From the IMG/VR virus record IMGVR_UViG_3300048579_000191, positions 1 through 44,638 of that record: DNA of 44,638 bases; one strand, written 5' to 3'. Shown here piece after piece: positions 1 to 44,638 of the stretch. The notes beneath the pieces are model-generated. The model did not search any database. It was not told the origin of the DNA and saw nothing but the letters and a program-made list of their open reading frames with translations. Numbering within the stretch: position 1 is the first letter of the stretch; every line of letters begins with the position of its first letter. The DNA comes from a virus (lineage: Duplodnaviria > Caudoviricetes). The position numbers were made by a program, and so were the translations under genes.

Positions 1-504
1 ACCGGCGCCCGGCTGGGCGAGGTGCGGCAGTCCCGTTTCGAACAGTTCAACCTCGAACACATGAGCTGGTCGAAGCCGCCCACCATGACGAAACAGCGCC
101 GCACCCACCGCGTGCCGATCTCTGACGAAACCGCCGCCATCGTGCGCCAGCGGCTGCTGCTCGTGCCGAATGGATCGCCGTGGCTCTTTCCCGGCGATAC
201 GCCCGGCCAACCGTTGCAGGAGGTCCGCCGTTTCTGGGCACAGGTCCAGAAGCAGTGCGGGCTGCAGGACGTCCGGATACACGACCTTCGCCACACCTTT
301 GCGTCCTTGCTGGTCAGTGGCGGGGCCTCGCTGGAAATGATCGGTAAGCTCCTCGGCCACAGTCAGATGCAGACCACCCTGCGATATGCCCATCTGATGG
401 ACTCGCCGCTGCGCGCCGGAGTGGACGCGGTGGCCAGCGCCTTCCGGCCGAAGCCCCGGCTGGTCCACGACGCCGACGATCAGGGCGGCCGGAAGTCTGC
501 CTGA
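1..504 (+). CDS. Tyrosine recombinase/integrase, C-terminal part (5' end outside the window)
   Basis: Frame 1 reads TGARLGEVR from base 1, then HDLRHTFAS, LLGHSQ and TLRYAH, giving the R...HxxR...H...Y catalytic set. Confidence 0.95.
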   Translation, partial: TGARLGEVRQSRFEQFNLEHMSWSKPPTMTKQRRTHRVPISDETAAIVRQRLLLVPNGSPWLFPGDTPGQPLQEVRRFWAQVQKQCGLQDVRIHDLRHTFASLLVSGGASLEMIGKLLGHSQMQTTLRYAHLMDSPLRAGVDAVASAFRPKPRLVHDADDQGGRKSA

Positions 505-529
505 CCCGGGCCAGCGCGGACCCGGATCA

Positions 530-1129
530 TCACGCCTCCTCCCGCCGCAGCGCCCTCCATATCGGCGTGATCCGGCGGCGGATCGAACGGCTATCTGGCA
601 TCTTCTTGCCGTCCGACCGATCCGCGAACCAGTCCTGCATCTCGGCAACCAGCTCGGCTTGGGTGGCAGGCAGCCCGTGGTCATGGATCCGCACGATCAG
701 GGCAATGTTCATGCCCTCCCAATCGTAGGGCGTGGCAGCACCGGGCCCGCTCGGCACACGACGCACCATGTCGTTCTCTTCCTCGAAGCCATGCACTTCA
801 TCGGCCATGATCATCATGTCCGCAACCGTTACCGTGACCCCGCCGACAGGATCGGTGATGATCTGCCACTGGCTCTTCTCGCCCGTCATGATCCGGCGCA
901 CCACGCCTTCGGTCGGACCGGTTCCGCAGCGCCGGAACAGCGGCATGAGGTCCATCGGCGAGATGGCCACGCGACCGGCGACAATTTCCCCGCCGCAATG
1001 CACCAGGCCAATGCCGGTCATGATGTGAAATTTGCCCGCCGCGGCCCATCCCGCGACATCGGCGATGTTGCATCCCCAACGGGCCGTGACTTCCTGAAGG
1101 GTGTAGTAAACGCGTTGCGGCAAAGCCAT
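530..1129 (-). CDS. Hypothetical protein with a probable N-terminal excisionase/AlpA-like HTH
   Basis: 199-aa ORF with RBS-like GAGGA upstream. N-terminus YYTLQEVTARWGCNIADVAGW resembles a winged HTH. It is convergent with the integrase. Confidence 0.65.
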   Translation of the reverse strand: MALPQRVYYTLQEVTARWGCNIADVAGWAAAGKFHIMTGIGLVHCGGEIVAGRVAISPMDLMPLFRRCGTGPTEGVVRRIMTGEKSQWQIITDPVGGVTVTVADMMIMADEVHGFEEENDMVRRVPSGPGAATPYDWEGMNIALIVRIHDHGLPATQAELVAEMQDWFADRSDGKKMPDSRSIRRRITPIWRALRREEA

Positions 1130-1482
1130 GACAAATCATCCTCACATGAACCGAGGACGGGCCGAACTCATACCGCCTGCAGCCCGTGCCGGGGGCGGCA
1201 CGGGTTAAGTGATCGGGCGCAACGACACGAGAGGCGCCAAGGCACCTTCGGTCAGAGCGACTGGTGTTCCGATAGACCTGTTATGCTTTTGGTTGAGGGC
1301 TGCTCTCCTCAAGGATGCACCCTGACGCGGGCTTCGATTCGGAGCAAGGGGGTGGCCAGCACGATGCTGTGGATATCGTTTGAAGCTTCGGCGGTCGTCC
1401 GCTTCGCACGCACTAACAGCACTACATATAGTGAGAGATCGGTTTTGTAACATAGCTGGTTCGCTCGTGGCGAACTCGGGGC

Positions 1483-1511
1483 TTGAAATGGCGAACCAGG
1501 TGCTCTATCTA
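1483..1511 (+). promoter_or_regulatory. Putative sigma70 promoter of the retron operon
   Basis: TTGAAA (1483-1488), 17-bp spacer, TATCTA (1506-1511), directly upstream of a hairpin-rich region. Confidence 0.55.
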
Positions 1512-1517
1512 GCGATC

Positions 1518-1931
1518 AATGCTCAGGTGAGAGATAGCTGCCATAGGCTGATCGGTTCGCCGATCGAGGAGGCTCCGGCCTCTACCCACTTCGGGGCGTG
1601 GCGACCGCATCCGCGCGATGCGATCCGCGACGACGACCCGTCGACTTAAGTCCGCAGCTCGCGTTGCGGCACGGGGATACCTAGGAGATAGCCTCTGCCC
1701 TGATTGCCTCTTGGGAAGGCGGCACACTCGTCGGGATGGTCCCGGCGAGGAAGCCCAGGAGGTTGCGACATGGGTAATGAACCTGTGAAGCCCCTGAGCA
1801 CCGGGCAGTGGATCCGTCGCTGGATTCGGCGTGTTCTTCGGAAGCGTCGGACCTTGATGGTCGCGTTCTGGATGGTGAAAGCCATCGTGTATCTGGCGCG
1901 ACTCTTCTTCTGAGACGGCTCCTAGGTGTTC
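1518..1931 (+). ncRNA. Retron msr/msd-type structured RNA that also contains a small ORF
   Basis: Inverted repeat GGATACCTAGGAG (1675-1687) / CTCCTAGGTGTTC (1919-1931), 13 bp with 2 G-U pairs. The 5' arm is followed by ATAGC (candidate branching G1691). There are many short hairpins, and it lies just upstream of HTH + retron RT. The 5' boundary is inferred from the promoter. Confidence 0.7.
1770..1913 (+). CDS. 47-aa small protein (basic amphipathic segment + TM helix), candidate retron toxin/effector
   Basis: AGGAGG at 1757-1762, 7 nt before ATG 1770. Sequence MGNEPVKPLSTGQWIRRWIRRVLRKRRTLMVAFWMVKAIVYLARLFF. Confidence 0.7.
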   Translation: MGNEPVKPLSTGQWIRRWIRRVLRKRRTLMVAFWMVKAIVYLARLFF

Positions 1932-1953
1932 AACTGCTGAGGATGGGAGAAAA

Positions 1954-2262
1954 ATGCTGAATGAAGCTCTTCGCCTGGTTCGGGTCTACCACGACCTGTC
2001 GCAGGCAGACGTGGCCGAACGCGTCGGGCTTTCAAAATCCTATGTTTCGGAGATCGAGAGTGGCGAAAAGAACGTCTCTCTTGCGGTGCTGGAGAAGTAT
2101 TCCACTGCCTTCGATATTCCGATGTCATCGCTCATGCTGTTTGCAGAGCGCGTGGAGGGTGCTGGAAAGGCCGATGCCATCCGGGCCTACGTGGCTGACA
2201 AGGCGCTGAAAATGCTGGATTGGGCCGCGACAATCTCCGAGTATCGTGGGGCGGGCAGGTGA
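1954..2262 (+). CDS. XRE/Cro-CI family HTH protein, retron-associated
   Basis: LSQADVAERVGLSKSYVSEIESGEK is a typical HTH_3 motif. GGGAG RBS. Its stop overlaps the RT GTG start (GTGA). Confidence 0.92.
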   Translation: MLNEALRLVRVYHDLSQADVAERVGLSKSYVSEIESGEKNVSLAVLEKYSTAFDIPMSSLMLFAERVEGAGKADAIRAYVADKALKMLDWAATISEYRGAGR

Positions 2263-3170
2263 GCCACGACCGCAACCAGTCTATCCTGTACAAGGTAACA
2301 AGCCCGCATATGCTGGCGGATCGCCTGCTTATTTCCCGAGGGGAACTGGACGCGCTCCTTGCGGATGCCGACCCCTACAAGCGGTGGATCGACAAAAAGT
2401 CCGGTCGGGCAATCCAGGAACCTCGACCGAAGCTAGCAAAGGTACATCGCAGGATCGCAACCCTTCTGGCCAGGATCGACACGCCAGCCTACCTGCACTC
2501 GGCCAAGAAGGGGCGATCCTACATCTCCAATGCTGCAGCACATTCCGTCGACGACGGGTGCGTCAAGATCGACGTCCGGAGGTTCTATCCTTCAGCGAGG
2601 GCTCAGGCCGTCTATCACTTCTTCCTCGACCGGATGGCTTGCGACGGTGATGTTGCCGGAATGCTCGCGAAGCTTCTGACCGTGGACGGACATCTGCCAA
2701 CAGGCAGCAGCGCCAGCCCAATCGTTTCGTACTTCGCCTACGAGGACCTGTTTCATGAACTTGCGGTCTTGGCCGAAGCATCTGGCTGCAAGATGACCGT
2801 GTACGTCGATGACATTGTATTCACGGGGGCAGGGGCGACGCGGCGCCTCCTGTTTGAAGCCAGGAAGGCCATCGGCAAACGGCACCTTCATGGGCACAAG
2901 ACCAAGCTCTTTCGGCCCGGTCAGCCGCGGATCGTCACCGGAGTTGCTGTCACCAACAATGGCCTTCGGTTGCCGAACCGGCGCCAGGTCCACATTGCCG
3001 AGGACCAGAAGCTGTTCGATGACCTGCCACTTGGCCGCGAGAAGCTCATCGTCGCACGGCGGCTCACTGGACGCCTATTTGAAGCCAGCCAAATCGATGC
3101 AGGGTGGCGAGTGCGCGCTGAGGCCATGGCTGCCCTGCGCGATGATATTCAAAGAAAGATCGGTCGCTAG
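2259..3170 (+). CDS. Retron-type reverse transcriptase
   Basis: SYISNAAAH (retron NAxxH region X), KIDVRRFYPS, LPTGSSASP, YVDD catalytic motif, IVTGV (retron VTG region Y). Start placed at GTG 2259, coupled to the HTH stop. Confidence 0.95.
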   Translation: MSHDRNQSILYKVTSPHMLADRLLISRGELDALLADADPYKRWIDKKSGRAIQEPRPKLAKVHRRIATLLARIDTPAYLHSAKKGRSYISNAAAHSVDDGCVKIDVRRFYPSARAQAVYHFFLDRMACDGDVAGMLAKLLTVDGHLPTGSSASPIVSYFAYEDLFHELAVLAEASGCKMTVYVDDIVFTGAGATRRLLFEARKAIGKRHLHGHKTKLFRPGQPRIVTGVAVTNNGLRLPNRRQVHIAEDQKLFDDLPLGREKLIVARRLTGRLFEASQIDAGWRVRAEAMAALRDDIQRKIGR

Positions 3171-3192
3171 ACCGGCATAGTCAGGGCTGGTT

Positions 3193-4533
3193 ATGGCTGA
3201 ACGCAACGATATTTCCAGCCTTTTGGCCTTCATCGGCCGAGAAGGTGACTGGCGCGAACGGCTGCAGGAGATTGTCGCCGAACACCTTATGCCCGCGCTG
3301 GAGGAATTCGAGATCGACCAAGACGGATTGGCCGACCTGCTGGGTGAGCAGTGGTCAGGCGTCCTATGGGGCTGCGGGTTCGAGGATTTCCTTGGCCAGC
3401 ACTATGAGGACGGCAACATCGTCGATCTCTATCTGAAGCGGCGCGGCTGGAAGGAAACGGCCTTGAACCGGGCCTATTTCACCGCGCTGCGGGATGCGCC
3501 GGTCAGCCTGTACGAAGTCAGCGAGGTCCAGCCCGGTGCATCGATGGTGCTGCGCGATTTGCTGTCAGATGCGGCACCGGTCACAGTGCGCGAGAAATCC
3601 GCCACGCGCACGCTGAAACAATGGGATAGGATTGCCGTTCGGGTGGTGGCCGAGCGCGATCACCATATCATCTCGGGGGCGCTGTTGCCCTTCCGCACCG
3701 AGGCGGTGGATTTTCTTTTCGCCGGTCTACGCGATGCCCTGAAGCTGAAGAAACGAGATGCGCTTCGGCTTTCGCACGATCAGCTGATGGGCTGCGCGCC
3801 CATCTTCACCGCCGCCTGGCTGTTCATCGAGATTGACCGTGCCCTCAGCCCGGCACAGCCGCAGTTCATCAATTCGGACGGCGACGATGTGCTGTTCCAC
3901 GATCTGCGGTACCCGCTTGCCAGCGGCGTGACGCAGAAAGCAGTGGCGGAGCGTCTGGACCGGGTGAAGGGCTTCCTGCCCGACGGGCCGAAGTTCTGGA
4001 ACTGGCTAGCTGCGCGGAAGGGGCGCGGCGGCAAGGCAGGCGGCGGCATCATGCTGGACACGCAGATGGAGGGGGCCACTGTTCTGGGTTCAGTCGAACT
4101 GAAGGGCAGGACGCTGCTCGTGACTGTTAACTCGGCCGAGCGGGTGGCGAAGGTCCAGGCGTTGATCGACGCTGCCGCGGGAGACCTGTTGAAATCACCT
4201 TTGACCACGATCCGGACAGTGGATCAGATGCGGGCCGACCAACGGCGTGATGGGCCAAGCGAAGCGACCGACGAAATCCCGCCAGAGATCGCGCGCCAGC
4301 TCATGCGGGATCACCTGGACAAGCACTACCGTGAAACGCTGGATGCGCCGATCCCGGCGCTGGGCGGCAAGTCACCACGGCAGGCTGTCCGGACGGCTGC
4401 GGGGCGCGAGAAGGTGATCGAGTGGCTGAAGATGCTGGAAAACCGCAGCGCCGGGCATGGCGAGGGGCCGATTGCAGAGTACGATTTCGGCTGGATGTGG
4501 GTCGAGCTTGGGCTGCTGGAACATCGCAAATGA
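3193..4533 (+). CDS. Conserved hypothetical protein with a C-terminal Xre/MbcA/ParS-like (DUF2384-type) domain
   Basis: 446 aa. C-terminal LDAPIPALGGKSPRQAVRTAAGREKVIEWLKMLE matches the MbcA/ParS C-terminal pattern. Starts 22 bp after the RT stop. Confidence 0.7.
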   Translation: MAERNDISSLLAFIGREGDWRERLQEIVAEHLMPALEEFEIDQDGLADLLGEQWSGVLWGCGFEDFLGQHYEDGNIVDLYLKRRGWKETALNRAYFTALRDAPVSLYEVSEVQPGASMVLRDLLSDAAPVTVREKSATRTLKQWDRIAVRVVAERDHHIISGALLPFRTEAVDFLFAGLRDALKLKKRDALRLSHDQLMGCAPIFTAAWLFIEIDRALSPAQPQFINSDGDDVLFHDLRYPLASGVTQKAVAERLDRVKGFLPDGPKFWNWLAARKGRGGKAGGGIMLDTQMEGATVLGSVELKGRTLLVTVNSAERVAKVQALIDAAAGDLLKSPLTTIRTVDQMRADQRRDGPSEATDEIPPEIARQLMRDHLDKHYRETLDAPIPALGGKSPRQAVRTAAGREKVIEWLKMLENRSAGHGEGPIAEYDFGWMWVELGLLEHRK

Positions 4534-4583
4534 AGGCCGACAAGACGGTCTGCGATGATGATCTGCGGGGGAGGGCGCGTGGG

Positions 4584-4604
4584 CTACATCAACACCACAT
4601 CAAC
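4584..4604. repeat. Arm-type integrase-binding repeat, copy 1
   Basis: CTACATCAACACCACATCAAC, a tandem of ACATCAAC units; 20/21 identical to 4856-4876. Confidence 0.65.
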
Positions 4605-4744
4605 CTGCGACTGCGGGCTTCGTGCCGGTCTTGCGTGTGAATACGTGCGAACGCTGATGACTGTGAGGACGAAAACTACGCCAGAACAAAGGCTTGCCCC
4701 GTAAGGCGCTGATTTCGACGATTATTCCGTTTTGCCCTTCCATG

Positions 4745-4791
4745 GGCTCATAACCTGAAGGTCGTAGGTTCAAATCCTACTCCCGCAACCA
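4745..4791 (+). pseudogene. 3' half of tRNA-fMet (CAT), att core duplication
   Basis: GGCTCATAACCTGAAGGTCGTAGGTTCAAATCCTACTCCCGCAACCA has the anticodon loop, T-arm and CCA. The 5' half (acceptor and D arms) is absent upstream. Confidence 0.88.
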
Positions 4792-4817
4792 AAAAATCTC
4801 GTCTTATCAAAGACTTC

Positions 4818-4845
4818 AAGGCCGAGCGTAACGCTCGGCTTTCTT
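4818..4845 (+). terminator. Intrinsic terminator after the tRNA fragment
   Basis: GCCGAGCG-TAA-CGCTCGGC hairpin followed by TTTCTT. Confidence 0.7.
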
Positions 4846-4855
4846 AGTTTGCAGT

Positions 4856-4876
4856 CTACATCAACGCCACATCAAC
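4856..4876. repeat. Arm-type integrase-binding repeat, copy 2
   Basis: CTACATCAACGCCACATCAAC, direct repeat of 4584-4604. Confidence 0.65.
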
Positions 4877-5011
4877 ACCGCAACAGAAAAACTGCACCTG
4901 CATGCAGTGGCGGGCATCCGCAGGCGCTGGAGGACAGAGCGAAGAAGATTGATCCTTCATGGAGCCAGTCAAGGCCCCATGCTCCATTAAGCTAAGCCTG
5001 ACCGGGGCGTC

Positions 5012-5767
5012 TCACATCCGCGGCGAGTCAGCTACGCTAAGAACACCAATTGAGCAGTCGTCTTCTGTCCTCGGCGAAAAGATTGACCGCAGATTCTCAT
5101 TCAGAATTGATGCCATTTTCTTGGCTGGGTTGGTCTCCGCCCAGGTAATGAGTGTTCCGACAGCGGATGCGATTTCCTGGCTGCTTTTCTTTACAAGGCT
5201 TCCGGATGCGCCATCGCTGCTGAGTAGGAACGTGCAAGGGCCATCGGTTTCGATGCGCCGCAGCTTCAAACTGGTTTCGGCACTAGTGCTTGTCACGAAA
5301 ACCGTTTGATTGATGAATTCTCCATTTTCGGGGTGAGATGCGACCGAAATTGTCCCTGAAGCCTTCATGAAAATGATTCCATCCCCCAGATGCCCGACCA
5401 GGGTCTTGCCGTTCTTGTGGGCAGCAAAAAGAAGCGTGCAAGCGTAAGAGTCCACGCCGTCGCGGGCGGAAAAACGCTTGCGCCGCAGACTGTCCAAGAT
5501 GCTGTTAATCAGGAAATGTTCAACCGTCGTACTTTCGATTGGCGACCTGCCAAGGTACAACGCATCGAAGTGGCGAACCAAAATCTCTGAAATCAGTTGC
5601 ACGCATGTACGTGCTCCGGTCCCAGAGTTCAGCTTTGAACCAGCGCCGTCCGCCAACACGATACATGCCGTGTCCCCCACCTGTCTGCCACCTACTGCGT
5701 CCTGACAGGCACCGCGAACTTGAGGCTTGCTCCGGCCGGGCACAGCAGCGAATGAAATCCTAAACAC
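5012..5767 (-). CDS. PP2C-family Ser/Thr phosphatase (TerY-P triad)
   Basis: CQDA, VLADGAGS, CTLL, HLGDG, LLSSDG and EDDCS motifs. GTG start abuts the vWA stop. Confidence 0.92.
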   Translation of the reverse strand: MFRISFAAVPGRSKPQVRGACQDAVGGRQVGDTACIVLADGAGSKLNSGTGARTCVQLISEILVRHFDALYLGRSPIESTTVEHFLINSILDSLRRKRFSARDGVDSYACTLLFAAHKNGKTLVGHLGDGIIFMKASGTISVASHPENGEFINQTVFVTSTSAETSLKLRRIETDGPCTFLLSSDGASGSLVKKSSQEIASAVGTLITWAETNPAKKMASILNENLRSIFSPRTEDDCSIGVLSVADSPRM

Positions 5768-6442
5768 TTAGACCGACGCCCAGCTGCTCATCGCGCTTGT
5801 ATCGAGGCTAACCTTGTCTCCAGGGGTTGACTGGGAAACTCGCGAAACTGACGCGCTCAGCCAAACGAAGAATTCCTGGAAGCTCAACCCCTTCAACTTC
5901 ATGGCGGCGCGCCCACCTGACAATGAGGCGAGGGTGGACATATCTGCCCCGTTTCCTATGCCGATGGCGAAGACCGCAAGTTTCTTGCCGTTCACTTGAT
6001 CATTGATGAGGCCCTTTGCCTTGGCGATATCATCGGTCGGTGATCCGTCAGTCATGAGGACTATCCATGGCTGGAAGTAGTCCACGCCCGCATTCTTGTA
6101 TTCGGCTTTTCGTGCCTCCAGAACTCGCAGTGCCTGTTCGATGGCTTCACCCATAGGAGTGGAACCCGTGGCCTTCAGAGACGGGATCTGTTGCCGTTGG
6201 ATTGATGCAAAATCCAATGCGAGATCAACGGTACCGCCGAATGTTACGATCGCCACTTCCGCCGAATATTGTGCGACTTCATCCTCCAGAACCGCTGCGA
6301 AGAATGTCTCGACACCTGACTGCAGTTCCTTGATCGGCTCCCCAGCCATCGATCCGCTGACGTCGAGGACAAGGCAGACAGGAAGCCTCGCAGTAGGGTT
6401 TTCGACAAGTTCTTCCTGACGAAGGATGAAGTCGTTCGGCAT
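5768..6442 (-). CDS. terY: TerY-like vWA domain protein
   Basis: MIDAS motif LDVSGSMAG, TPMGEA, YFQPWIVLMTDG and the TerY-type end FQEFFVWLSASVSRVSQSTPG. Confidence 0.9.
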   Translation of the reverse strand: MPNDFILRQEELVENPTARLPVCLVLDVSGSMAGEPIKELQSGVETFFAAVLEDEVAQYSAEVAIVTFGGTVDLALDFASIQRQQIPSLKATGSTPMGEAIEQALRVLEARKAEYKNAGVDYFQPWIVLMTDGSPTDDIAKAKGLINDQVNGKKLAVFAIGIGNGADMSTLASLSGGRAAMKLKGLSFQEFFVWLSASVSRVSQSTPGDKVSLDTSAMSSWASV

Positions 6443-6454
6443 TTTGAATGATCC

Positions 6455-8491
6455 TTATTTTGCCACTTTGGATAACAGCCACAGCAGAAATAGTATGACC
6501 GGGATGCTCAGCCATTTAAGCCAGACTACAAGCGCTCCCACTACTCCAAGTAGTACGACTGCGCCGACCAGTCCTGCAGCCTTGCTACTGGGTGCCTGCG
6601 CTGTTCCTGGAGTGGGATTTGGCTGCTTGCTCGTCCGAGAGGGACCACCGGATGTCGGGTTGGTCTGTCTCGATGTCCTGCTGGAAGCATTCGATTTCGG
6701 CCACGCCCAGCCGCCATTCTGTGTCGATGAAGCCACGGTAGGCTTGGCTGCTAATCTACCTTGCTCCCGCGCCGCTGTTTGTGCACTAAACGCCAATCGC
6801 TTCAGTTCGTTTGTACGAGCGCATTGTGGACAAACAAGACGTCTTCCAGCGGATTGTTTTTGTTCCAACTCTTGCTTGTGGATTTTGAAAGCTTTTCCGC
6901 AGCCAGTCTCAGAGCAGACTGCGTCTACCGCGTCTCCGGCCGCAATCTTCAGGCCGGTCGGGAATATCTCGGTCGTGGTGTAGCCAACCTCAAGCAGCCT
7001 TCGATACTCGGTCAGCAGGGGGAGCCAAAAAGAAATTGGATGACGTTTCCCTTCTTTGAACGTCTGGTGAAATGCTTCCTTCACCTTGAAAGGCAGATGA
7101 CTCCAGATAAAACGCCAAGGGCCGGACGCAACATTCTTGCTTCTATGCTCTTCCCCGAATGGGTATGGAAACTCACCTTGCATGATATTCTGTGCTTGAG
7201 ACTCTCCACCCTGCTGTGAGTAAGGAGGCTTCCCAGGAAGCAGGATCATGAATAGCATAGTTGCTACTGAAAATAGTTCAGCTTCCTTGGTTTTGAGCTT
7301 GCTGTACTCTCCCTGAGCCAAGACTTCTGGCGCCGAGAAGTTCACAGTTCCGACCGGACATGGAAAGCCTTCGATCTGGTAGCTATCAACATCAACGAAG
7401 TAGACATCCGAACCGTCGCCAGTTACTAGGCAATTCAGCGGGTTGATATCACCAACCAAGACGTTGATTGAGTGAAGAAATTCGATCTTTCTTAAAAATG
7501 ATATGCATATGTTAACAAGGTTCTTTCTGTCCCAGTTGGGAAACTTCTTTTCAAGAAGTGGCTTGGTAAACACCGACTTTTGTAGCGGCTGACCTAGAGC
7601 CGCAGGCATCGTATAGCCGATGAACTCACCTGCCGCATTTGACAACAAATCCTTGGGCCAGCATATTCCGTCAAAAATGATATCTCGAGACGTCATGAGT
7701 TCCAATTTTGCGAGGCGCCGTTTTGTGATCTTTTCGGGAAAGTAGATTTTCGCGACTTGCGTGCTGTCTTTGATTCTGAAAACTTCTCCTTCACCCCCTT
7801 TACCGACCGATTCCCCGAGCGTAATCATCTTCCCATTCGATCGCAAAATTGCTATTTCGCCACTGGCCGAAATGCGGCTTGTGGGAATTATCTCATCGGA
7901 TATTGTCGAGACTGACGCAGCCAGTTGAAATGGCCTAACCTTGGGCATCGAAAGTTCGACCCTGCGTGACCCCTGAGCATCGTCTTGTTGTTCCTTTGGG
8001 CGCTTGGGGATGTTTGGCGTCCAAATCACTGCTCGGATGCCCTCCAGCTCGGCCGCTACCTTGTTGGGGCCATCTCGGGTTACCAAAATGAAGTCGTAGT
8101 CCTTCGCAACCTCTCGAATCTTGGAGTCGTTGTTGCTAACCGTCCCAAAGGTCGTGCGCGAAATAAGAAACAAGAACGCACCGTTCAGGTTGTACCTGAA
8201 AAATTGATCGCCGTCTTTTGGGGTGGTCCCATCGGGGAAGCATGCGACGGGCTCCGGGCTTACATTTTTCAGCCACTGAAAGATTCTCTTGATGTTGTCT
8301 TTCTCGGGTTGACGCTCTTGCTTCTTCTTTTGATAGTCAAGCTCATCAAGAATTGTCTTTGTTATGACAGGAAAACCAATTGCGTTTGCGCGTGAGATCA
8401 CGTCCGCATCCAACATAAGAACGCAAGTATCTAAGATGGCGCATTCTTTGGCGGGTTTGTTCTTGGTCACTTCCGCGCTGGGTCGCTGCAA
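6455..8491 (-). CDS. PIN domain - Ser/Thr kinase - Zn ribbon - TM fusion protein (TerY-P kinase variant)
   Basis: PIN: ILDTCVL, LDELD, NNDSKI, LVTRD. Kinase: GKGGEGEVF, VAKIY, GDINPLN, VDVDS. Zn ribbon: CSETGCGKAF...VCPQC. Ser/Thr/Pro linker and hydrophobic C-terminus. Start uncertain (TTG 8491 or GTG 8470). Confidence 0.85.
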   Translation of the reverse strand: MQRPSAEVTKNKPAKECAILDTCVLMLDADVISRANAIGFPVITKTILDELDYQKKKQERQPEKDNIKRIFQWLKNVSPEPVACFPDGTTPKDGDQFFRYNLNGAFLFLISRTTFGTVSNNDSKIREVAKDYDFILVTRDGPNKVAAELEGIRAVIWTPNIPKRPKEQQDDAQGSRRVELSMPKVRPFQLAASVSTISDEIIPTSRISASGEIAILRSNGKMITLGESVGKGGEGEVFRIKDSTQVAKIYFPEKITKRRLAKLELMTSRDIIFDGICWPKDLLSNAAGEFIGYTMPAALGQPLQKSVFTKPLLEKKFPNWDRKNLVNICISFLRKIEFLHSINVLVGDINPLNCLVTGDGSDVYFVDVDSYQIEGFPCPVGTVNFSAPEVLAQGEYSKLKTKEAELFSVATMLFMILLPGKPPYSQQGGESQAQNIMQGEFPYPFGEEHRSKNVASGPWRFIWSHLPFKVKEAFHQTFKEGKRHPISFWLPLLTEYRRLLEVGYTTTEIFPTGLKIAAGDAVDAVCSETGCGKAFKIHKQELEQKQSAGRRLVCPQCARTNELKRLAFSAQTAAREQGRLAAKPTVASSTQNGGWAWPKSNASSRTSRQTNPTSGGPSRTSKQPNPTPGTAQAPSSKAAGLVGAVVLLGVVGALVVWLKWLSIPVILFLLWLLSKVAK

Positions 8492-8770
8492 AACTCAAAA
8501 CTCCCAGAAGACTGCCCAAACATGATGCTACCGAAAATGCCACCCTTCACAAGGTGGAATGTGCGGTCGGACGTCTGAGTTGCTGGTTGATTCGTCCTTT
8601 GCGGCCGGGTGGTTGACAGATTTCGACGCTTTTCAAGTTTGAGTGTGAGCTTTGTCCAAGCACGCACTTATGAGTGCTGCGGTTCGCGCCTTCAGTCCGC
8701 ATTTGGGTGGCTGAACGCTTCTACGCCGAAGGCGCGATGCCGGAGGATGTAGGTCTGAAATGCAGCCCAG

Positions 8771-8962
8771 CTATCGGTTTCGCTTGTCCGCCACCGACCA
8801 CACGACCGACCCGATGGTGAGCAGCGCGCCGATGACCGGTTCGATATCGGAAGCCTGGACATACCCTTTGGCGACCAGTGCGGTGCCCGCGACGGTCAGA
8901 ATTTGGCGGATGAGGGCGAGGATTGCAGGTTTCAGCATGGTGTTCTCCAGTTCAGATTTCAT
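8771..8962 (-). CDS. Putative holin (two TM helices)
   Basis: Small hydrophobic protein with a basic C-terminus (DKRNR), directly after the endolysin. May start at ATG 8938. Confidence 0.75.
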   Translation of the reverse strand: MKSELENTMLKPAILALIRQILTVAGTALVAKGYVQASDIEPVIGALLTIGSVVWSVADKRNR

Positions 8963-9605
8963 TGGTGGTTGCGAGGAATTCGCCCGGCTTCATGGTCGGC
9001 AGGCGTTGGGGGCGGGGCGGATAGGTTGCGGGCCAGCGCGCGCCCAGAAGGCGTGACTTGGCGATCCGTGCGATGGTGACGGCATCGGATTGGTTGCCGC
9101 CCAGCACGTAGAAATGCGTGTCATCCTGGCCGACCGCGAAGCCGACGTGGCCGCCAGAACCGCGTTCGAAAATCAGCACCGCACCCGAGACGGGTTTGGT
9201 CTCCTGCCCGAGCAGCAGCCAGTTGCGCGCCCAATAGGGATTGGTGCCCAGCGCACCTAGCAGCGGCTCGTCGGGCAGGGCCATGCGGATGCAGGTTTCC
9301 ACGAAGTCGCCGCACCAGGGGTTTTTGCTGGGGTCGCCCAAGGAGCGGCCATCACGCTTCAGCCAGTCCATCAACCAGGACCGGTCGCGCGCTTCGTTGC
9401 GGCCCAGCGCGGTTTTCGCCTCGGTGATCCACGGTAGCGGGTCGGGCGGGGCCAAGGCGGCCGACCGTCCATTTGCGGACAGCAATTGCTTCAGCGCCCG
9501 TGCGGTGCGGACACCCCATTTGCCGTCGATGGCACCGGGGCTGTGGCCAAGTTTGTCCAACCCGCTCTGGATCAAGCGGATGGCGTCGGTCTGGTCGGTG
9601 GGCAT
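8952..9605 (-). CDS. Endolysin: peptidoglycan-binding domain + TIGR02594/CHAP-like peptidase
   Basis: PGAIDGKWGVRT PG-binding motif, PWCGDFV, GGHVGF, VLGGNQSDAV. Confidence 0.88.
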   Translation of the reverse strand: MPTDQTDAIRLIQSGLDKLGHSPGAIDGKWGVRTARALKQLLSANGRSAALAPPDPLPWITEAKTALGRNEARDRSWLMDWLKRDGRSLGDPSKNPWCGDFVETCIRMALPDEPLLGALGTNPYWARNWLLLGQETKPVSGAVLIFERGSGGHVGFAVGQDDTHFYVLGGNQSDAVTIARIAKSRLLGARWPATYPPRPQRLPTMKPGEFLATTNEI

Positions 9606-9637
9606 GGAAACGCTCCTTTTGCCCGGCTTTGGGCAAC

Positions 9638-9661
9638 AAAAAACCCGCCTCGGGGGCGGGT
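9638..9661 (-). terminator. Intrinsic terminator upstream of the endolysin
   Basis: Minus strand ACCCGCCCCCGAGGCGGGT followed by TTTTTG. Confidence 0.65.
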
Positions 9662-9692
9662 GGGGTGGGTCGATGTGGTGGTATGGTGATCG

Positions 9693-10001
9693 TCAGTCGG
9701 TGCGGCCGCGCTGGAAGGCTTCAAACATCACATCCCGCATGGCGCGAATGTCGGTTTCGATCCGTTCCAGCCGGTCGGCGTCAGCTTTGCGGTCATCGGC
9801 GCGCTGTTTGTCGGTGCGCTCCCGCTCGAGGTGCAGTTCCCGGTCGAGGCGTTCCAGCATCGCCTCGTTGGTAAAGGCTTTGCGGGTGACGGTGGCTGCA
9901 ATGGCCAGCGAGCCGCCGACAAGCGCGGTGATGGCAGCGGTCAGGCCGTTTTCGCGGAAGGCCTGGCCGACCTCCTGCAGGATGGTGGTGCGTTCGGTCA
10001 T
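9693..10001 (-). CDS. Phage membrane/coiled-coil protein of the lysis region
   Basis: One TM segment (GLTAAITALVGGSLAIAATV), then a charged coiled coil; GAAGGGA RBS. Confidence 0.75.
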   Translation of the reverse strand: MTERTTILQEVGQAFRENGLTAAITALVGGSLAIAATVTRKAFTNEAMLERLDRELHLERERTDKQRADDRKADADRLERIETDIRAMRDVMFEAFQRGRTD

Positions 10002-10011
10002 GATGGTCCCT

Positions 10012-11970
10012 TCAGTAATCGGTTTCGAGATAGAGGCCCGCGCAGTCGTATGCGACGGCGGCGGCAGTCGCGCCGGTGTTCAGGTACAGGCGCGGCGAGA
10101 GGAATTGCGTGTTGGCGGGCAGGTCGACGGTGATTTCCTGTTCAAAGACCGCGCCTGTGACTTCGTTCACTGCCCGGACCCAGACGGAGCTACCGTTCGG
10201 CGGGGCCGCGATGAACAGCGTCAGCACGCCGCCCAGCGCGATGGCGAAGGGCGCACCCATGTCGGTCAGGGTCGGCGCGCCGGTGCCGTCATTGGTGACC
10301 ATCTGCCAGTTGGCGTGGGTGCCGCGCTGGAAACCGATGCCGACCGCGTTGATCACTGCAGCCAGAGTCAGGTTGACGGCCAGCGCGGCGATGGAGCCGT
10401 AGAGACCGAAGAACCCCATGCCGGTGGCCTGCAGGGTCACTAGCGAGATCCGCGTGACATAGGTCCAGCCGCCGAGGCCAGCCGCATTTCCACGCCAGCA
10501 CGCCCACCCAGCCGAACGCTGTTCTGCCACCGAATCCACCACGGCCGCCGAGGTCAGACGCCAGCGCCGCATGGAGGCCGCGAGGTTGGTAGCGGCCAGC
10601 GTCGGATGCGACACGGTGCCGACGTTGGTGATGGGCAGACCCTCGGTGGTGATTGTGGTGGTGATCGACGGTGACCAGTTGGCAATCCGGTTCACCCCGA
10701 AATGCGGCTGCAGCGGGAAGTCCCGGCCCGAGGGCCGCATGACATCGATCCACGGCGCCCCGGCACGGTTGCGCGCATAGACCGAGGTCTTGCCCGAGGG
10801 TGGTGGGGTGGGGGCGGCGTTCAGCCCCGGCAGCACGGTCGGCTGGGGCAGTTCCACTTGGCCATTGGTGCGATCCACCACGATGGCATCGAAGAAGCTG
10901 GAGCCGTTGGGACTGACCTTGAAGCTGAAGTTGTCGTTGCCCAATAGCCCGATCAGGGCGCGCGCCGAAAACCCGGTCTTGAAGGCGAAGGCAGCATCGT
11001 TCCCCGCTGCCGCCTTGTTCACCGTGGCCTCGATCCCGGCGCCTGCGTTGTTCAAGAGCACCGCGGGCGTGTTCATCGACAGACGGTTGAAGCTGTCGGC
11101 GGTCGCGCCGCCGAGGCCGAAAAGCTGCGCCGTCAGGTTCGCCTGCGGCATGCCGACCTGTGTGACGGCATTGGCGAAGGTGACCGTGGGCGTGTTCACG
11201 ACCGTCGTGCCGCCGGCCCCAGCCGTCGCCGAGCCGATGTTGACGACGGTGGTCGATCCGGACGCGCCGCCGGTGCCAAGGTTCAGAGTCTTGGTCACGC
11301 CGGTCGGATTGACCCCCGTGCCCATCCCATAGGTCGCGGCCGTGATGGCGGTGCCGATCGAGGCCGCCGCCGCGGAAACCGTAACAGTCCCCGAGGCGGT
11401 CAGCGTGCCACTGATGGACACCGCGCCCGATGCGGTCAGCGAACCCGAGAAGGTCTTGTTGCCGCTGAAGGTCTGAGTGCCCGCAAGGATCGCCAGTTCT
11501 GAAGAGGTGTTCGGCAGGGCGAACGTCCGGGTCGTGCCGGTCGTGATCCCCGACAGCGAGAACAGCGCCTGCTTGGTCGGGTCGGCATCGTTCACCAGGC
11601 TGAAGACGGCATCCGACACATCGACCGGTTCGCCGACCAGATCCCAGGCCGATCCATTCCAGACGACAAAGGCCTGTTCCGCCGCGATCCATGCCAGCCA
11701 ACCCGGACGCGGCACCAACCGCATCCAGACTCCGTCGACCCAGAAGGCGATGTTCAGATCCCAGCCAGCCCACAGGCCTGTCGCGCCCGATGCCACAATA
11801 TGCCGGTCGCCATCGGTCGGGCTGACGGGTGGGGTGGTGCGGGTTCGGTCGAGGACCGACAGCTGGACCATGGCATCCAGCAGGCGCAGCGCGTCGTTGT
11901 GGGTGACATGCTTTTGCGCCTGCGATGCCAGGATGTAGGGCAGCAGGAGATGGGTGGTGATATCGGACAT
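10012..11970 (-). CDS. DUF2793-containing tail fibre protein
   Basis: N-terminal LPYILASQAQKHVTHNDALRLLDAMVQLSV...GDRHIVASGATGLWAGWD, Thr/Gly-rich shaft, located after the baseplate gene. Confidence 0.85.
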   Translation of the reverse strand: MSDITTHLLLPYILASQAQKHVTHNDALRLLDAMVQLSVLDRTRTTPPVSPTDGDRHIVASGATGLWAGWDLNIAFWVDGVWMRLVPRPGWLAWIAAEQAFVVWNGSAWDLVGEPVDVSDAVFSLVNDADPTKQALFSLSGITTGTTRTFALPNTSSELAILAGTQTFSGNKTFSGSLTASGAVSISGTLTASGTVTVSAAAASIGTAITAATYGMGTGVNPTGVTKTLNLGTGGASGSTTVVNIGSATAGAGGTTVVNTPTVTFANAVTQVGMPQANLTAQLFGLGGATADSFNRLSMNTPAVLLNNAGAGIEATVNKAAAGNDAAFAFKTGFSARALIGLLGNDNFSFKVSPNGSSFFDAIVVDRTNGQVELPQPTVLPGLNAAPTPPPSGKTSVYARNRAGAPWIDVMRPSGRDFPLQPHFGVNRIANWSPSITTTITTEGLPITNVGTVSHPTLAATNLAASMRRWRLTSAAVVDSVAEQRSAGWACWRGNAAGLGGWTYVTRISLVTLQATGMGFFGLYGSIAALAVNLTLAAVINAVGIGFQRGTHANWQMVTNDGTGAPTLTDMGAPFAIALGGVLTLFIAAPPNGSSVWVRAVNEVTGAVFEQEITVDLPANTQFLSPRLYLNTGATAAAVAYDCAGLYLETDY

Positions 11971-11980
11971 GGATGCGCTT

Positions 11981-14900
11981 TCAGAATGTGAGCGTGACGG
12001 ATCTCGCAGCGCCCCGGCCGATCAGGGCGGAGAGCTGGAAGATGCGTATGGTGAGGGATTGGCCCGGAACTAAGGGCGCGCCCCAATCGGAAGTCTGCTG
12101 AGTGGCGGTGTAGAGGACGCCTGTCGTCGTGGTGTTCAGCAGGCGCTTGACGGTACTGCCATCACGGATTTCCACTTCATAGGCTTCACTGTCCTCAGCT
12201 AGCGGCACATCGCCAGCGCCCCAGGTGTCTGCGGCAAGGGATCGCGACCGGCGCGTCCAGCGGATGGTCAGATCGCCTGGGCTGCGTGCCGTGCGCCACG
12301 GCTGCTCGACATGGGCGACGGAGAAGGGCCGCAACCCAGCGCCCTCTGGGGTGAAACTGGTGGCGACAAAGGTCTCGTCGCTGACCGGCTTTGCGGCGGG
12401 GCCAATGCGCCAGTTCCATGGCAAACCAAGGTCGGCTTCGGAGATCGGCAGGCTGGCTAGGGTTATATCCAGCACCACCACCCGCGCGCCGGTCGGCACC
12501 ACGCTGACCATCGCTCCTTCCGTTCCGCGTTGGCCGCGCAGCAGGCGCGTCAGCCTGTATCGCCCAAGTGCGATCAGTTCGGCCGTGCCCGCCTGGACAA
12601 TTTCCCATTGCTCAGCGCCGGTCTCGACAGCCAGCGCGTTGGCCCCACCGAGCAAGGCAATGTCCGTGACGCTCTCCAGCGTGCCGGAATAGAGATCGAC
12701 CACCAGTGCATTGCCCAGATCAAAGCGCGACACAGGTCCAGCGTAGAAATCCTCAGCCAGCACACCCATGCGCGCCCGCGAGCTGAAGGTGGTCAACAGT
12801 GTGAAGCCGTCGGTCGCGGCACTGCGGTAGACCGCGATTTCGCCTGGCCACGGTTTGGCATGCGCTGCGATCATGGGCCTATGCGCAGGTTGATCCTCAC
12901 GCAACTGTGGCAGGTCCAGCAGCACGATGTCGGGTGCACCGAATACCGTCGGCGTCGACAAGGACGCAGGTCGCGGCTCTCCCGGCGGCAAGTCATAGAC
13001 CGCCCGGTCCTGGCGCACGGCGTCGACACTGCGCAGGTCGGAGTCCGCGATGGACACCAGGCGCATTTCCGTCAGGCGGCCATCGTGGTCGAGCAGGATC
13101 ACATCGCAGGGATCCAGCGCCAGTCGCGAAGGCGGCAGGCGGAACACGGCACTTTCGCGGCCAATCCATGCCTCCATCAGCGCGCGACGGCAGCGGCGCT
13201 CGGCTTCTTCCGGTGGGATCGCCATCGGTAAGGACTCGGACGCGATGCGGGTGGTGTCGACGGTGATGCGGCGCGCCTCGACCTGTGCCGCGTCATAATC
13301 CTCGTCGGCCCGCGCGACCTGCCATTTCAAGGCCTGCGGCAGTTCGGTTTCCTGCGCCCGAGTCAGTTCCATCACATCGCCCTGCGCAGAGGCGGGGGCC
13401 ACCATTCCATCCGGGGTGATCGTGGCACCGGCAATTCGGCCGCGCATCAGGAACTTGATGCGCCCTTCGCTCTCGACAGCATCGAAGCCGAAATGCCGGG
13501 CGAGTGTGGAAATTGACGCGCGTGGGGCTTCAAGCGCCGAGATCACATAGCCCTCGACCGCACCCCAGAGGCCGGAGACGTCGATCAATTCTGCGGGCAT
13601 TCCGGCGCGGAGACAAAGGTGGCGGACCAGTGCCGCCAGCGATACTGCGCCCAGCCGCCCGGTCAGCCAGTGGCCCAGCCGCCAGTTCGGGCCATCAGTC
13701 CAGACATCGGTCAGTTCGGGAAAGAACGGATAAGGCCGTGCGTCCCATGTCCAGGCGGCGCATTCGGGCATATGGACCATGCGATTGCCGTAGACCGAGG
13801 ACACCGGGTTGTTCGCCGACGTGCCCCAGAATAGAAAACTGGCTTCCAGATAGGCCCGCTGGATCGCATCGTCGCGCCATCCGCGCGAGAAGTAGGGCGT
13901 GAAGCTTTCCGAGGATTTTGGGTCGAAGAACACGTTCGGCTGATTGGTGCCGCGGTCAATCGCCGGGCAACCCAGTTCGGTGAACCAGACGGGTTTCGAC
14001 TGCGGCACCCATGCCGTCGGCGTACCGCTTTCGGCCCCGCCGGGCCGGTTGAAATGCGGGTTTTGCCACCAGGCGCGTAGATCCTTGAAGCGGAAGACCC
14101 ATGGTTTGGCCGCCGCACCATCGGTGATCGGCGTGCGGTTCTGCGCGGTTCGATCAAGGGCGGTGGCATAGAACCAGTCGAAGCCTTCGCCGCCGGTGGT
14201 GTTGGATTGCAAATAGGCCCGGTCATAGATCGCCGGGGCCAGGCTCGCATCGGCATGATCGAAGCCGTCGCGCCAATCCGACAGCGGCATGTAGTTATCG
14301 ATGCCGATGAAGTTGATGTTGGCGTCCGACCAAAGCGGGTCGAGGTGGAAGAAGACATCGCCCGACCCATCGTTGGGATGGTGACCGAAGTATTCCGACC
14401 AGTCGGCGGCATAGCCGATCTTGGGCCCAGCGCCGAGGATCGCGCGCACATCGGCAGCGAGGGATTTGAACGCGGTCACCGCAGGATAGGTGCTGGCGCC
14501 CGACCGAATGGTGGTGAGACCGGGCATTTCCGAGCCGATCAGGAAGGCATCGACGCCCCCGGCCGATTTGCACAGATGCGCGTAGTGCAGGATCATGCGG
14601 CGCAGCGACCATTCCCCGACTGGGCCGGTCCAGCTGACAGAGGTGCCCGACACGGCGAAGTTGGCGGGTGTTGCCGTGCCGAACAGCGCCGATACTTGGG
14701 TGGCAGCGGTGGCGGTCTTGTCCACCGATCCTGCAAAACCCGCAGCCGGAGAACAGGTGATGCGCCCGCGCCAGGGGAAAGTCGGCTGGCCAGAGGTGGC
14801 GGCATTGGCGCTGTAGGGGTTCGGCTTGGTGTTGCCGGGCGGGACGTCCAGCAGCAAGAAGGGATAGAAGGTCACGCGCAACCCGCGCGCCTTCATCTCC

Positions 14901-15952
14901 TGGATCGCTTGTACCACGGCGAAGTCAGCTGGCGTGCCGCCATAGACCGGACGGTCTTCAGCATCGCGGCTGACCAGAACCGCATCTGCGCGTGCGACAC
15001 CGTTCACGGACCAAGCCGAGGGCGTCGTGGTCTTGGTGGACACCTCGACGCCCGGCCGCACCTTGCAGTTCCCGGCGCGCAGATCGTCGCCGAACCAGGC
15101 CACGACCAGGCTGACGCTTTCCACAGCAGGGGCCAAGGATTGCAGCCGGTCCAGCGCCACGACGATGTCAGCGGTGTCGGTGATCGCGTTCAGGTTCTCG
15201 GCCACGGTCGTCCCACCGGAGCCGGTGGTCTTCTTGACCGGAGCGGTCGCATAGGTGAATTCGCCTGATGCCGGGATCATCGTCACAGCCTTCACCAGCC
15301 CTTCGGCGGTGTCGGGATCGGCCAGCGGGCGGAACACCTCGAGACTGATCTGCGGCAGACGATTGCCGAACGCGCTGAGGTTCAGTTCTTCGAACACGAC
15401 GTAGGCGGTGCCGCGATAGGCCGGGGTGTTGGCTGCGCCCATCTTGGCGGAGATGAATGGGTCCGGGCCTTGAACCTCGTTGCCCGGATACCAGCGCCAG
15501 GTGACCCCGGTCATATCCATTGCTTTGCCGTCGGCCCAGACGCGGCCAATCCCGGTGATCTCGCCCTCGCACAACGCGACTGCGAAGCTGGCGAAGTAGA
15601 GGTATTCGGTCGTCGTGACCTTAGGCCCGCTGCCCTTGCCGCCGCCTTGGCTGGTGGTGTTTACCTCCTCGCGGAAATCCGTGGCCCAGATGATGTTGCC
15701 ACCGATCCGCATGCGACCGAACAGGCGTGGGATCACCGCGCCTTCGGTTGAGGACGTGATGCGCAGGCTGTCGAGCCGCGCGCCCTCGATGCGCTGTGCC
15801 GGGGCCAGCGACGAGACGATCCAGTTGTCGACGACCGACCCGATGGTCGAGCCGATGAAGCCACCGATGGCGGCACCGGAAAAGCCGAGGATGGCCCCGC
15901 CAAATGCGCCGCCAATCGCGGAGCCGACGGCACCGAGAACAAGAGTTGCCAT
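11981..15952 (-). CDS. Baseplate multidomain 'megatron' protein (RcGTA g15-like)
   Basis: 1323 aa. GRMRIGGNIIWA, PAYRGTAYVVFE, and the GTA TIM-barrel motifs YAADWSEY and GIDNYMPLSDWRDG. Confidence 0.93.
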   Translation of the reverse strand: MATLVLGAVGSAIGGAFGGAILGFSGAAIGGFIGSTIGSVVDNWIVSSLAPAQRIEGARLDSLRITSSTEGAVIPRLFGRMRIGGNIIWATDFREEVNTTSQGGGKGSGPKVTTTEYLYFASFAVALCEGEITGIGRVWADGKAMDMTGVTWRWYPGNEVQGPDPFISAKMGAANTPAYRGTAYVVFEELNLSAFGNRLPQISLEVFRPLADPDTAEGLVKAVTMIPASGEFTYATAPVKKTTGSGGTTVAENLNAITDTADIVVALDRLQSLAPAVESVSLVVAWFGDDLRAGNCKVRPGVEVSTKTTTPSAWSVNGVARADAVLVSRDAEDRPVYGGTPADFAVVQAIQEMKARGLRVTFYPFLLLDVPPGNTKPNPYSANAATSGQPTFPWRGRITCSPAAGFAGSVDKTATAATQVSALFGTATPANFAVSGTSVSWTGPVGEWSLRRMILHYAHLCKSAGGVDAFLIGSEMPGLTTIRSGASTYPAVTAFKSLAADVRAILGAGPKIGYAADWSEYFGHHPNDGSGDVFFHLDPLWSDANINFIGIDNYMPLSDWRDGFDHADASLAPAIYDRAYLQSNTTGGEGFDWFYATALDRTAQNRTPITDGAAAKPWVFRFKDLRAWWQNPHFNRPGGAESGTPTAWVPQSKPVWFTELGCPAIDRGTNQPNVFFDPKSSESFTPYFSRGWRDDAIQRAYLEASFLFWGTSANNPVSSVYGNRMVHMPECAAWTWDARPYPFFPELTDVWTDGPNWRLGHWLTGRLGAVSLAALVRHLCLRAGMPAELIDVSGLWGAVEGYVISALEAPRASISTLARHFGFDAVESEGRIKFLMRGRIAGATITPDGMVAPASAQGDVMELTRAQETELPQALKWQVARADEDYDAAQVEARRITVDTTRIASESLPMAIPPEEAERRCRRALMEAWIGRESAVFRLPPSRLALDPCDVILLDHDGRLTEMRLVSIADSDLRSVDAVRQDRAVYDLPPGEPRPASLSTPTVFGAPDIVLLDLPQLREDQPAHRPMIAAHAKPWPGEIAVYRSAATDGFTLLTTFSSRARMGVLAEDFYAGPVSRFDLGNALVVDLYSGTLESVTDIALLGGANALAVETGAEQWEIVQAGTAELIALGRYRLTRLLRGQRGTEGAMVSVVPTGARVVVLDITLASLPISEADLGLPWNWRIGPAAKPVSDETFVATSFTPEGAGLRPFSVAHVEQPWRTARSPGDLTIRWTRRSRSLAADTWGAGDVPLAEDSEAYEVEIRDGSTVKRLLNTTTTGVLYTATQQTSDWGAPLVPGQSLTIRIFQLSALIGRGAARSVTLTF

Positions 15953-15962
15953 GTCTGGGGTC

Positions 15963-16397
15963 TCAATCTCTGGGGAACAGGAAGGCGAAGGCGATCTTGC
16001 GCGCCCATGTCGGGGTCAGGATTTCCTCGACGACACCGAGCCGTTCATAGGCGTGGACGAAACGGTCGGGGGCGGTCAGGATACCGACGTGCTTGGCGAT
16101 GGCGCGCGGGGTCATGCGGAATAGGACAAGTGCACCCGGACCAGTTTCGGTGACGACGATTTCAGGCATCATTGACCTTGCGCCTTCGGCCAGCACCTCG
16201 CGGGGGCCAGTCTCGCCCCAATCCCGACTGTAAGGTGGGATCGGGAAAGGCTCATTGCCCACGACCTCGCGCCAGACGCCGCGCGCCAGGCCAAGGCAAT
16301 CGCAGCCGATGCCGCGCAGACTGGCCTGATCATGGTAAGGCGTGCCGAGCCAAGACCGCGCGACGGCAATGACCAAGTCGGGATCGGCGGTGATCAC
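15963..16397 (-). CDS. NlpC/P60 tail peptidase (RcGTA g14-like)
   Basis: ARSWLGTPYHDQ, GCDCLGL, AKHVGI. Confidence 0.92.
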   Translation of the reverse strand: MITADPDLVIAVARSWLGTPYHDQASLRGIGCDCLGLARGVWREVVGNEPFPIPPYSRDWGETGPREVLAEGARSMMPEIVVTETGPGALVLFRMTPRAIAKHVGILTAPDRFVHAYERLGVVEEILTPTWARKIAFAFLFPRD

Positions 16398-17278
16398 AGC
16401 ACGTTTCCTTCATGGCCGCCGTCCTGGCTGGCATAGCGCAGTACGGCGTCTTGGCCTGGGATGTTGGGGAAGCCCCGAAAGTTGACGACATTCGCGAACT
16501 TGGCGTTGCAGGTTGCGATGCGCTTGTCGCAGCCCGCGCGGGCGATGAAACTGTCGCCCTCGGCGATGGGCAGAACTGGCGCTTCTAGCAAGGTCATTGT
16601 GGCGATGGCATCGGCCAAGCCATGCGCCAGCACCTCGGTGACGCGCCCCGCATTTGCACCACTGGTCCAGGTCACGGTGCCGGAGGTGAACCAGCCCGCA
16701 TCAAAACCAGCCAGCCCGGACGCCATGAACGCCCGGTCGCGCAAGAGGTCGGTGACGGCGCCCGTACCCTTGTAGATGGCGTTTTCCAGATCGATCCCGC
16801 AGCGGGCATCGCCCAAGCGAGCGTCGCACCCCGCCTGAAACGTCCGCCCCACGGTCTGGCCTAACACATGCGCCAGCGAGCGAACCTCGGCGACGAACGC
16901 CATGCGGCCGCGCCGGATTTGCCCGACAGCACCCCGGCGCAACAGCACGCGTTGGCTGGTTTCGGCCCAGTTCACGCGCCACAGCTCGACCGCTGCATTG
17001 TCCCAGCGCCCGTCGAGGATGTCCGTTTCCGTGATCCGGTCGGAGGTCAGCACGCCGGTGGCGTCTTGCGCATCAACTGCCAAGTCAGAGCCAGCGCGGA
17101 TTTCCGAGGCGGCGAACCCGCTTTCCGGCTCAAAGCCGGTGCCATCGAAGGTCAGCGCGCGATCATGATCGGTGAAGCCGAGCGCCATTCCATCGCTGCG
17201 CGATATCCGCCAGCACCAGGACAAGGTGGTAGTGCCATCATCGAGATGGACCTGCAGCGCAGGGGAGAGGTTTTTCAT
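16394..17278 (-). CDS. Baseplate hub protein, DUF2163 (RcGTA g13-like)
   Basis: LGFTDHDRAL, CDARLGDARC, GCDKRIATC...NFRGFPNIPGQD. Confidence 0.92.
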   Translation of the reverse strand: MKNLSPALQVHLDDGTTTLSWCWRISRSDGMALGFTDHDRALTFDGTGFEPESGFAASEIRAGSDLAVDAQDATGVLTSDRITETDILDGRWDNAAVELWRVNWAETSQRVLLRRGAVGQIRRGRMAFVAEVRSLAHVLGQTVGRTFQAGCDARLGDARCGIDLENAIYKGTGAVTDLLRDRAFMASGLAGFDAGWFTSGTVTWTSGANAGRVTEVLAHGLADAIATMTLLEAPVLPIAEGDSFIARAGCDKRIATCNAKFANVVNFRGFPNIPGQDAVLRYASQDGGHEGNVL

Positions 17279-17904
17279 CTCCGGATCTCCAGAAGCGGGA
17301 TGGCGGTGATCGATCCCAGCCGTTCAAAATCGAGGGTCACGTCGAGGCTGTCGCTGTCGAAGCGCACCGGCACATCGAATTCGAAGCCAGCGCGGACGAT
17401 GACGCCATTGGCGGGTGCGGTGGTGAAGGTGACGACGCCAGTCGTCGTGTCTACGGTCCAGCCCGACATCTGCTCGACCATGCCCAGCCCAACGCGGACG
17501 GTCCCGGTCACCGGTTTGGCGATGGTCCGCACCCATGTCTGCGCGCCGGAGGTATAGCGTTTCGACAGCTGGAAGGTTTGCAGGCTGCCGGTCCCGGTGC
17601 CGATCTGCTGGTCCGTCGCGGTGATCGCCTGCGATGGCAGGTTGGATTTGTAATCGGCCCAATCTTTGTAGCGAAAGCCGTGCAGGCGGCCATTGCGGGC
17701 TTCGAAGAAGGCCACGACCGATGCCAGATCATCCGCACGCCGGATGCCATAGGCGACGTCATAGCGGCGACGGCTGTTGGCCCAGCTGGCGTTACGCTCT
17801 TCATCGCCCGAAGCCAACTCCACGATCTGCGTGCGCCTTTCAGGGCCGCCGCGCGCCCCGCGGCTGATATTGTCGGGGAAGCGCACCTCGTGAAATGCCA
17901 TCAC
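17275..17904 (-). CDS. Distal tail protein, DUF2460 (RcGTA g12-like)
   Basis: FHEVRFP, GDEERNASW, FFEARNGRLHGFRYKDWADY, FEFDVPVRFD. Confidence 0.92.
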   Translation of the reverse strand: MMAFHEVRFPDNISRGARGGPERRTQIVELASGDEERNASWANSRRRYDVAYGIRRADDLASVVAFFEARNGRLHGFRYKDWADYKSNLPSQAITATDQQIGTGTGSLQTFQLSKRYTSGAQTWVRTIAKPVTGTVRVGLGMVEQMSGWTVDTTTGVVTFTTAPANGVIVRAGFEFDVPVRFDSDSLDVTLDFERLGSITAIPLLEIRR

Positions 17905-20327
17905 ATGCCCCTCCGGCCAAGGGACACCGCGCGTGCGATATCCGCCGCGACCTGCGTGCGCGACTGACGGAAGCTTTCGGCGTCGCGGGCGTTGATCGTG
18001 ACGGAGATGTTCGGGGCAGCGCTTTGCCCTTGGCCATAACCAGCAGCTTCCCGGCGAGACAGAACCCGCTCACCGCGCTGCAGGATCGCGGGCACCTCGT
18101 CCGGTTTGATCCCTGCCCAACCTCCCGCGTGCATGCGGGGGGCATCGGCAAAGGCCAGCGCAGGCAACATGCGGCCCGGGCCCGGCGATCCGACCATGCC
18201 ACCGGCGTGCAGAATGTTGGCGAAGATGCCACCCGCGCCGCCCAGCGCGCCCGATAGCGCGTTGGCGATGGGGCCGAGGATGAAGCGTCTTGCCGCCAGT
18301 TTCGCGAGATCGGCAATCATCGATGTGACCAAGTCGCGGAAATCCAGCTTGCCGGTTTTCACGAACTCGCCGACGGCGTTTTCGGCCGAGGTGAAAGCAG
18401 AGACCAGTGCGTTGCCGATGTCGCCACCAATGTCGCGGGCTTTGGCAGCGTAGTCGGCAAGGGTCGCAACAACAGCTTCCCATCCGGTCTTGGCCGCTTC
18501 AGCCCCAGCCGCGGCTGCTGAACCAGCCCCACCGGCGGCGCGCCCGGCTTCGGTCATCGACTCGTCCAGCCGGTTGGCGGCCTCTGCGGCCCCATCGAGT
18601 GCGGTTTCGCCTTCGGTTCCGGCACCGGCGACAGCGTCCTTCAGCGCCTGCCAGCTTTGCATCGGACGGGTGGCGGCATCGGCCAGCATGCCAGAAGCCT
18701 CGCGATAGGCATCGGCCCGGGCGGTCGCCTCTTCAGCCATGCCGGTCAGCCCAAGATCGGGCGTAGTGACATAGGTCTGCGCCATCGCCGCCGAGAAGGC
18801 TTCAGCGGCGGCAGTTCCGGCAGCAGCGGCAGACCCTGCAAAGGGATTGTCGATCCGGCCCAGCGCCACGGGGTCCAGCGCACCGATCCGCACCCCACCT
18901 TCGCCCACCGCCCAATCGGGCAAGAGGTCCAGCGCCGCGTTCAGACCGTTGATGAAGTTGTTGATCCGGGTGACGACGCTGTTCAGCATGGCCTCGACGC
19001 CGCTGATCAACCCGTTAGCGGCCTGGAAGGCGAAATCTCCAATCGCGCCCGGCAATTGGCCCCAGATCACTTTTACCGCCTCATAGGCACCCTTGAAAAT
19101 CCCTGCTGCCGAGTTGCCGAAACTGGTCACCGCCTCGACCGAGGACTGCATCACGCCATAGATCGTGGCCTGCAGCCCCGCCCAGCTGGCCTCGATCTTC
19201 GACCAGGCAGACGCGGCCCCAAGGCCGATGCGGTCCCAGACCTCCAGAGCCAGATCCTTCAGGAGCCCAATCGCCGCGCCGAACCCGCCCGCTCCTGCGA
19301 CGAGCCGGGTGAACTGGAATACCAACTCGCCAGCACCGACGATCAACGCACCGATCCCAGTGCGGATCAGGGCACCGCGCAGGATAACAAGGCCGGTGGC
19401 AAGGCCCCGCACGGACAGGGCCGCAGCGGCCAACCCGGCGACCCAGCGCCCCGCCATCAGCGTGGCGAAGGTGGCGGCGTAGGTGGTCAGCCGACCAATG
19501 TTGTCGAAAAGGGCGTTGATGGCGATGCCAATCGGCCCGGTGCTGCGCGCCATATCTGCCAGCGTGTTGGCGATGGTTTCCAGCGCTGGAGCCACGGCCG
19601 CCGTCAGCCGGTTGGTCAGGCCGAGCCAGATCAGGCTGAGCTTGGCGATGGCATCGCCGGTGCGTTCGATCTGGGCCGCATCAGCCGCGCTTACAGCCAC
19701 ACCGAAGTCGTGCACATCCTGAGCGGCCTCGCGCAAGGTGGCCGGATCGATGCGCAGAAAGGCCAGTGCCGCTTTGTCGCCGAAGAGGTCGGACGCGACA
19801 GCGGCGCGTTCTGCCTGCGGTACAAACCGGTTCAAGGCTTCCTGAATGGCGACGATGCGCTGGTCCAGGGGGAGCCTCTGAAGTTCGGAGGCAGTCAGGT
19901 TCAGTCGGCGTAGTGCGCCAACCGCCGACCCCGAACCAGCAGCAGCTTCCGACAACCTCGTGGTCAGCTTCTTGGTGGCTTGCTCGATCTCGCCCATGGA
20001 CACGCCTGCCAGTTCGCCAGCCCAAGTCAGCACCTGCAGGCTTTCGACTGTGGTTTTCAAAGAGGCGGCCATGTCGGCCTGCGCGCCGATGGTCTCAAGG
20101 CCCGACCGCACCATCGCCACGCCAGCCGCAGCTGCCGAAACGGTCACCGCCGCCAGTGCGATCCCGACCTTGCGGGCAAAGCTGGCCAGCCGTGTGTTGG
20201 CCAGTTCCATCTCGGTCGAGAGGCGGCCAAAAACCCGCGCGCCCGCATCCCCGATGCCTTCCAACTCGGCGCGCACCTGGCGGCCGCCCTCCGCCACGAG
20301 GCGGACGCTGACCCTTTTTTCAGCCAT
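17901..20327 (-). CDS. Tail tape measure protein
   Basis: 808 aa, Ala/Gly-rich and helical, with C-terminal HAGG...DEVPAILQRGERVL; sits before the distal tail gene. Confidence 0.92.
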   Translation of the reverse strand: MAEKRVSVRLVAEGGRQVRAELEGIGDAGARVFGRLSTEMELANTRLASFARKVGIALAAVTVSAAAAGVAMVRSGLETIGAQADMAASLKTTVESLQVLTWAGELAGVSMGEIEQATKKLTTRLSEAAAGSGSAVGALRRLNLTASELQRLPLDQRIVAIQEALNRFVPQAERAAVASDLFGDKAALAFLRIDPATLREAAQDVHDFGVAVSAADAAQIERTGDAIAKLSLIWLGLTNRLTAAVAPALETIANTLADMARSTGPIGIAINALFDNIGRLTTYAATFATLMAGRWVAGLAAAALSVRGLATGLVILRGALIRTGIGALIVGAGELVFQFTRLVAGAGGFGAAIGLLKDLALEVWDRIGLGAASAWSKIEASWAGLQATIYGVMQSSVEAVTSFGNSAAGIFKGAYEAVKVIWGQLPGAIGDFAFQAANGLISGVEAMLNSVVTRINNFINGLNAALDLLPDWAVGEGGVRIGALDPVALGRIDNPFAGSAAAAGTAAAEAFSAAMAQTYVTTPDLGLTGMAEEATARADAYREASGMLADAATRPMQSWQALKDAVAGAGTEGETALDGAAEAANRLDESMTEAGRAAGGAGSAAAAGAEAAKTGWEAVVATLADYAAKARDIGGDIGNALVSAFTSAENAVGEFVKTGKLDFRDLVTSMIADLAKLAARRFILGPIANALSGALGGAGGIFANILHAGGMVGSPGPGRMLPALAFADAPRMHAGGWAGIKPDEVPAILQRGERVLSRREAAGYGQGQSAAPNISVTINARDAESFRQSRTQVAADIARAVSLGRRGM

Positions 20328-20649
20328 CGCGGCTTCCCTCCATCTGTTCGTTCAGTTTGCGCACCATCATCGCCTCAATCTCGGGCAGCAGTTCGGCGAC
20401 GATCAGGGTGTCAATCCCGAGGGCGCGGGCAACGGCAAGTGCCGCGCCCATGTCCCAGCCCAGCACAGCACCGGGGATCACGCGCAGTTGCCCACCAAGG
20501 CGGCCGACCAGATCCCAAACCTGCCAGCCTTCCGGCGTCTGGGGCCGGTTCAGCTTTGCGGGGCAGTCGGAGCAGGCAACTTGGCAGGCCGCGCAGTATC
20601 TGTCGCCACCGCCGAAGGACCAGTCAGCGAGGGCGCGGAGACGTTTTTT
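20320..20649 (-). CDS. Tail chaperone gpT-like extension read by -1 frameshift (absent from the ORF track)
   Basis: Slippery A AAA AAC at 20649-20643. The -1 frame is open to TGA at 20322-20320, overlapping the tape measure start: RLRALADWSFGGGDRYCAACQVACSDCP...GWDMGAALA...EQMEGSRDG. Confidence 0.8.
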   Translation of the reverse strand, partial: KKRLRALADWSFGGGDRYCAACQVACSDCPAKLNRPQTPEGWQVWDLVGRLGGQLRVIPGAVLGWDMGAALAVARALGIDTLIVAELLPEIEAMMVRKLNEQMEGSRDG

Positions 20650-20987
20650 TCCGCGTCCAGGATCAGGCCCTTGGCGACATATTGTGTTTGGAAGGCTTCA
20701 AAGACTGGCCATATTTCCAGAAGGGCGTCGATGCCCTCGGGGGTAACGGGCACAATTGTGCCCATGGCATCACCCACGCCCTGCCAATCCAACACAGCAC
20801 GGCGGGCGACAGCCTTGGCCATCGCGAGAGCCAGCGCCTCTTGGCTGGCACCCTCTGGCAGCGCTTCGATGGCCGGATCGGCGCGGGCTGACACCATCAG
20901 CGCGGTGGTGAGCGGCCCGACGAGTAGGCGCAGGCCGGGGGCGAGGTCCAGCCATTCAGGCGTGGCAGTCAGGTTCAGTCGGATCAT
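20550..20987 (-). CDS. Tail assembly chaperone (gpG-like)
   Basis: Lies between the tail tube and tape measure genes and contains the LDAEKN slippery site. Confidence 0.85.
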   Translation of the reverse strand: MIRLNLTATPEWLDLAPGLRLLVGPLTTALMVSARADPAIEALPEGASQEALALAMAKAVARRAVLDWQGVGDAMGTIVPVTPEGIDALLEIWPVFEAFQTQYVAKGLILDAEKNVSAPSLTGPSAVATDTARPAKLPAPTAPQS

Positions 20988-21002
20988 CTTTGGGCCTTTC
21001 TC

Positions 21003-21034
21003 AAAACAAAAGCGACGTGCCGGGGCACGTCGCT
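21003..21034 (-). terminator. Intrinsic terminator after the DUF1186 moron
   Basis: AGCGACGTGC-CGGG-GCACGTCGCT perfect 10-bp stem followed on the minus strand by TTTGTTTT. Confidence 0.75.
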
Positions 21035-21071
21035 GGGGAGGGTGGTCAGTAGAGCAGGTGGACTGTTCAGG

Positions 21072-21971
21072 TCATTGGAGGCAGCATTTCTTGAACTTCT
21101 TGCCACTGCCACAAGGGCAGGGGTCGTTTCGGCCGGTCTTGCCGGTGATCACGCTGTTGAACGGATCGCTGCTGCGGGGCATCAGCGACGACAGGACGTT
21201 CAGGCGGCCTTCAGCCTTCTTCGCCAGGTATTCCGGAGTGAAGCAGTACCATGGCTCGAGTTCGGCGATGGTGTCAGTGATCAGCGTGTTGCTGGATATT
21301 TCAGTGAACCAGTCGGGCCGACCGGCATCCAGCGTTGCCTGAAGCCGCTCGGTGAAATCCTCGAGACGGCTGTGATCCGGGGTGATCAGACCACTGTCGA
21401 ACACGGCTCGCACAGCAGTTTCCAAGTTTGAAAGGCCAAGGGCCGCAATACATTCGGCCCAAGACCACCAGACTTCCTCGCCTGTATTGGTGCCGGTGAG
21501 GTCGAAGAAGTCGACGAGGAACTGCGAAACGCGGGGCCGCAGACCGGGATGTTCCAAGGCAACGATGGCCAGCGTGTCAAACATCTCGCCACGCAGGAAG
21601 CTGTCAGCGGTATCATCCAGCAGAATGTCGAACAGCGGTTGCAGATCGCCGTCAAACACCCCTGCCATGACACGCGCCGAGGCTTCGGTGATCGAATCTC
21701 CCAACAGTGCATCCAGAAATTCCGGATCGCGCCGGAGCAGCTTGGCCAGTGGGCGAAAGGCCCGGGTCTCGCGCCATTCAGCCAAGAGGAAGAAGATGAA
21801 AACGAAGGCATCCATGCGCTCGAGATCATCTATCTTTGCCGTCTGCAGTTTGCCGATGTAGTCCAGAAACACCGGCACCATGGCTTCGCGCGATTGTCCT
21901 GCCGCCACCAATGCGTCGCGCGGCAGCGGGCCAACGCCCTCCAATGCAGCCATGATTTCGGCGGGTGTCAT
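21072..21971 (-). CDS. DUF1186-like protein with C-terminal SEC-C motif (moron)
   Basis: Ends GRNDPCPCGSGKKFKKCC. Start set at MTPAEIMAAL with an AGAAAGG RBS; the longer track ORF overlaps the tail tube gene. Confidence 0.85.
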   Translation of the reverse strand: MTPAEIMAALEGVGPLPRDALVAAGQSREAMVPVFLDYIGKLQTAKIDDLERMDAFVFIFFLLAEWRETRAFRPLAKLLRRDPEFLDALLGDSITEASARVMAGVFDGDLQPLFDILLDDTADSFLRGEMFDTLAIVALEHPGLRPRVSQFLVDFFDLTGTNTGEEVWWSWAECIAALGLSNLETAVRAVFDSGLITPDHSRLEDFTERLQATLDAGRPDWFTEISSNTLITDTIAELEPWYCFTPEYLAKKAEGRLNVLSSLMPRSSDPFNSVITGKTGRNDPCPCGSGKKFKKCCLQ

Positions 21972-22059
21972 GTGCGGAACCTTTCTCGGGGGAATCGTTG
22001 AAACGGATACCGCCATTTCGCGCCCGCCTCCACTGTGCGGATCAGCCTCCATACCCATT

Positions 22060-22998
22060 TCAATAGGCCGCCAAGGTGTTGATGAGGACGGCGGTGCACA
22101 TGCGGGCGGGGCTGGCGGCCTTTGCGGCCATCCAGTCGAACGTCGCTTGCACGCCCTGCGGCCCAGCGATCTCGATGCGCGGGCGGGGCAGATAGACGGC
22201 ATGGGCGGTGAAGGTGAAGCTGGCGTTGGCCCCGAGACTGTAGTTGAACTCCAGCTCGCAGGGCGTGCCGTCGATGGCTTGGGTGATCAGCGTGGTGTCG
22301 GAAAACCTCACCTCGATCCGGCCTGACAGAGCGGCCATCGCGGGATCGGCACCATCGATCCGGCCATCGCCGCGGATGGTTTCGATCCGGTCGAGGTTGT
22401 TGGAATAGGTGATCTCGGCCGAAACCACATTGCCCAAGGCCGAGCCGTTGCGCTTCACCGTGCCATTGAAATGGCCAAACCGCTGTAGGCCCAGCGCGGT
22501 GGGCGTGCCAGCGGCGGTCGCTGCGGCGATGGTTTCGCCTTGGGCGACAAGCCGTGCAGTGGCGGTCAGCAGACCTGAGCGCTGCATCTGCCAGGTCAGC
22601 TGATCGAGGACGCAACCAGAATACATCGCGAAACGTGGCACCTCGGGCATCGCGGTTTCAATAGCCATGCTGGGCAGGGTCCAGTTACCCGACTGAAAGG
22701 TGTGGGTCTTCGGCGTCGTGCCCGTGGTGGTGGGCTGGCCGAACGCGGCCTTTAGCCAGAACCCGAACGCCTCGACGTCGATGGGGATCACCACCTCGCC
22801 GTCTGCGGTGACCGCGTCCTTGATCGGAGCCAGCTGATCGCGACCATAGCCCAGCAGTTCGGATTCCAGCAGCGGTTGTTCCGATCCCAGCGTGGTCCGG
22901 GCGAATGGCATCAATCGGAACCCACTCACCGGCGGGGTGCCGTAAACCGTCTCATACGCAAGCGCCATCTGCGCCCGCGCGCCTTGCGCACGTGCCAT
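22060..22998 (-). CDS. Major tail tube protein
   Basis: MARAQGARAQMALAYETVYGTPP, beta-rich 312 aa, downstream of the tail terminator; AAGGAG RBS. Confidence 0.88.
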   Translation of the reverse strand: MARAQGARAQMALAYETVYGTPPVSGFRLMPFARTTLGSEQPLLESELLGYGRDQLAPIKDAVTADGEVVIPIDVEAFGFWLKAAFGQPTTTGTTPKTHTFQSGNWTLPSMAIETAMPEVPRFAMYSGCVLDQLTWQMQRSGLLTATARLVAQGETIAAATAAGTPTALGLQRFGHFNGTVKRNGSALGNVVSAEITYSNNLDRIETIRGDGRIDGADPAMAALSGRIEVRFSDTTLITQAIDGTPCELEFNYSLGANASFTFTAHAVYLPRPRIEIAGPQGVQATFDWMAAKAASPARMCTAVLINTLAAY

Positions 22999-23022
22999 GG
23001 GGGTCTCCTTTATGTGGGGGTG

Positions 23023-23445
23023 TCAGGCCAGGGGGCCGTTGGTGGTGTAGTGCAAGACGACGGTGATCACCGCTGCCTTCAGCGCTGCTGCGCCTTCGAT
23101 GGGCAGATCGACGGACGCCGGGGCCTCGGGTTCGACCCAGTCGCAGAGGCCACCAAGCGTGCGGTCAGCCTCCAGCGCTGCGTCGATGGAAGCGATCAGG
23201 GTGTCAAAGGCGCTGGCCCGGCCGGTGCCTGCCTGGACGACGACCTCCAACTCGGCCCGGTGCTGGTAGTGGTAGCGCAGCGGCGACAGGGTCACCTCCG
23301 GTTCGCCCGGCTGGCCGTCGCGCAGGATGACCAGACCGGCAGTTGGGATCCGCTCGGGCAGAACCTCGTCACGCAGGGTGAGGGCAGCAAGCGGCTGAAG
23401 CCGCGCGTGCAGCGCAGCGAGGACGAGTTCGCGGGTGGTGGGCAT
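23023..23445 (-). CDS. Tail terminator/completion protein
   Basis: 140 aa, position before the tube gene, ADRTLGGLCDWVE motif. Confidence 0.75.
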   Translation of the reverse strand: MPTTRELVLAALHARLQPLAALTLRDEVLPERIPTAGLVILRDGQPGEPEVTLSPLRYHYQHRAELEVVVQAGTGRASAFDTLIASIDAALEADRTLGGLCDWVEPEAPASVDLPIEGAAALKAAVITVVLHYTTNGPLA

Positions 23446-23589
23446 GGCTCACAATACAATTTATGCCAAAATGGTCGGGCACACGCCACTTTGACGTGTG
23501 CCCATCCGTTCTCAGCTGAAAGGCAGTGACTGGCCAAGTTTTTGGTTTGAGGATCGCCTTAGGATGCTTCGCCGCAGAGCGATCACACT

Positions 23590-24699
23590 TTATTCTGCGG
23601 AGATCACTTCCCACATTGCCAGCATTTCTCGGATGACACGCTTGTCCCCGTCTGACACGACGTAATCATCATAGAATTGCTGCCCATTGAAGCGAATGAC
23701 GGCGCGATCCGCGTCAGCGATTTTGCGGGCAAGCGCCACGGCGGCGTCGCCTCGCATGCTGGCAAACTCCCAAATCTCGGTGTCATTGTCGCGAAACCAT
23801 TGACCAACCGGTACTCGGGTCGTTTCTCCGTCAATGTTGATCGAGGCGCTTTCGACGAACAGCCAGCCACTCCGTGATGTGTAGTTGAAGAACAGCTCCA
23901 TGGTCTTCTGACCCGAGCCAGATTCGATCAGATAGAGGGTCACGTAGTTTCGGATATCCTGAAAGCGCGGGGACGATGGGTGCCGCCCCCAAGAGGAACT
24001 GTCGAACTCGGCCGTCGTTCGCACCAGTCGCCCCTCGAGCGCACGGGCCGTTCTTTGCAGTTGCTCACGTTCCGCTTCGATAGCTTGTTCGTAACTTGCG
24101 GCCTTGCCGACGTAGGTCTGGTTTTCGCCGTTTACCCGCGCCAGGGCTTGATACGCGACAAAATTGCGTTCGGCTTGTGCGGCGGGAATGGGTCGAACGT
24201 ATGCATTGAGTGCTTCTTCAAGCGCATCACGTTCAGGACTTGGAGGTGGCGCAAAGGTCGTGTCCGCGGCGATCTCGCGCGCAATAGCTTCCACGTCTGC
24301 CCCATCTGCTTGGATCCGGGAAAGAAAATCTGCGAGCCGCGTATCGGCTGCAGGCGCATCTGCTTGTGGTGCCGCTGGCTCCTCAGACGGGGCCGGGGTC
24401 GGGCCGAAAGCATCGGATAGGCCAGCCGCCCTTTCACGAGCGGTGTCCAGACTCGCGCCTTCAATTGCTTCGGCAAAAGCAAGGCACAACTCGACCTCCC
24501 TCGACCAATCCGCGTTCTGCAAGGAACCCCATGCGATCATTGATGCCGCAGCGTCCATATAGGCTTCGGCATCCCGCGCAAGAAACGCATCGCGGCATTC
24601 TGAACGCGCTGTGTCGACCTCTTGCTGCGACGGATCAGCACCGGCAGGAAATGCGATAAGTGCCGTCGTCGTCAGGGTAAGGAGGAAATTGCGCATCAT
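23590..24699 (-). CDS. Secreted hypothetical protein (moron)
   Basis: Signal peptide MMRNFLLTLTTTALIAFPAGA, acidic 369 aa, inserted between neck and tail genes. Confidence 0.75.
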   Translation of the reverse strand: MMRNFLLTLTTTALIAFPAGADPSQQEVDTARSECRDAFLARDAEAYMDAAASMIAWGSLQNADWSREVELCLAFAEAIEGASLDTARERAAGLSDAFGPTPAPSEEPAAPQADAPAADTRLADFLSRIQADGADVEAIAREIAADTTFAPPPSPERDALEEALNAYVRPIPAAQAERNFVAYQALARVNGENQTYVGKAASYEQAIEAEREQLQRTARALEGRLVRTTAEFDSSSWGRHPSSPRFQDIRNYVTLYLIESGSGQKTMELFFNYTSRSGWLFVESASINIDGETTRVPVGQWFRDNDTEIWEFASMRGDAAVALARKIADADRAVIRFNGQQFYDDYVVSDGDKRVIREMLAMWEVISAE

Positions 24700-24737
24700 T
24701 TTGAGAATTCTTCCATTGTTCGTTTAGAATCAGGCTA

Positions 24738-25584
24738 GGCTCAGGACCCACTAAATCGCTTGCCGGACCGGGATTTCACTGATTCACTGGTTGCATCAAA
24801 GGAGGTGCTTCCATGATCCAACCCTTTCTGTTGACCGAAGCCCAGATGGCGCGGATTTCGCCGTTCTTTCCGCTATCCCATGGCAAGCCGCGCGTAGATG
24901 ATCGGCGGGTTCTGAGCGGGATAGTCTATGTGATCCGCAATGGCCTGATGTGGCGCGATGCGCCTGTAAGCTACGGGCCGCACAAGACAATCTACAACCG
25001 TTTCATTCGCTGGAGCCGGATGGGCGTGTTCGGGCGCATCCTGATGGAACTCGCCAGACAAGGCGGAGAGACCGATGAGATCATGATTGATGCGACCCAC
25101 CTGAAGGCGCACCGCACAGCGGCCAGCCTGGTCAAAAAGGGGCTCTTCCGCGATTTCTTGGACGCACAAAAGGCGGCTTGAACTCCAAACTGCACGTCGT
25201 TTGTGACGGGCAGGGCCGCCCCCGCACGATGTTTCTGACGGCGGGCCAGACCAGTGATTATACCGGAGCTGCGGCCCTGCTGTCCTCGCTGCCTGCTGCA
25301 AGAATTCTGCTGGCGGACCGTGGCTATGATGCCGACTGGTTCCGTGACGCCCTTGCCGAACGTGGGATCGAGGCCTGTATCCCCTCTAAATCAAACAGAA
25401 AAATCCAGATACCTCATGACAAACTGCGCTATCGCAACCGCCACAAGATCGAGAATATGTTCGGCAAACTCAAGGACTGGCGACGCATCCACACGCGCTA
25501 TGACAGGTGCGCGGAAGTCTTCATGTCCGCCATCGCCATCGCAGTCACTGTCATCTTCTGGTTATAGGGAATGAGTCCTGAGCC
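24738..25584 (+). mobile_element. IS5-family insertion sequence (IS427-like), 847 bp
   Basis: Terminal IRs GGCTCAGGACCCA / TGAGTCCTGAGCC. TA on both sides (24736-24737, 25585-25586), which reconstructs a CTAG target. Confidence 0.92.
24813..25567 (+). CDS. IS5-family transposase, two ORFs joined by a -1 frameshift
   Basis: ORF A has WRDAP..YGPHKTIYNRFIRW and IDAT. AAAAAGGGG at 25134-25142. The -1 frame continues GRTKGGLNSKLH...ADRGYD...YRNRHKIENMFGKLKDWRRI. Confidence 0.92.
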
Positions 25585-25630
25585 TAGCGATGCGCAATTC
25601 AACCATCAAGCGAACATCGCCGAGCCAGCG

Positions 25631-26266
25631 TCAGACCCTGTCCGAATTTGTCACCCACCCCGCCACGATCAGCCCCGGCACGCCGTCCACCGCCCGTTCT
25701 GCATCTCGCGCCAGATCCAGTCGCTTAAGCAGCTTGACCTGCGGCACCAGCAGGAAGATCGGCACGGTTGCCACGCCGCGCCCGGTCTTGGATTTTGACG
25801 CTACGGCCCGGCCCTTGGAATTCAACCGCCCTTCCGCCACCAGCAGGCTGGGCCCCCGGCGGCGGTAGATGAACCGCAGGCGCAACCCGGTGCGGCGTTC
25901 CCACTCGCCGGGGGTGATCCGGCCGCCCTTGGTGCTTTTGCCAGCGGCGGGGGTGGGTATCGCCAGCCAGAACCCATCCTTTGACCGGATCAGTGGCCCT
26001 GTGTCATGCGCGCCGATGATCACCGGGGCGTTGGACCAGACCAGCGCCGCCGCGTTTAGGCTGTCGCCGGATTTCGGGAAACTGGCGAGGCGGATAGAGT
26101 TGCCCAGCCTGGTGCCCAACCCCGCGCCGGTGATCTGGCCACGCCATGCGGATTTCAGGGAGGTGCCGGCTGCGCGCATGGCGGCGGACACCGCCTTTTC
26201 ACCGGCGGCGATTTCGGCCTGCATCAGGGCGACGAGGTCAGGGTCGAACGCGATCTTCAGCTTCAT
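25631..26266 (-). CDS. Neck/tail completion protein (DUF6441-like)
   Basis: Starts MKLKIAFDPDL, ATGA-coupled to the upstream gene; basic protein at the position of lambda gpZ. Confidence 0.75.
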   Translation of the reverse strand: MKLKIAFDPDLVALMQAEIAAGEKAVSAAMRAAGTSLKSAWRGQITGAGLGTRLGNSIRLASFPKSGDSLNAAALVWSNAPVIIGAHDTGPLIRSKDGFWLAIPTPAAGKSTKGGRITPGEWERRTGLRLRFIYRRRGPSLLVAEGRLNSKGRAVASKSKTGRGVATVPIFLLVPQVKLLKRLDLARDAERAVDGVPGLIVAGWVTNSDRV

Positions 26267-26577
26267 GATGGGCGCAGGTCCAGTGACCAGATCAGGCGTT
26301 CGCGGTCGCGCACCGGCTCGCCTTGGATCGTGAAGCTGTCGGCGCCGATCACGATCAGATCGCCGGGGCGGGGATCGGGCAGGTCGGACACGCGCACATC
26401 CACAATCATCGTGTCGCTGACAAAGCGCCCAGCGCCGAATTCGGTGATGCGGTCCGGGGCGCGACGGATGACCCGGATCGGGCGTTCCTCTGACGTGGTG
26501 GCGGAAATCCACACTGCGGCCGCCGCCATGGACGGGTTGGAATAGATCCGGTCCATGGCGGCGGCGAAGACGTTCAT
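26263..26577 (-). CDS. Head-tail joining protein (gpFII-like)
   Basis: 104 aa after the capsid gene, PRPGDLIVIG motif. Confidence 0.8.
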   Translation of the reverse strand: MNVFAAAMDRIYSNPSMAAAAVWISATTSEERPIRVIRRAPDRITEFGAGRFVSDTMIVDVRVSDLPDPRPGDLIVIGADSFTIQGEPVRDRERLIWSLDLRPS

Positions 26578-26589
26578 AGGGAACGCCCG

Positions 26590-27612
26590 TCAGTTCGAGG
26601 TGTGAATGCGGATCGCGATGCGCGGCCGCTTGTTCACTGGCAGGATCGAGGCTTCCGTCATCAGGTCGATCCAGCGGCCTTTCTCGTCGAGGTGCTGGCG
26701 GGCATAGAGCGGCAGGCCGAGGGTGTTGGCCGCCTCCAGCAGGTTGGCCGGGCCGCCGTAGGTCGTGAAGGTGTCCATGGTGCCCAGCGGAAAGGCGATG
26801 CCCTCGTTGGCCGGAACAAGCCGTTCGGTGGCCTTGGTGGAAAGCGTGACCGTGCCCGCGTATTCCTCGAACACGATGCCCGCGAAGGGGAAGTTGCGCC
26901 GCACGTCCTGGCGCAGGGGCTGCGCGCCAGTTGCGGCGTAGAACTTGTAGGCTTCTTCCGTCTTGGGATGCGCGATCAGCTTGTCGAAGAATTCGCGGCT
27001 GACGAGGGCATGCACGTCCGACATGCTTTCGCCAAGCAGGTTGTCTTCGATTGCCCGCAAAACCTCGCGGACCTTGCTTTGGACGAGGGTCCCTGCCGTG
27101 CCCAGCAGGAAATCCACCGAGATTTGCGCCAGCCCGAATTCGGTGAAGTAGTTGTAGAGGGTGGTGCCAGCGCCATCCTTCACGATGCCGCGCAGCGCGT
27201 TCATCTCCATGTATTCGCGGGTCTGGGCATGCTTGCGGCGCATCAGCTGCAGCTTGCGGTTCATCACCTCGACCAGCGGGTCGGCGGCATCAAAGGCGCC
27301 CAGCGCGGGTTGGCCCTGAATGTCGCCGGGCAGGATGACATCGTCATGCGGGATCCATGGCAGGGCGAAGGAACGCATCGACCGCCCCTCGCGCGTGCCG
27401 ACGGTTGCAGGACCGCCCAGCGGCACCGAGGGCAGCAGGTTCAGGACACCCTCGTATTGCTCGATGATGACGGAGCGCTGGGTGACGCCTTCAAAGCGGA
27501 AGAGGCCGATCTGGCCAAGGCGGGTGTAGAGGTTGGGCAGGATGTTGATGGCCTGCGTCATCTCGGCCAGCGAGTAGCCGCCAGCGTCAAAAGGATTGCG
27601 AACGATGGTCAT
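26590..27612 (-). CDS. Major capsid protein (lambda gpE-like)
   Basis: 340 aa after the decoration gene; LAEMTQAINILPN, TREYMEMNALRG, FGLAQ. Confidence 0.92.
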   Translation of the reverse strand: MTIVRNPFDAGGYSLAEMTQAINILPNLYTRLGQIGLFRFEGVTQRSVIIEQYEGVLNLLPSVPLGGPATVGTREGRSMRSFALPWIPHDDVILPGDIQGQPALGAFDAADPLVEVMNRKLQLMRRKHAQTREYMEMNALRGIVKDGAGTTLYNYFTEFGLAQISVDFLLGTAGTLVQSKVREVLRAIEDNLLGESMSDVHALVSREFFDKLIAHPKTEEAYKFYAATGAQPLRQDVRRNFPFAGIVFEEYAGTVTLSTKATERLVPANEGIAFPLGTMDTFTTYGGPANLLEAANTLGLPLYARQHLDEKGRWIDLMTEASILPVNKRPRIAIRIHTSN

Positions 27613-27656
27613 GGGGTGCTCCGGGGATTTGGGGAAAGGGATGCCTACGTCGCGCG

Positions 27657-28037
27657 TCAGACTCCGTCACGGGCGATGATGCCGACGGCGGCAAGCTGGC
27701 CGATCTTGGCGGTGATCTTGGCCGCGTCGTTGACGGTGCCCTCGTAGGCCAGGCCTGCGCGCGACACGATCGAGGGGCCACGGACCAGCACGATGCCGAC
27801 CGCGTCGGCCAGAGTGGCGTTCACCGGATAAAGCAGGACCGCGACAGCGACCTGCGCACCATCGGCCCCGGTTGCGGCGGACAGCGTGTATTTGCCGCTG
27901 GCGGTGATCCGGCCGAGGACGGCACCGGAAGGGTAATTGGTGCCGATCAGCAGCGTGATCACCTCGCGGGTGTAGTTCGGGTTGACCTCATATTTGAGGA
28001 CATCGCCCATGCTGGGCGGTTCCGTCAGGACGGGCAT
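27657..28037 (-). CDS. Head decoration protein (gpD-like)
   Basis: YTREVITL...GAVLGRITASGKY...DGAQVAVAVL, between protease and capsid genes. Confidence 0.9.
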   Translation of the reverse strand: MPVLTEPPSMGDVLKYEVNPNYTREVITLLIGTNYPSGAVLGRITASGKYTLSAATGADGAQVAVAVLLYPVNATLADAVGIVLVRGPSIVSRAGLAYEGTVNDAAKITAKIGQLAAVGIIARDGV

Positions 28038-28091
28038 TGGTCAGTCTCCATGGTTTGGGGGATGGGGAAGGTGGTGGAAGCGTGCGCTGGT

Positions 28092-28475
28092 TCAGCGCTT
28101 GGCGTCGGTCGCGGCCTTTTTGGCGGCGGCCACGATGGGGCTTTCCTTGGCTGCTGCAGCCGGGGCGGTGGCGATGATGCCAGCGGCATCGCTGCGGGCC
28201 GCGAGATCGGCCAGAACCCGGGCGCGCAATGCCTCGGGTTTCAACCCGCGCGTGACAGCGTCGGCCGCGTCGATGGTCACACCAAGCCGGGCGGCCTGCG
28301 CGCAGACTTGCGCCACCTCGGCCGCCTCGGCGCGAATGGCGTCTGCGGTCATGGCAGTGGGCGAAGCATTCGCCGCCGCAGCGGACGGCTCTGGCGCTGC
28401 CGCGACCGCTGGCATTGCGGCAGGAGGTGCGGCAACCGGGGCTGGGTTCGGGGTGAAGTTGGGCGTGGTGGTCAT
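28092..28475 (-). CDS. Nested in-frame scaffolding protein (Nu3-like)
   Basis: Internal AGAAAGGG RBS 7 nt before the in-frame ATG 28475 (MTTTPNFTP). Confidence 0.65.
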   Translation of the reverse strand: MTTTPNFTPNPAPVAAPPAAMPAVAAAPEPSAAAANASPTAMTADAIRAEAAEVAQVCAQAARLGVTIDAADAVTRGLKPEALRARVLADLAARSDAAGIIATAPAAAAKESPIVAAAKKAATDAKR

Positions 28476-29417
28476 CTGTGGACCCTTTCTGCTGGGGGAA
28501 TTTGTGCCGCGGGGTGCGGCGGCGAAGGTGCGGAAGGCGGTGACGGGATCGGCCAGTTCATCCGCCAAACCAGCGGCGATGGCATCGGCCCCGCGGAACA
28601 CGGCAGCTTCTGTGGCCAGTGCTGCGGCCTGAGTCAGCCGATCCCCGCGACCGGCAGCGACGGTTTCGGCGAAGAGAAAGCGCACCACCTCCAACTCGCG
28701 CTGCATCTGGTCGTGGATGGCTTCGGGCAGGGGCTGATAGGGATTGGCATCGATCTTGTGCGATCCTGCGTGGATCAGCGTGACGGCGATGCCCTTCTGG
28801 TTGATCGCGCCGCTCATATCCGTGTGCAACGCCACGACACCGATGCTGCCGACAGCACCCGTGCGCGGCAGAATGATCCGGTCAGCCTGGGAGGCGAGGA
28901 CATATCCGGCCGACAGGGCATGTTCGGCGACGAATGCGTGGACCGGCTTTTGTGATCGCGCCGCCCGGATGCGGTCGGCCAGATCGAAGGCCCCGGCGAC
29001 CTCACCCCCAAAGCTGTCGATGTCCAAGGCAATGCCGCGCACGCCGGGATCGGCGACGGCCGCCTGCAGCTGGGCAGCAATGCCCTCGTATGAGGTCAGG
29101 CCCGAGGATTGCCCGATCCAGGCACCGCGATGCACAAGTGTGCCCGCGATTTCGATCACGGCGATGCCATCGACCACAGCAAAGGGCTGGGTGCCGTTCC
29201 GCTGATGGCGCTGGGCGAGATCGTTCCCGAACAGCGATGCCCGGGCGGGCAGGCTGGCGGCAGTCTGGTCAATGGCTTCCATCTCCATTCCTTGGAAGGT
29301 GATCTCTTGCCCGGTGATGCGCGGCCCCAGCCCGGACAGGAAGCTCAGCGCCTTGGCGGGATCGACCATCAACGGCGTGTTGAACGCGCGCTGGGCGATT
29401 TGCGCGTGGTGCATCAT
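28092..29417 (-). CDS. S49 capsid maturation protease (gpC-like) with C-terminal scaffold
   Basis: LDIDSFGGEVAG, ALSAGYVLAS, VGSIGV, then an Ala/Pro-rich tail. Confidence 0.92.
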   Translation of the reverse strand: MMHHAQIAQRAFNTPLMVDPAKALSFLSGLGPRITGQEITFQGMEMEAIDQTAASLPARASLFGNDLAQRHQRNGTQPFAVVDGIAVIEIAGTLVHRGAWIGQSSGLTSYEGIAAQLQAAVADPGVRGIALDIDSFGGEVAGAFDLADRIRAARSQKPVHAFVAEHALSAGYVLASQADRIILPRTGAVGSIGVVALHTDMSGAINQKGIAVTLIHAGSHKIDANPYQPLPEAIHDQMQRELEVVRFLFAETVAAGRGDRLTQAAALATEAAVFRGADAIAAGLADELADPVTAFRTFAAAPRGTNSPSRKGPQMTTTPNFTPNPAPVAAPPAAMPAVAAAPEPSAAAANASPTAMTADAIRAEAAEVAQVCAQAARLGVTIDAADAVTRGLKPEALRARVLADLAARSDAAGIIATAPAAAAKESPIVAAAKKAATDAKR

Positions 29418-30910
29418 TCGCCCTCCTTGGGGTCGGGTTTTTCATCGGCGGTGTCGTCGGCCTCATTGTCCTTGGCGTTGTCCTGATCCGCATCTTTCGC
29501 CGTGCCTTCGCCCGGCCCCTGTGCGGGTGACCCGGGGCGGCGGAAGTCTAGGCCCAGCGCCGCTTCGCGTTTCCGCTCGGCGGCGATTTCGCGGTCGACC
29601 TGTTCGGCGTCGTATCCCCGCTCCGCCAGCGCTTGGGTGCGGGATTTCAGGCCCGCTTCGATCTGCAGGATCTCGGCCGAGGCGTCCTTCATGGGGTCAA
29701 TCCAGTCCCATTTGGTGGGGAGCCAGGCGCAGGCCTGATATTTGCGGCGCTGACTTTCATAGCCGGGCAGGTCCAGCGCGCCCGACAACACGGCGGTGTC
29801 CATCCAGCGCACCCAGACGGCGCGGCAAAGCTGATAGACCAGCACGCCATGTTGCCAGGCCGAGATGCGGCGCCGGAATTCGATCAAACTGATCCGCGTG
29901 TTGGAGAAGTTCCCCTTCGCCGTGTCGCCGGTCAAATAGCCATAGGGCACGCCCAGCGCGGCGGCGATTTGCAGCAGGGTACGATACTGGAACGGCTCGT
30001 AGGTGCCGCCTGAGTCTGGCGTGGCCGGAGTCGAGACGTCCTCGCCGGGATCGAGACGTACGACTTGGCCGGGTTCGACCTCGAGATCCTCTTCGGTCGG
30101 TTCCAGCGGGGTTTCAGGGGCAGGCGAGGTGATGAACATCGCGAACATCGCCGCGATCTTCTTCCGCTCAAGCTCGGCGTCATCATAGAGGTCCAGCGTG
30201 AACAGTTTCACTATGGCGGCGGCGAACCGCGAGACTCCGCGCAACTGCCCCGCCTCGACCGGGTCGAGGACATGGATCACGTCGGCGGCAGGGACGCGGA
30301 CGGTTTCCCCAGCCAGCCCCGGATCGGTCAGGTCGCCGGGATGGCGGCGCAGGAAGTGATAGGCGACACGGCGACCGATGCCGTCGAATTCGATCCCCTG
30401 ACGGATCAACCCGGCGCCGGGCAGGGTGCGGTTCATGTCTAGGGGCAGCATTTCCGCAGGCAGCATCTGCAGCTGCAGCGGCACGGTCAGACCATCGTCA
30501 GCGCGACGGGGCCGGATGCGGATGAAGACCTCACCCGACAGAAACACCTCGCGCGCCGCGCGCCGCTGCAGCCCGTAGAAATCCGTCAGCCCCTCGGCAT
30601 CGGCATCGTCAGTCCAGGCGAGCCACAGCGCCTGCAACTCTTCCTTTTTGGCCGCATTCGCGATGGTCGAAGAGGGTTTGATGCCATCGCCCACCACATT
30701 GCTGGCGAAGCTTTCCACCGCGTTTGCCGCATAGCCATTGTTCCGGACCAGCCAGCGCGCCCGGGCGGTGATCGTGTCGCCGGAGGCCGCGATCAGCGTG
30801 TTCACATGAGCGCGGGATGCGCGGAACCCACGCAGGCGACGATGCGCCTGTGCGGCATCGAAGCCACCGATGATTGACCCCAGCCGCTGGCGGAAAGCCT
30901 CGAAAGCCAT
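29414..30910 (-). CDS. Lambda-family portal protein
   Basis: RARWLVRNNGYA, GIEFDGIGRRVAYH, GQLRGVS, NFSNTR, WDWIDPMKD. Confidence 0.95.
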   Translation of the reverse strand: MAFEAFRQRLGSIIGGFDAAQAHRRLRGFRASRAHVNTLIAASGDTITARARWLVRNNGYAANAVESFASNVVGDGIKPSSTIANAAKKEELQALWLAWTDDADAEGLTDFYGLQRRAAREVFLSGEVFIRIRPRRADDGLTVPLQLQMLPAEMLPLDMNRTLPGAGLIRQGIEFDGIGRRVAYHFLRRHPGDLTDPGLAGETVRVPAADVIHVLDPVEAGQLRGVSRFAAAIVKLFTLDLYDDAELERKKIAAMFAMFITSPAPETPLEPTEEDLEVEPGQVVRLDPGEDVSTPATPDSGGTYEPFQYRTLLQIAAALGVPYGYLTGDTAKGNFSNTRISLIEFRRRISAWQHGVLVYQLCRAVWVRWMDTAVLSGALDLPGYESQRRKYQACAWLPTKWDWIDPMKDASAEILQIEAGLKSRTQALAERGYDAEQVDREIAAERKREAALGLDFRRPGSPAQGPGEGTAKDADQDNAKDNEADDTADEKPDPKEGE

Positions 30911-30913
30911 GGA

Positions 30914-31129
30914 TCACAGACCCTTCGAGGCAACCGTGCCCCAGCGCCGACGGCGCGGCGTGCCGGTCGTAGCCGTCGCAATCCGGGTTTCCAGATCGCT
31001 GATGGCGTTCGCGAGTTCCGCGTCCGAGCCATAGTTGATCGATTTTCCGTCATAGCTGACCGACCGGACGCCCGCGAAGCGCGCCTCCTGAAGTGCTGCC
31101 AACAGGGCGCGCATCCGTTCCAGATCCAT
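30914..31129 (-). CDS. Head completion protein (gpW-like)
   Basis: 71 aa between terminase and portal genes, GVRSVSYDGKSINY. Confidence 0.85.
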   Translation of the reverse strand: MDLERMRALLAALQEARFAGVRSVSYDGKSINYGSDAELANAISDLETRIATATTGTPRRRRWGTVASKGL

Positions 31130-31130
31130 C

Positions 31131-33176
31131 TCAGTCCCTCATGAAGTTCGGTGTGTAGGCCCGACGTTTCCGCCGTGGCGTGGTCGGTGTTCCGGCCTTG
31201 GGCCTAGTCGGAGCAGCCGGTTCAGTTGTGGCGACGGGCGCCGCATGTCGGGTTTCCACGCCAGCCTGCTCTTCCAGCCGCCGCCATGTCGCCTCGTCCC
31301 AGCGATCCGCGCCCATGATCCACGCCGCCGCCCGCGCATAGACGCGGGCGTCCAGCGCCTCGTTACGCTCGCGCATCTTCTGCCATTCGGGGTGGGCATA
31401 GCCGCGCTTGTTGCGCACCGTGACCAGCTGTTCCGCCACCAGCTGCTTCAGCCATTCAGTGTCGATCCAATCTGGCAGGTGCACGGTGCCGGGGGCGTCC
31501 AGTACGCCCAGCGCCCGGTCCTCGTCCGAAGGGCGTTCCAGCCGCAGGAAGCGGTAGGTTTCGGTCTTGAACGTCGCGGTGGCCACCGACCAGAGTCGTG
31601 CCCCGCGGCGCAGACGTTTGCCGCCGATGGTGGCATCGACTAAGGTCGGGCCCGACACCGGCGTGGCGCGGTTGAAGCCTTCCAGACCCTTGATCGGGGC
31701 CACCTGGTCGAACCCCTGTTTCCGCGCCCATGCGTAAACCGCGGGTGCCTCATAACCAGTGTCGATGGCGAGCTTGCCGATCACCATCACCGCGCCATTC
31801 GCGCAGGTCCATGTTCGACCGAGCAGGGCTGTCAGCTTGTCCCAGCAGGCCGGATCGTCCGGGCCGCCCGGGATCACGATGTGATCCACAAGCCAGGACT
31901 CCAGGCCCCGGCCCCAGGCCCAGACATCGACCTCGATCCGGTCCTTCTGCACGTCAACGCCAGCGGTCAGAAACAACCCGCCCATCGGGATCTGTGCCGC
32001 GCCATAGGCCTCGCGGCGTTCCGCCAGCCGTTGCCATTCGGGCGCGTCGCCCGACTCCACCCATGTCTCGCCCAGCAGGGTGTTGCGCGCGACGCGCAGC
32101 ATTGCCTCCGAGCCTTGCGCCGCCAGCCATTCCCGCGCGATCTGCTGCCAGCTTTTCCAGCCCAGCGGCGAATAGAGTGCCGAGATATGGAAGCCGATGG
32201 AATGCGGATCGGCGGAAACGGCCGTCGCGCGCCACTCCCCGCATTCCAGCATCTGAGTCTTGTGATGCTCGGCGATGGGGCGTTCGCAGCCCTCGCAGTG
32301 ATAGGCCGCCGTGTCGGGCCGTCCTTTGTCCCAGCGCAGGCGTTCGAACTGCAGCCATTGCATCGCCCCGCAGTGGGGGCAGGGCACGAAATACCGGCGC
32401 TGATCGCTGGCATCAAACTCCCGTTCAATGCGGGACAATCCCCGGATCGTCGGGGTCGAGACCATGAACACCTTGCGCCGGTGCGAGAAGGTGGTGGTCC
32501 GCGCTTCAGCCAGCGTGACCGGATCACCTTCCTCGTCAGCAGAAGCTGGATAGGCGTCGACCTCATCCAGAAAGATGTAGCGCGCGGGCATCGAACGTAG
32601 ACCGGTGGCCGAGTTCGCGCCGGTCAGCACCAGGATGCCGCCGGGGAATTCCTTCGACAGCATCGAATTGCCAGCATCGCGCGACCGGGCAGGGTTGACC
32701 CGTTCGCGCAGAGCCGCGCTGTCCGCGATCAGGGGGTCAAGACGGCCCCGCGACGTCCGTTTGGCGAGTTCCAGCGATGGCAATACCGCCAGCATCGGCC
32801 CCGGCGCATGATGGATGACAAAGCCGATCCAGTTGTTTCCAGCCTCTGTGGCCCCGACCTGTGCTGCCTTCATGAAGGTCACACGCTGCGCTGGGTGACG
32901 CGGCGACAGCGCATCCATGATCTCGCGCAGGTAGGGCGCGCGCGCTGTCCGGTATCGCCCCGGTTCGGCCGCACCGCGCGAAGACAGCCAGCGGTGTTCA
33001 TCCGCCCATTCCGACACTGTCAGGTCCGGGTCGGGACGCATCCCCTTGCGCCAGCTACGCAATATGTCCTCGGCCCCGTCAAATTCGAGGTCGAGGCCGT
33101 CTGCCAGGTCGAGTTCTTCTCCATCATCCAAGCGAGACCCTGAGATCAGCGAGGGCGTCGAGGTGCTGTCTGACAT
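31131..33176 (-). CDS. Terminase large subunit (lambda gpA family)
   Basis: MKAAQVGATE Walker A, IFLDEVD Walker B, VSTPT, CPHCG, AGVDVQKDR, RNEALD. Confidence 0.96.
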   Translation of the reverse strand: MSDSTSTPSLISGSRLDDGEELDLADGLDLEFDGAEDILRSWRKGMRPDPDLTVSEWADEHRWLSSRGAAEPGRYRTARAPYLREIMDALSPRHPAQRVTFMKAAQVGATEAGNNWIGFVIHHAPGPMLAVLPSLELAKRTSRGRLDPLIADSAALRERVNPARSRDAGNSMLSKEFPGGILVLTGANSATGLRSMPARYIFLDEVDAYPASADEEGDPVTLAEARTTTFSHRRKVFMVSTPTIRGLSRIEREFDASDQRRYFVPCPHCGAMQWLQFERLRWDKGRPDTAAYHCEGCERPIAEHHKTQMLECGEWRATAVSADPHSIGFHISALYSPLGWKSWQQIAREWLAAQGSEAMLRVARNTLLGETWVESGDAPEWQRLAERREAYGAAQIPMGGLFLTAGVDVQKDRIEVDVWAWGRGLESWLVDHIVIPGGPDDPACWDKLTALLGRTWTCANGAVMVIGKLAIDTGYEAPAVYAWARKQGFDQVAPIKGLEGFNRATPVSGPTLVDATIGGKRLRRGARLWSVATATFKTETYRFLRLERPSDEDRALGVLDAPGTVHLPDWIDTEWLKQLVAEQLVTVRNKRGYAHPEWQKMRERNEALDARVYARAAAWIMGADRWDEATWRRLEEQAGVETRHAAPVATTEPAAPTRPKAGTPTTPRRKRRAYTPNFMRD

Positions 33177-33657
33177 GGGCTTCCAACACCCTCTGCAGGA
33201 TCGCGGCCTCGATGATCACCGGTGTGCCGGTCTGTTTTTCCACCCCCAAGGCCACTTCGGCCGCCATCAGCGCTGCCACTCTGTTGGGCCAGGTCACCCA
33301 AGTATCGCGTTCCTGTCGGGCCAACCGGAACACCAGCGCTTCTGCGCGCGCCCGGTCGACCAGCGTGCCCTTCTTCTTCTGGATGCCCAGCTGCTTGTCC
33401 TGCGCCTGGTAAACCGTCAGCGCGGTGCGGGCCTTCAGGTAGGAGGAGCTGTCAGCTGGCCCGGAAAACCCGCTGTCGCCGGTGCTTCGCCGCTGCTGGT
33501 CCGGATCGGTCATGTCTGCGCGGCGCACATCGGAGGCGGCCGCGTTGATCGACCCGTCGCTGTACATCACCAGCCGACTGGCTTTCCGGGCCTTCTGGAT
33601 CGCCCCGCGCGAGAGGCCGGAATGGGCGGAATACTCCCGCTCGGACATACCTTCCAT
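33124..33657 (-). CDS. Terminase small subunit (Nu1-like)
   Basis: N-terminal HTH MSEREYSAHSGLSRGAIQKA, then KKGTLVDRA; overlaps the terL 5' end. Confidence 0.8.
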   Translation of the reverse strand: MEGMSEREYSAHSGLSRGAIQKARKASRLVMYSDGSINAAASDVRRADMTDPDQQRRSTGDSGFSGPADSSSYLKARTALTVYQAQDKQLGIQKKKGTLVDRARAEALVFRLARQERDTWVTWPNRVAALMAAEVALGVEKQTGTPVIIEAAILQRVLEAHVRQHLDALADLRVSLG

Positions 33658-33775
33658 GGTGTTATCCGCCACGTCTAAAGCAATGAAATTGCTTGCTATT
33701 AAGTTGATTACACTTCGGACAAGAGCGATTCTGATTGAACCAGAACGATGCAACTCACCGAAGGACGACCACGCC

Positions 33776-34003
33776 ATGACCACCCGCCGAGCGACCGACA
33801 ACACCAAAGCCCTCGACGCCTTCATGACCACCAAGTTCCAGATCGACGCGATGCTTGAGCGCCTGAAGGCCCTGAGCGACGACCATTTCGAGACCCACCC
33901 CGACGAGATCAATTGGGGCCATGTCGGCACTCTGAACAACTACGCCAGCCTGCTGCGCCAGATCACCGACAGCGCATTCAAGGAGGGCGAGCATGCCGTT
34001 TGA
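33776..34003 (+). CDS. Small hypothetical phage protein
   Basis: AAGGA RBS, MTTRRATDNTKALDAF...INWGHVGTL; divergent from terS. Confidence 0.75.
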   Translation: MTTRRATDNTKALDAFMTTKFQIDAMLERLKALSDDHFETHPDEINWGHVGTLNNYASLLRQITDSAFKEGEHAV

Positions 34004-34217
34004 TCCCGCCCAGCGCCACCAGATCGAACAGGATGCCATCACCGCCGCATGGGAGGCCGAACGCCTCGCCGCCTGCGACCACGCCATCGCCCTGCTGCGC
34101 GAGATCGCCGATCAGGAACGCGACGACGATGGCGACGTGATCATCGGCACGGATGCCGAAGGCCACAACGACCTGATGTCACGGATCGCTGCCTTCCTTG
34201 CCACCAACGACCGATAG
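33993..34217 (+). CDS. Small acidic hypothetical protein
   Basis: 74 aa with GGAGGG upstream, overlapping the previous gene. Confidence 0.65.
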   Translation: MPFDPAQRHQIEQDAITAAWEAERLAACDHAIALLREIADQERDDDGDVIIGTDAEGHNDLMSRIAAFLATNDR

Positions 34218-34226
34218 GGGAACGCC

Positions 34227-34763
34227 ATGACCAAGCTGACCGAAACCCAGACCATCATCCTCAGCGCCGGGGCCCAGCGCCCCGAGAACATCGCCCTGCC
34301 GCTGCCCAAGGGGCTGGCAGGGGCGGCAGCGAAGATGGCTGTCACCAAGATGATCGAACATGGCTGGCTGCAGGAGGTCGACGCCAACCTCCGGCGCAAT
34401 GAACCGCTCTGGCGAGAAACCGGGGATGGCCATGGCACCACGCTGGTGGTCACCGATGCTGGCTTGCTGGCCATCGGGATCGAGCCGGTAGTGGTGAAAA
34501 CCGTCGCTGCAATCCGCGAACATGCCGCCAAGGCGCCACCACCGAAGCCGCCGACCCAGCGTGAAGGGACCAAGCAGGCACTGCTGATCGAGATGCTGGG
34601 GCGCCCTGAGGGGGCTTCCATTGCCGAGATTGTCGAGGCGACCGGGTGGATGTCGCATAGCGCTCGTGGTGCAATCTCAGGCGTTTTGAAGAAGAAGCTC
34701 GCCTTGCCCGTCACCTCCGGGAAGGTCGAGGGGCGAGGGACCGTCTACAAGCTGCCTGCTTGA
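34227..34763 (+). CDS. DUF3489-family protein (C-terminal winged HTH)
   Basis: REGTKQALLIEMLGRPEGASIAEIVEATGWMSHSARGAISG. Confidence 0.88.
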   Translation: MTKLTETQTIILSAGAQRPENIALPLPKGLAGAAAKMAVTKMIEHGWLQEVDANLRRNEPLWRETGDGHGTTLVVTDAGLLAIGIEPVVVKTVAAIREHAAKAPPPKPPTQREGTKQALLIEMLGRPEGASIAEIVEATGWMSHSARGAISGVLKKKLALPVTSGKVEGRGTVYKLPA

Positions 34764-34811
34764 ACCATCGTGAACTGCTGACCGCCGCCGTTCCGACCGC
34801 GCGGCGGTAAC

Positions 34812-35009
34812 TCATTGCCAAGACAGAAGATCGCGTGCTGCCGCCTGCAGGATGTCCTGCGCCATGCGCGGCTCACAAGTGTAGATCCCGCCCGGCTCTG
34901 GATCACCAACATTGTCCTCGAACCACGACCGACCCTCGTCCGATATCGGACGCAGGACAACGATGGTCCCATGGTCGTTGATTTCGATATGTTGCCAGCC
35001 TTCGGTCAT
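34812..35009 (-). CDS. Small acidic hypothetical protein
   Basis: 65-aa ORF with protein-like composition, 17 bp downstream of the HEPN-like gene. Confidence 0.6.
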   Translation of the reverse strand: MTEGWQHIEINDHGTIVVLRPISDEGRSWFEDNVGDPEPGGIYTCEPRMAQDILQAAARDLLSWQ

Positions 35010-35026
35010 GGACCAAGGCTATTGGG

Positions 35027-35593
35027 TCAGGGAAGATGATTCAACCGGATCCCGACATAGGCATTTTCAGCCTTTCTGGGATCCTTCTGCCTTGCAGCAT
35101 CGCTCAAGCTGCCAATGGCCCAGACCATGTGTGACAGGATGCGCATCACGTGCTCCAAGTCGGAATGTGTATGCTTTCGCTTCTCGCCGTTCAGTTCCGT
35201 CTCCAGATGTGCGTCCCCACGATTGCCGAAGGGATCGGCCGTTATGCCGATCAGGCCATGGCTGATACGATTTCTGAGTTCTAGTGCCATCATGAGGCGG
35301 GTGCGCACTTCCTTGAGCAAATCCTGGTGTTCGGGGCGTTCCGCGCAGATTGACGCCTGTAGGCTTTCCCAACGCGCAATCTTCTGGGCCAGGGTATGTG
35401 CCCCGTTTCGGCTCTTCCCGTCGCCCAGTTCTTCGACACGCTTTGTGATTTCACGTTCTATGGACGACCAAAGAAACAGGATCGAGCCGACGCTCGCCTT
35501 CATTTCCACGAAGGTGACGGGATTGATGGCGGTGTCATCTTGCATGGCAGGTCGGGTCTCGAATTCCTTTGCATCAAGGGATTTATGGGCCAA
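35027..35593 (-). CDS. Hypothetical protein with a HEPN-like RNxxxH motif
   Basis: Helical protein with WSSIE...ELRNRISHG. May start at ATG 35545. Confidence 0.65.
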   Translation of the reverse strand: MAHKSLDAKEFETRPAMQDDTAINPVTFVEMKASVGSILFLWSSIEREITKRVEELGDGKSRNGAHTLAQKIARWESLQASICAERPEHQDLLKEVRTRLMMALELRNRISHGLIGITADPFGNRGDAHLETELNGEKRKHTHSDLEHVMRILSHMVWAIGSLSDAARQKDPRKAENAYVGIRLNHLP

Positions 35594-35614
35594 CGTCCTC
35601 TCCGATGAAAGCTA

Positions 35615-36937
35615 CTAACCTTGTAGTCTGGCGCCCTTCTTCCCCGTCGCCATCTCCCACCGCCGCACGGCCACGTCGCAATAGACCGGGTCCAGTTCCA
35701 TCGCATAGCAGCGCCGCCCAGCGCGTTCGGCGGCGACGATCTGGGTGCCAGAGCCGCAGAACGGCTCGTAAATCAGGTCGCCGGGATCCGAGAACGCCGT
35801 CAGCACCGCCTCGACCAGCGCCACCGGGAACACCGCCGGATGCGATCCTGCCGCACCCAACCCGCCTTTGTGTCGCATGATCCGGAATACGCTGTCAGGA
35901 ATGCGGTGGCTTTGGATCGCGTTGCCGGTGCCGGTCTTGGCGTGCACGGTACCGTCGGCCCCGCGCAGCCCACCGCCGCCGAGGGTTTCGCCTGCGTGCT
36001 TGGACGGGACCGTCTTGTGAGGTTTGCGGGGCGCGCGGTTGAAGTGGAAAATGAACTCGTGCGACGGGGCCAGACGGCCGTTCCAATCGCCCGGCAATCC
36101 GGGGCCCTGATCCCAGACATACCAGCCAAATCGCCGCCAGCCAGAGCCGCGCATCCATTCGACCCATCCTTCCCAATAGGGCTGCCATTCGCTGTCGCGG
36201 TGCACGAGGCCGAGGTTGACCAGAACCTGCGCGTCCGCTGTGACTGGGGCGGCGGCGAACACGCCCTGCATCAACGCATCCCAATCGCCGACCTTTTCCT
36301 TGGCCGCGCCATAGTCGCGCTGCTGGGCATAGGGTGGCGAGGTGAACATCAGCGCGGCTTCTGTACCCTGCATCAACCTAGCGACAGCTGCCGGATCGGT
36401 GGCATCGCCGCAGCATAGCCGATGCTTGCCCAGCGCCCAGATGCCGCCCGGCTTGGTGATCGGTTCGGCGGGCGGTTCTGGTATGGCATCTGCTGCGTCG
36501 TCGGAAATCGCCTGTCGGTCGTCGGCATCGGCAAGCAGCGCGTCCAGCTCATTCTCGGAGATCCCGATCAGCCCGAGGTCAAAATCCTCGGCAAGCAGCG
36601 CCTGCAGCTCTTGAAGAAGCAGTGCCTCGTCCCAGCCGCCCAACTCGGTCAGTTTGTTGTCCGCGATGCGATAGGCCCGGCGTTGGGCTTCGGTCAGGTG
36701 GCCGAGCACGATGACCGGGGCCTCGGTCATTCCCAGATGGGCCGCCGCCAGAATGCGGCCATGGCCAGCGATCAACTCCCCGTCGGCGGCCACCAGCACC
36801 GGCACGGTCCAGCCAAACTCGGCCATGCTGGCCGCGATCTTGGACACCTGATCGGCGTCGTGGGTCTTGGCGTTGCGGGCGTAGGGTTTCAGCCGGGCGA
36901 GGGGCCAAAGTTCGATCCGGTCGGGTGGCATCATCAT
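35615..36937 (-). CDS. ParB-like N-terminal domain + N6/N4 amino-DNA methyltransferase
   Basis: LKPYARNAKTH, LIAGHGR, TSPPY catalytic motif, HPAVFP, EPFCGSGT. Confidence 0.93.
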   Translation of the reverse strand: MMMPPDRIELWPLARLKPYARNAKTHDADQVSKIAASMAEFGWTVPVLVAADGELIAGHGRILAAAHLGMTEAPVIVLGHLTEAQRRAYRIADNKLTELGGWDEALLLQELQALLAEDFDLGLIGISENELDALLADADDRQAISDDAADAIPEPPAEPITKPGGIWALGKHRLCCGDATDPAAVARLMQGTEAALMFTSPPYAQQRDYGAAKEKVGDWDALMQGVFAAAPVTADAQVLVNLGLVHRDSEWQPYWEGWVEWMRGSGWRRFGWYVWDQGPGLPGDWNGRLAPSHEFIFHFNRAPRKPHKTVPSKHAGETLGGGGLRGADGTVHAKTGTGNAIQSHRIPDSVFRIMRHKGGLGAAGSHPAVFPVALVEAVLTAFSDPGDLIYEPFCGSGTQIVAAERAGRRCYAMELDPVYCDVAVRRWEMATGKKGARLQG

Positions 36938-37437
36938 CGCGCGGGTTCGGCCAGCGGCGTGCAGATGATCAGCGTGGTTCGGCCGGGGAGATACCAGCTT
37001 GGGAAATCCTCGGGCCAGGTGACGCAAAGCCCGTAAAGCGCAGCCGTGGCCATGGTATCCTGACGCTTCGCAGCATCGAAGTTGCCGTAGAGATGGGCTG
37101 CCACCGCGGCGGCTTTCCTGTCCTTGCGGTAGAAATACCCGTGATCGACGAGCTCACGCGGCCAGGGATCGACGTGATATCCGCGCCCATTGAACAAGCC
37201 GCGCCGCGCCAGCACCGAGGGTGAAAAGTCCGATTTCGACAATCGCCAGCCATGACGCTCGCCGAACAGCATGGCGAGGCGCTGACGCGTGGCGCGCAAA
37301 TCCTGATAAATGGCGTCGCTCTGACGTTGGCCTTTCGCGTCGCAGAATTTCTGCTGATAGTCAGTCACCGCGCTGGCGAGAGCGGCAATTTCGTCAGGGC
37401 TTGTTGCAGCTTGCTGGAGGACGAAGGGTCTGTTCAT
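36934..37437 (-). CDS. Hypothetical protein between the two methylases
   Basis: 167 aa (MNRPFVLQQ...), ATGA-coupled at both ends. Confidence 0.7.
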   Translation of the reverse strand: MNRPFVLQQAATSPDEIAALASAVTDYQQKFCDAKGQRQSDAIYQDLRATRQRLAMLFGERHGWRLSKSDFSPSVLARRGLFNGRGYHVDPWPRELVDHGYFYRKDRKAAAVAAHLYGNFDAAKRQDTMATAALYGLCVTWPEDFPSWYLPGRTTLIICTPLAEPAR

Positions 37438-38693
37438 GCTGCCAGCCTCTTGGCCTTCAGGTCGGCGAAGGTTTCGCCGGTGTCCGCCAGCACGGCATTG
37501 GCGCCGGTGAATTGCTGCCAGCGATCGATCGCCACATCGACATAGGCCGGGTTCAACTCGATCCCGAAGCAAACACGCCCGGTCGTTTCCGCCGCGATCA
37601 ACGTGGTGCCGGATCCCATAAAGGGTTCGAACACCGCCTGACCCGGGCTGGAATTGTTCAGGATAGGGCGGCGCATGCACTCGACCGGCTTCTGGGTGCC
37701 GTGGACGGTGGCGGCATCCTGATCCTTGCCGGAAATGTGCCACAGCGTCGTCTGCTTGCGGTCCCCCGCCCAATGGCCCTTGCCGGTCTTTTTGACCGCA
37801 TACCAGCAAGGTTCGTGCTGCCAATGGTAATCGCCGCGGCTCAGCACAAGCCGGTCCTTGGCCCAGATGATCTGCGACCGGACGGCGAAACCTGCTGCCA
37901 GCAGGCTTTCTGCCACGGTCGTGGCGTGCAGCGCGCCGTGCCAGACATAGGCCACGTCACCGGGGAACAGCGCCCACGCTTCGCGCCAGTCGGCCCGGTC
38001 GTCGTTCAGCACCTTGCCGGTGCGTTTGGTTTTTGCCGCACCCGCCTGGTTGCGCCAGGACGGGTCGTATTCCACGCCATAGGGTGGGTCGGTGACCATC
38101 AGCAGCGGGCGCACATCCCCCAGCAACCGCCCGACCACATCAGCGGAGGTGCTGTCACCGCAGATCAGCCGGTGCGATCCGAGCTGCCAGAAATCGCCTG
38201 CCACCGACACTGGCGTGACCGGCGGTTCGGGGATGTCGTCCTCACCCTCGATTGCACTGACTTCTGCCTGATCCGGATCGCGCAGCAGGGCGTCCAGATC
38301 TTCGTCGGTGATCCCGAGAAGCGACAGGTCAAAATCCTCGGCCAGCAGCCCCGCGATTTCGTCGCGCAGCATCGCCTCGTCCCACTCGCCCAACTCGGTC
38401 AGCTTGTTGTCTGCGATCCGGTAGGCCCGGCGTTCGGCTTCATCGAGGTGGCCGAGCCGGATCACCGGCACCTCGGTCAGCCCCAGCATGATGGCGGCCA
38501 ACACCCGGCCGTGCCCCGCGATCAGTTCACCATCGTCGGCCACCAGGCACGGCACGGTCCAGCCGAACTTCGCCATGCTGGCCGCGATCTTGGCGACCTG
38601 GTCCGTGCCGTGGATCTTGGCGTTGCGCGCATAGGGGCGCAGCCTGTCGATCGGCCAGGTTTCAATCTGGTTCGGCGCAAAGACCAGGTCCAT
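37434..38693 (-). CDS. ParB-like N-terminal domain + N6-adenine DNA methyltransferase
   Basis: LRPYARNAKIH, LIAGHGR, TDPPY, HGTQKP, EPFMGSGT. Confidence 0.94.
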   Translation of the reverse strand: MDLVFAPNQIETWPIDRLRPYARNAKIHGTDQVAKIAASMAKFGWTVPCLVADDGELIAGHGRVLAAIMLGLTEVPVIRLGHLDEAERRAYRIADNKLTELGEWDEAMLRDEIAGLLAEDFDLSLLGITDEDLDALLRDPDQAEVSAIEGEDDIPEPPVTPVSVAGDFWQLGSHRLICGDSTSADVVGRLLGDVRPLLMVTDPPYGVEYDPSWRNQAGAAKTKRTGKVLNDDRADWREAWALFPGDVAYVWHGALHATTVAESLLAAGFAVRSQIIWAKDRLVLSRGDYHWQHEPCWYAVKKTGKGHWAGDRKQTTLWHISGKDQDAATVHGTQKPVECMRRPILNNSSPGQAVFEPFMGSGTTLIAAETTGRVCFGIELNPAYVDVAIDRWQQFTGANAVLADTGETFADLKAKRLAA

Positions 38694-38900
38694 CGGGTAG
38701 CTTTCATATGGGGCAGGGCGGGCAAGCCGATGCGCGCCGGGCGATGCCAGCGTCAGGATCAGGATCCGCGATGTCGGGAAATCAAAAGCGCCCGCGAGGG
38801 GGTTCCTCCGGGCGCACTTCTTCGATGATCAAGGGGTAGGTCAAGATGGGCAGCTTTGTCAAATGAAAAAATGAAGTGGATTCAACAGCTTCAATGCAGG

Positions 38901-39132
38901 TGGCTTCCGCTGCCTGGCTTCCGACGTGGTGGCTTCCGCAAACTGGCTTCCCTGGATTCCGCAAAGAATCCAGCGAGCCAAGATCGTGATTCCGCAACCC
39001 TTTGATAACGAGTCGCTTTTCCCGAGGTCACCCGGCAGGTGGATTCCGCCTGGCTTCCCCGGTGCGACTGCCTGTCGCTAGCGAAACGCCGCGCTGCGCC
39101 CCCCCGCATACAAACAGGGCCGGGGAGGAACC
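38901..39132 (-). other. Putative cos (packaging) site with repeats and an IHF site
   Basis: Lambda cos-like sequence at 39132-39079, seven TGG(C/A)TTCC repeats, and IHF consensus TATCAAAGGGTTG (39007-38995). Confidence 0.55.
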
Positions 39133-39239
39133 ATGCCAGGGGGGTAGTCAAGAAACGAAAGCGCCCGAGACGGTTTCCTCCAGGCGTAAATCTTCGCGGG
39201 TCAGCGAGCAGGCCAATCGGGCAGGGTTGTCAGGGGTTA

Positions 39240-40097
39240 TCAGGAGCGACGTATCGGAATGGCTTCGGAAACTTTTTGAACTGCTCCGTCCCGGACCACT
39301 TCTGTTGTTCTGACCGTCTCGACGCCTGCGTGCCCAACTGTGATCCTGACATTGTTCAGTTCTGCGGGCATGCCACCAAAGCAGCGGCTGAGGGCATCAA
39401 GAAAGCCAACGTTAGCGATTGGCTGCGGGTTGGGACTGGCGTTATTCCTCGGGCTTGGTACGGTCGAGGGAAATAGATAGATGCATGGCGGCGGCAGACG
39501 ATATGGGCCGACTTCCGTGAAACGCTCTGGGTTGTTGATGACTTTGGGACACGGCCGAGAGATCGTGCCGCAGATCCAGTCCCAAACGATCAGACCATCG
39601 ACGCGCTGATTTCTCGAAATGATTTCTGCAGAAAGTCGTGTGTGGATCCCTGACCAAACGTTGTGGCGCGGATCGGCACCGGGGTTCGAACAGACGCTCC
39701 AAAGAATGAATTCATCAGCATGTGAAGGGCGTTCGAATATGTTTGTGTTGTTCCCGTCCAAGCACCCTTTCAATTCTACGACAGATGTTCGGCCGTCATT
39801 CAGCGTTATGCTGTAATCGTGGCGATTTTCACCACCCGCTGACATCCAATCTTCGATCAATGCTTGGTCTTGCATGTGATTGAGAATGGCCGCGACGAAG
39901 TCGCGCTTCGGCCGCATCGTTGCAGAAAACTGGCCGCGAATGCGTTCAATGCTTCCGCGAAATAGCCCGGACTGATAGAAATCGTGCTCTTCTAGGCCAT
40001 GAGTCCCGAGCGTGTGCGATTGAGTTTTCAGGACCTCGGCAAACTCGACGATTAAGTCCCGAAGGGCCTCATTTTTCGCGCACGGAATCACACTCAT
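39240..40097 (-). CDS. Putative type II restriction endonuclease
   Basis: RHDY...VVELKG fits PD-(D/E)xK; overlaps the 3' end of a C5 methyltransferase gene. Confidence 0.65.
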   Translation of the reverse strand: MSVIPCAKNEALRDLIVEFAEVLKTQSHTLGTHGLEEHDFYQSGLFRGSIERIRGQFSATMRPKRDFVAAILNHMQDQALIEDWMSAGGENRHDYSITLNDGRTSVVELKGCLDGNNTNIFERPSHADEFILWSVCSNPGADPRHNVWSGIHTRLSAEIISRNQRVDGLIVWDWICGTISRPCPKVINNPERFTEVGPYRLPPPCIYLFPSTVPSPRNNASPNPQPIANVGFLDALSRCFGGMPAELNNVRITVGHAGVETVRTTEVVRDGAVQKVSEAIPIRRS

Positions 40098-41229
40098 CTG
40101 TCTCTCTTTCTTCATTAATCTTGTGAGAGACTATCGGTTCGATGATGTGCTTTGCAATATGCCGAACCACCGGCACCGCGACGCCGTCGCCCGTCAGATG
40201 ATAGGCTTCGTTGTAGGCCTCTGGCAGCATGTATGCATCCGGAAGCCCCATCAGCCGCGCGGTTTCCCGGGTTGAAATGAGGCGCGAACGGATCAATTCG
40301 CCCTCGACCACCAGGATGGACTGGCGGGATGATCCGCCGCCAGGTGTGCGAAGACAGCCCGCAATGTCGTCGAAACGAACTTCAGCGCGCTGAACTTTGA
40401 CCCCCTGTTGAAAACGGGTTCGCTTGTAAACGCCGCCAACCATCCGCACCCCGGACGCCTGGGCGGTTTTGACCTTCGCCAGGTTGACCTCCGACATCAT
40501 CGACAGCAGTTGGCGTGTTTCTGCCTTCGTGTGCCAGCGCACTGAAGCTGGAGCTTCTTCAATAACATCCGCAAAACGCATCTCCCGACGATCTGGCTTT
40601 GGCATCTTCCACCAGATCCAGTTGTGCTGAAGTCGCTCAGGGAGGGCACAATACGACCGACGAAGCGCAGTAGTGTGCCACGGTTGAGATGGGCCGTCCG
40701 AAGCGCCAACGACCTTTACATCACTGCGCGTCGCGATGACGAATAGTCTGGGCCTAGACTGCGGGACAAAGAGTTCAGCATCTACGACAACTGCCCCATA
40801 CTTGTAGCCCAGACCGTCAAGGGCTTCACAGATGGCTGTGAAGTCCTTTCCGGCATGGCTTGTCAGAGTGCCAACAACATTTTCCAATGTCACAACCTTC
40901 GGCGCGCGATCATCATCCTTCAATGATTGGATCTGCGAGATGAATGGCCAGAAAGTGCCTGATCTATCACCGCGCAGGCCAGCGCCGCCGCCAGCCAACG
41001 ACAGGTCTTGGCACGGGAAAGATCCCCACACCAAATCTGCAGTTCCTGGCAGGTCTTCAGGTGCTATGTTGCGAATGTCATCGACAACCAGTTCGGATTG
41101 ACCCCAGTTGCGTTTGTAGGTTTCGCCTTTCTTGCGGTCAAAGTCATTGGCGAACAAACACTTCCAGTCTGCGCCAAGCCCGGCCCTTGCCATACCTGCA
41201 CCAGCAAAAAATTCATAAAAGCTAGGCAT
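40069..41229 (-). CDS. DNA (cytosine-5) methyltransferase
   Basis: FFAGAG (I), GSFPCQDLS (IV), LENV (VI), QSRPR (VIII), ETARLMGLP (IX), GDGVAVPV (X). Confidence 0.95.
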   Translation of the reverse strand: MPSFYEFFAGAGMARAGLGADWKCLFANDFDRKKGETYKRNWGQSELVVDDIRNIAPEDLPGTADLVWGSFPCQDLSLAGGGAGLRGDRSGTFWPFISQIQSLKDDDRAPKVVTLENVVGTLTSHAGKDFTAICEALDGLGYKYGAVVVDAELFVPQSRPRLFVIATRSDVKVVGASDGPSQPWHTTALRRSYCALPERLQHNWIWWKMPKPDRREMRFADVIEEAPASVRWHTKAETRQLLSMMSEVNLAKVKTAQASGVRMVGGVYKRTRFQQGVKVQRAEVRFDDIAGCLRTPGGGSSRQSILVVEGELIRSRLISTRETARLMGLPDAYMLPEAYNEAYHLTGDGVAVPVVRHIAKHIIEPIVSHKINEERETDECDSVREK

Positions 41230-41336
41230 TCGTCACTCCCGGTTCGTGTCTGTTGTGCCCTAGTCAAGAGAACATTTCAAGATTTTTAGCCCAGAAATCC
41301 TGCGCAAAGGTTGACATGGGGTTTGGACTGCCCGGT

Positions 41337-42032
41337 TTAGGGGAAAGTGTGTGCACCCATTACGGGTTTGTGTCGGCTTGGCAACCATGGCCGCACCTTC
41401 GGCATCGCCGCCGTCACATCCATATCTCGCAGCATCCCGCCTGCCACCAGCCCATCGCGCACCCAATCCAGCCCCTGCCACCAATCGTCATATCCGCGTC
41501 GTGCGGATGCGATCTGCTCCGGATGCGGTCGCCACATGACCGGGCAGGCGAGAATCTCCACGCTGCGCCAGCGCCCGCGATGCAGGACGCGTTCCACGCC
41601 CACCACGACCGTGGTGGATCGCTCACCATGCTGGTTGGTCTTGGTTTCCACTGGCACGCAGCGCGGCACGACGCCCGGTAGCCAGTCGGGCGTCATGCCC
41701 CCACGCGCCAGTTCGGCGATGTAGATCGCCATGCGTTTGCCGCCCAAGCTATCTGGCATCCCGGCCAAAGTCGCGGCCACGATCTCAGCATCCTCATGGG
41801 TGTAGGACTGCGATTTATGGCCACCGCCGTCGACCTTGCATCCCAATCGCGCACGCTGGATCAGCACGTATTCCATGCCAAATCCGAAGCCTTCTTCGTC
41901 GATGTCCCGCCGCAGCGGCAGGTCCAACTGCGCCTTTTCCACCCGGAACGTCCATTCCAACGCCGCCTGCACGCCCAGTGCGCGTTTGACCTTTTTGCCG
42001 CCTGCACCCCCAATCCGTCCTTGCATGCTCAT
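41337..42032 (-). CDS. Conserved phage hypothetical protein (position of a late regulator)
   Basis: 231 aa, last gene of the replication/methylase operon; YTHEDAEIVA motif. Function inferred from position only. Confidence 0.7.
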   Translation of the reverse strand: MSMQGRIGGAGGKKVKRALGVQAALEWTFRVEKAQLDLPLRRDIDEEGFGFGMEYVLIQRARLGCKVDGGGHKSQSYTHEDAEIVAATLAGMPDSLGGKRMAIYIAELARGGMTPDWLPGVVPRCVPVETKTNQHGERSTTVVVGVERVLHRGRWRSVEILACPVMWRPHPEQIASARRGYDDWWQGLDWVRDGLVAGGMLRDMDVTAAMPKVRPWLPSRHKPVMGAHTFP

Positions 42033-43291
42033 GGCAGCATCCCTTCAAAGAGGTTCATCTGTGCCGGGCCTTCGGGCCCACCGGTCGGTCGCCAGATCCA
42101 GGGGCCGGAGGCCATGGGCAGAAGCGAGAGAGCGCCACGCATGTGCTGCTGCCAGAGGGTGAACTCCATTGCCGAGCAAGCGCAGAGCGCGTGACCGATG
42201 GGCCAGCCCATCAACCAGCCGACGAACAGCGGGTTCAGTCGCCGCCGCGCCCGGGCTTTCAAGATCCGCCGCGATACGACACGCCCATGCGATGCAATCA
42301 TCGAAGCCCACAGCGGGCGCGAGGTCGGGGCGTGATGCGAGGGCTGCAGCCCATGCCGCGTGATCGCCGGGGCCGGGCGGGTGAAGCCCTGCTCCGCCCG
42401 GTAATGCAGGATATCCATCCGGGACTTGCCATCGGCCCGGGTCACGCTGGCCGGGCTGCTGCCCTTCCAGTTCTGCGCGGCAGGCGTCGGCCACTGGATC
42501 GCCTGCGCACTGAGTTTCGGTTCGCCCCGGCTGTTGATCTTGCCGCGCAGCCGGTCGACCTGATCGTCGGCCACCGGCGTTTGCCATTGTGCCGCCTGTG
42601 CTGGCAGCGGCGGCATCCCGCCCGAGCCATAACTCTGGCCCGGCCCACCCTTCGCACCGTCTGTTGCTTTGGGCGTCGACCAGTTGATGATGCCCAGCGC
42701 CAGCGCTTCTGCCTTGCGGGTAAAGTCGCTGTTCCCGGCCGGATTGTAGTTGGCCGTGCCCGGATGCAGGCTCATCGGTGTGGGCCAGGATGAAGATGCG
42801 CAGCCGCTGGTGTGGCGCGCCAACTTCTGCCGCGCTGAACAGACCCGCCGCAGGCGTGTAGCCCAGACCCCAAAGCTCTCGCAGGACGGATTCAAGGCCG
42901 AGGGTGACATGGCCTGAGACGTTTTCGAGAAAGACCCATTCGGGGGCACATTCCCGCACGATGCGGGCGACATCTGGCCAGAGGTGCCGGGGGTCGTCGG
43001 CGCCACTGCGCTTCCCGGCCGCGCTGAAGGGTTGGCAGGGATATCCGGCGAGAATGATGTCGAAGGCGCCGCGAAAAGGGATGGCATCGAAACTGCGGAG
43101 ATCATCCCAGATTGGGGCCGGGGCGAAATAGCCTGCACGCTGGGCGGCGATGAGGACAGTACGCGGCCATTCCTCCCACTCGACGAAGGCGCGGGTGTGA
43201 AAACCGGGTTCGGCGAGCATGACGCCCATATCCAAGCCTCCGCCGCCTGCGCAGAGGGACAATCCGTGCCGGGGACGTGACACCATGCCAT
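42029..43291 (-). CDS. Overprinted second-frame protein carrying the C5-MTase TRD-like repeats and motif IX
   Basis: 420 open codons on the same strand as the MTase, four W(P/S/Q)TP repeats, RRLNPLFVGWLMGWP, C-terminal QMNLF. Its stop is ATGA-coupled to the next gene. True start uncertain. Confidence 0.7.
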   Translation of the reverse strand: MAWCHVPGTDCPSAQAAEAWIWASCSPNPVFTPAPSSSGRNGRVLSSSPPSVQAISPRPQSGMISAVSMPSLFAAPSTSFSPDIPANPSARPGSAVAPTTPGTSGQMSPASCGNVPPNGSFSKTSQAMSPSALNPSCESFGVWATRLRRVCSARQKLARHTSGCASSSWPTPMSLHPGTANYNPAGNSDFTRKAEALALGIINWSTPKATDGAKGGPGQSYGSGGMPPLPAQAAQWQTPVADDQVDRLRGKINSRGEPKLSAQAIQWPTPAAQNWKGSSPASVTRADGKSRMDILHYRAEQGFTRPAPAITRHGLQPSHHAPTSRPLWASMIASHGRVVSRRILKARARRRLNPLFVGWLMGWPIGHALCACSAMEFTLWQQHMRGALSLLPMASGPWIWRPTGGPEGPAQMNLFEGMLP

Positions 43292-43295
43292 TCAC
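42045..43295 (-). CDS. Phage DNA (cytosine-5) methyltransferase, catalytic chain lacking motif IX
   Basis: SLCAGGGG (I), GYPCQPFS (IV), FLENV (VI), HQRLRIF (VIII), RLLGNGV (X). GTG start overlaps the upstream stop. Confidence 0.9.
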   Translation of the reverse strand: MNGMVSRPRHGLSLCAGGGGLDMGVMLAEPGFHTRAFVEWEEWPRTVLIAAQRAGYFAPAPIWDDLRSFDAIPFRGAFDIILAGYPCQPFSAAGKRSGADDPRHLWPDVARIVRECAPEWVFLENVSGHVTLGLESVLRELWGLGYTPAAGLFSAAEVGAPHQRLRIFILAHTDEPASGHGQLQSGREQRLYPQGRSAGAGHHQLVDAQSNRRCEGWAGPELWLGRDAAAASTGGTMANAGGRRSGRPAARQDQQPGRTETQCAGDPVADACRAELEGQQPGQRDPGRWQVPDGYPALPGGAGLHPPGPGDHAAWAAALASRPDLAPAVGFDDCIAWACRIAADLESPGAAATEPAVRRLVDGLAHRSRALRLLGNGVHPLAAAHAWRSLASAHGLRPLDLATDRWARRPGTDEPL

Positions 43296-44242
43296 CGGAT
43301 CCCCCGCTCGCGCAGGCGTTCGGCCGTAACCAACCCCCGGCCAAGCATGGCATCGCGCATGGTGTTGCTGATCGCGCTGACCGGCAGGTATCCGTCCGCG
43401 TTGACGAGGTTGGCGTAGAAGGCGGGCAGGTCAGTGATCGGCTTTGCCGCCGGTGCCGGTTCGGATTTGCGCTTGCGACGCTTCTGCCCGGCTGCTTCGA
43501 CCTTGCGCTGGGCGGCGCGCTGCATGGCGCGGTCCAGCGCCTTGGGCCCATCGGGCGGTTCGGGGTGTTCCTGGCGGGATGCCTCGGCAGCGGTGACGAT
43601 TTCCGCCTCGGTCAGCCCCAGCTCATCGCGCCAGCGTTGGACGTGCAGCCGGGGCGGCCTGCCTTGCCACCAACCGGGCAGGGCGGTGGGATTGAGGCCC
43701 AGCGCATCCAGCACTTCCCCGAAAAACTGATCAGAGATCGCCGCGCACGCTTGCGCGCCCTCCTCCTCCTTTACAGGTTTACTTAGGGGTTCTCTTACAA
43801 GGTTAGTCTCCGGATTCCGGAGATGGCTTTGGGCAAAATCCGGAGATGGGTTTACTGAGAATCCGGAGATGGCTCCATGTCCGGAATCCGGAGTTGGGTC
43901 GCCGTCTTGTTCCTTGTCCGTTCCGTCAAACCCGTCTCCGGTTTCCGGAGTTGGCTCTTGTGGAAAACCATCCTCGAATCCCAGGATGTAGCGTGTGGCC
44001 TGCCGTTTGTGGGTGCGGGGATCATGGATGCGAACACGGTGGATCAGGCGCAGTTCTTCGAGCCGCGCGAGGTGTTCGTTCAGCGCCGAAATCGACATTT
44101 CGGCATCGTCGGCAAGCCGCGCCTGCGTCGGGAAGCAGCCGAAGTCCGGGTTGTGCCGGTCACACAGGAACCAAAGTACGATCTTGGTGGCGGGTTTCAG
44201 CCCGCGTTGCTGGATGGCCCAGACAGTTGCCTTGTGGCTCAT
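43292..44242 (-). CDS. Phage replication initiator (N-terminal HTH_36-like domain)
   Basis: MSHKATVWA...KIVLWFLCDRHN...CFPTQARLADDAEMS, with a low-complexity middle that contains DNA iterons. Confidence 0.85.
   Translation of the reverse strand: MSHKATVWAIQQRGLKPATKIVLWFLCDRHNPDFGCFPTQARLADDAEMSISALNEHLARLEELRLIHRVRIHDPRTHKRQATRYILGFEDGFPQEPTPETGDGFDGTDKEQDGDPTPDSGHGAISGFSVNPSPDFAQSHLRNPETNLVREPLSKPVKEEEGAQACAAISDQFFGEVLDALGLNPTALPGWWQGRPPRLHVQRWRDELGLTEAEIVTAAEASRQEHPEPPDGPKALDRAMQRAAQRKVEAAGQKRRKRKSEPAPAAKPITDLPAFYANLVNADGYLPVSAISNTMRDAMLGRGLVTAERLRERGIR
43816..43954. repeat. Iterons of the phage replication origin
   Basis: TCCGGAG(A/T)TGG at 43816, 43839, 43862, 43887 and 43944. Confidence 0.8.
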
Positions 44243-44631
44243 GGTGCTGCCCTCCGCGCTGGGCGGACACGGCTGGTGAATCCGTGATCCGCCAGCGCGC
44301 CCAGCGCATCGTCCAGGCTGCGCACCAGCGCCCAGCCGAAACCCTGTGCCAGCACGGCATCGCGGAATGCTTCCTGGTCGGGGCGCAATCGACCCTTGGG
44401 TGCCTTCAGTTCCAGAAACAGGACGCGCCCATCGCAGATCACCATCAGATCGGCAAAACCGGCATGCACGCCCATGCCGACCAGGATCGCCTGACGTTTT
44501 GCGCCACGGGGGCCAGGTTCGGTGACCTCGTTGGCGCAATGGTGGATGATGGCGGTGCGGGGCAGGGCAACGCGCAGCGCCTGCACGACCGCTCGCTGAA
44601 GATCGGCTTCGGGGGTGCCACGACGCGTCAT
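44239..44631 (-). CDS. VRR-NUC domain nuclease
   Basis: EADLQ, MGVHAGFADL, FLELKAPKGRLRPDQ. Confidence 0.9.
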   Translation of the reverse strand: MTRRGTPEADLQRAVVQALRVALPRTAIIHHCANEVTEPGPRGAKRQAILVGMGVHAGFADLMVICDGRVLFLELKAPKGRLRPDQEAFRDAVLAQGFGWALVRSLDDALGALADHGFTSRVRPARRAAP

Positions 44632-44638
44632 CGTGCTT

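Follow-up and report, generated by a model that had tools for sequence, protein, structure and literature searches.

A type VI retron carried as cargo by a temperate phage-like element, with a candidate operator for its HTH protein

Type VI retrons are defined by a clade 3 reverse transcriptase (RT) accompanied by a Cro/C1 helix-turn-helix (HTH) protein of 91-110 aa, encoded 5' of the RT gene or overlapping it; in the text of Mestre et al. 2020, transcriptional regulation was merely suggested as the role of the latter (PMC7736814). In Retron-Vpa2, of the 'Large' lineage, the preprint's main text describes the msr-msd and the gene of a small protein (SP) as one hybrid RNA with SP as the toxin, and HTH, RT and RNA as parts of one complex in which HTH co-purifies; msDNA builds up only on infection, derepressing SP translation, and none is visible on gels before triggering, with a 7-nt repeat between the msd loop and the riboregulator loop proposed as the trigger link (10.1101/2025.10.22.683967). 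In Retron-Sen3, of the cl2075 lineage, ssDNA and SP are by contrast constitutive, SP is made despite a ribosome-binding site (RBS) predicted to be sequestered, and HTH neutralises SP without ncRNA or RT, according to the main text of a second preprint (10.64898/2026.04.27.721009). The role given to HTH therefore differs between the two accounts, being that of an RT repressor in one (10.1101/2025.10.22.683967) and of a protein antitoxin in the other (10.64898/2026.04.27.721009), and DNA binding is not its sole role in type VI, because the Sen3 protein acts on SP with neither ncRNA nor RT. That the peptide is the toxin is thus already in print for the family. Type VI retrons also occur in the phages KS5, P2_2H1, ST147-VIM1phi7.1 and MuM16-1, which the text of their description presents as temperate phages with an HTH-RT cassette at a cargo locus (PMC8541194).

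The retron genes and their phage setting

The stretch of DNA analysed here (the window) is a virus record of 44,638 nucleotides with lambda-like head genes and GTA-like tail genes. An earlier note, made from its letters alone, had read positions 1483-3170 as a complete alphaproteobacterial retron on an integrative island, to be refuted if no RT-dependent ssDNA were produced; the last is a misleading criterion, because Vpa2 msDNA is invisible on gels until triggered. The locus, which we extend to 1460-3170, almost certainly belongs to the type VI retrons and is, as a retron, an unexceptional example of that established type. Its DNA sites and genes are as follows.

1460-1474, plus strand: TTCGC-N5-GCGAA, strong site of a palindromic candidate operator for HTH; no other site in the window scores 10/10
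1482-1510, plus strand: promoter predicted from sequence, -35 TTGAAA at 1483-1488 and -10 CTATCT at 1505-1510
1491-1495, plus strand: GCGAA within the promoter spacer, a second half-site of the candidate operator, 21 nt downstream of the first
1770-1913, plus strand: SP gene, 47 aa, predicted toxic effector
1954-2262, plus strand: HTH gene, Cro/C1 (XRE), 102 aa; PADLOC HTH_VI 2e-34, 116 bits; Pfam HTH_3 9.9e-14
2259-3170, plus strand: RT gene of a type VI retron, 303 aa, intact; PADLOC RT_VI 1.8e-76

The type VI layout that the note had recognised is borne out by PADLOC, in which the RT scores 255 bits against the RT_VI model and 119 bits (4.7e-35) against the second-best retron model; it is on this score that the RT is placed in clade 3. 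Its GTG start overlaps the HTH stop by 4 nt (GTGA), in keeping with the translational coupling proposed, and the motifs NAAAH (2529-2543), YVDD (2802-2813) and VTG (2934-2942) are all present, the first and last of them already named in the note; NAxxH, YxDD and VTG are what we take to be the labels of retron RT motifs. Of 55 RTs from the collected loci, 52 have NAxxH and 53 have V/ITG, and all 11 matches of the RT profile in the PDB are retron RTs. At E<=1e-50 the profile found matches in 5 of 401 genomes of a family sample and 10 of 401 of a class sample. Among genomes, those of Tabrizicola, Defluviimonas and Paracoccus carry the closest counterparts, as expected of the alphaproteobacterial retron proposed. 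Beyond this locus, a TIR-domain gene stands directly 3' of a type VI RT on two plasmids from different branches of the tree (L114, 2390-3355; L116, 2453-3412), and a TIR-domain gene overlaps the match in H32.

The 47-aa open reading frame lies 5' of the HTH gene, behind the Shine-Dalgarno sequence AGGAGG (1757-1762), and encodes a protein with a basic amphipathic middle and a hydrophobic C-terminal helix. A longer form of 69 aa, started at TTG, was rejected because the Shine-Dalgarno sequence stands before the ATG at 1770. Ten homologues are near full length; against that of L005, 13 codon changes are synonymous and 5 non-synonymous. More widely, an SP-like frame was called in 60 of 62 non-redundant loci (3 of the calls being doubtful), at the same place, short, usually basic and with a hydrophobic C-terminal stretch. 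In L063 and L064 the SP stop is altered such that the frame runs 4 codons longer to a stop within IR2, the 3' arm of the stem described below. Searches with SP gave no Pfam, PADLOC, PHROG or NCBIfam match, and its ESM Atlas matches were all below 0.9. The note's suggestion that this unannotated peptide is the effector agrees with the Vpa2 and Sen3 experiments: that SP is the toxin is known for the family and, by analogy, would hold at this locus.

The surroundings of the retron are those of the integrase and attachment end of a Rhodobacteraceae-type temperate phage-like element.

1-504, plus strand: C-terminal part of a tyrosine integrase (Pfam Phage_integrase 3.7e-20)
530-1129, minus strand: 199-aa phage protein (phrog_13283), left of the cargo slot
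4745-4793, plus strand: att core, the 3' part of tRNA-Met(CAT), matching tRNA-Met genes in L070 and L073 and element ends elsewhere

Three genomes contain a block, 89-92% alike, that corresponds to bases 1-4794 and ends at this att core; a whole tRNA gene was found nowhere in the window. The record most probably represents a temperate phage in permuted form that spans attP, because in four retrieved stretches the left end of the window comes ~1.8 kb after its right end, and because head genes and retron share one contig (G001:C19). Alternatively, it may be a tandem pair of elements, as in G002, where two family elements stand in tandem behind tRNA-Met (C12, 173202-269027); the retron-bearing element of G002 has no match to the window's head genes. 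The integrative island of the note needs correction accordingly, and a stand-alone island was rejected, head genes and retron being together on G001:C19. A CATCAAC-rich motif flanks att on both sides (4587-4605 and 4860-4881), its left copy recurring near the element ends of relatives. The phages KS5, P2_2H1, ST147-VIM1phi7.1 and MuM16-1 share with this element the temperate habit and the cargo locus, but are P2-like or Mu-like, and the text consulted on them analyses neither an ncRNA nor an operator (PMC8541194).

The retron occupies a swappable cargo slot between the 199-aa gene and a 446-aa gene (3193-4533, plus strand) that forms the slot's right edge in several relatives and has no Pfam, PADLOC, PHROG or NCBIfam match. 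Where the window has a retron, L072 has a stand-alone 922-aa helicase-like gene (8170-10938), L071 other genes (5508-9923), including a DEDDh nuclease fusion and a JukB-like gene, all of them possible defence genes; one contig has 388 other bases and no retron. The window carries other notable genes: a TerY-P-like triad of low G+C (5012-8491, minus strand; PIN-kinase 678 aa, vWA 224 aa, PP2C 251 aa) lies between att and holin, in another cargo slot at the opposite end of the phage; a type II restriction enzyme (39240-41229, minus strand; PADLOC 1.2e-130) adjoins a C5 methylase; two N6/N4 methylases lie at 35615-38693; and a DUF1186/SEC-C gene (21072-22202, minus strand) and a 369-aa gene (23590-24699, minus strand) are inserted among the tail genes.

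The leader RNA and its repeat

A consensus fold of seven related leaders, whose alignment cells are not independent events, gives the following elements, counts of paired cells being pooled over the alignment.

1517-1945, plus strand, ends approximate: hybrid RNA predicted from the consensus fold of 7 sequences, made up of msr-msd, riboregulator and the coding sequence of SP
1549-1583, plus strand: two msr-like hairpins, 49/49 and 42/42 cells paired
1590-1674, plus strand: candidate msd, a long variable stem with a small terminal hairpin (1650-1670), assigned by inference
1666-1672, plus strand: GCGGCAC, the earlier of two copies of a shifted repeat, in the 3' arm of the msd's terminal hairpin
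1675-1687, plus strand: IR1, 5' arm of a long-range stem around the SP gene, 91/91 cells paired
1707-1762, plus strand: riboregulator stem, 1707-1715 with 1754-1762, 59/63 cells paired
1719-1725, plus strand: GCGGCAC in the riboregulator, second copy of the shifted repeat
1919-1931, plus strand: IR2, 3' arm of the long-range stem, from the consensus fold

Double changes occur in 32 of the 118 pairs overall, and are spread over the msr-like hairpins (4/7 and 1/6 pairs, respectively), the 13-bp IR1-IR2 stem (2/13) and the inner hairpin of the riboregulator at 1727-1749 (6/9). In the consensus fold the riboregulator stem covers the SP Shine-Dalgarno sequence and a separate stem holds the SP start codon; six of the seven bases of the Shine-Dalgarno region have a predicted unpaired probability below 0.1. 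By prediction and covariation in these seven related leaders, the RNA thus has the features of type VI, namely a sequestered RBS and inverted repeats that enclose SP. The folding energy of the leader modestly beats chance (z -1.87, with 5 of 100 shuffles equally good), and an Rfam search of it gave no match. Across the wider collection the long-range helix is better than its own shuffles in 25 of 57 loci, and a crude and insensitive test of the IR1-IR2 duplex reaches p<=0.05 in 18 of 60. Rows left out of the comparisons among loci were L017 and L024 (no SP call), L019, L026 and L036 (doubtful SP), L066 (no hairpin), L113 (treated as a near-duplicate of L032), L111 (no upstream room) and L100 (no HTH match). 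From its position 5' of IR1, and by analogy with the 63+23 nt msDNA of Vpa2, the candidate msd would yield an RT-DNA of ~85 nt.

The RNA thus appears to fold like the hybrid RNA described for Vpa2, a modelled structure that is supported by comparison. The note had spoken of some 400 nt of structured leader; the structure holds up under comparison and the length does not, the non-coding leader being ~250 nt (~1517-1769), since the figure of 400+ nt is that of a hybrid RNA including the SP gene. Contigs from RNA libraries touch the locus as well, X2 spanning 1527-1943, a weak indication in that contigs show neither ends nor levels; others bridge ncRNA, SP and HTH. Together X2, X11, X12, X14 and X3 extend over parts of 1527-2461 and leave the palindrome uncovered, but this is no evidence for a transcript start, because their starts differ and X5, X8 and X18 run through.

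The proposed trigger of Vpa2 has a counterpart in much of the family. In 35 of 56 loci a word of at least 6 nt is common to the riboregulator region and to the loop of the last hairpin 5' of IR1, where 3.9 would be expected from crossing loops and targets between loci; this loop-only test replaced a first one with a high chance rate (51/57, with 27.3 by chance). The shared word differs by lineage, which lends independent support to the Vpa2 proposal. In the window and in L005 the repeat from loop to riboregulator is 4 nt only, short of the Vpa2 type. The three closest relatives from outside, L077, L082 and L083, carry GCGCAC in each of the two loops; within the window's clade both sites are altered, and the 7-mer in the riboregulator now equals the 3' arm of the hairpin. 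Alone, the shifted 7-mer is not significant, a repeat of at least 6 nt arising in half of the shuffles for the window locus. Loop and shifted 7-mer are identical in relatives whose RTs are 72-98% identical, and, as a lead only, the copy at 1666-1672 would fall at the 5' end of the predicted RT-DNA.

Set beside the main text of the Vpa2 preprint, the locus has the same gene order (ncRNA-SP-HTH-RT), a hybrid RNA of comparable length in which inverted repeats flank SP and stems contain RBS and start codon, a short SP with a hydrophobic C-terminal helix (55 aa there, 47 here) and an Arg at HTH position 7, comparable with Vpa2 R7 under numbering that is not aligned. It differs in its arm-to-loop 7-mer, where Vpa2 has a loop-to-loop repeat, in its alphaproteobacterial phage host and in YVDD rather than YADD (10.1101/2025.10.22.683967). 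With Retron-Sen3 it shares the SP-HTH-RT order, the IR1-IR2 stem around SP and YVDD, as far as the main text describes that system (10.64898/2026.04.27.721009). Control here might accordingly be of the Sen3 kind, with SP made constitutively and held by HTH as antitoxin, the palindrome and HTH then amounting to ordinary toxin-antitoxin autorepression; the Sen3 data themselves speak for this, as do the missing Vpa2-type loop repeat in the window's clade and the fact that a predicted sequestered RBS did not prevent SP synthesis in Sen3. We nevertheless consider it unlikely. The Sen3 SP is 79 aa long, its lineage having an N-terminal extension and 75-79 aa, with constitutive ssDNA and post-translational control (10.64898/2026.04.27.721009), whereas the 47-aa SP here is near that of Vpa2; moreover the RNA agrees with the three-arm description of Vpa2, and the strong palindromic site stands upstream of the -35 rather than over it. 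Translational control like that of Vpa2 is the more probable arrangement.

A palindrome at the operon promoter

The promoter placed at 1483 by the note stands on mixed evidence. CTTGAA-N17-CTATCT (1482-1510) fits what we take to be the alphaproteobacterial RpoD consensus, and two homologues (L085, L087) have, by eye, an exact CTTGAC-N17-CTATAT; a sigma-70 scan, however, left it uncalled and gave one other site instead, at chance level. Nor does the system begin at 1483, as the note had it, but further upstream, with the palindromic dyad at 1460-1474, 8 nt 5' of the -35.

A dyad matching TTCGC-N5-GCGAA at no fewer than 9 of its 10 positions lies 258-393 nt 5' of the SP start in 42 of 62 non-redundant loci, 34 of them perfect; the consensus of these sites is TTCGCT-N3-AGCGAA. 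In the first set it was found in 33 of 44 non-redundant loci, with 1.8 expected from shuffles, a set that is partly the one in which the motif was first noticed by eye and that includes one case sitting at -28, not at a promoter. Among loci fetched once the motif was fixed, it was present in 6 of 9; among later loci it was at the promoter in 6 of 10, including Scytonema, Staphylococcus and Acinetobacter; and of those picked by the RT_VI model that have the window lineage's HTH, 3 of 4 carry it. A spacer of 5 is found in 39 of 53 loci, as against 0-2 for spacers of 2-4 and 6-9. Of the 37 strong loci, 29 have their best TTG-led hexamer 5-9 nt 3' of the dyad, and 15 have a weaker second half-site at +20/+21, with at most 2 at any other offset. 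A scan of viral contigs by motif only led to two further type VI HTH-RT loci, ~480 nt downstream, its hits being mostly chance (2 true out of 120; 72 oriented with room). In a quick tree confined to RTs of the collected loci, the dyad is spread across the entire tree.

Several patterns tie the dyad to HTH. Variant dyads are altered on both arms (L041, L081, L092, L020), and three loci with a degenerate recognition helix, in which S-x-S-Y-x-S-E-I-E is lost, have no dyad (L096, L097, L239); L096 and L097 nest among dyad-bearing loci in the quick tree, and the three are probably one lineage, and so one event. Against such a tie, 20 of the 62 loci score below 9/10, some of them with an intact-looking helix (L036, L085). 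It is quite probable, from these patterns of sequence, that HTH binds the dyad at 1460-1474.

A host regulator, or some other role of the dyad, would leave the rest of a Vpa2-like retron as it is, with HTH confined to the RT-RNA complex, where the Vpa2 protein co-purifies. A host factor is conceivable because the exact dyad has 7-20 copies per genome in five host genomes, about twice the 3-10 copies seen with a 6-nt spacer, and one locus without an HTH match (L052) has a perfect dyad 298 nt 5' of its RT. We hold this unlikely: the same sequence and spacing recur in Pseudomonadota, Cyanobacteriota and Bacillota, and neither the 18 RT loci that have no HTH nor the three loci with a distant HTH and a longer SP show the dyad at the corresponding position. 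A role other than operator is further opposed by its position upstream of the -35, outside the predicted transcript.

Binding by HTH, the preferred reading, would make the dyad likely to be an autoregulatory operator of the retron operon, because the best solved relatives of HTH are the controller proteins of restriction-modification systems: in the PDB it matches C.BclI (6e-9) and C.AhdI (3.6e-6) by sequence, and by fold C.BclI is the top Foldseek match of a model with pLDDT 65. Matches to controller proteins are common for XRE domains. Controller proteins such as C.BclI, C.AhdI and C.Esp1396I are small XRE HTH proteins with a strong 5' and a weak 3' operator site before their own transcription unit, likened here to the dyad by description, the text consulted giving the sites without motif letters (PMC2632904). 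The pattern of a strong palindrome and a weaker downstream site at the protein's own promoter recurs at the locus; but HTH here belongs to a retron operon (SP-HTH-RT) rather than a nuclease operon, its gene lies ~490 nt 3' of the site, it has extra C-terminal helices, it has no linked restriction-modification genes and it is not filed as a C protein. Whether it would activate and then repress, rather than repress plainly, is about even.

The dyad is apparently unreported as a type VI promoter operator. The main texts of the Vpa2 and Sen3 preprints make no mention of an operator, palindrome or autoregulation, and a literature search, with subscription journals mostly outside its coverage, found no report of a type VI retron operator. 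The Vpa2 main text describes no promoter operator, its alignment being trimmed to the RNA ends (10.1101/2025.10.22.683967). About as far from the SP gene, Sen3 has a 5' stem-loop that is essential, with a loop of 3-14 nt and compensatory changes, where the dyad here has a fixed spacer (10.64898/2026.04.27.721009); compared by description, the variable loop argues that it is a different element. A scan with the Sen3 primer gave only four unrelated viral matches.

Proposed mechanism and its meaning

We propose, with a probability of roughly 0.58, that this is an intact type VI retron in a phage cargo slot, which likely defends its host through the release of a 47-aa toxin when phage infects and whose HTH likely also sets its own transcription at the palindrome. 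The functional steps rest on experiments with the family or on sequence patterns. From sequence and comparison, a single promoter would drive a structured RNA, in which RT template and SP gene lie together, and beyond it HTH and RT; the RNA is predicted to hide the SP ribosome-binding site, so that little toxin would be made at rest. As in Vpa2, HTH, RT and RNA would form a complex, and phage recombination proteins would let the ~85 nt RT-DNA accumulate, the 5' end of which may pair with the riboregulator and free SP translation, through a repeat that has shifted from loop to arm. A final and new step would be the binding of free HTH dimers to the strong dyad 5' of the -35 and, at higher levels, to the weak site over the promoter, giving activation followed by repression, like the controller proteins of restriction-modification, such that in a newly entered host antitoxin would build up before toxin RNA became abundant. 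That the cargo is instead decaying, its trigger repeat broken and its defence lost, as the absent loop repeat and a replaceable slot (one contig being without the retron) might suggest, is very unlikely given three intact open reading frames, mostly synonymous changes in SP and the constancy of loop and shifted 7-mer in relatives.

What goes beyond the published work on Vpa2 and Sen3 is, apparently, the conserved promoter dyad and the shifted repeat. A wider extrapolation, which we hold tentatively and at slightly less than even odds, is that the HTH of the broad-host lineage of type VI retrons is a controller-like transcription factor at TTCGCT-N3-AGCGAA, a delayed-activation switch for safe transfer that is tied to the share of HTH in the RT-RNA complex, and that in the window's clade the toxin is triggered by arm-mediated strand displacement, not by loop-loop pairing. 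Nature has, in the shifted repeat, provided a test of the pairing proposed between msDNA and riboregulator, and the conserved 15-bp site makes the disputed role of HTH directly testable; the dyad may alter how the phenotypes of HTH mutants are read, and offers a marker in the DNA of where type VI operons begin. If the proposal is true, the retron would share with restriction systems a timing device for moving between hosts.

What the first reader, a model, noticed from the sequence alone, without database searches (positions are those of the whole stretch)
1675..1931. Toxin-like small ORF enclosed by the retron a1/a2 arms, with its RBS locked in a stem
Seen: the 13-bp arms (1675-1687 / 1919-1931) enclose the whole ORF 1770-1913. 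Its AGGAGG pairs with an anti-SD (GCCTCTTGGG 1706-1715 with CCCAGGAGGT 1754-1763), closing over a 10-bp hairpin (1727-1749). Also, 1692-1700 can pair with 1803-1811, and the coding region folds (cUUCGg hairpin near 1828-1850, GAAA-capped stem 1860-1902). The peptide is Arg/Trp-rich plus one TM helix. Inference: one RNA is both RT template and repressed toxin mRNA, so reverse transcription or msDNA could act as the translation switch. I recall a similar arrangement reported for a Vibrio type VI retron, so novelty needs checking.
Basis: partly seen in the sequence, partly recalled or inferred. Interest (0 to 1): 0.9.

Follow-up and report, generated by a model that had tools for sequence, protein, structure and literature searches.

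The report
Latched toxin message of type-VI retron
A temperate phage carries a type VI retron, a recently described kind of anti-phage system, whose RNA encloses the gene for a likely toxic small protein; relatives keep two features absent from the two papers' text, a short pairing predicted to latch the gene's ribosome site shut and a palindrome likely bound by the system's own regulator.

Summary
The structures are real. The 13-bp arms, 47-aa ORF, anti-SD helix, inner hairpin and 1692/1803 helix sit as described and track their own partners across 38 loci (permutation p<1e-4). The locus is an SP-HTH-RT type VI retron (PADLOC RT_VI E 2e-76, HTH_VI E 2e-34), so the layout is the published Retron-Vpa2/Sen3 one. 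This scan met another member earlier on other DNA.

One correction: the arms enclose only the toxin module. The msr hairpins and likely template (about 1550-1674) lie upstream of the 5' arm.

Two family-wide features are not in the text of either preprint (figures unseen):
(1) A 5' leader hexamer (1537-1542) is complementary to the loop of the RBS stem (1718-1723): 22 of 24 loci versus 29% cross-locus, 5 of 6 held-out. In folding models, holding that loop lifts the anti-SD helix from at most 0.05 to at least 0.87.
(2) A C-protein-like operator, TTCGC-N5-GCGAA, just upstream of the -35 box (34 of 42; held-out 8 of 9).

In this clade the msDNA-matching repeat has moved from the hairpin loop to its foot. 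Toxicity, msDNA and switching are untested; Sen3-type control after translation stays open.

The parts
1460..1474 (+). Palindrome TTCGC-N5-GCGAA, candidate operator of the retron HTH, 8 nt upstream of the -35 box
   Evidence: 34 of 42 loci with at most 1 mismatch; 113 of 8400 shuffles; 1 of 44 downstream controls; only perfect copy in the window; 8 of 9 held-out loci. HTH binding is inferred.
1483..1511 (+). Putative sigma-70 promoter: TTGAAA 1483-1488, 17 nt, TATCTA 1506-1511; second half-site GCGAA at 1491-1495; start near 1517-1520
   Evidence: A TTG-type hexamer follows the palindrome at 5-9 nt in 32 of 34 loci. The consensus scanner did not call this site. Inferred.
1537..1542 (+). 5' leader anti-repeat GCTGCC, complementary to 1718-1723 (predicted pseudoknot 'latch')
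   Evidence: compensatory one-base indel against L011/L110/L112 and L137
1550..1583 (+). Two msr-type hairpins (1550-1565; 1568-1583)
   Evidence: Pairs with changes on both sides in alignment A2; tandem hairpins seen by eye in most loci
1584..1674 (+). Likely msd template of about 90 nt, ending in hairpin 1652-1669 (loop TCGC); 7-nt repeat GCGGCAC at its foot, 1666-1672
   Evidence: Position by analogy with Vpa2 and Sen3; hairpin found by rule in 41 of 42 loci; 98% and 87% identical to L004 and L005, against 87% and 68% for the RT gene
1675..1687 (+). IR1, the 5' arm
1692..1700 (+). 5' strand of the helix with SP codons 12-14 (1803-1811)
   Evidence: (p<1e-4)
1706..1715 (+). Anti-SD strand, pairing 1754-1763
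   Evidence: (p<1e-4)
1718..1725 (+). Riboregulator loop (R2): leader target GGCGGC 1718-1723 and repeat GCGGCAC 1719-1725
   Evidence: Single-stranded in the consensus fold
1727..1749 (+). Inner 10-bp hairpin
   Evidence: Pair probability 0.76-1.0; changes on both sides at 6 of 9 consensus pairs
1770..1913 (+). Small protein SP, 47 aa, net charge +10, hydrophobic/amphipathic C-terminal helix; likely toxin; SD 1757-1762
   Evidence: A 45-78 aa ORF with SD stands in the same place in the 42 loci analysed; frame-preserving indels of 3, 27 and 6 nt; no Pfam or PADLOC model; toxicity by analogy only
1919..1931 (+). IR2, the 3' arm
1954..2262 (+). Cro/C1-type HTH protein, 102 aa
   Evidence: PADLOC HTH_VI E 2e-34, next Control_protein E 9e-13; best PDB hits C.BclI E 6e-9 and, third, C.AhdI
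2259..3170 (+). Retron reverse transcriptase, 303 aa from an inferred GTG
   Evidence: PADLOC RT_VI E 2e-76, next type E 5e-35; motifs NAAAH, YVDD, VTG

Best explanation
This is a type VI retron (small protein, HTH, reverse transcriptase) on a temperate phage, whose likely single RNA of about 425 nt carries a likely template upstream of the arms and, between the arms, a likely toxin gene whose ribosome site is predicted to be latched shut until the reverse-transcribed DNA would release it. Shown by sequence and homologues: gene order, family assignment, the four helices, the leader-loop complementarity and the promoter palindrome. Inferred OFF state: the 5' leader (1537-1542) pairs the loop of the RBS stem (1718-1723). 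This removes a competing fold, stabilises the anti-SD:SD helix and ties the RT/HTH-bound msr end onto the RBS stem. Inferred trigger, by analogy with Vpa2: phage recombination or RecBCD-inhibiting proteins let msDNA accumulate. Its 5' end carries the complement of GCGGCAC, which overlaps the leader's footprint and reaches 2 nt beyond it, so it would displace the leader. SP would then be translated and arrest the infected cell. Inferred in parallel: the HTH would bind the palindrome next to the -35 box and set the operon's own transcription, as controller proteins of restriction systems do.
For: Family: motifs. Helices pair better with their own partner than with other loci's (n=38, p<1e-4 each; two controls p=0.65 and 0.30). 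Repeat between msd hairpin loop and RBS-stem loop: at least 6 nt in 27 of 41 loci versus 8% of 1640 cross pairs. Leader:loop helix: 22 of 24 versus 29%; peak only at the leader position, GC-matched cross 33%, 18 different 5-mers; held-out 5 of 6 versus 23%. The leader fits R2 better than the msd copy in 17 of 24, equal 4, worse 3. Holding R2 raises the anti-SD helix from at most 0.05 to at least 0.87 and raises SD pairing in 13 of 37 loci, lowers it in 2. Operator; its loss tracks changes in the HTH recognition helix (Fisher p=0.001; 0.007 with near-duplicates collapsed). Vpa2 experiments. An RNA-library contig covers 1527-1943 in one study (a weak hint, contigs do not show ends).
Against: No function was measured. 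In this clade the msd loop (TCGC) does not match R2; the 7-nt match is at the hairpin foot, and 4% of cross-locus pairs give a foot match that long. Folding models say that anything holding R2 tightens the RBS, so msDNA binding R2 would not open it by base pairing alone; the release step needs something more. Blocking other windows (1724, 1804) raised the opening cost as much as blocking R2. RBS opening cost is ordinary for this window. Sen3 has a similar RNA layout but control after translation. The leader window and the recognition-helix motif were chosen after seeing the data; only the leader and palindrome rules were retested on held-out loci. L002 breaks one terminal pair of the latch. 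The priming G was not found.
Confidence: 0.58

Rival explanations
1. Sen3-type control: SP is made constitutively and held by the HTH. The RNA folds are an RT scaffold, and the loop repeat has decayed in this clade because msDNA no longer controls translation.
For: Sen3 has a predicted sequestered RBS and IR1/IR2 yet constitutive SP neutralised by HTH. The loop repeat is lost in the window's clade, nested 100/96 inside relatives that keep it. RBS opening cost is ordinary.
Against: SP is 47 aa and lacks the roughly 25-residue N-terminal extension described for the Sen3 lineage. The anti-SD and the latch are kept through compensatory changes in this very clade. The foot match has the same overlap with the leader footprint as the outgroups' loop match.
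Confidence: 0.24
2. Release in cis: reverse transcription and RNase H cutting of the template, or msDNA annealing to the template, sever the link between leader and R2. The 6-bp latch falls apart and R2 is left free rather than bound by DNA.
For: Freeing R2 lowers the RBS opening cost by 3.5 kcal/mol and collapses the anti-SD helix in the model. This clade keeps the latch though the loop repeat is gone.
Against: It does not explain why the msd loop and R2 change together in 27 of 41 loci. In 22 of 37 loci the anti-SD pairing hardly depends on R2.
Confidence: 0.12
3. The leader:R2 (or leader:msd-loop) helix is the true a1/a2 priming helix. The leader sits where a1 sits in canonical retrons, and an RT primed there would copy through and unzip the anti-SD.
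For: The order leader, two msr hairpins, msd, partner matches the canonical a1-msr-msd-a2 order (canonical order recalled). No conserved G follows IR2 (by eye).
Against: Vpa2 msDNA is 86 nt with its 5' end at the repeat hairpin, not in the riboregulator. No conserved G directly follows the leader hexamer (by eye).
Confidence: 0.06

Closest known systems
Retron-Vpa2, type VI, hybrid RNA (Zhang et al., bioRxiv 10.1101/2025.10.22.683967)
   Same: SP-HTH-RT order; SP inside inverted repeats on one RNA with the template upstream; RBS and start codon in stems; 7-nt repeat between the msd 3' hairpin and the riboregulator loop; short SP with hydrophobic C-terminus; HTH Arg7; template length about 90 versus 86 nt.
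   Different: Host relatives are Paracoccaceae; RNA about 425 versus 470 nt; the repeat lies at the foot, not in the loop, of the msd hairpin. The leader:loop pairing and the promoter palindrome are not in the paper's text (figures and supplements not seen). The Vpa2 sequence was not obtained, so no direct alignment.
Retron-Sen3, type VI lineage cl2075 (Garcia-Rodriguez et al., bioRxiv 10.64898/2026.04.27.721009)
   Same: IR1 at the 3' end of the template and IR2 after the SP stop; structured SP coding region; a conserved 5' stem-loop; sequestered RBS.
   Different: Sen3 SP is 79 aa with an N-terminal extension, is made constitutively and is neutralised by HTH; the text mentions no direct repeat, pseudoknot or operator.
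Controller (C) proteins of restriction-modification operons (C.BclI, C.AhdI; Sorokin et al., PMC2632904)
   Same: Closest solved relatives of the HTH; a strong palindrome just upstream of the -35 box and a weaker site inside the promoter.
   Different: The motif TTCGC/GCGAA has no match in that paper's text; the HTH gene lies about 480 nt downstream, behind an RNA and a toxin gene; the type VI HTH also binds RT.

Membership tests
Type VI retron | RT of the type VI group with retron motifs | tested here: met
   RT_VI E 2e-76 versus next type E 5e-35; NAAAH, YVDD, VTG
Type VI retron | Cro/C1 HTH directly upstream of or overlapping the RT | tested here: met
   HTH_VI E 2e-34; 4-nt overlap with the inferred RT start
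Type VI retron | Small protein upstream of the HTH | tested here: met
   cluster (cl2075, cl2760, cl3272, cl3897 or 'Large') could not be assigned
Type VI retron | Structured msr-msd upstream of SP, inverted repeats flanking SP | tested here: met
Type VI retron | RT-dependent ssDNA and phage defence | not testable with these tools
   Needs bench work
Canonical retron ncRNA | a1/a2 enclose msr-msd with a branching G after a1 | tested here: not met
   The 13-bp arms enclose SP; the msr hairpins are upstream; no conserved G after IR2 (by eye)
Vpa2-type translational switch | RBS sequestered in a conserved stem | tested here: met
   Covariation p<1e-4, consensus fold; single-sequence energy unremarkable
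Vpa2-type translational switch | Direct repeat in the loop of the msd hairpin and in the riboregulator loop | tested here: inconclusive
   Loop match only 4 nt in the window; 7-nt match at the hairpin foot; loop match of at least 6 nt in 27 of 41 loci
Vpa2-type translational switch | One abundant transcript spanning template and SP | tested here: inconclusive
   Contigs from RNA libraries cover 1527-1943, 1568-2461 and 1687-2291 in three studies; a fourth gives one contig over the whole stretch. Contigs show neither ends, strand nor level.
Vpa2-type translational switch | msDNA needed and sufficient for SP translation; SP toxic | not testable with these tools
   Bench only
Sen3-type HTH-SP toxin-antitoxin | SP with N-terminal extension (about 79 aa) | tested here: not met
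   47 aa against the description
Sen3-type HTH-SP toxin-antitoxin | Constitutive SP neutralised by HTH | not testable with these tools
   Bench only
C-protein autoregulation | Palindromic operator just upstream of the -35 box plus a weaker proximal site | tested here: met
   a half-site with at most 1 mismatch in the spacer in 21 of 34 loci (counted)
C-protein autoregulation | The protein binds the site and changes transcription | not testable with these tools
   Only indirect:

The most novel reading that the evidence does not exclude
Type VI retrons are three-strand lock-and-key switches. A 5' leader latches the toxin RBS through a pseudoknot and the msDNA is a sequence-matched key that displaces it. 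Latch, lock and key change together as a private code in each lineage, and in this clade the key has jumped from the loop to the foot of its hairpin. The HTH is also a C-protein-like transcription factor for the operon, so phage action on it would shift transcription, reverse transcription and translation together.
Probability: 0.35. Interest if true: 0.72.

Novelty: new member of a known kind. Interest (0 to 1): 0.5.

Why it matters
The arrangement itself is published. The Vpa2 authors leave open which sequence elements let msDNA switch on translation. The leader:loop pairing gives a specific six-base answer that compensatory mutations can test. The palindrome offers a DNA-binding role for an HTH so far treated only as an RT partner or antitoxin, and may bear on why HTH mutants are toxic. 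A riboregulator with a short, swappable code that answers to ssDNA would also be useful for engineering. The locus adds a phage-borne alphaproteobacterial member with a natural variant of the repeat.

Tried and rejected
Library searches: Rfam gave no match in 1100-2400 or 4500-5100. SP has no Pfam or PADLOC model, and the protein search found only 10 close relatives (89-98% identity). The longer 69-aa frame from TTG 1704 was rejected: no SD, and homologues start at the ATG.

Structure prediction: the HTH-SP complex job gave no verdict (score 0.00) and is not used as evidence either way.

Getting the reference loci: a scan for the Sen3 SP start found 4 unrelated contigs. The Vpa2 sequence was not in the census supplements searched. 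So neither reference system was tested directly.

More relatives: family-level searches around L110 and L112 and a repeat class search gave no new loci. The pattern scan gave 2 hits on contigs already held and 2 chance hits.

Ideas dropped: R2 as a conserved anti-anti-SD (seen only near this clade, by eye; in 22 of 37 loci holding R2 changes little); a branching G after IR2 (not conserved); a conserved TM helix. The predicted msDNA shows no unusual DNA fold (z=0.06). The promoter scanner missed the inferred promoter. Contig depths were not used to rank expression.

Full report
Observation. A 13-bp helix between the upstream region and the post-stop stretch arose in 4 of 300 shuffles. On the single sequence, however, the anti-SD helix has probability 0.02-0.05, and opening the RBS window costs no more than at several other genes of this GC-rich window (4 of 19 higher, 1 equal). 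The C-terminal segment is hydrophobic but holds two basic residues, and 22 of 42 homologues reach a 19-residue hydropathy of 1.6. An amphipathic helix is as likely as a transmembrane one.

What it is. Downstream lie an HTH (PADLOC HTH_VI, E 2e-34) and an RT (RT_VI, E 2e-76; next type E 5e-35) with NAAAH, YVDD and VTG. The window is a virus record with integrase, terminase, portal, capsid and tail genes. The closest named relatives are in Tabrizicola, Paracoccus and Defluviimonas. In L004, L064 and L065 the shared block starts at about 1450, at the palindrome described below. The non-coding RNA is better kept than the RT gene: 97-100% versus 87% to L004, 87-92% versus 68% to L005.

Homologue set. 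From I kept 42 (window included) with RT, HTH, a called SP and enough upstream sequence. I dropped 15 duplicates or near-duplicates, 7 with short upstream sequence, 4 that my parser mis-set, 2 with no SP called (L023, L029), and all loci without an HTH hit. SP starts were picked by eye. Four further near-duplicates were left out of the permutation tests. Nine more loci (L131 lacked an HTH hit and was left out) served as a held-out set.

Covariation. Windows for IR1:IR2, the post-IR1:coding helix and anti-SD:SD pair better within a locus than across loci (n=38; -22.3 vs -16.9, -21.7 vs -16.8, -16.2 vs -11.3 kcal/mol; no permutation of 10,000 reached the observed mean; controls p=0.65 and 0.30). 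The own partner ranked first in only 6-10 of 38. So the template lies upstream of the arms, as described for Vpa2 and Sen3. A contig from one RNA library covers 1527-1943; two other studies give 1568-2461 and 1687-2291, and a fourth gives one contig over the whole stretch. This is only a weak hint.

The repeat. The Vpa2 authors propose that a 7-nt repeat lets msDNA bind the riboregulator loop. Here the loop of the last msd hairpin matches the riboregulator by at least 6 nt in 27 of 41 loci versus 8% of 1640 cross pairs (the rule picked the wrong hairpin in a few loci, which count as misses). The window is an exception: its loop TCGC gives 4 nt, and a 7-nt match, GCGGCAC, lies at the hairpin foot (1666-1672 and 1719-1725). 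A foot match that long occurs in 4% of cross pairs. The five such loci in the tree form a clade (100/96) nested among relatives with GCGCAC in both loops (49 of 51 rows, L032 and L050 left out; midpoint root), so the state looks derived. It may be a shift of register or a decay.

A third strand. By eye a 5-8-nt segment of the 5' leader is complementary to the riboregulator loop. In the window it is GCTGCC (1537-1542) against GGCGGC (1718-1723); L011, L110, L112 and L137 have GCGCC against GGCGC, a compensatory indel. Tests: loose windows, n=30, p<1e-4, controls p=0.33 and 0.89; loop defined only by the repeat, 22 of 24 versus 29%; signal confined to the leader position, 33% in GC-matched cross pairs, 18 different 5-mers, but only 16 of 24 loci at p<=0.1 singly; held-out 5 of 6 versus 23%. 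The leader fits the riboregulator copy better than the msd copy in 17 of 24. The helix crosses the arms and the anti-SD stem, so nested folding cannot show it. Holding 1718-1723 raises the anti-SD helix to 0.87-0.99 and strengthens SD pairing in 13 of 37 loci, weakens it in 2. This supports a latch for the OFF state. It also means msDNA bound to the same loop would not open the RBS by pairing alone, and two other windows raised the opening cost as much.

The operator. TTCGC-N5-GCGAA with at most one mismatch stands 258-358 nt before the SP start in 34 of 42 loci, 113 of 8400 shuffles, 1 of 44 downstream controls and 8 of 9 held-out loci. A TTG-type hexamer follows at 5-9 nt in 32 of 34, often with a half-site in the spacer. 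The HTH's best solved relative is C.BclI and its third C.AhdI, and a distal site next to the -35 box plus a weaker proximal one is the controller-protein layout (PMC2632904, passages). Of 43 loci with the palindrome 40 have the usual recognition-helix motif; of 8 without, 3 do (p=0.001; 0.007 collapsed). The motif was defined after seeing the data, and L014's copy lies before the HTH rather than at the promoter.

Mechanism. Most likely (0.58) a Vpa2-like switch: latch and anti-SD keep SP off, triggered msDNA displaces the leader, SP arrests the cell, and the HTH also regulates the promoter. The structure is shown by comparison; every functional step is inferred. Rivals are Sen3-type control after translation (0.24), release in cis by cutting of the template (0.12), and the latch as priming helix (0.06).

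Literature. Zhang et al.: parts 1-4 of 8 (abstract to discussion) read, plus term searches with no hit for operator, palindrom, pseudoknot, kissing or autoregul. Garcia-Rodriguez et al.: parts 1-8 of 9 read; no hit for the same terms or for direct repeat. Figures and bioRxiv supplements were not visible; Fig. S4 of the Vpa2 preprint may already show the leader pairing. Searches listed no other mechanistic paper on type VI retrons or their promoter (listings only; most subscription journals are not held). Khan et al. (PMC10849725): supplement search only. Mestre et al. 2020: not read, cited through the preprints. The canonical a1-msr-msd-a2 order is recalled.

Verdict. Interest 0.5 rests on the two family-wide elements and the shifted repeat, all testable with a few mutations.

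Noticed in passing
window 4741-4791: Looks by eye like the 3' part of a tRNA gene; similarity to L001-L003, L064 and L065 ends at 4791-4799, so it is a likely attachment site. ARAGORN and Rfam found no gene.
   Followed up: partly
window 3193-4533 (+): 446-aa gene directly behind the RT with a weak C-terminal Xre/MbcA/ParS hit (E 1e-3); present in L001-L003, L064, L065 but largely missing in L004.
   Followed up: partly
window 5012-8491 (-): Three genes resembling a kinase, a vWA/TerY-like protein and a phosphatase-like protein (weak PADLOC hits): probably a second defence cargo (TerY-P-like triad; label recalled).
   Followed up: no
window 530-1129 (-): 199-aa gene of unknown function (phrog_13283) next to the integrase, divergent from the retron promoter.
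   Followed up: no
window 1568/1583 and homologues: The second msr hairpin is closed by a G-U pair in many loci (by eye; 8 of 8); a G at 1566 between the two hairpins is a candidate branch point.
   Followed up: partly
window 1583-1592 with 1938-1948: In some folds the HTH ribosome site pairs just downstream of the second msr hairpin, as described for Sen3; not supported in the consensus fold.
   Followed up: partly
L064 and L065, SP end: The SP stop codon is changed and the frame runs 4 codons further into IR2, ending at its TAG, as in L011, L110 and L112.
   Followed up: no
L014, just before the HTH start: A copy of the palindrome sits in front of the HTH gene while the promoter copy has 2 mismatches.
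   Followed up: no
L039, upstream of the msd hairpin: Promoter, leader and msr appear replaced by unrelated coding-like sequence while the repeat pair and SP remain.
   Followed up: no
L128, L129, L130: Type VI-like RTs match in 17 annotated phage records, including Peduoviridae and a Shewanella phage; the SP gene is unannotated in L128 and L130.
   Followed up: partly
window 35615-43291 (-): Four DNA methyltransferase-like genes, two with ParB-like N-terminal parts.
   Followed up: no
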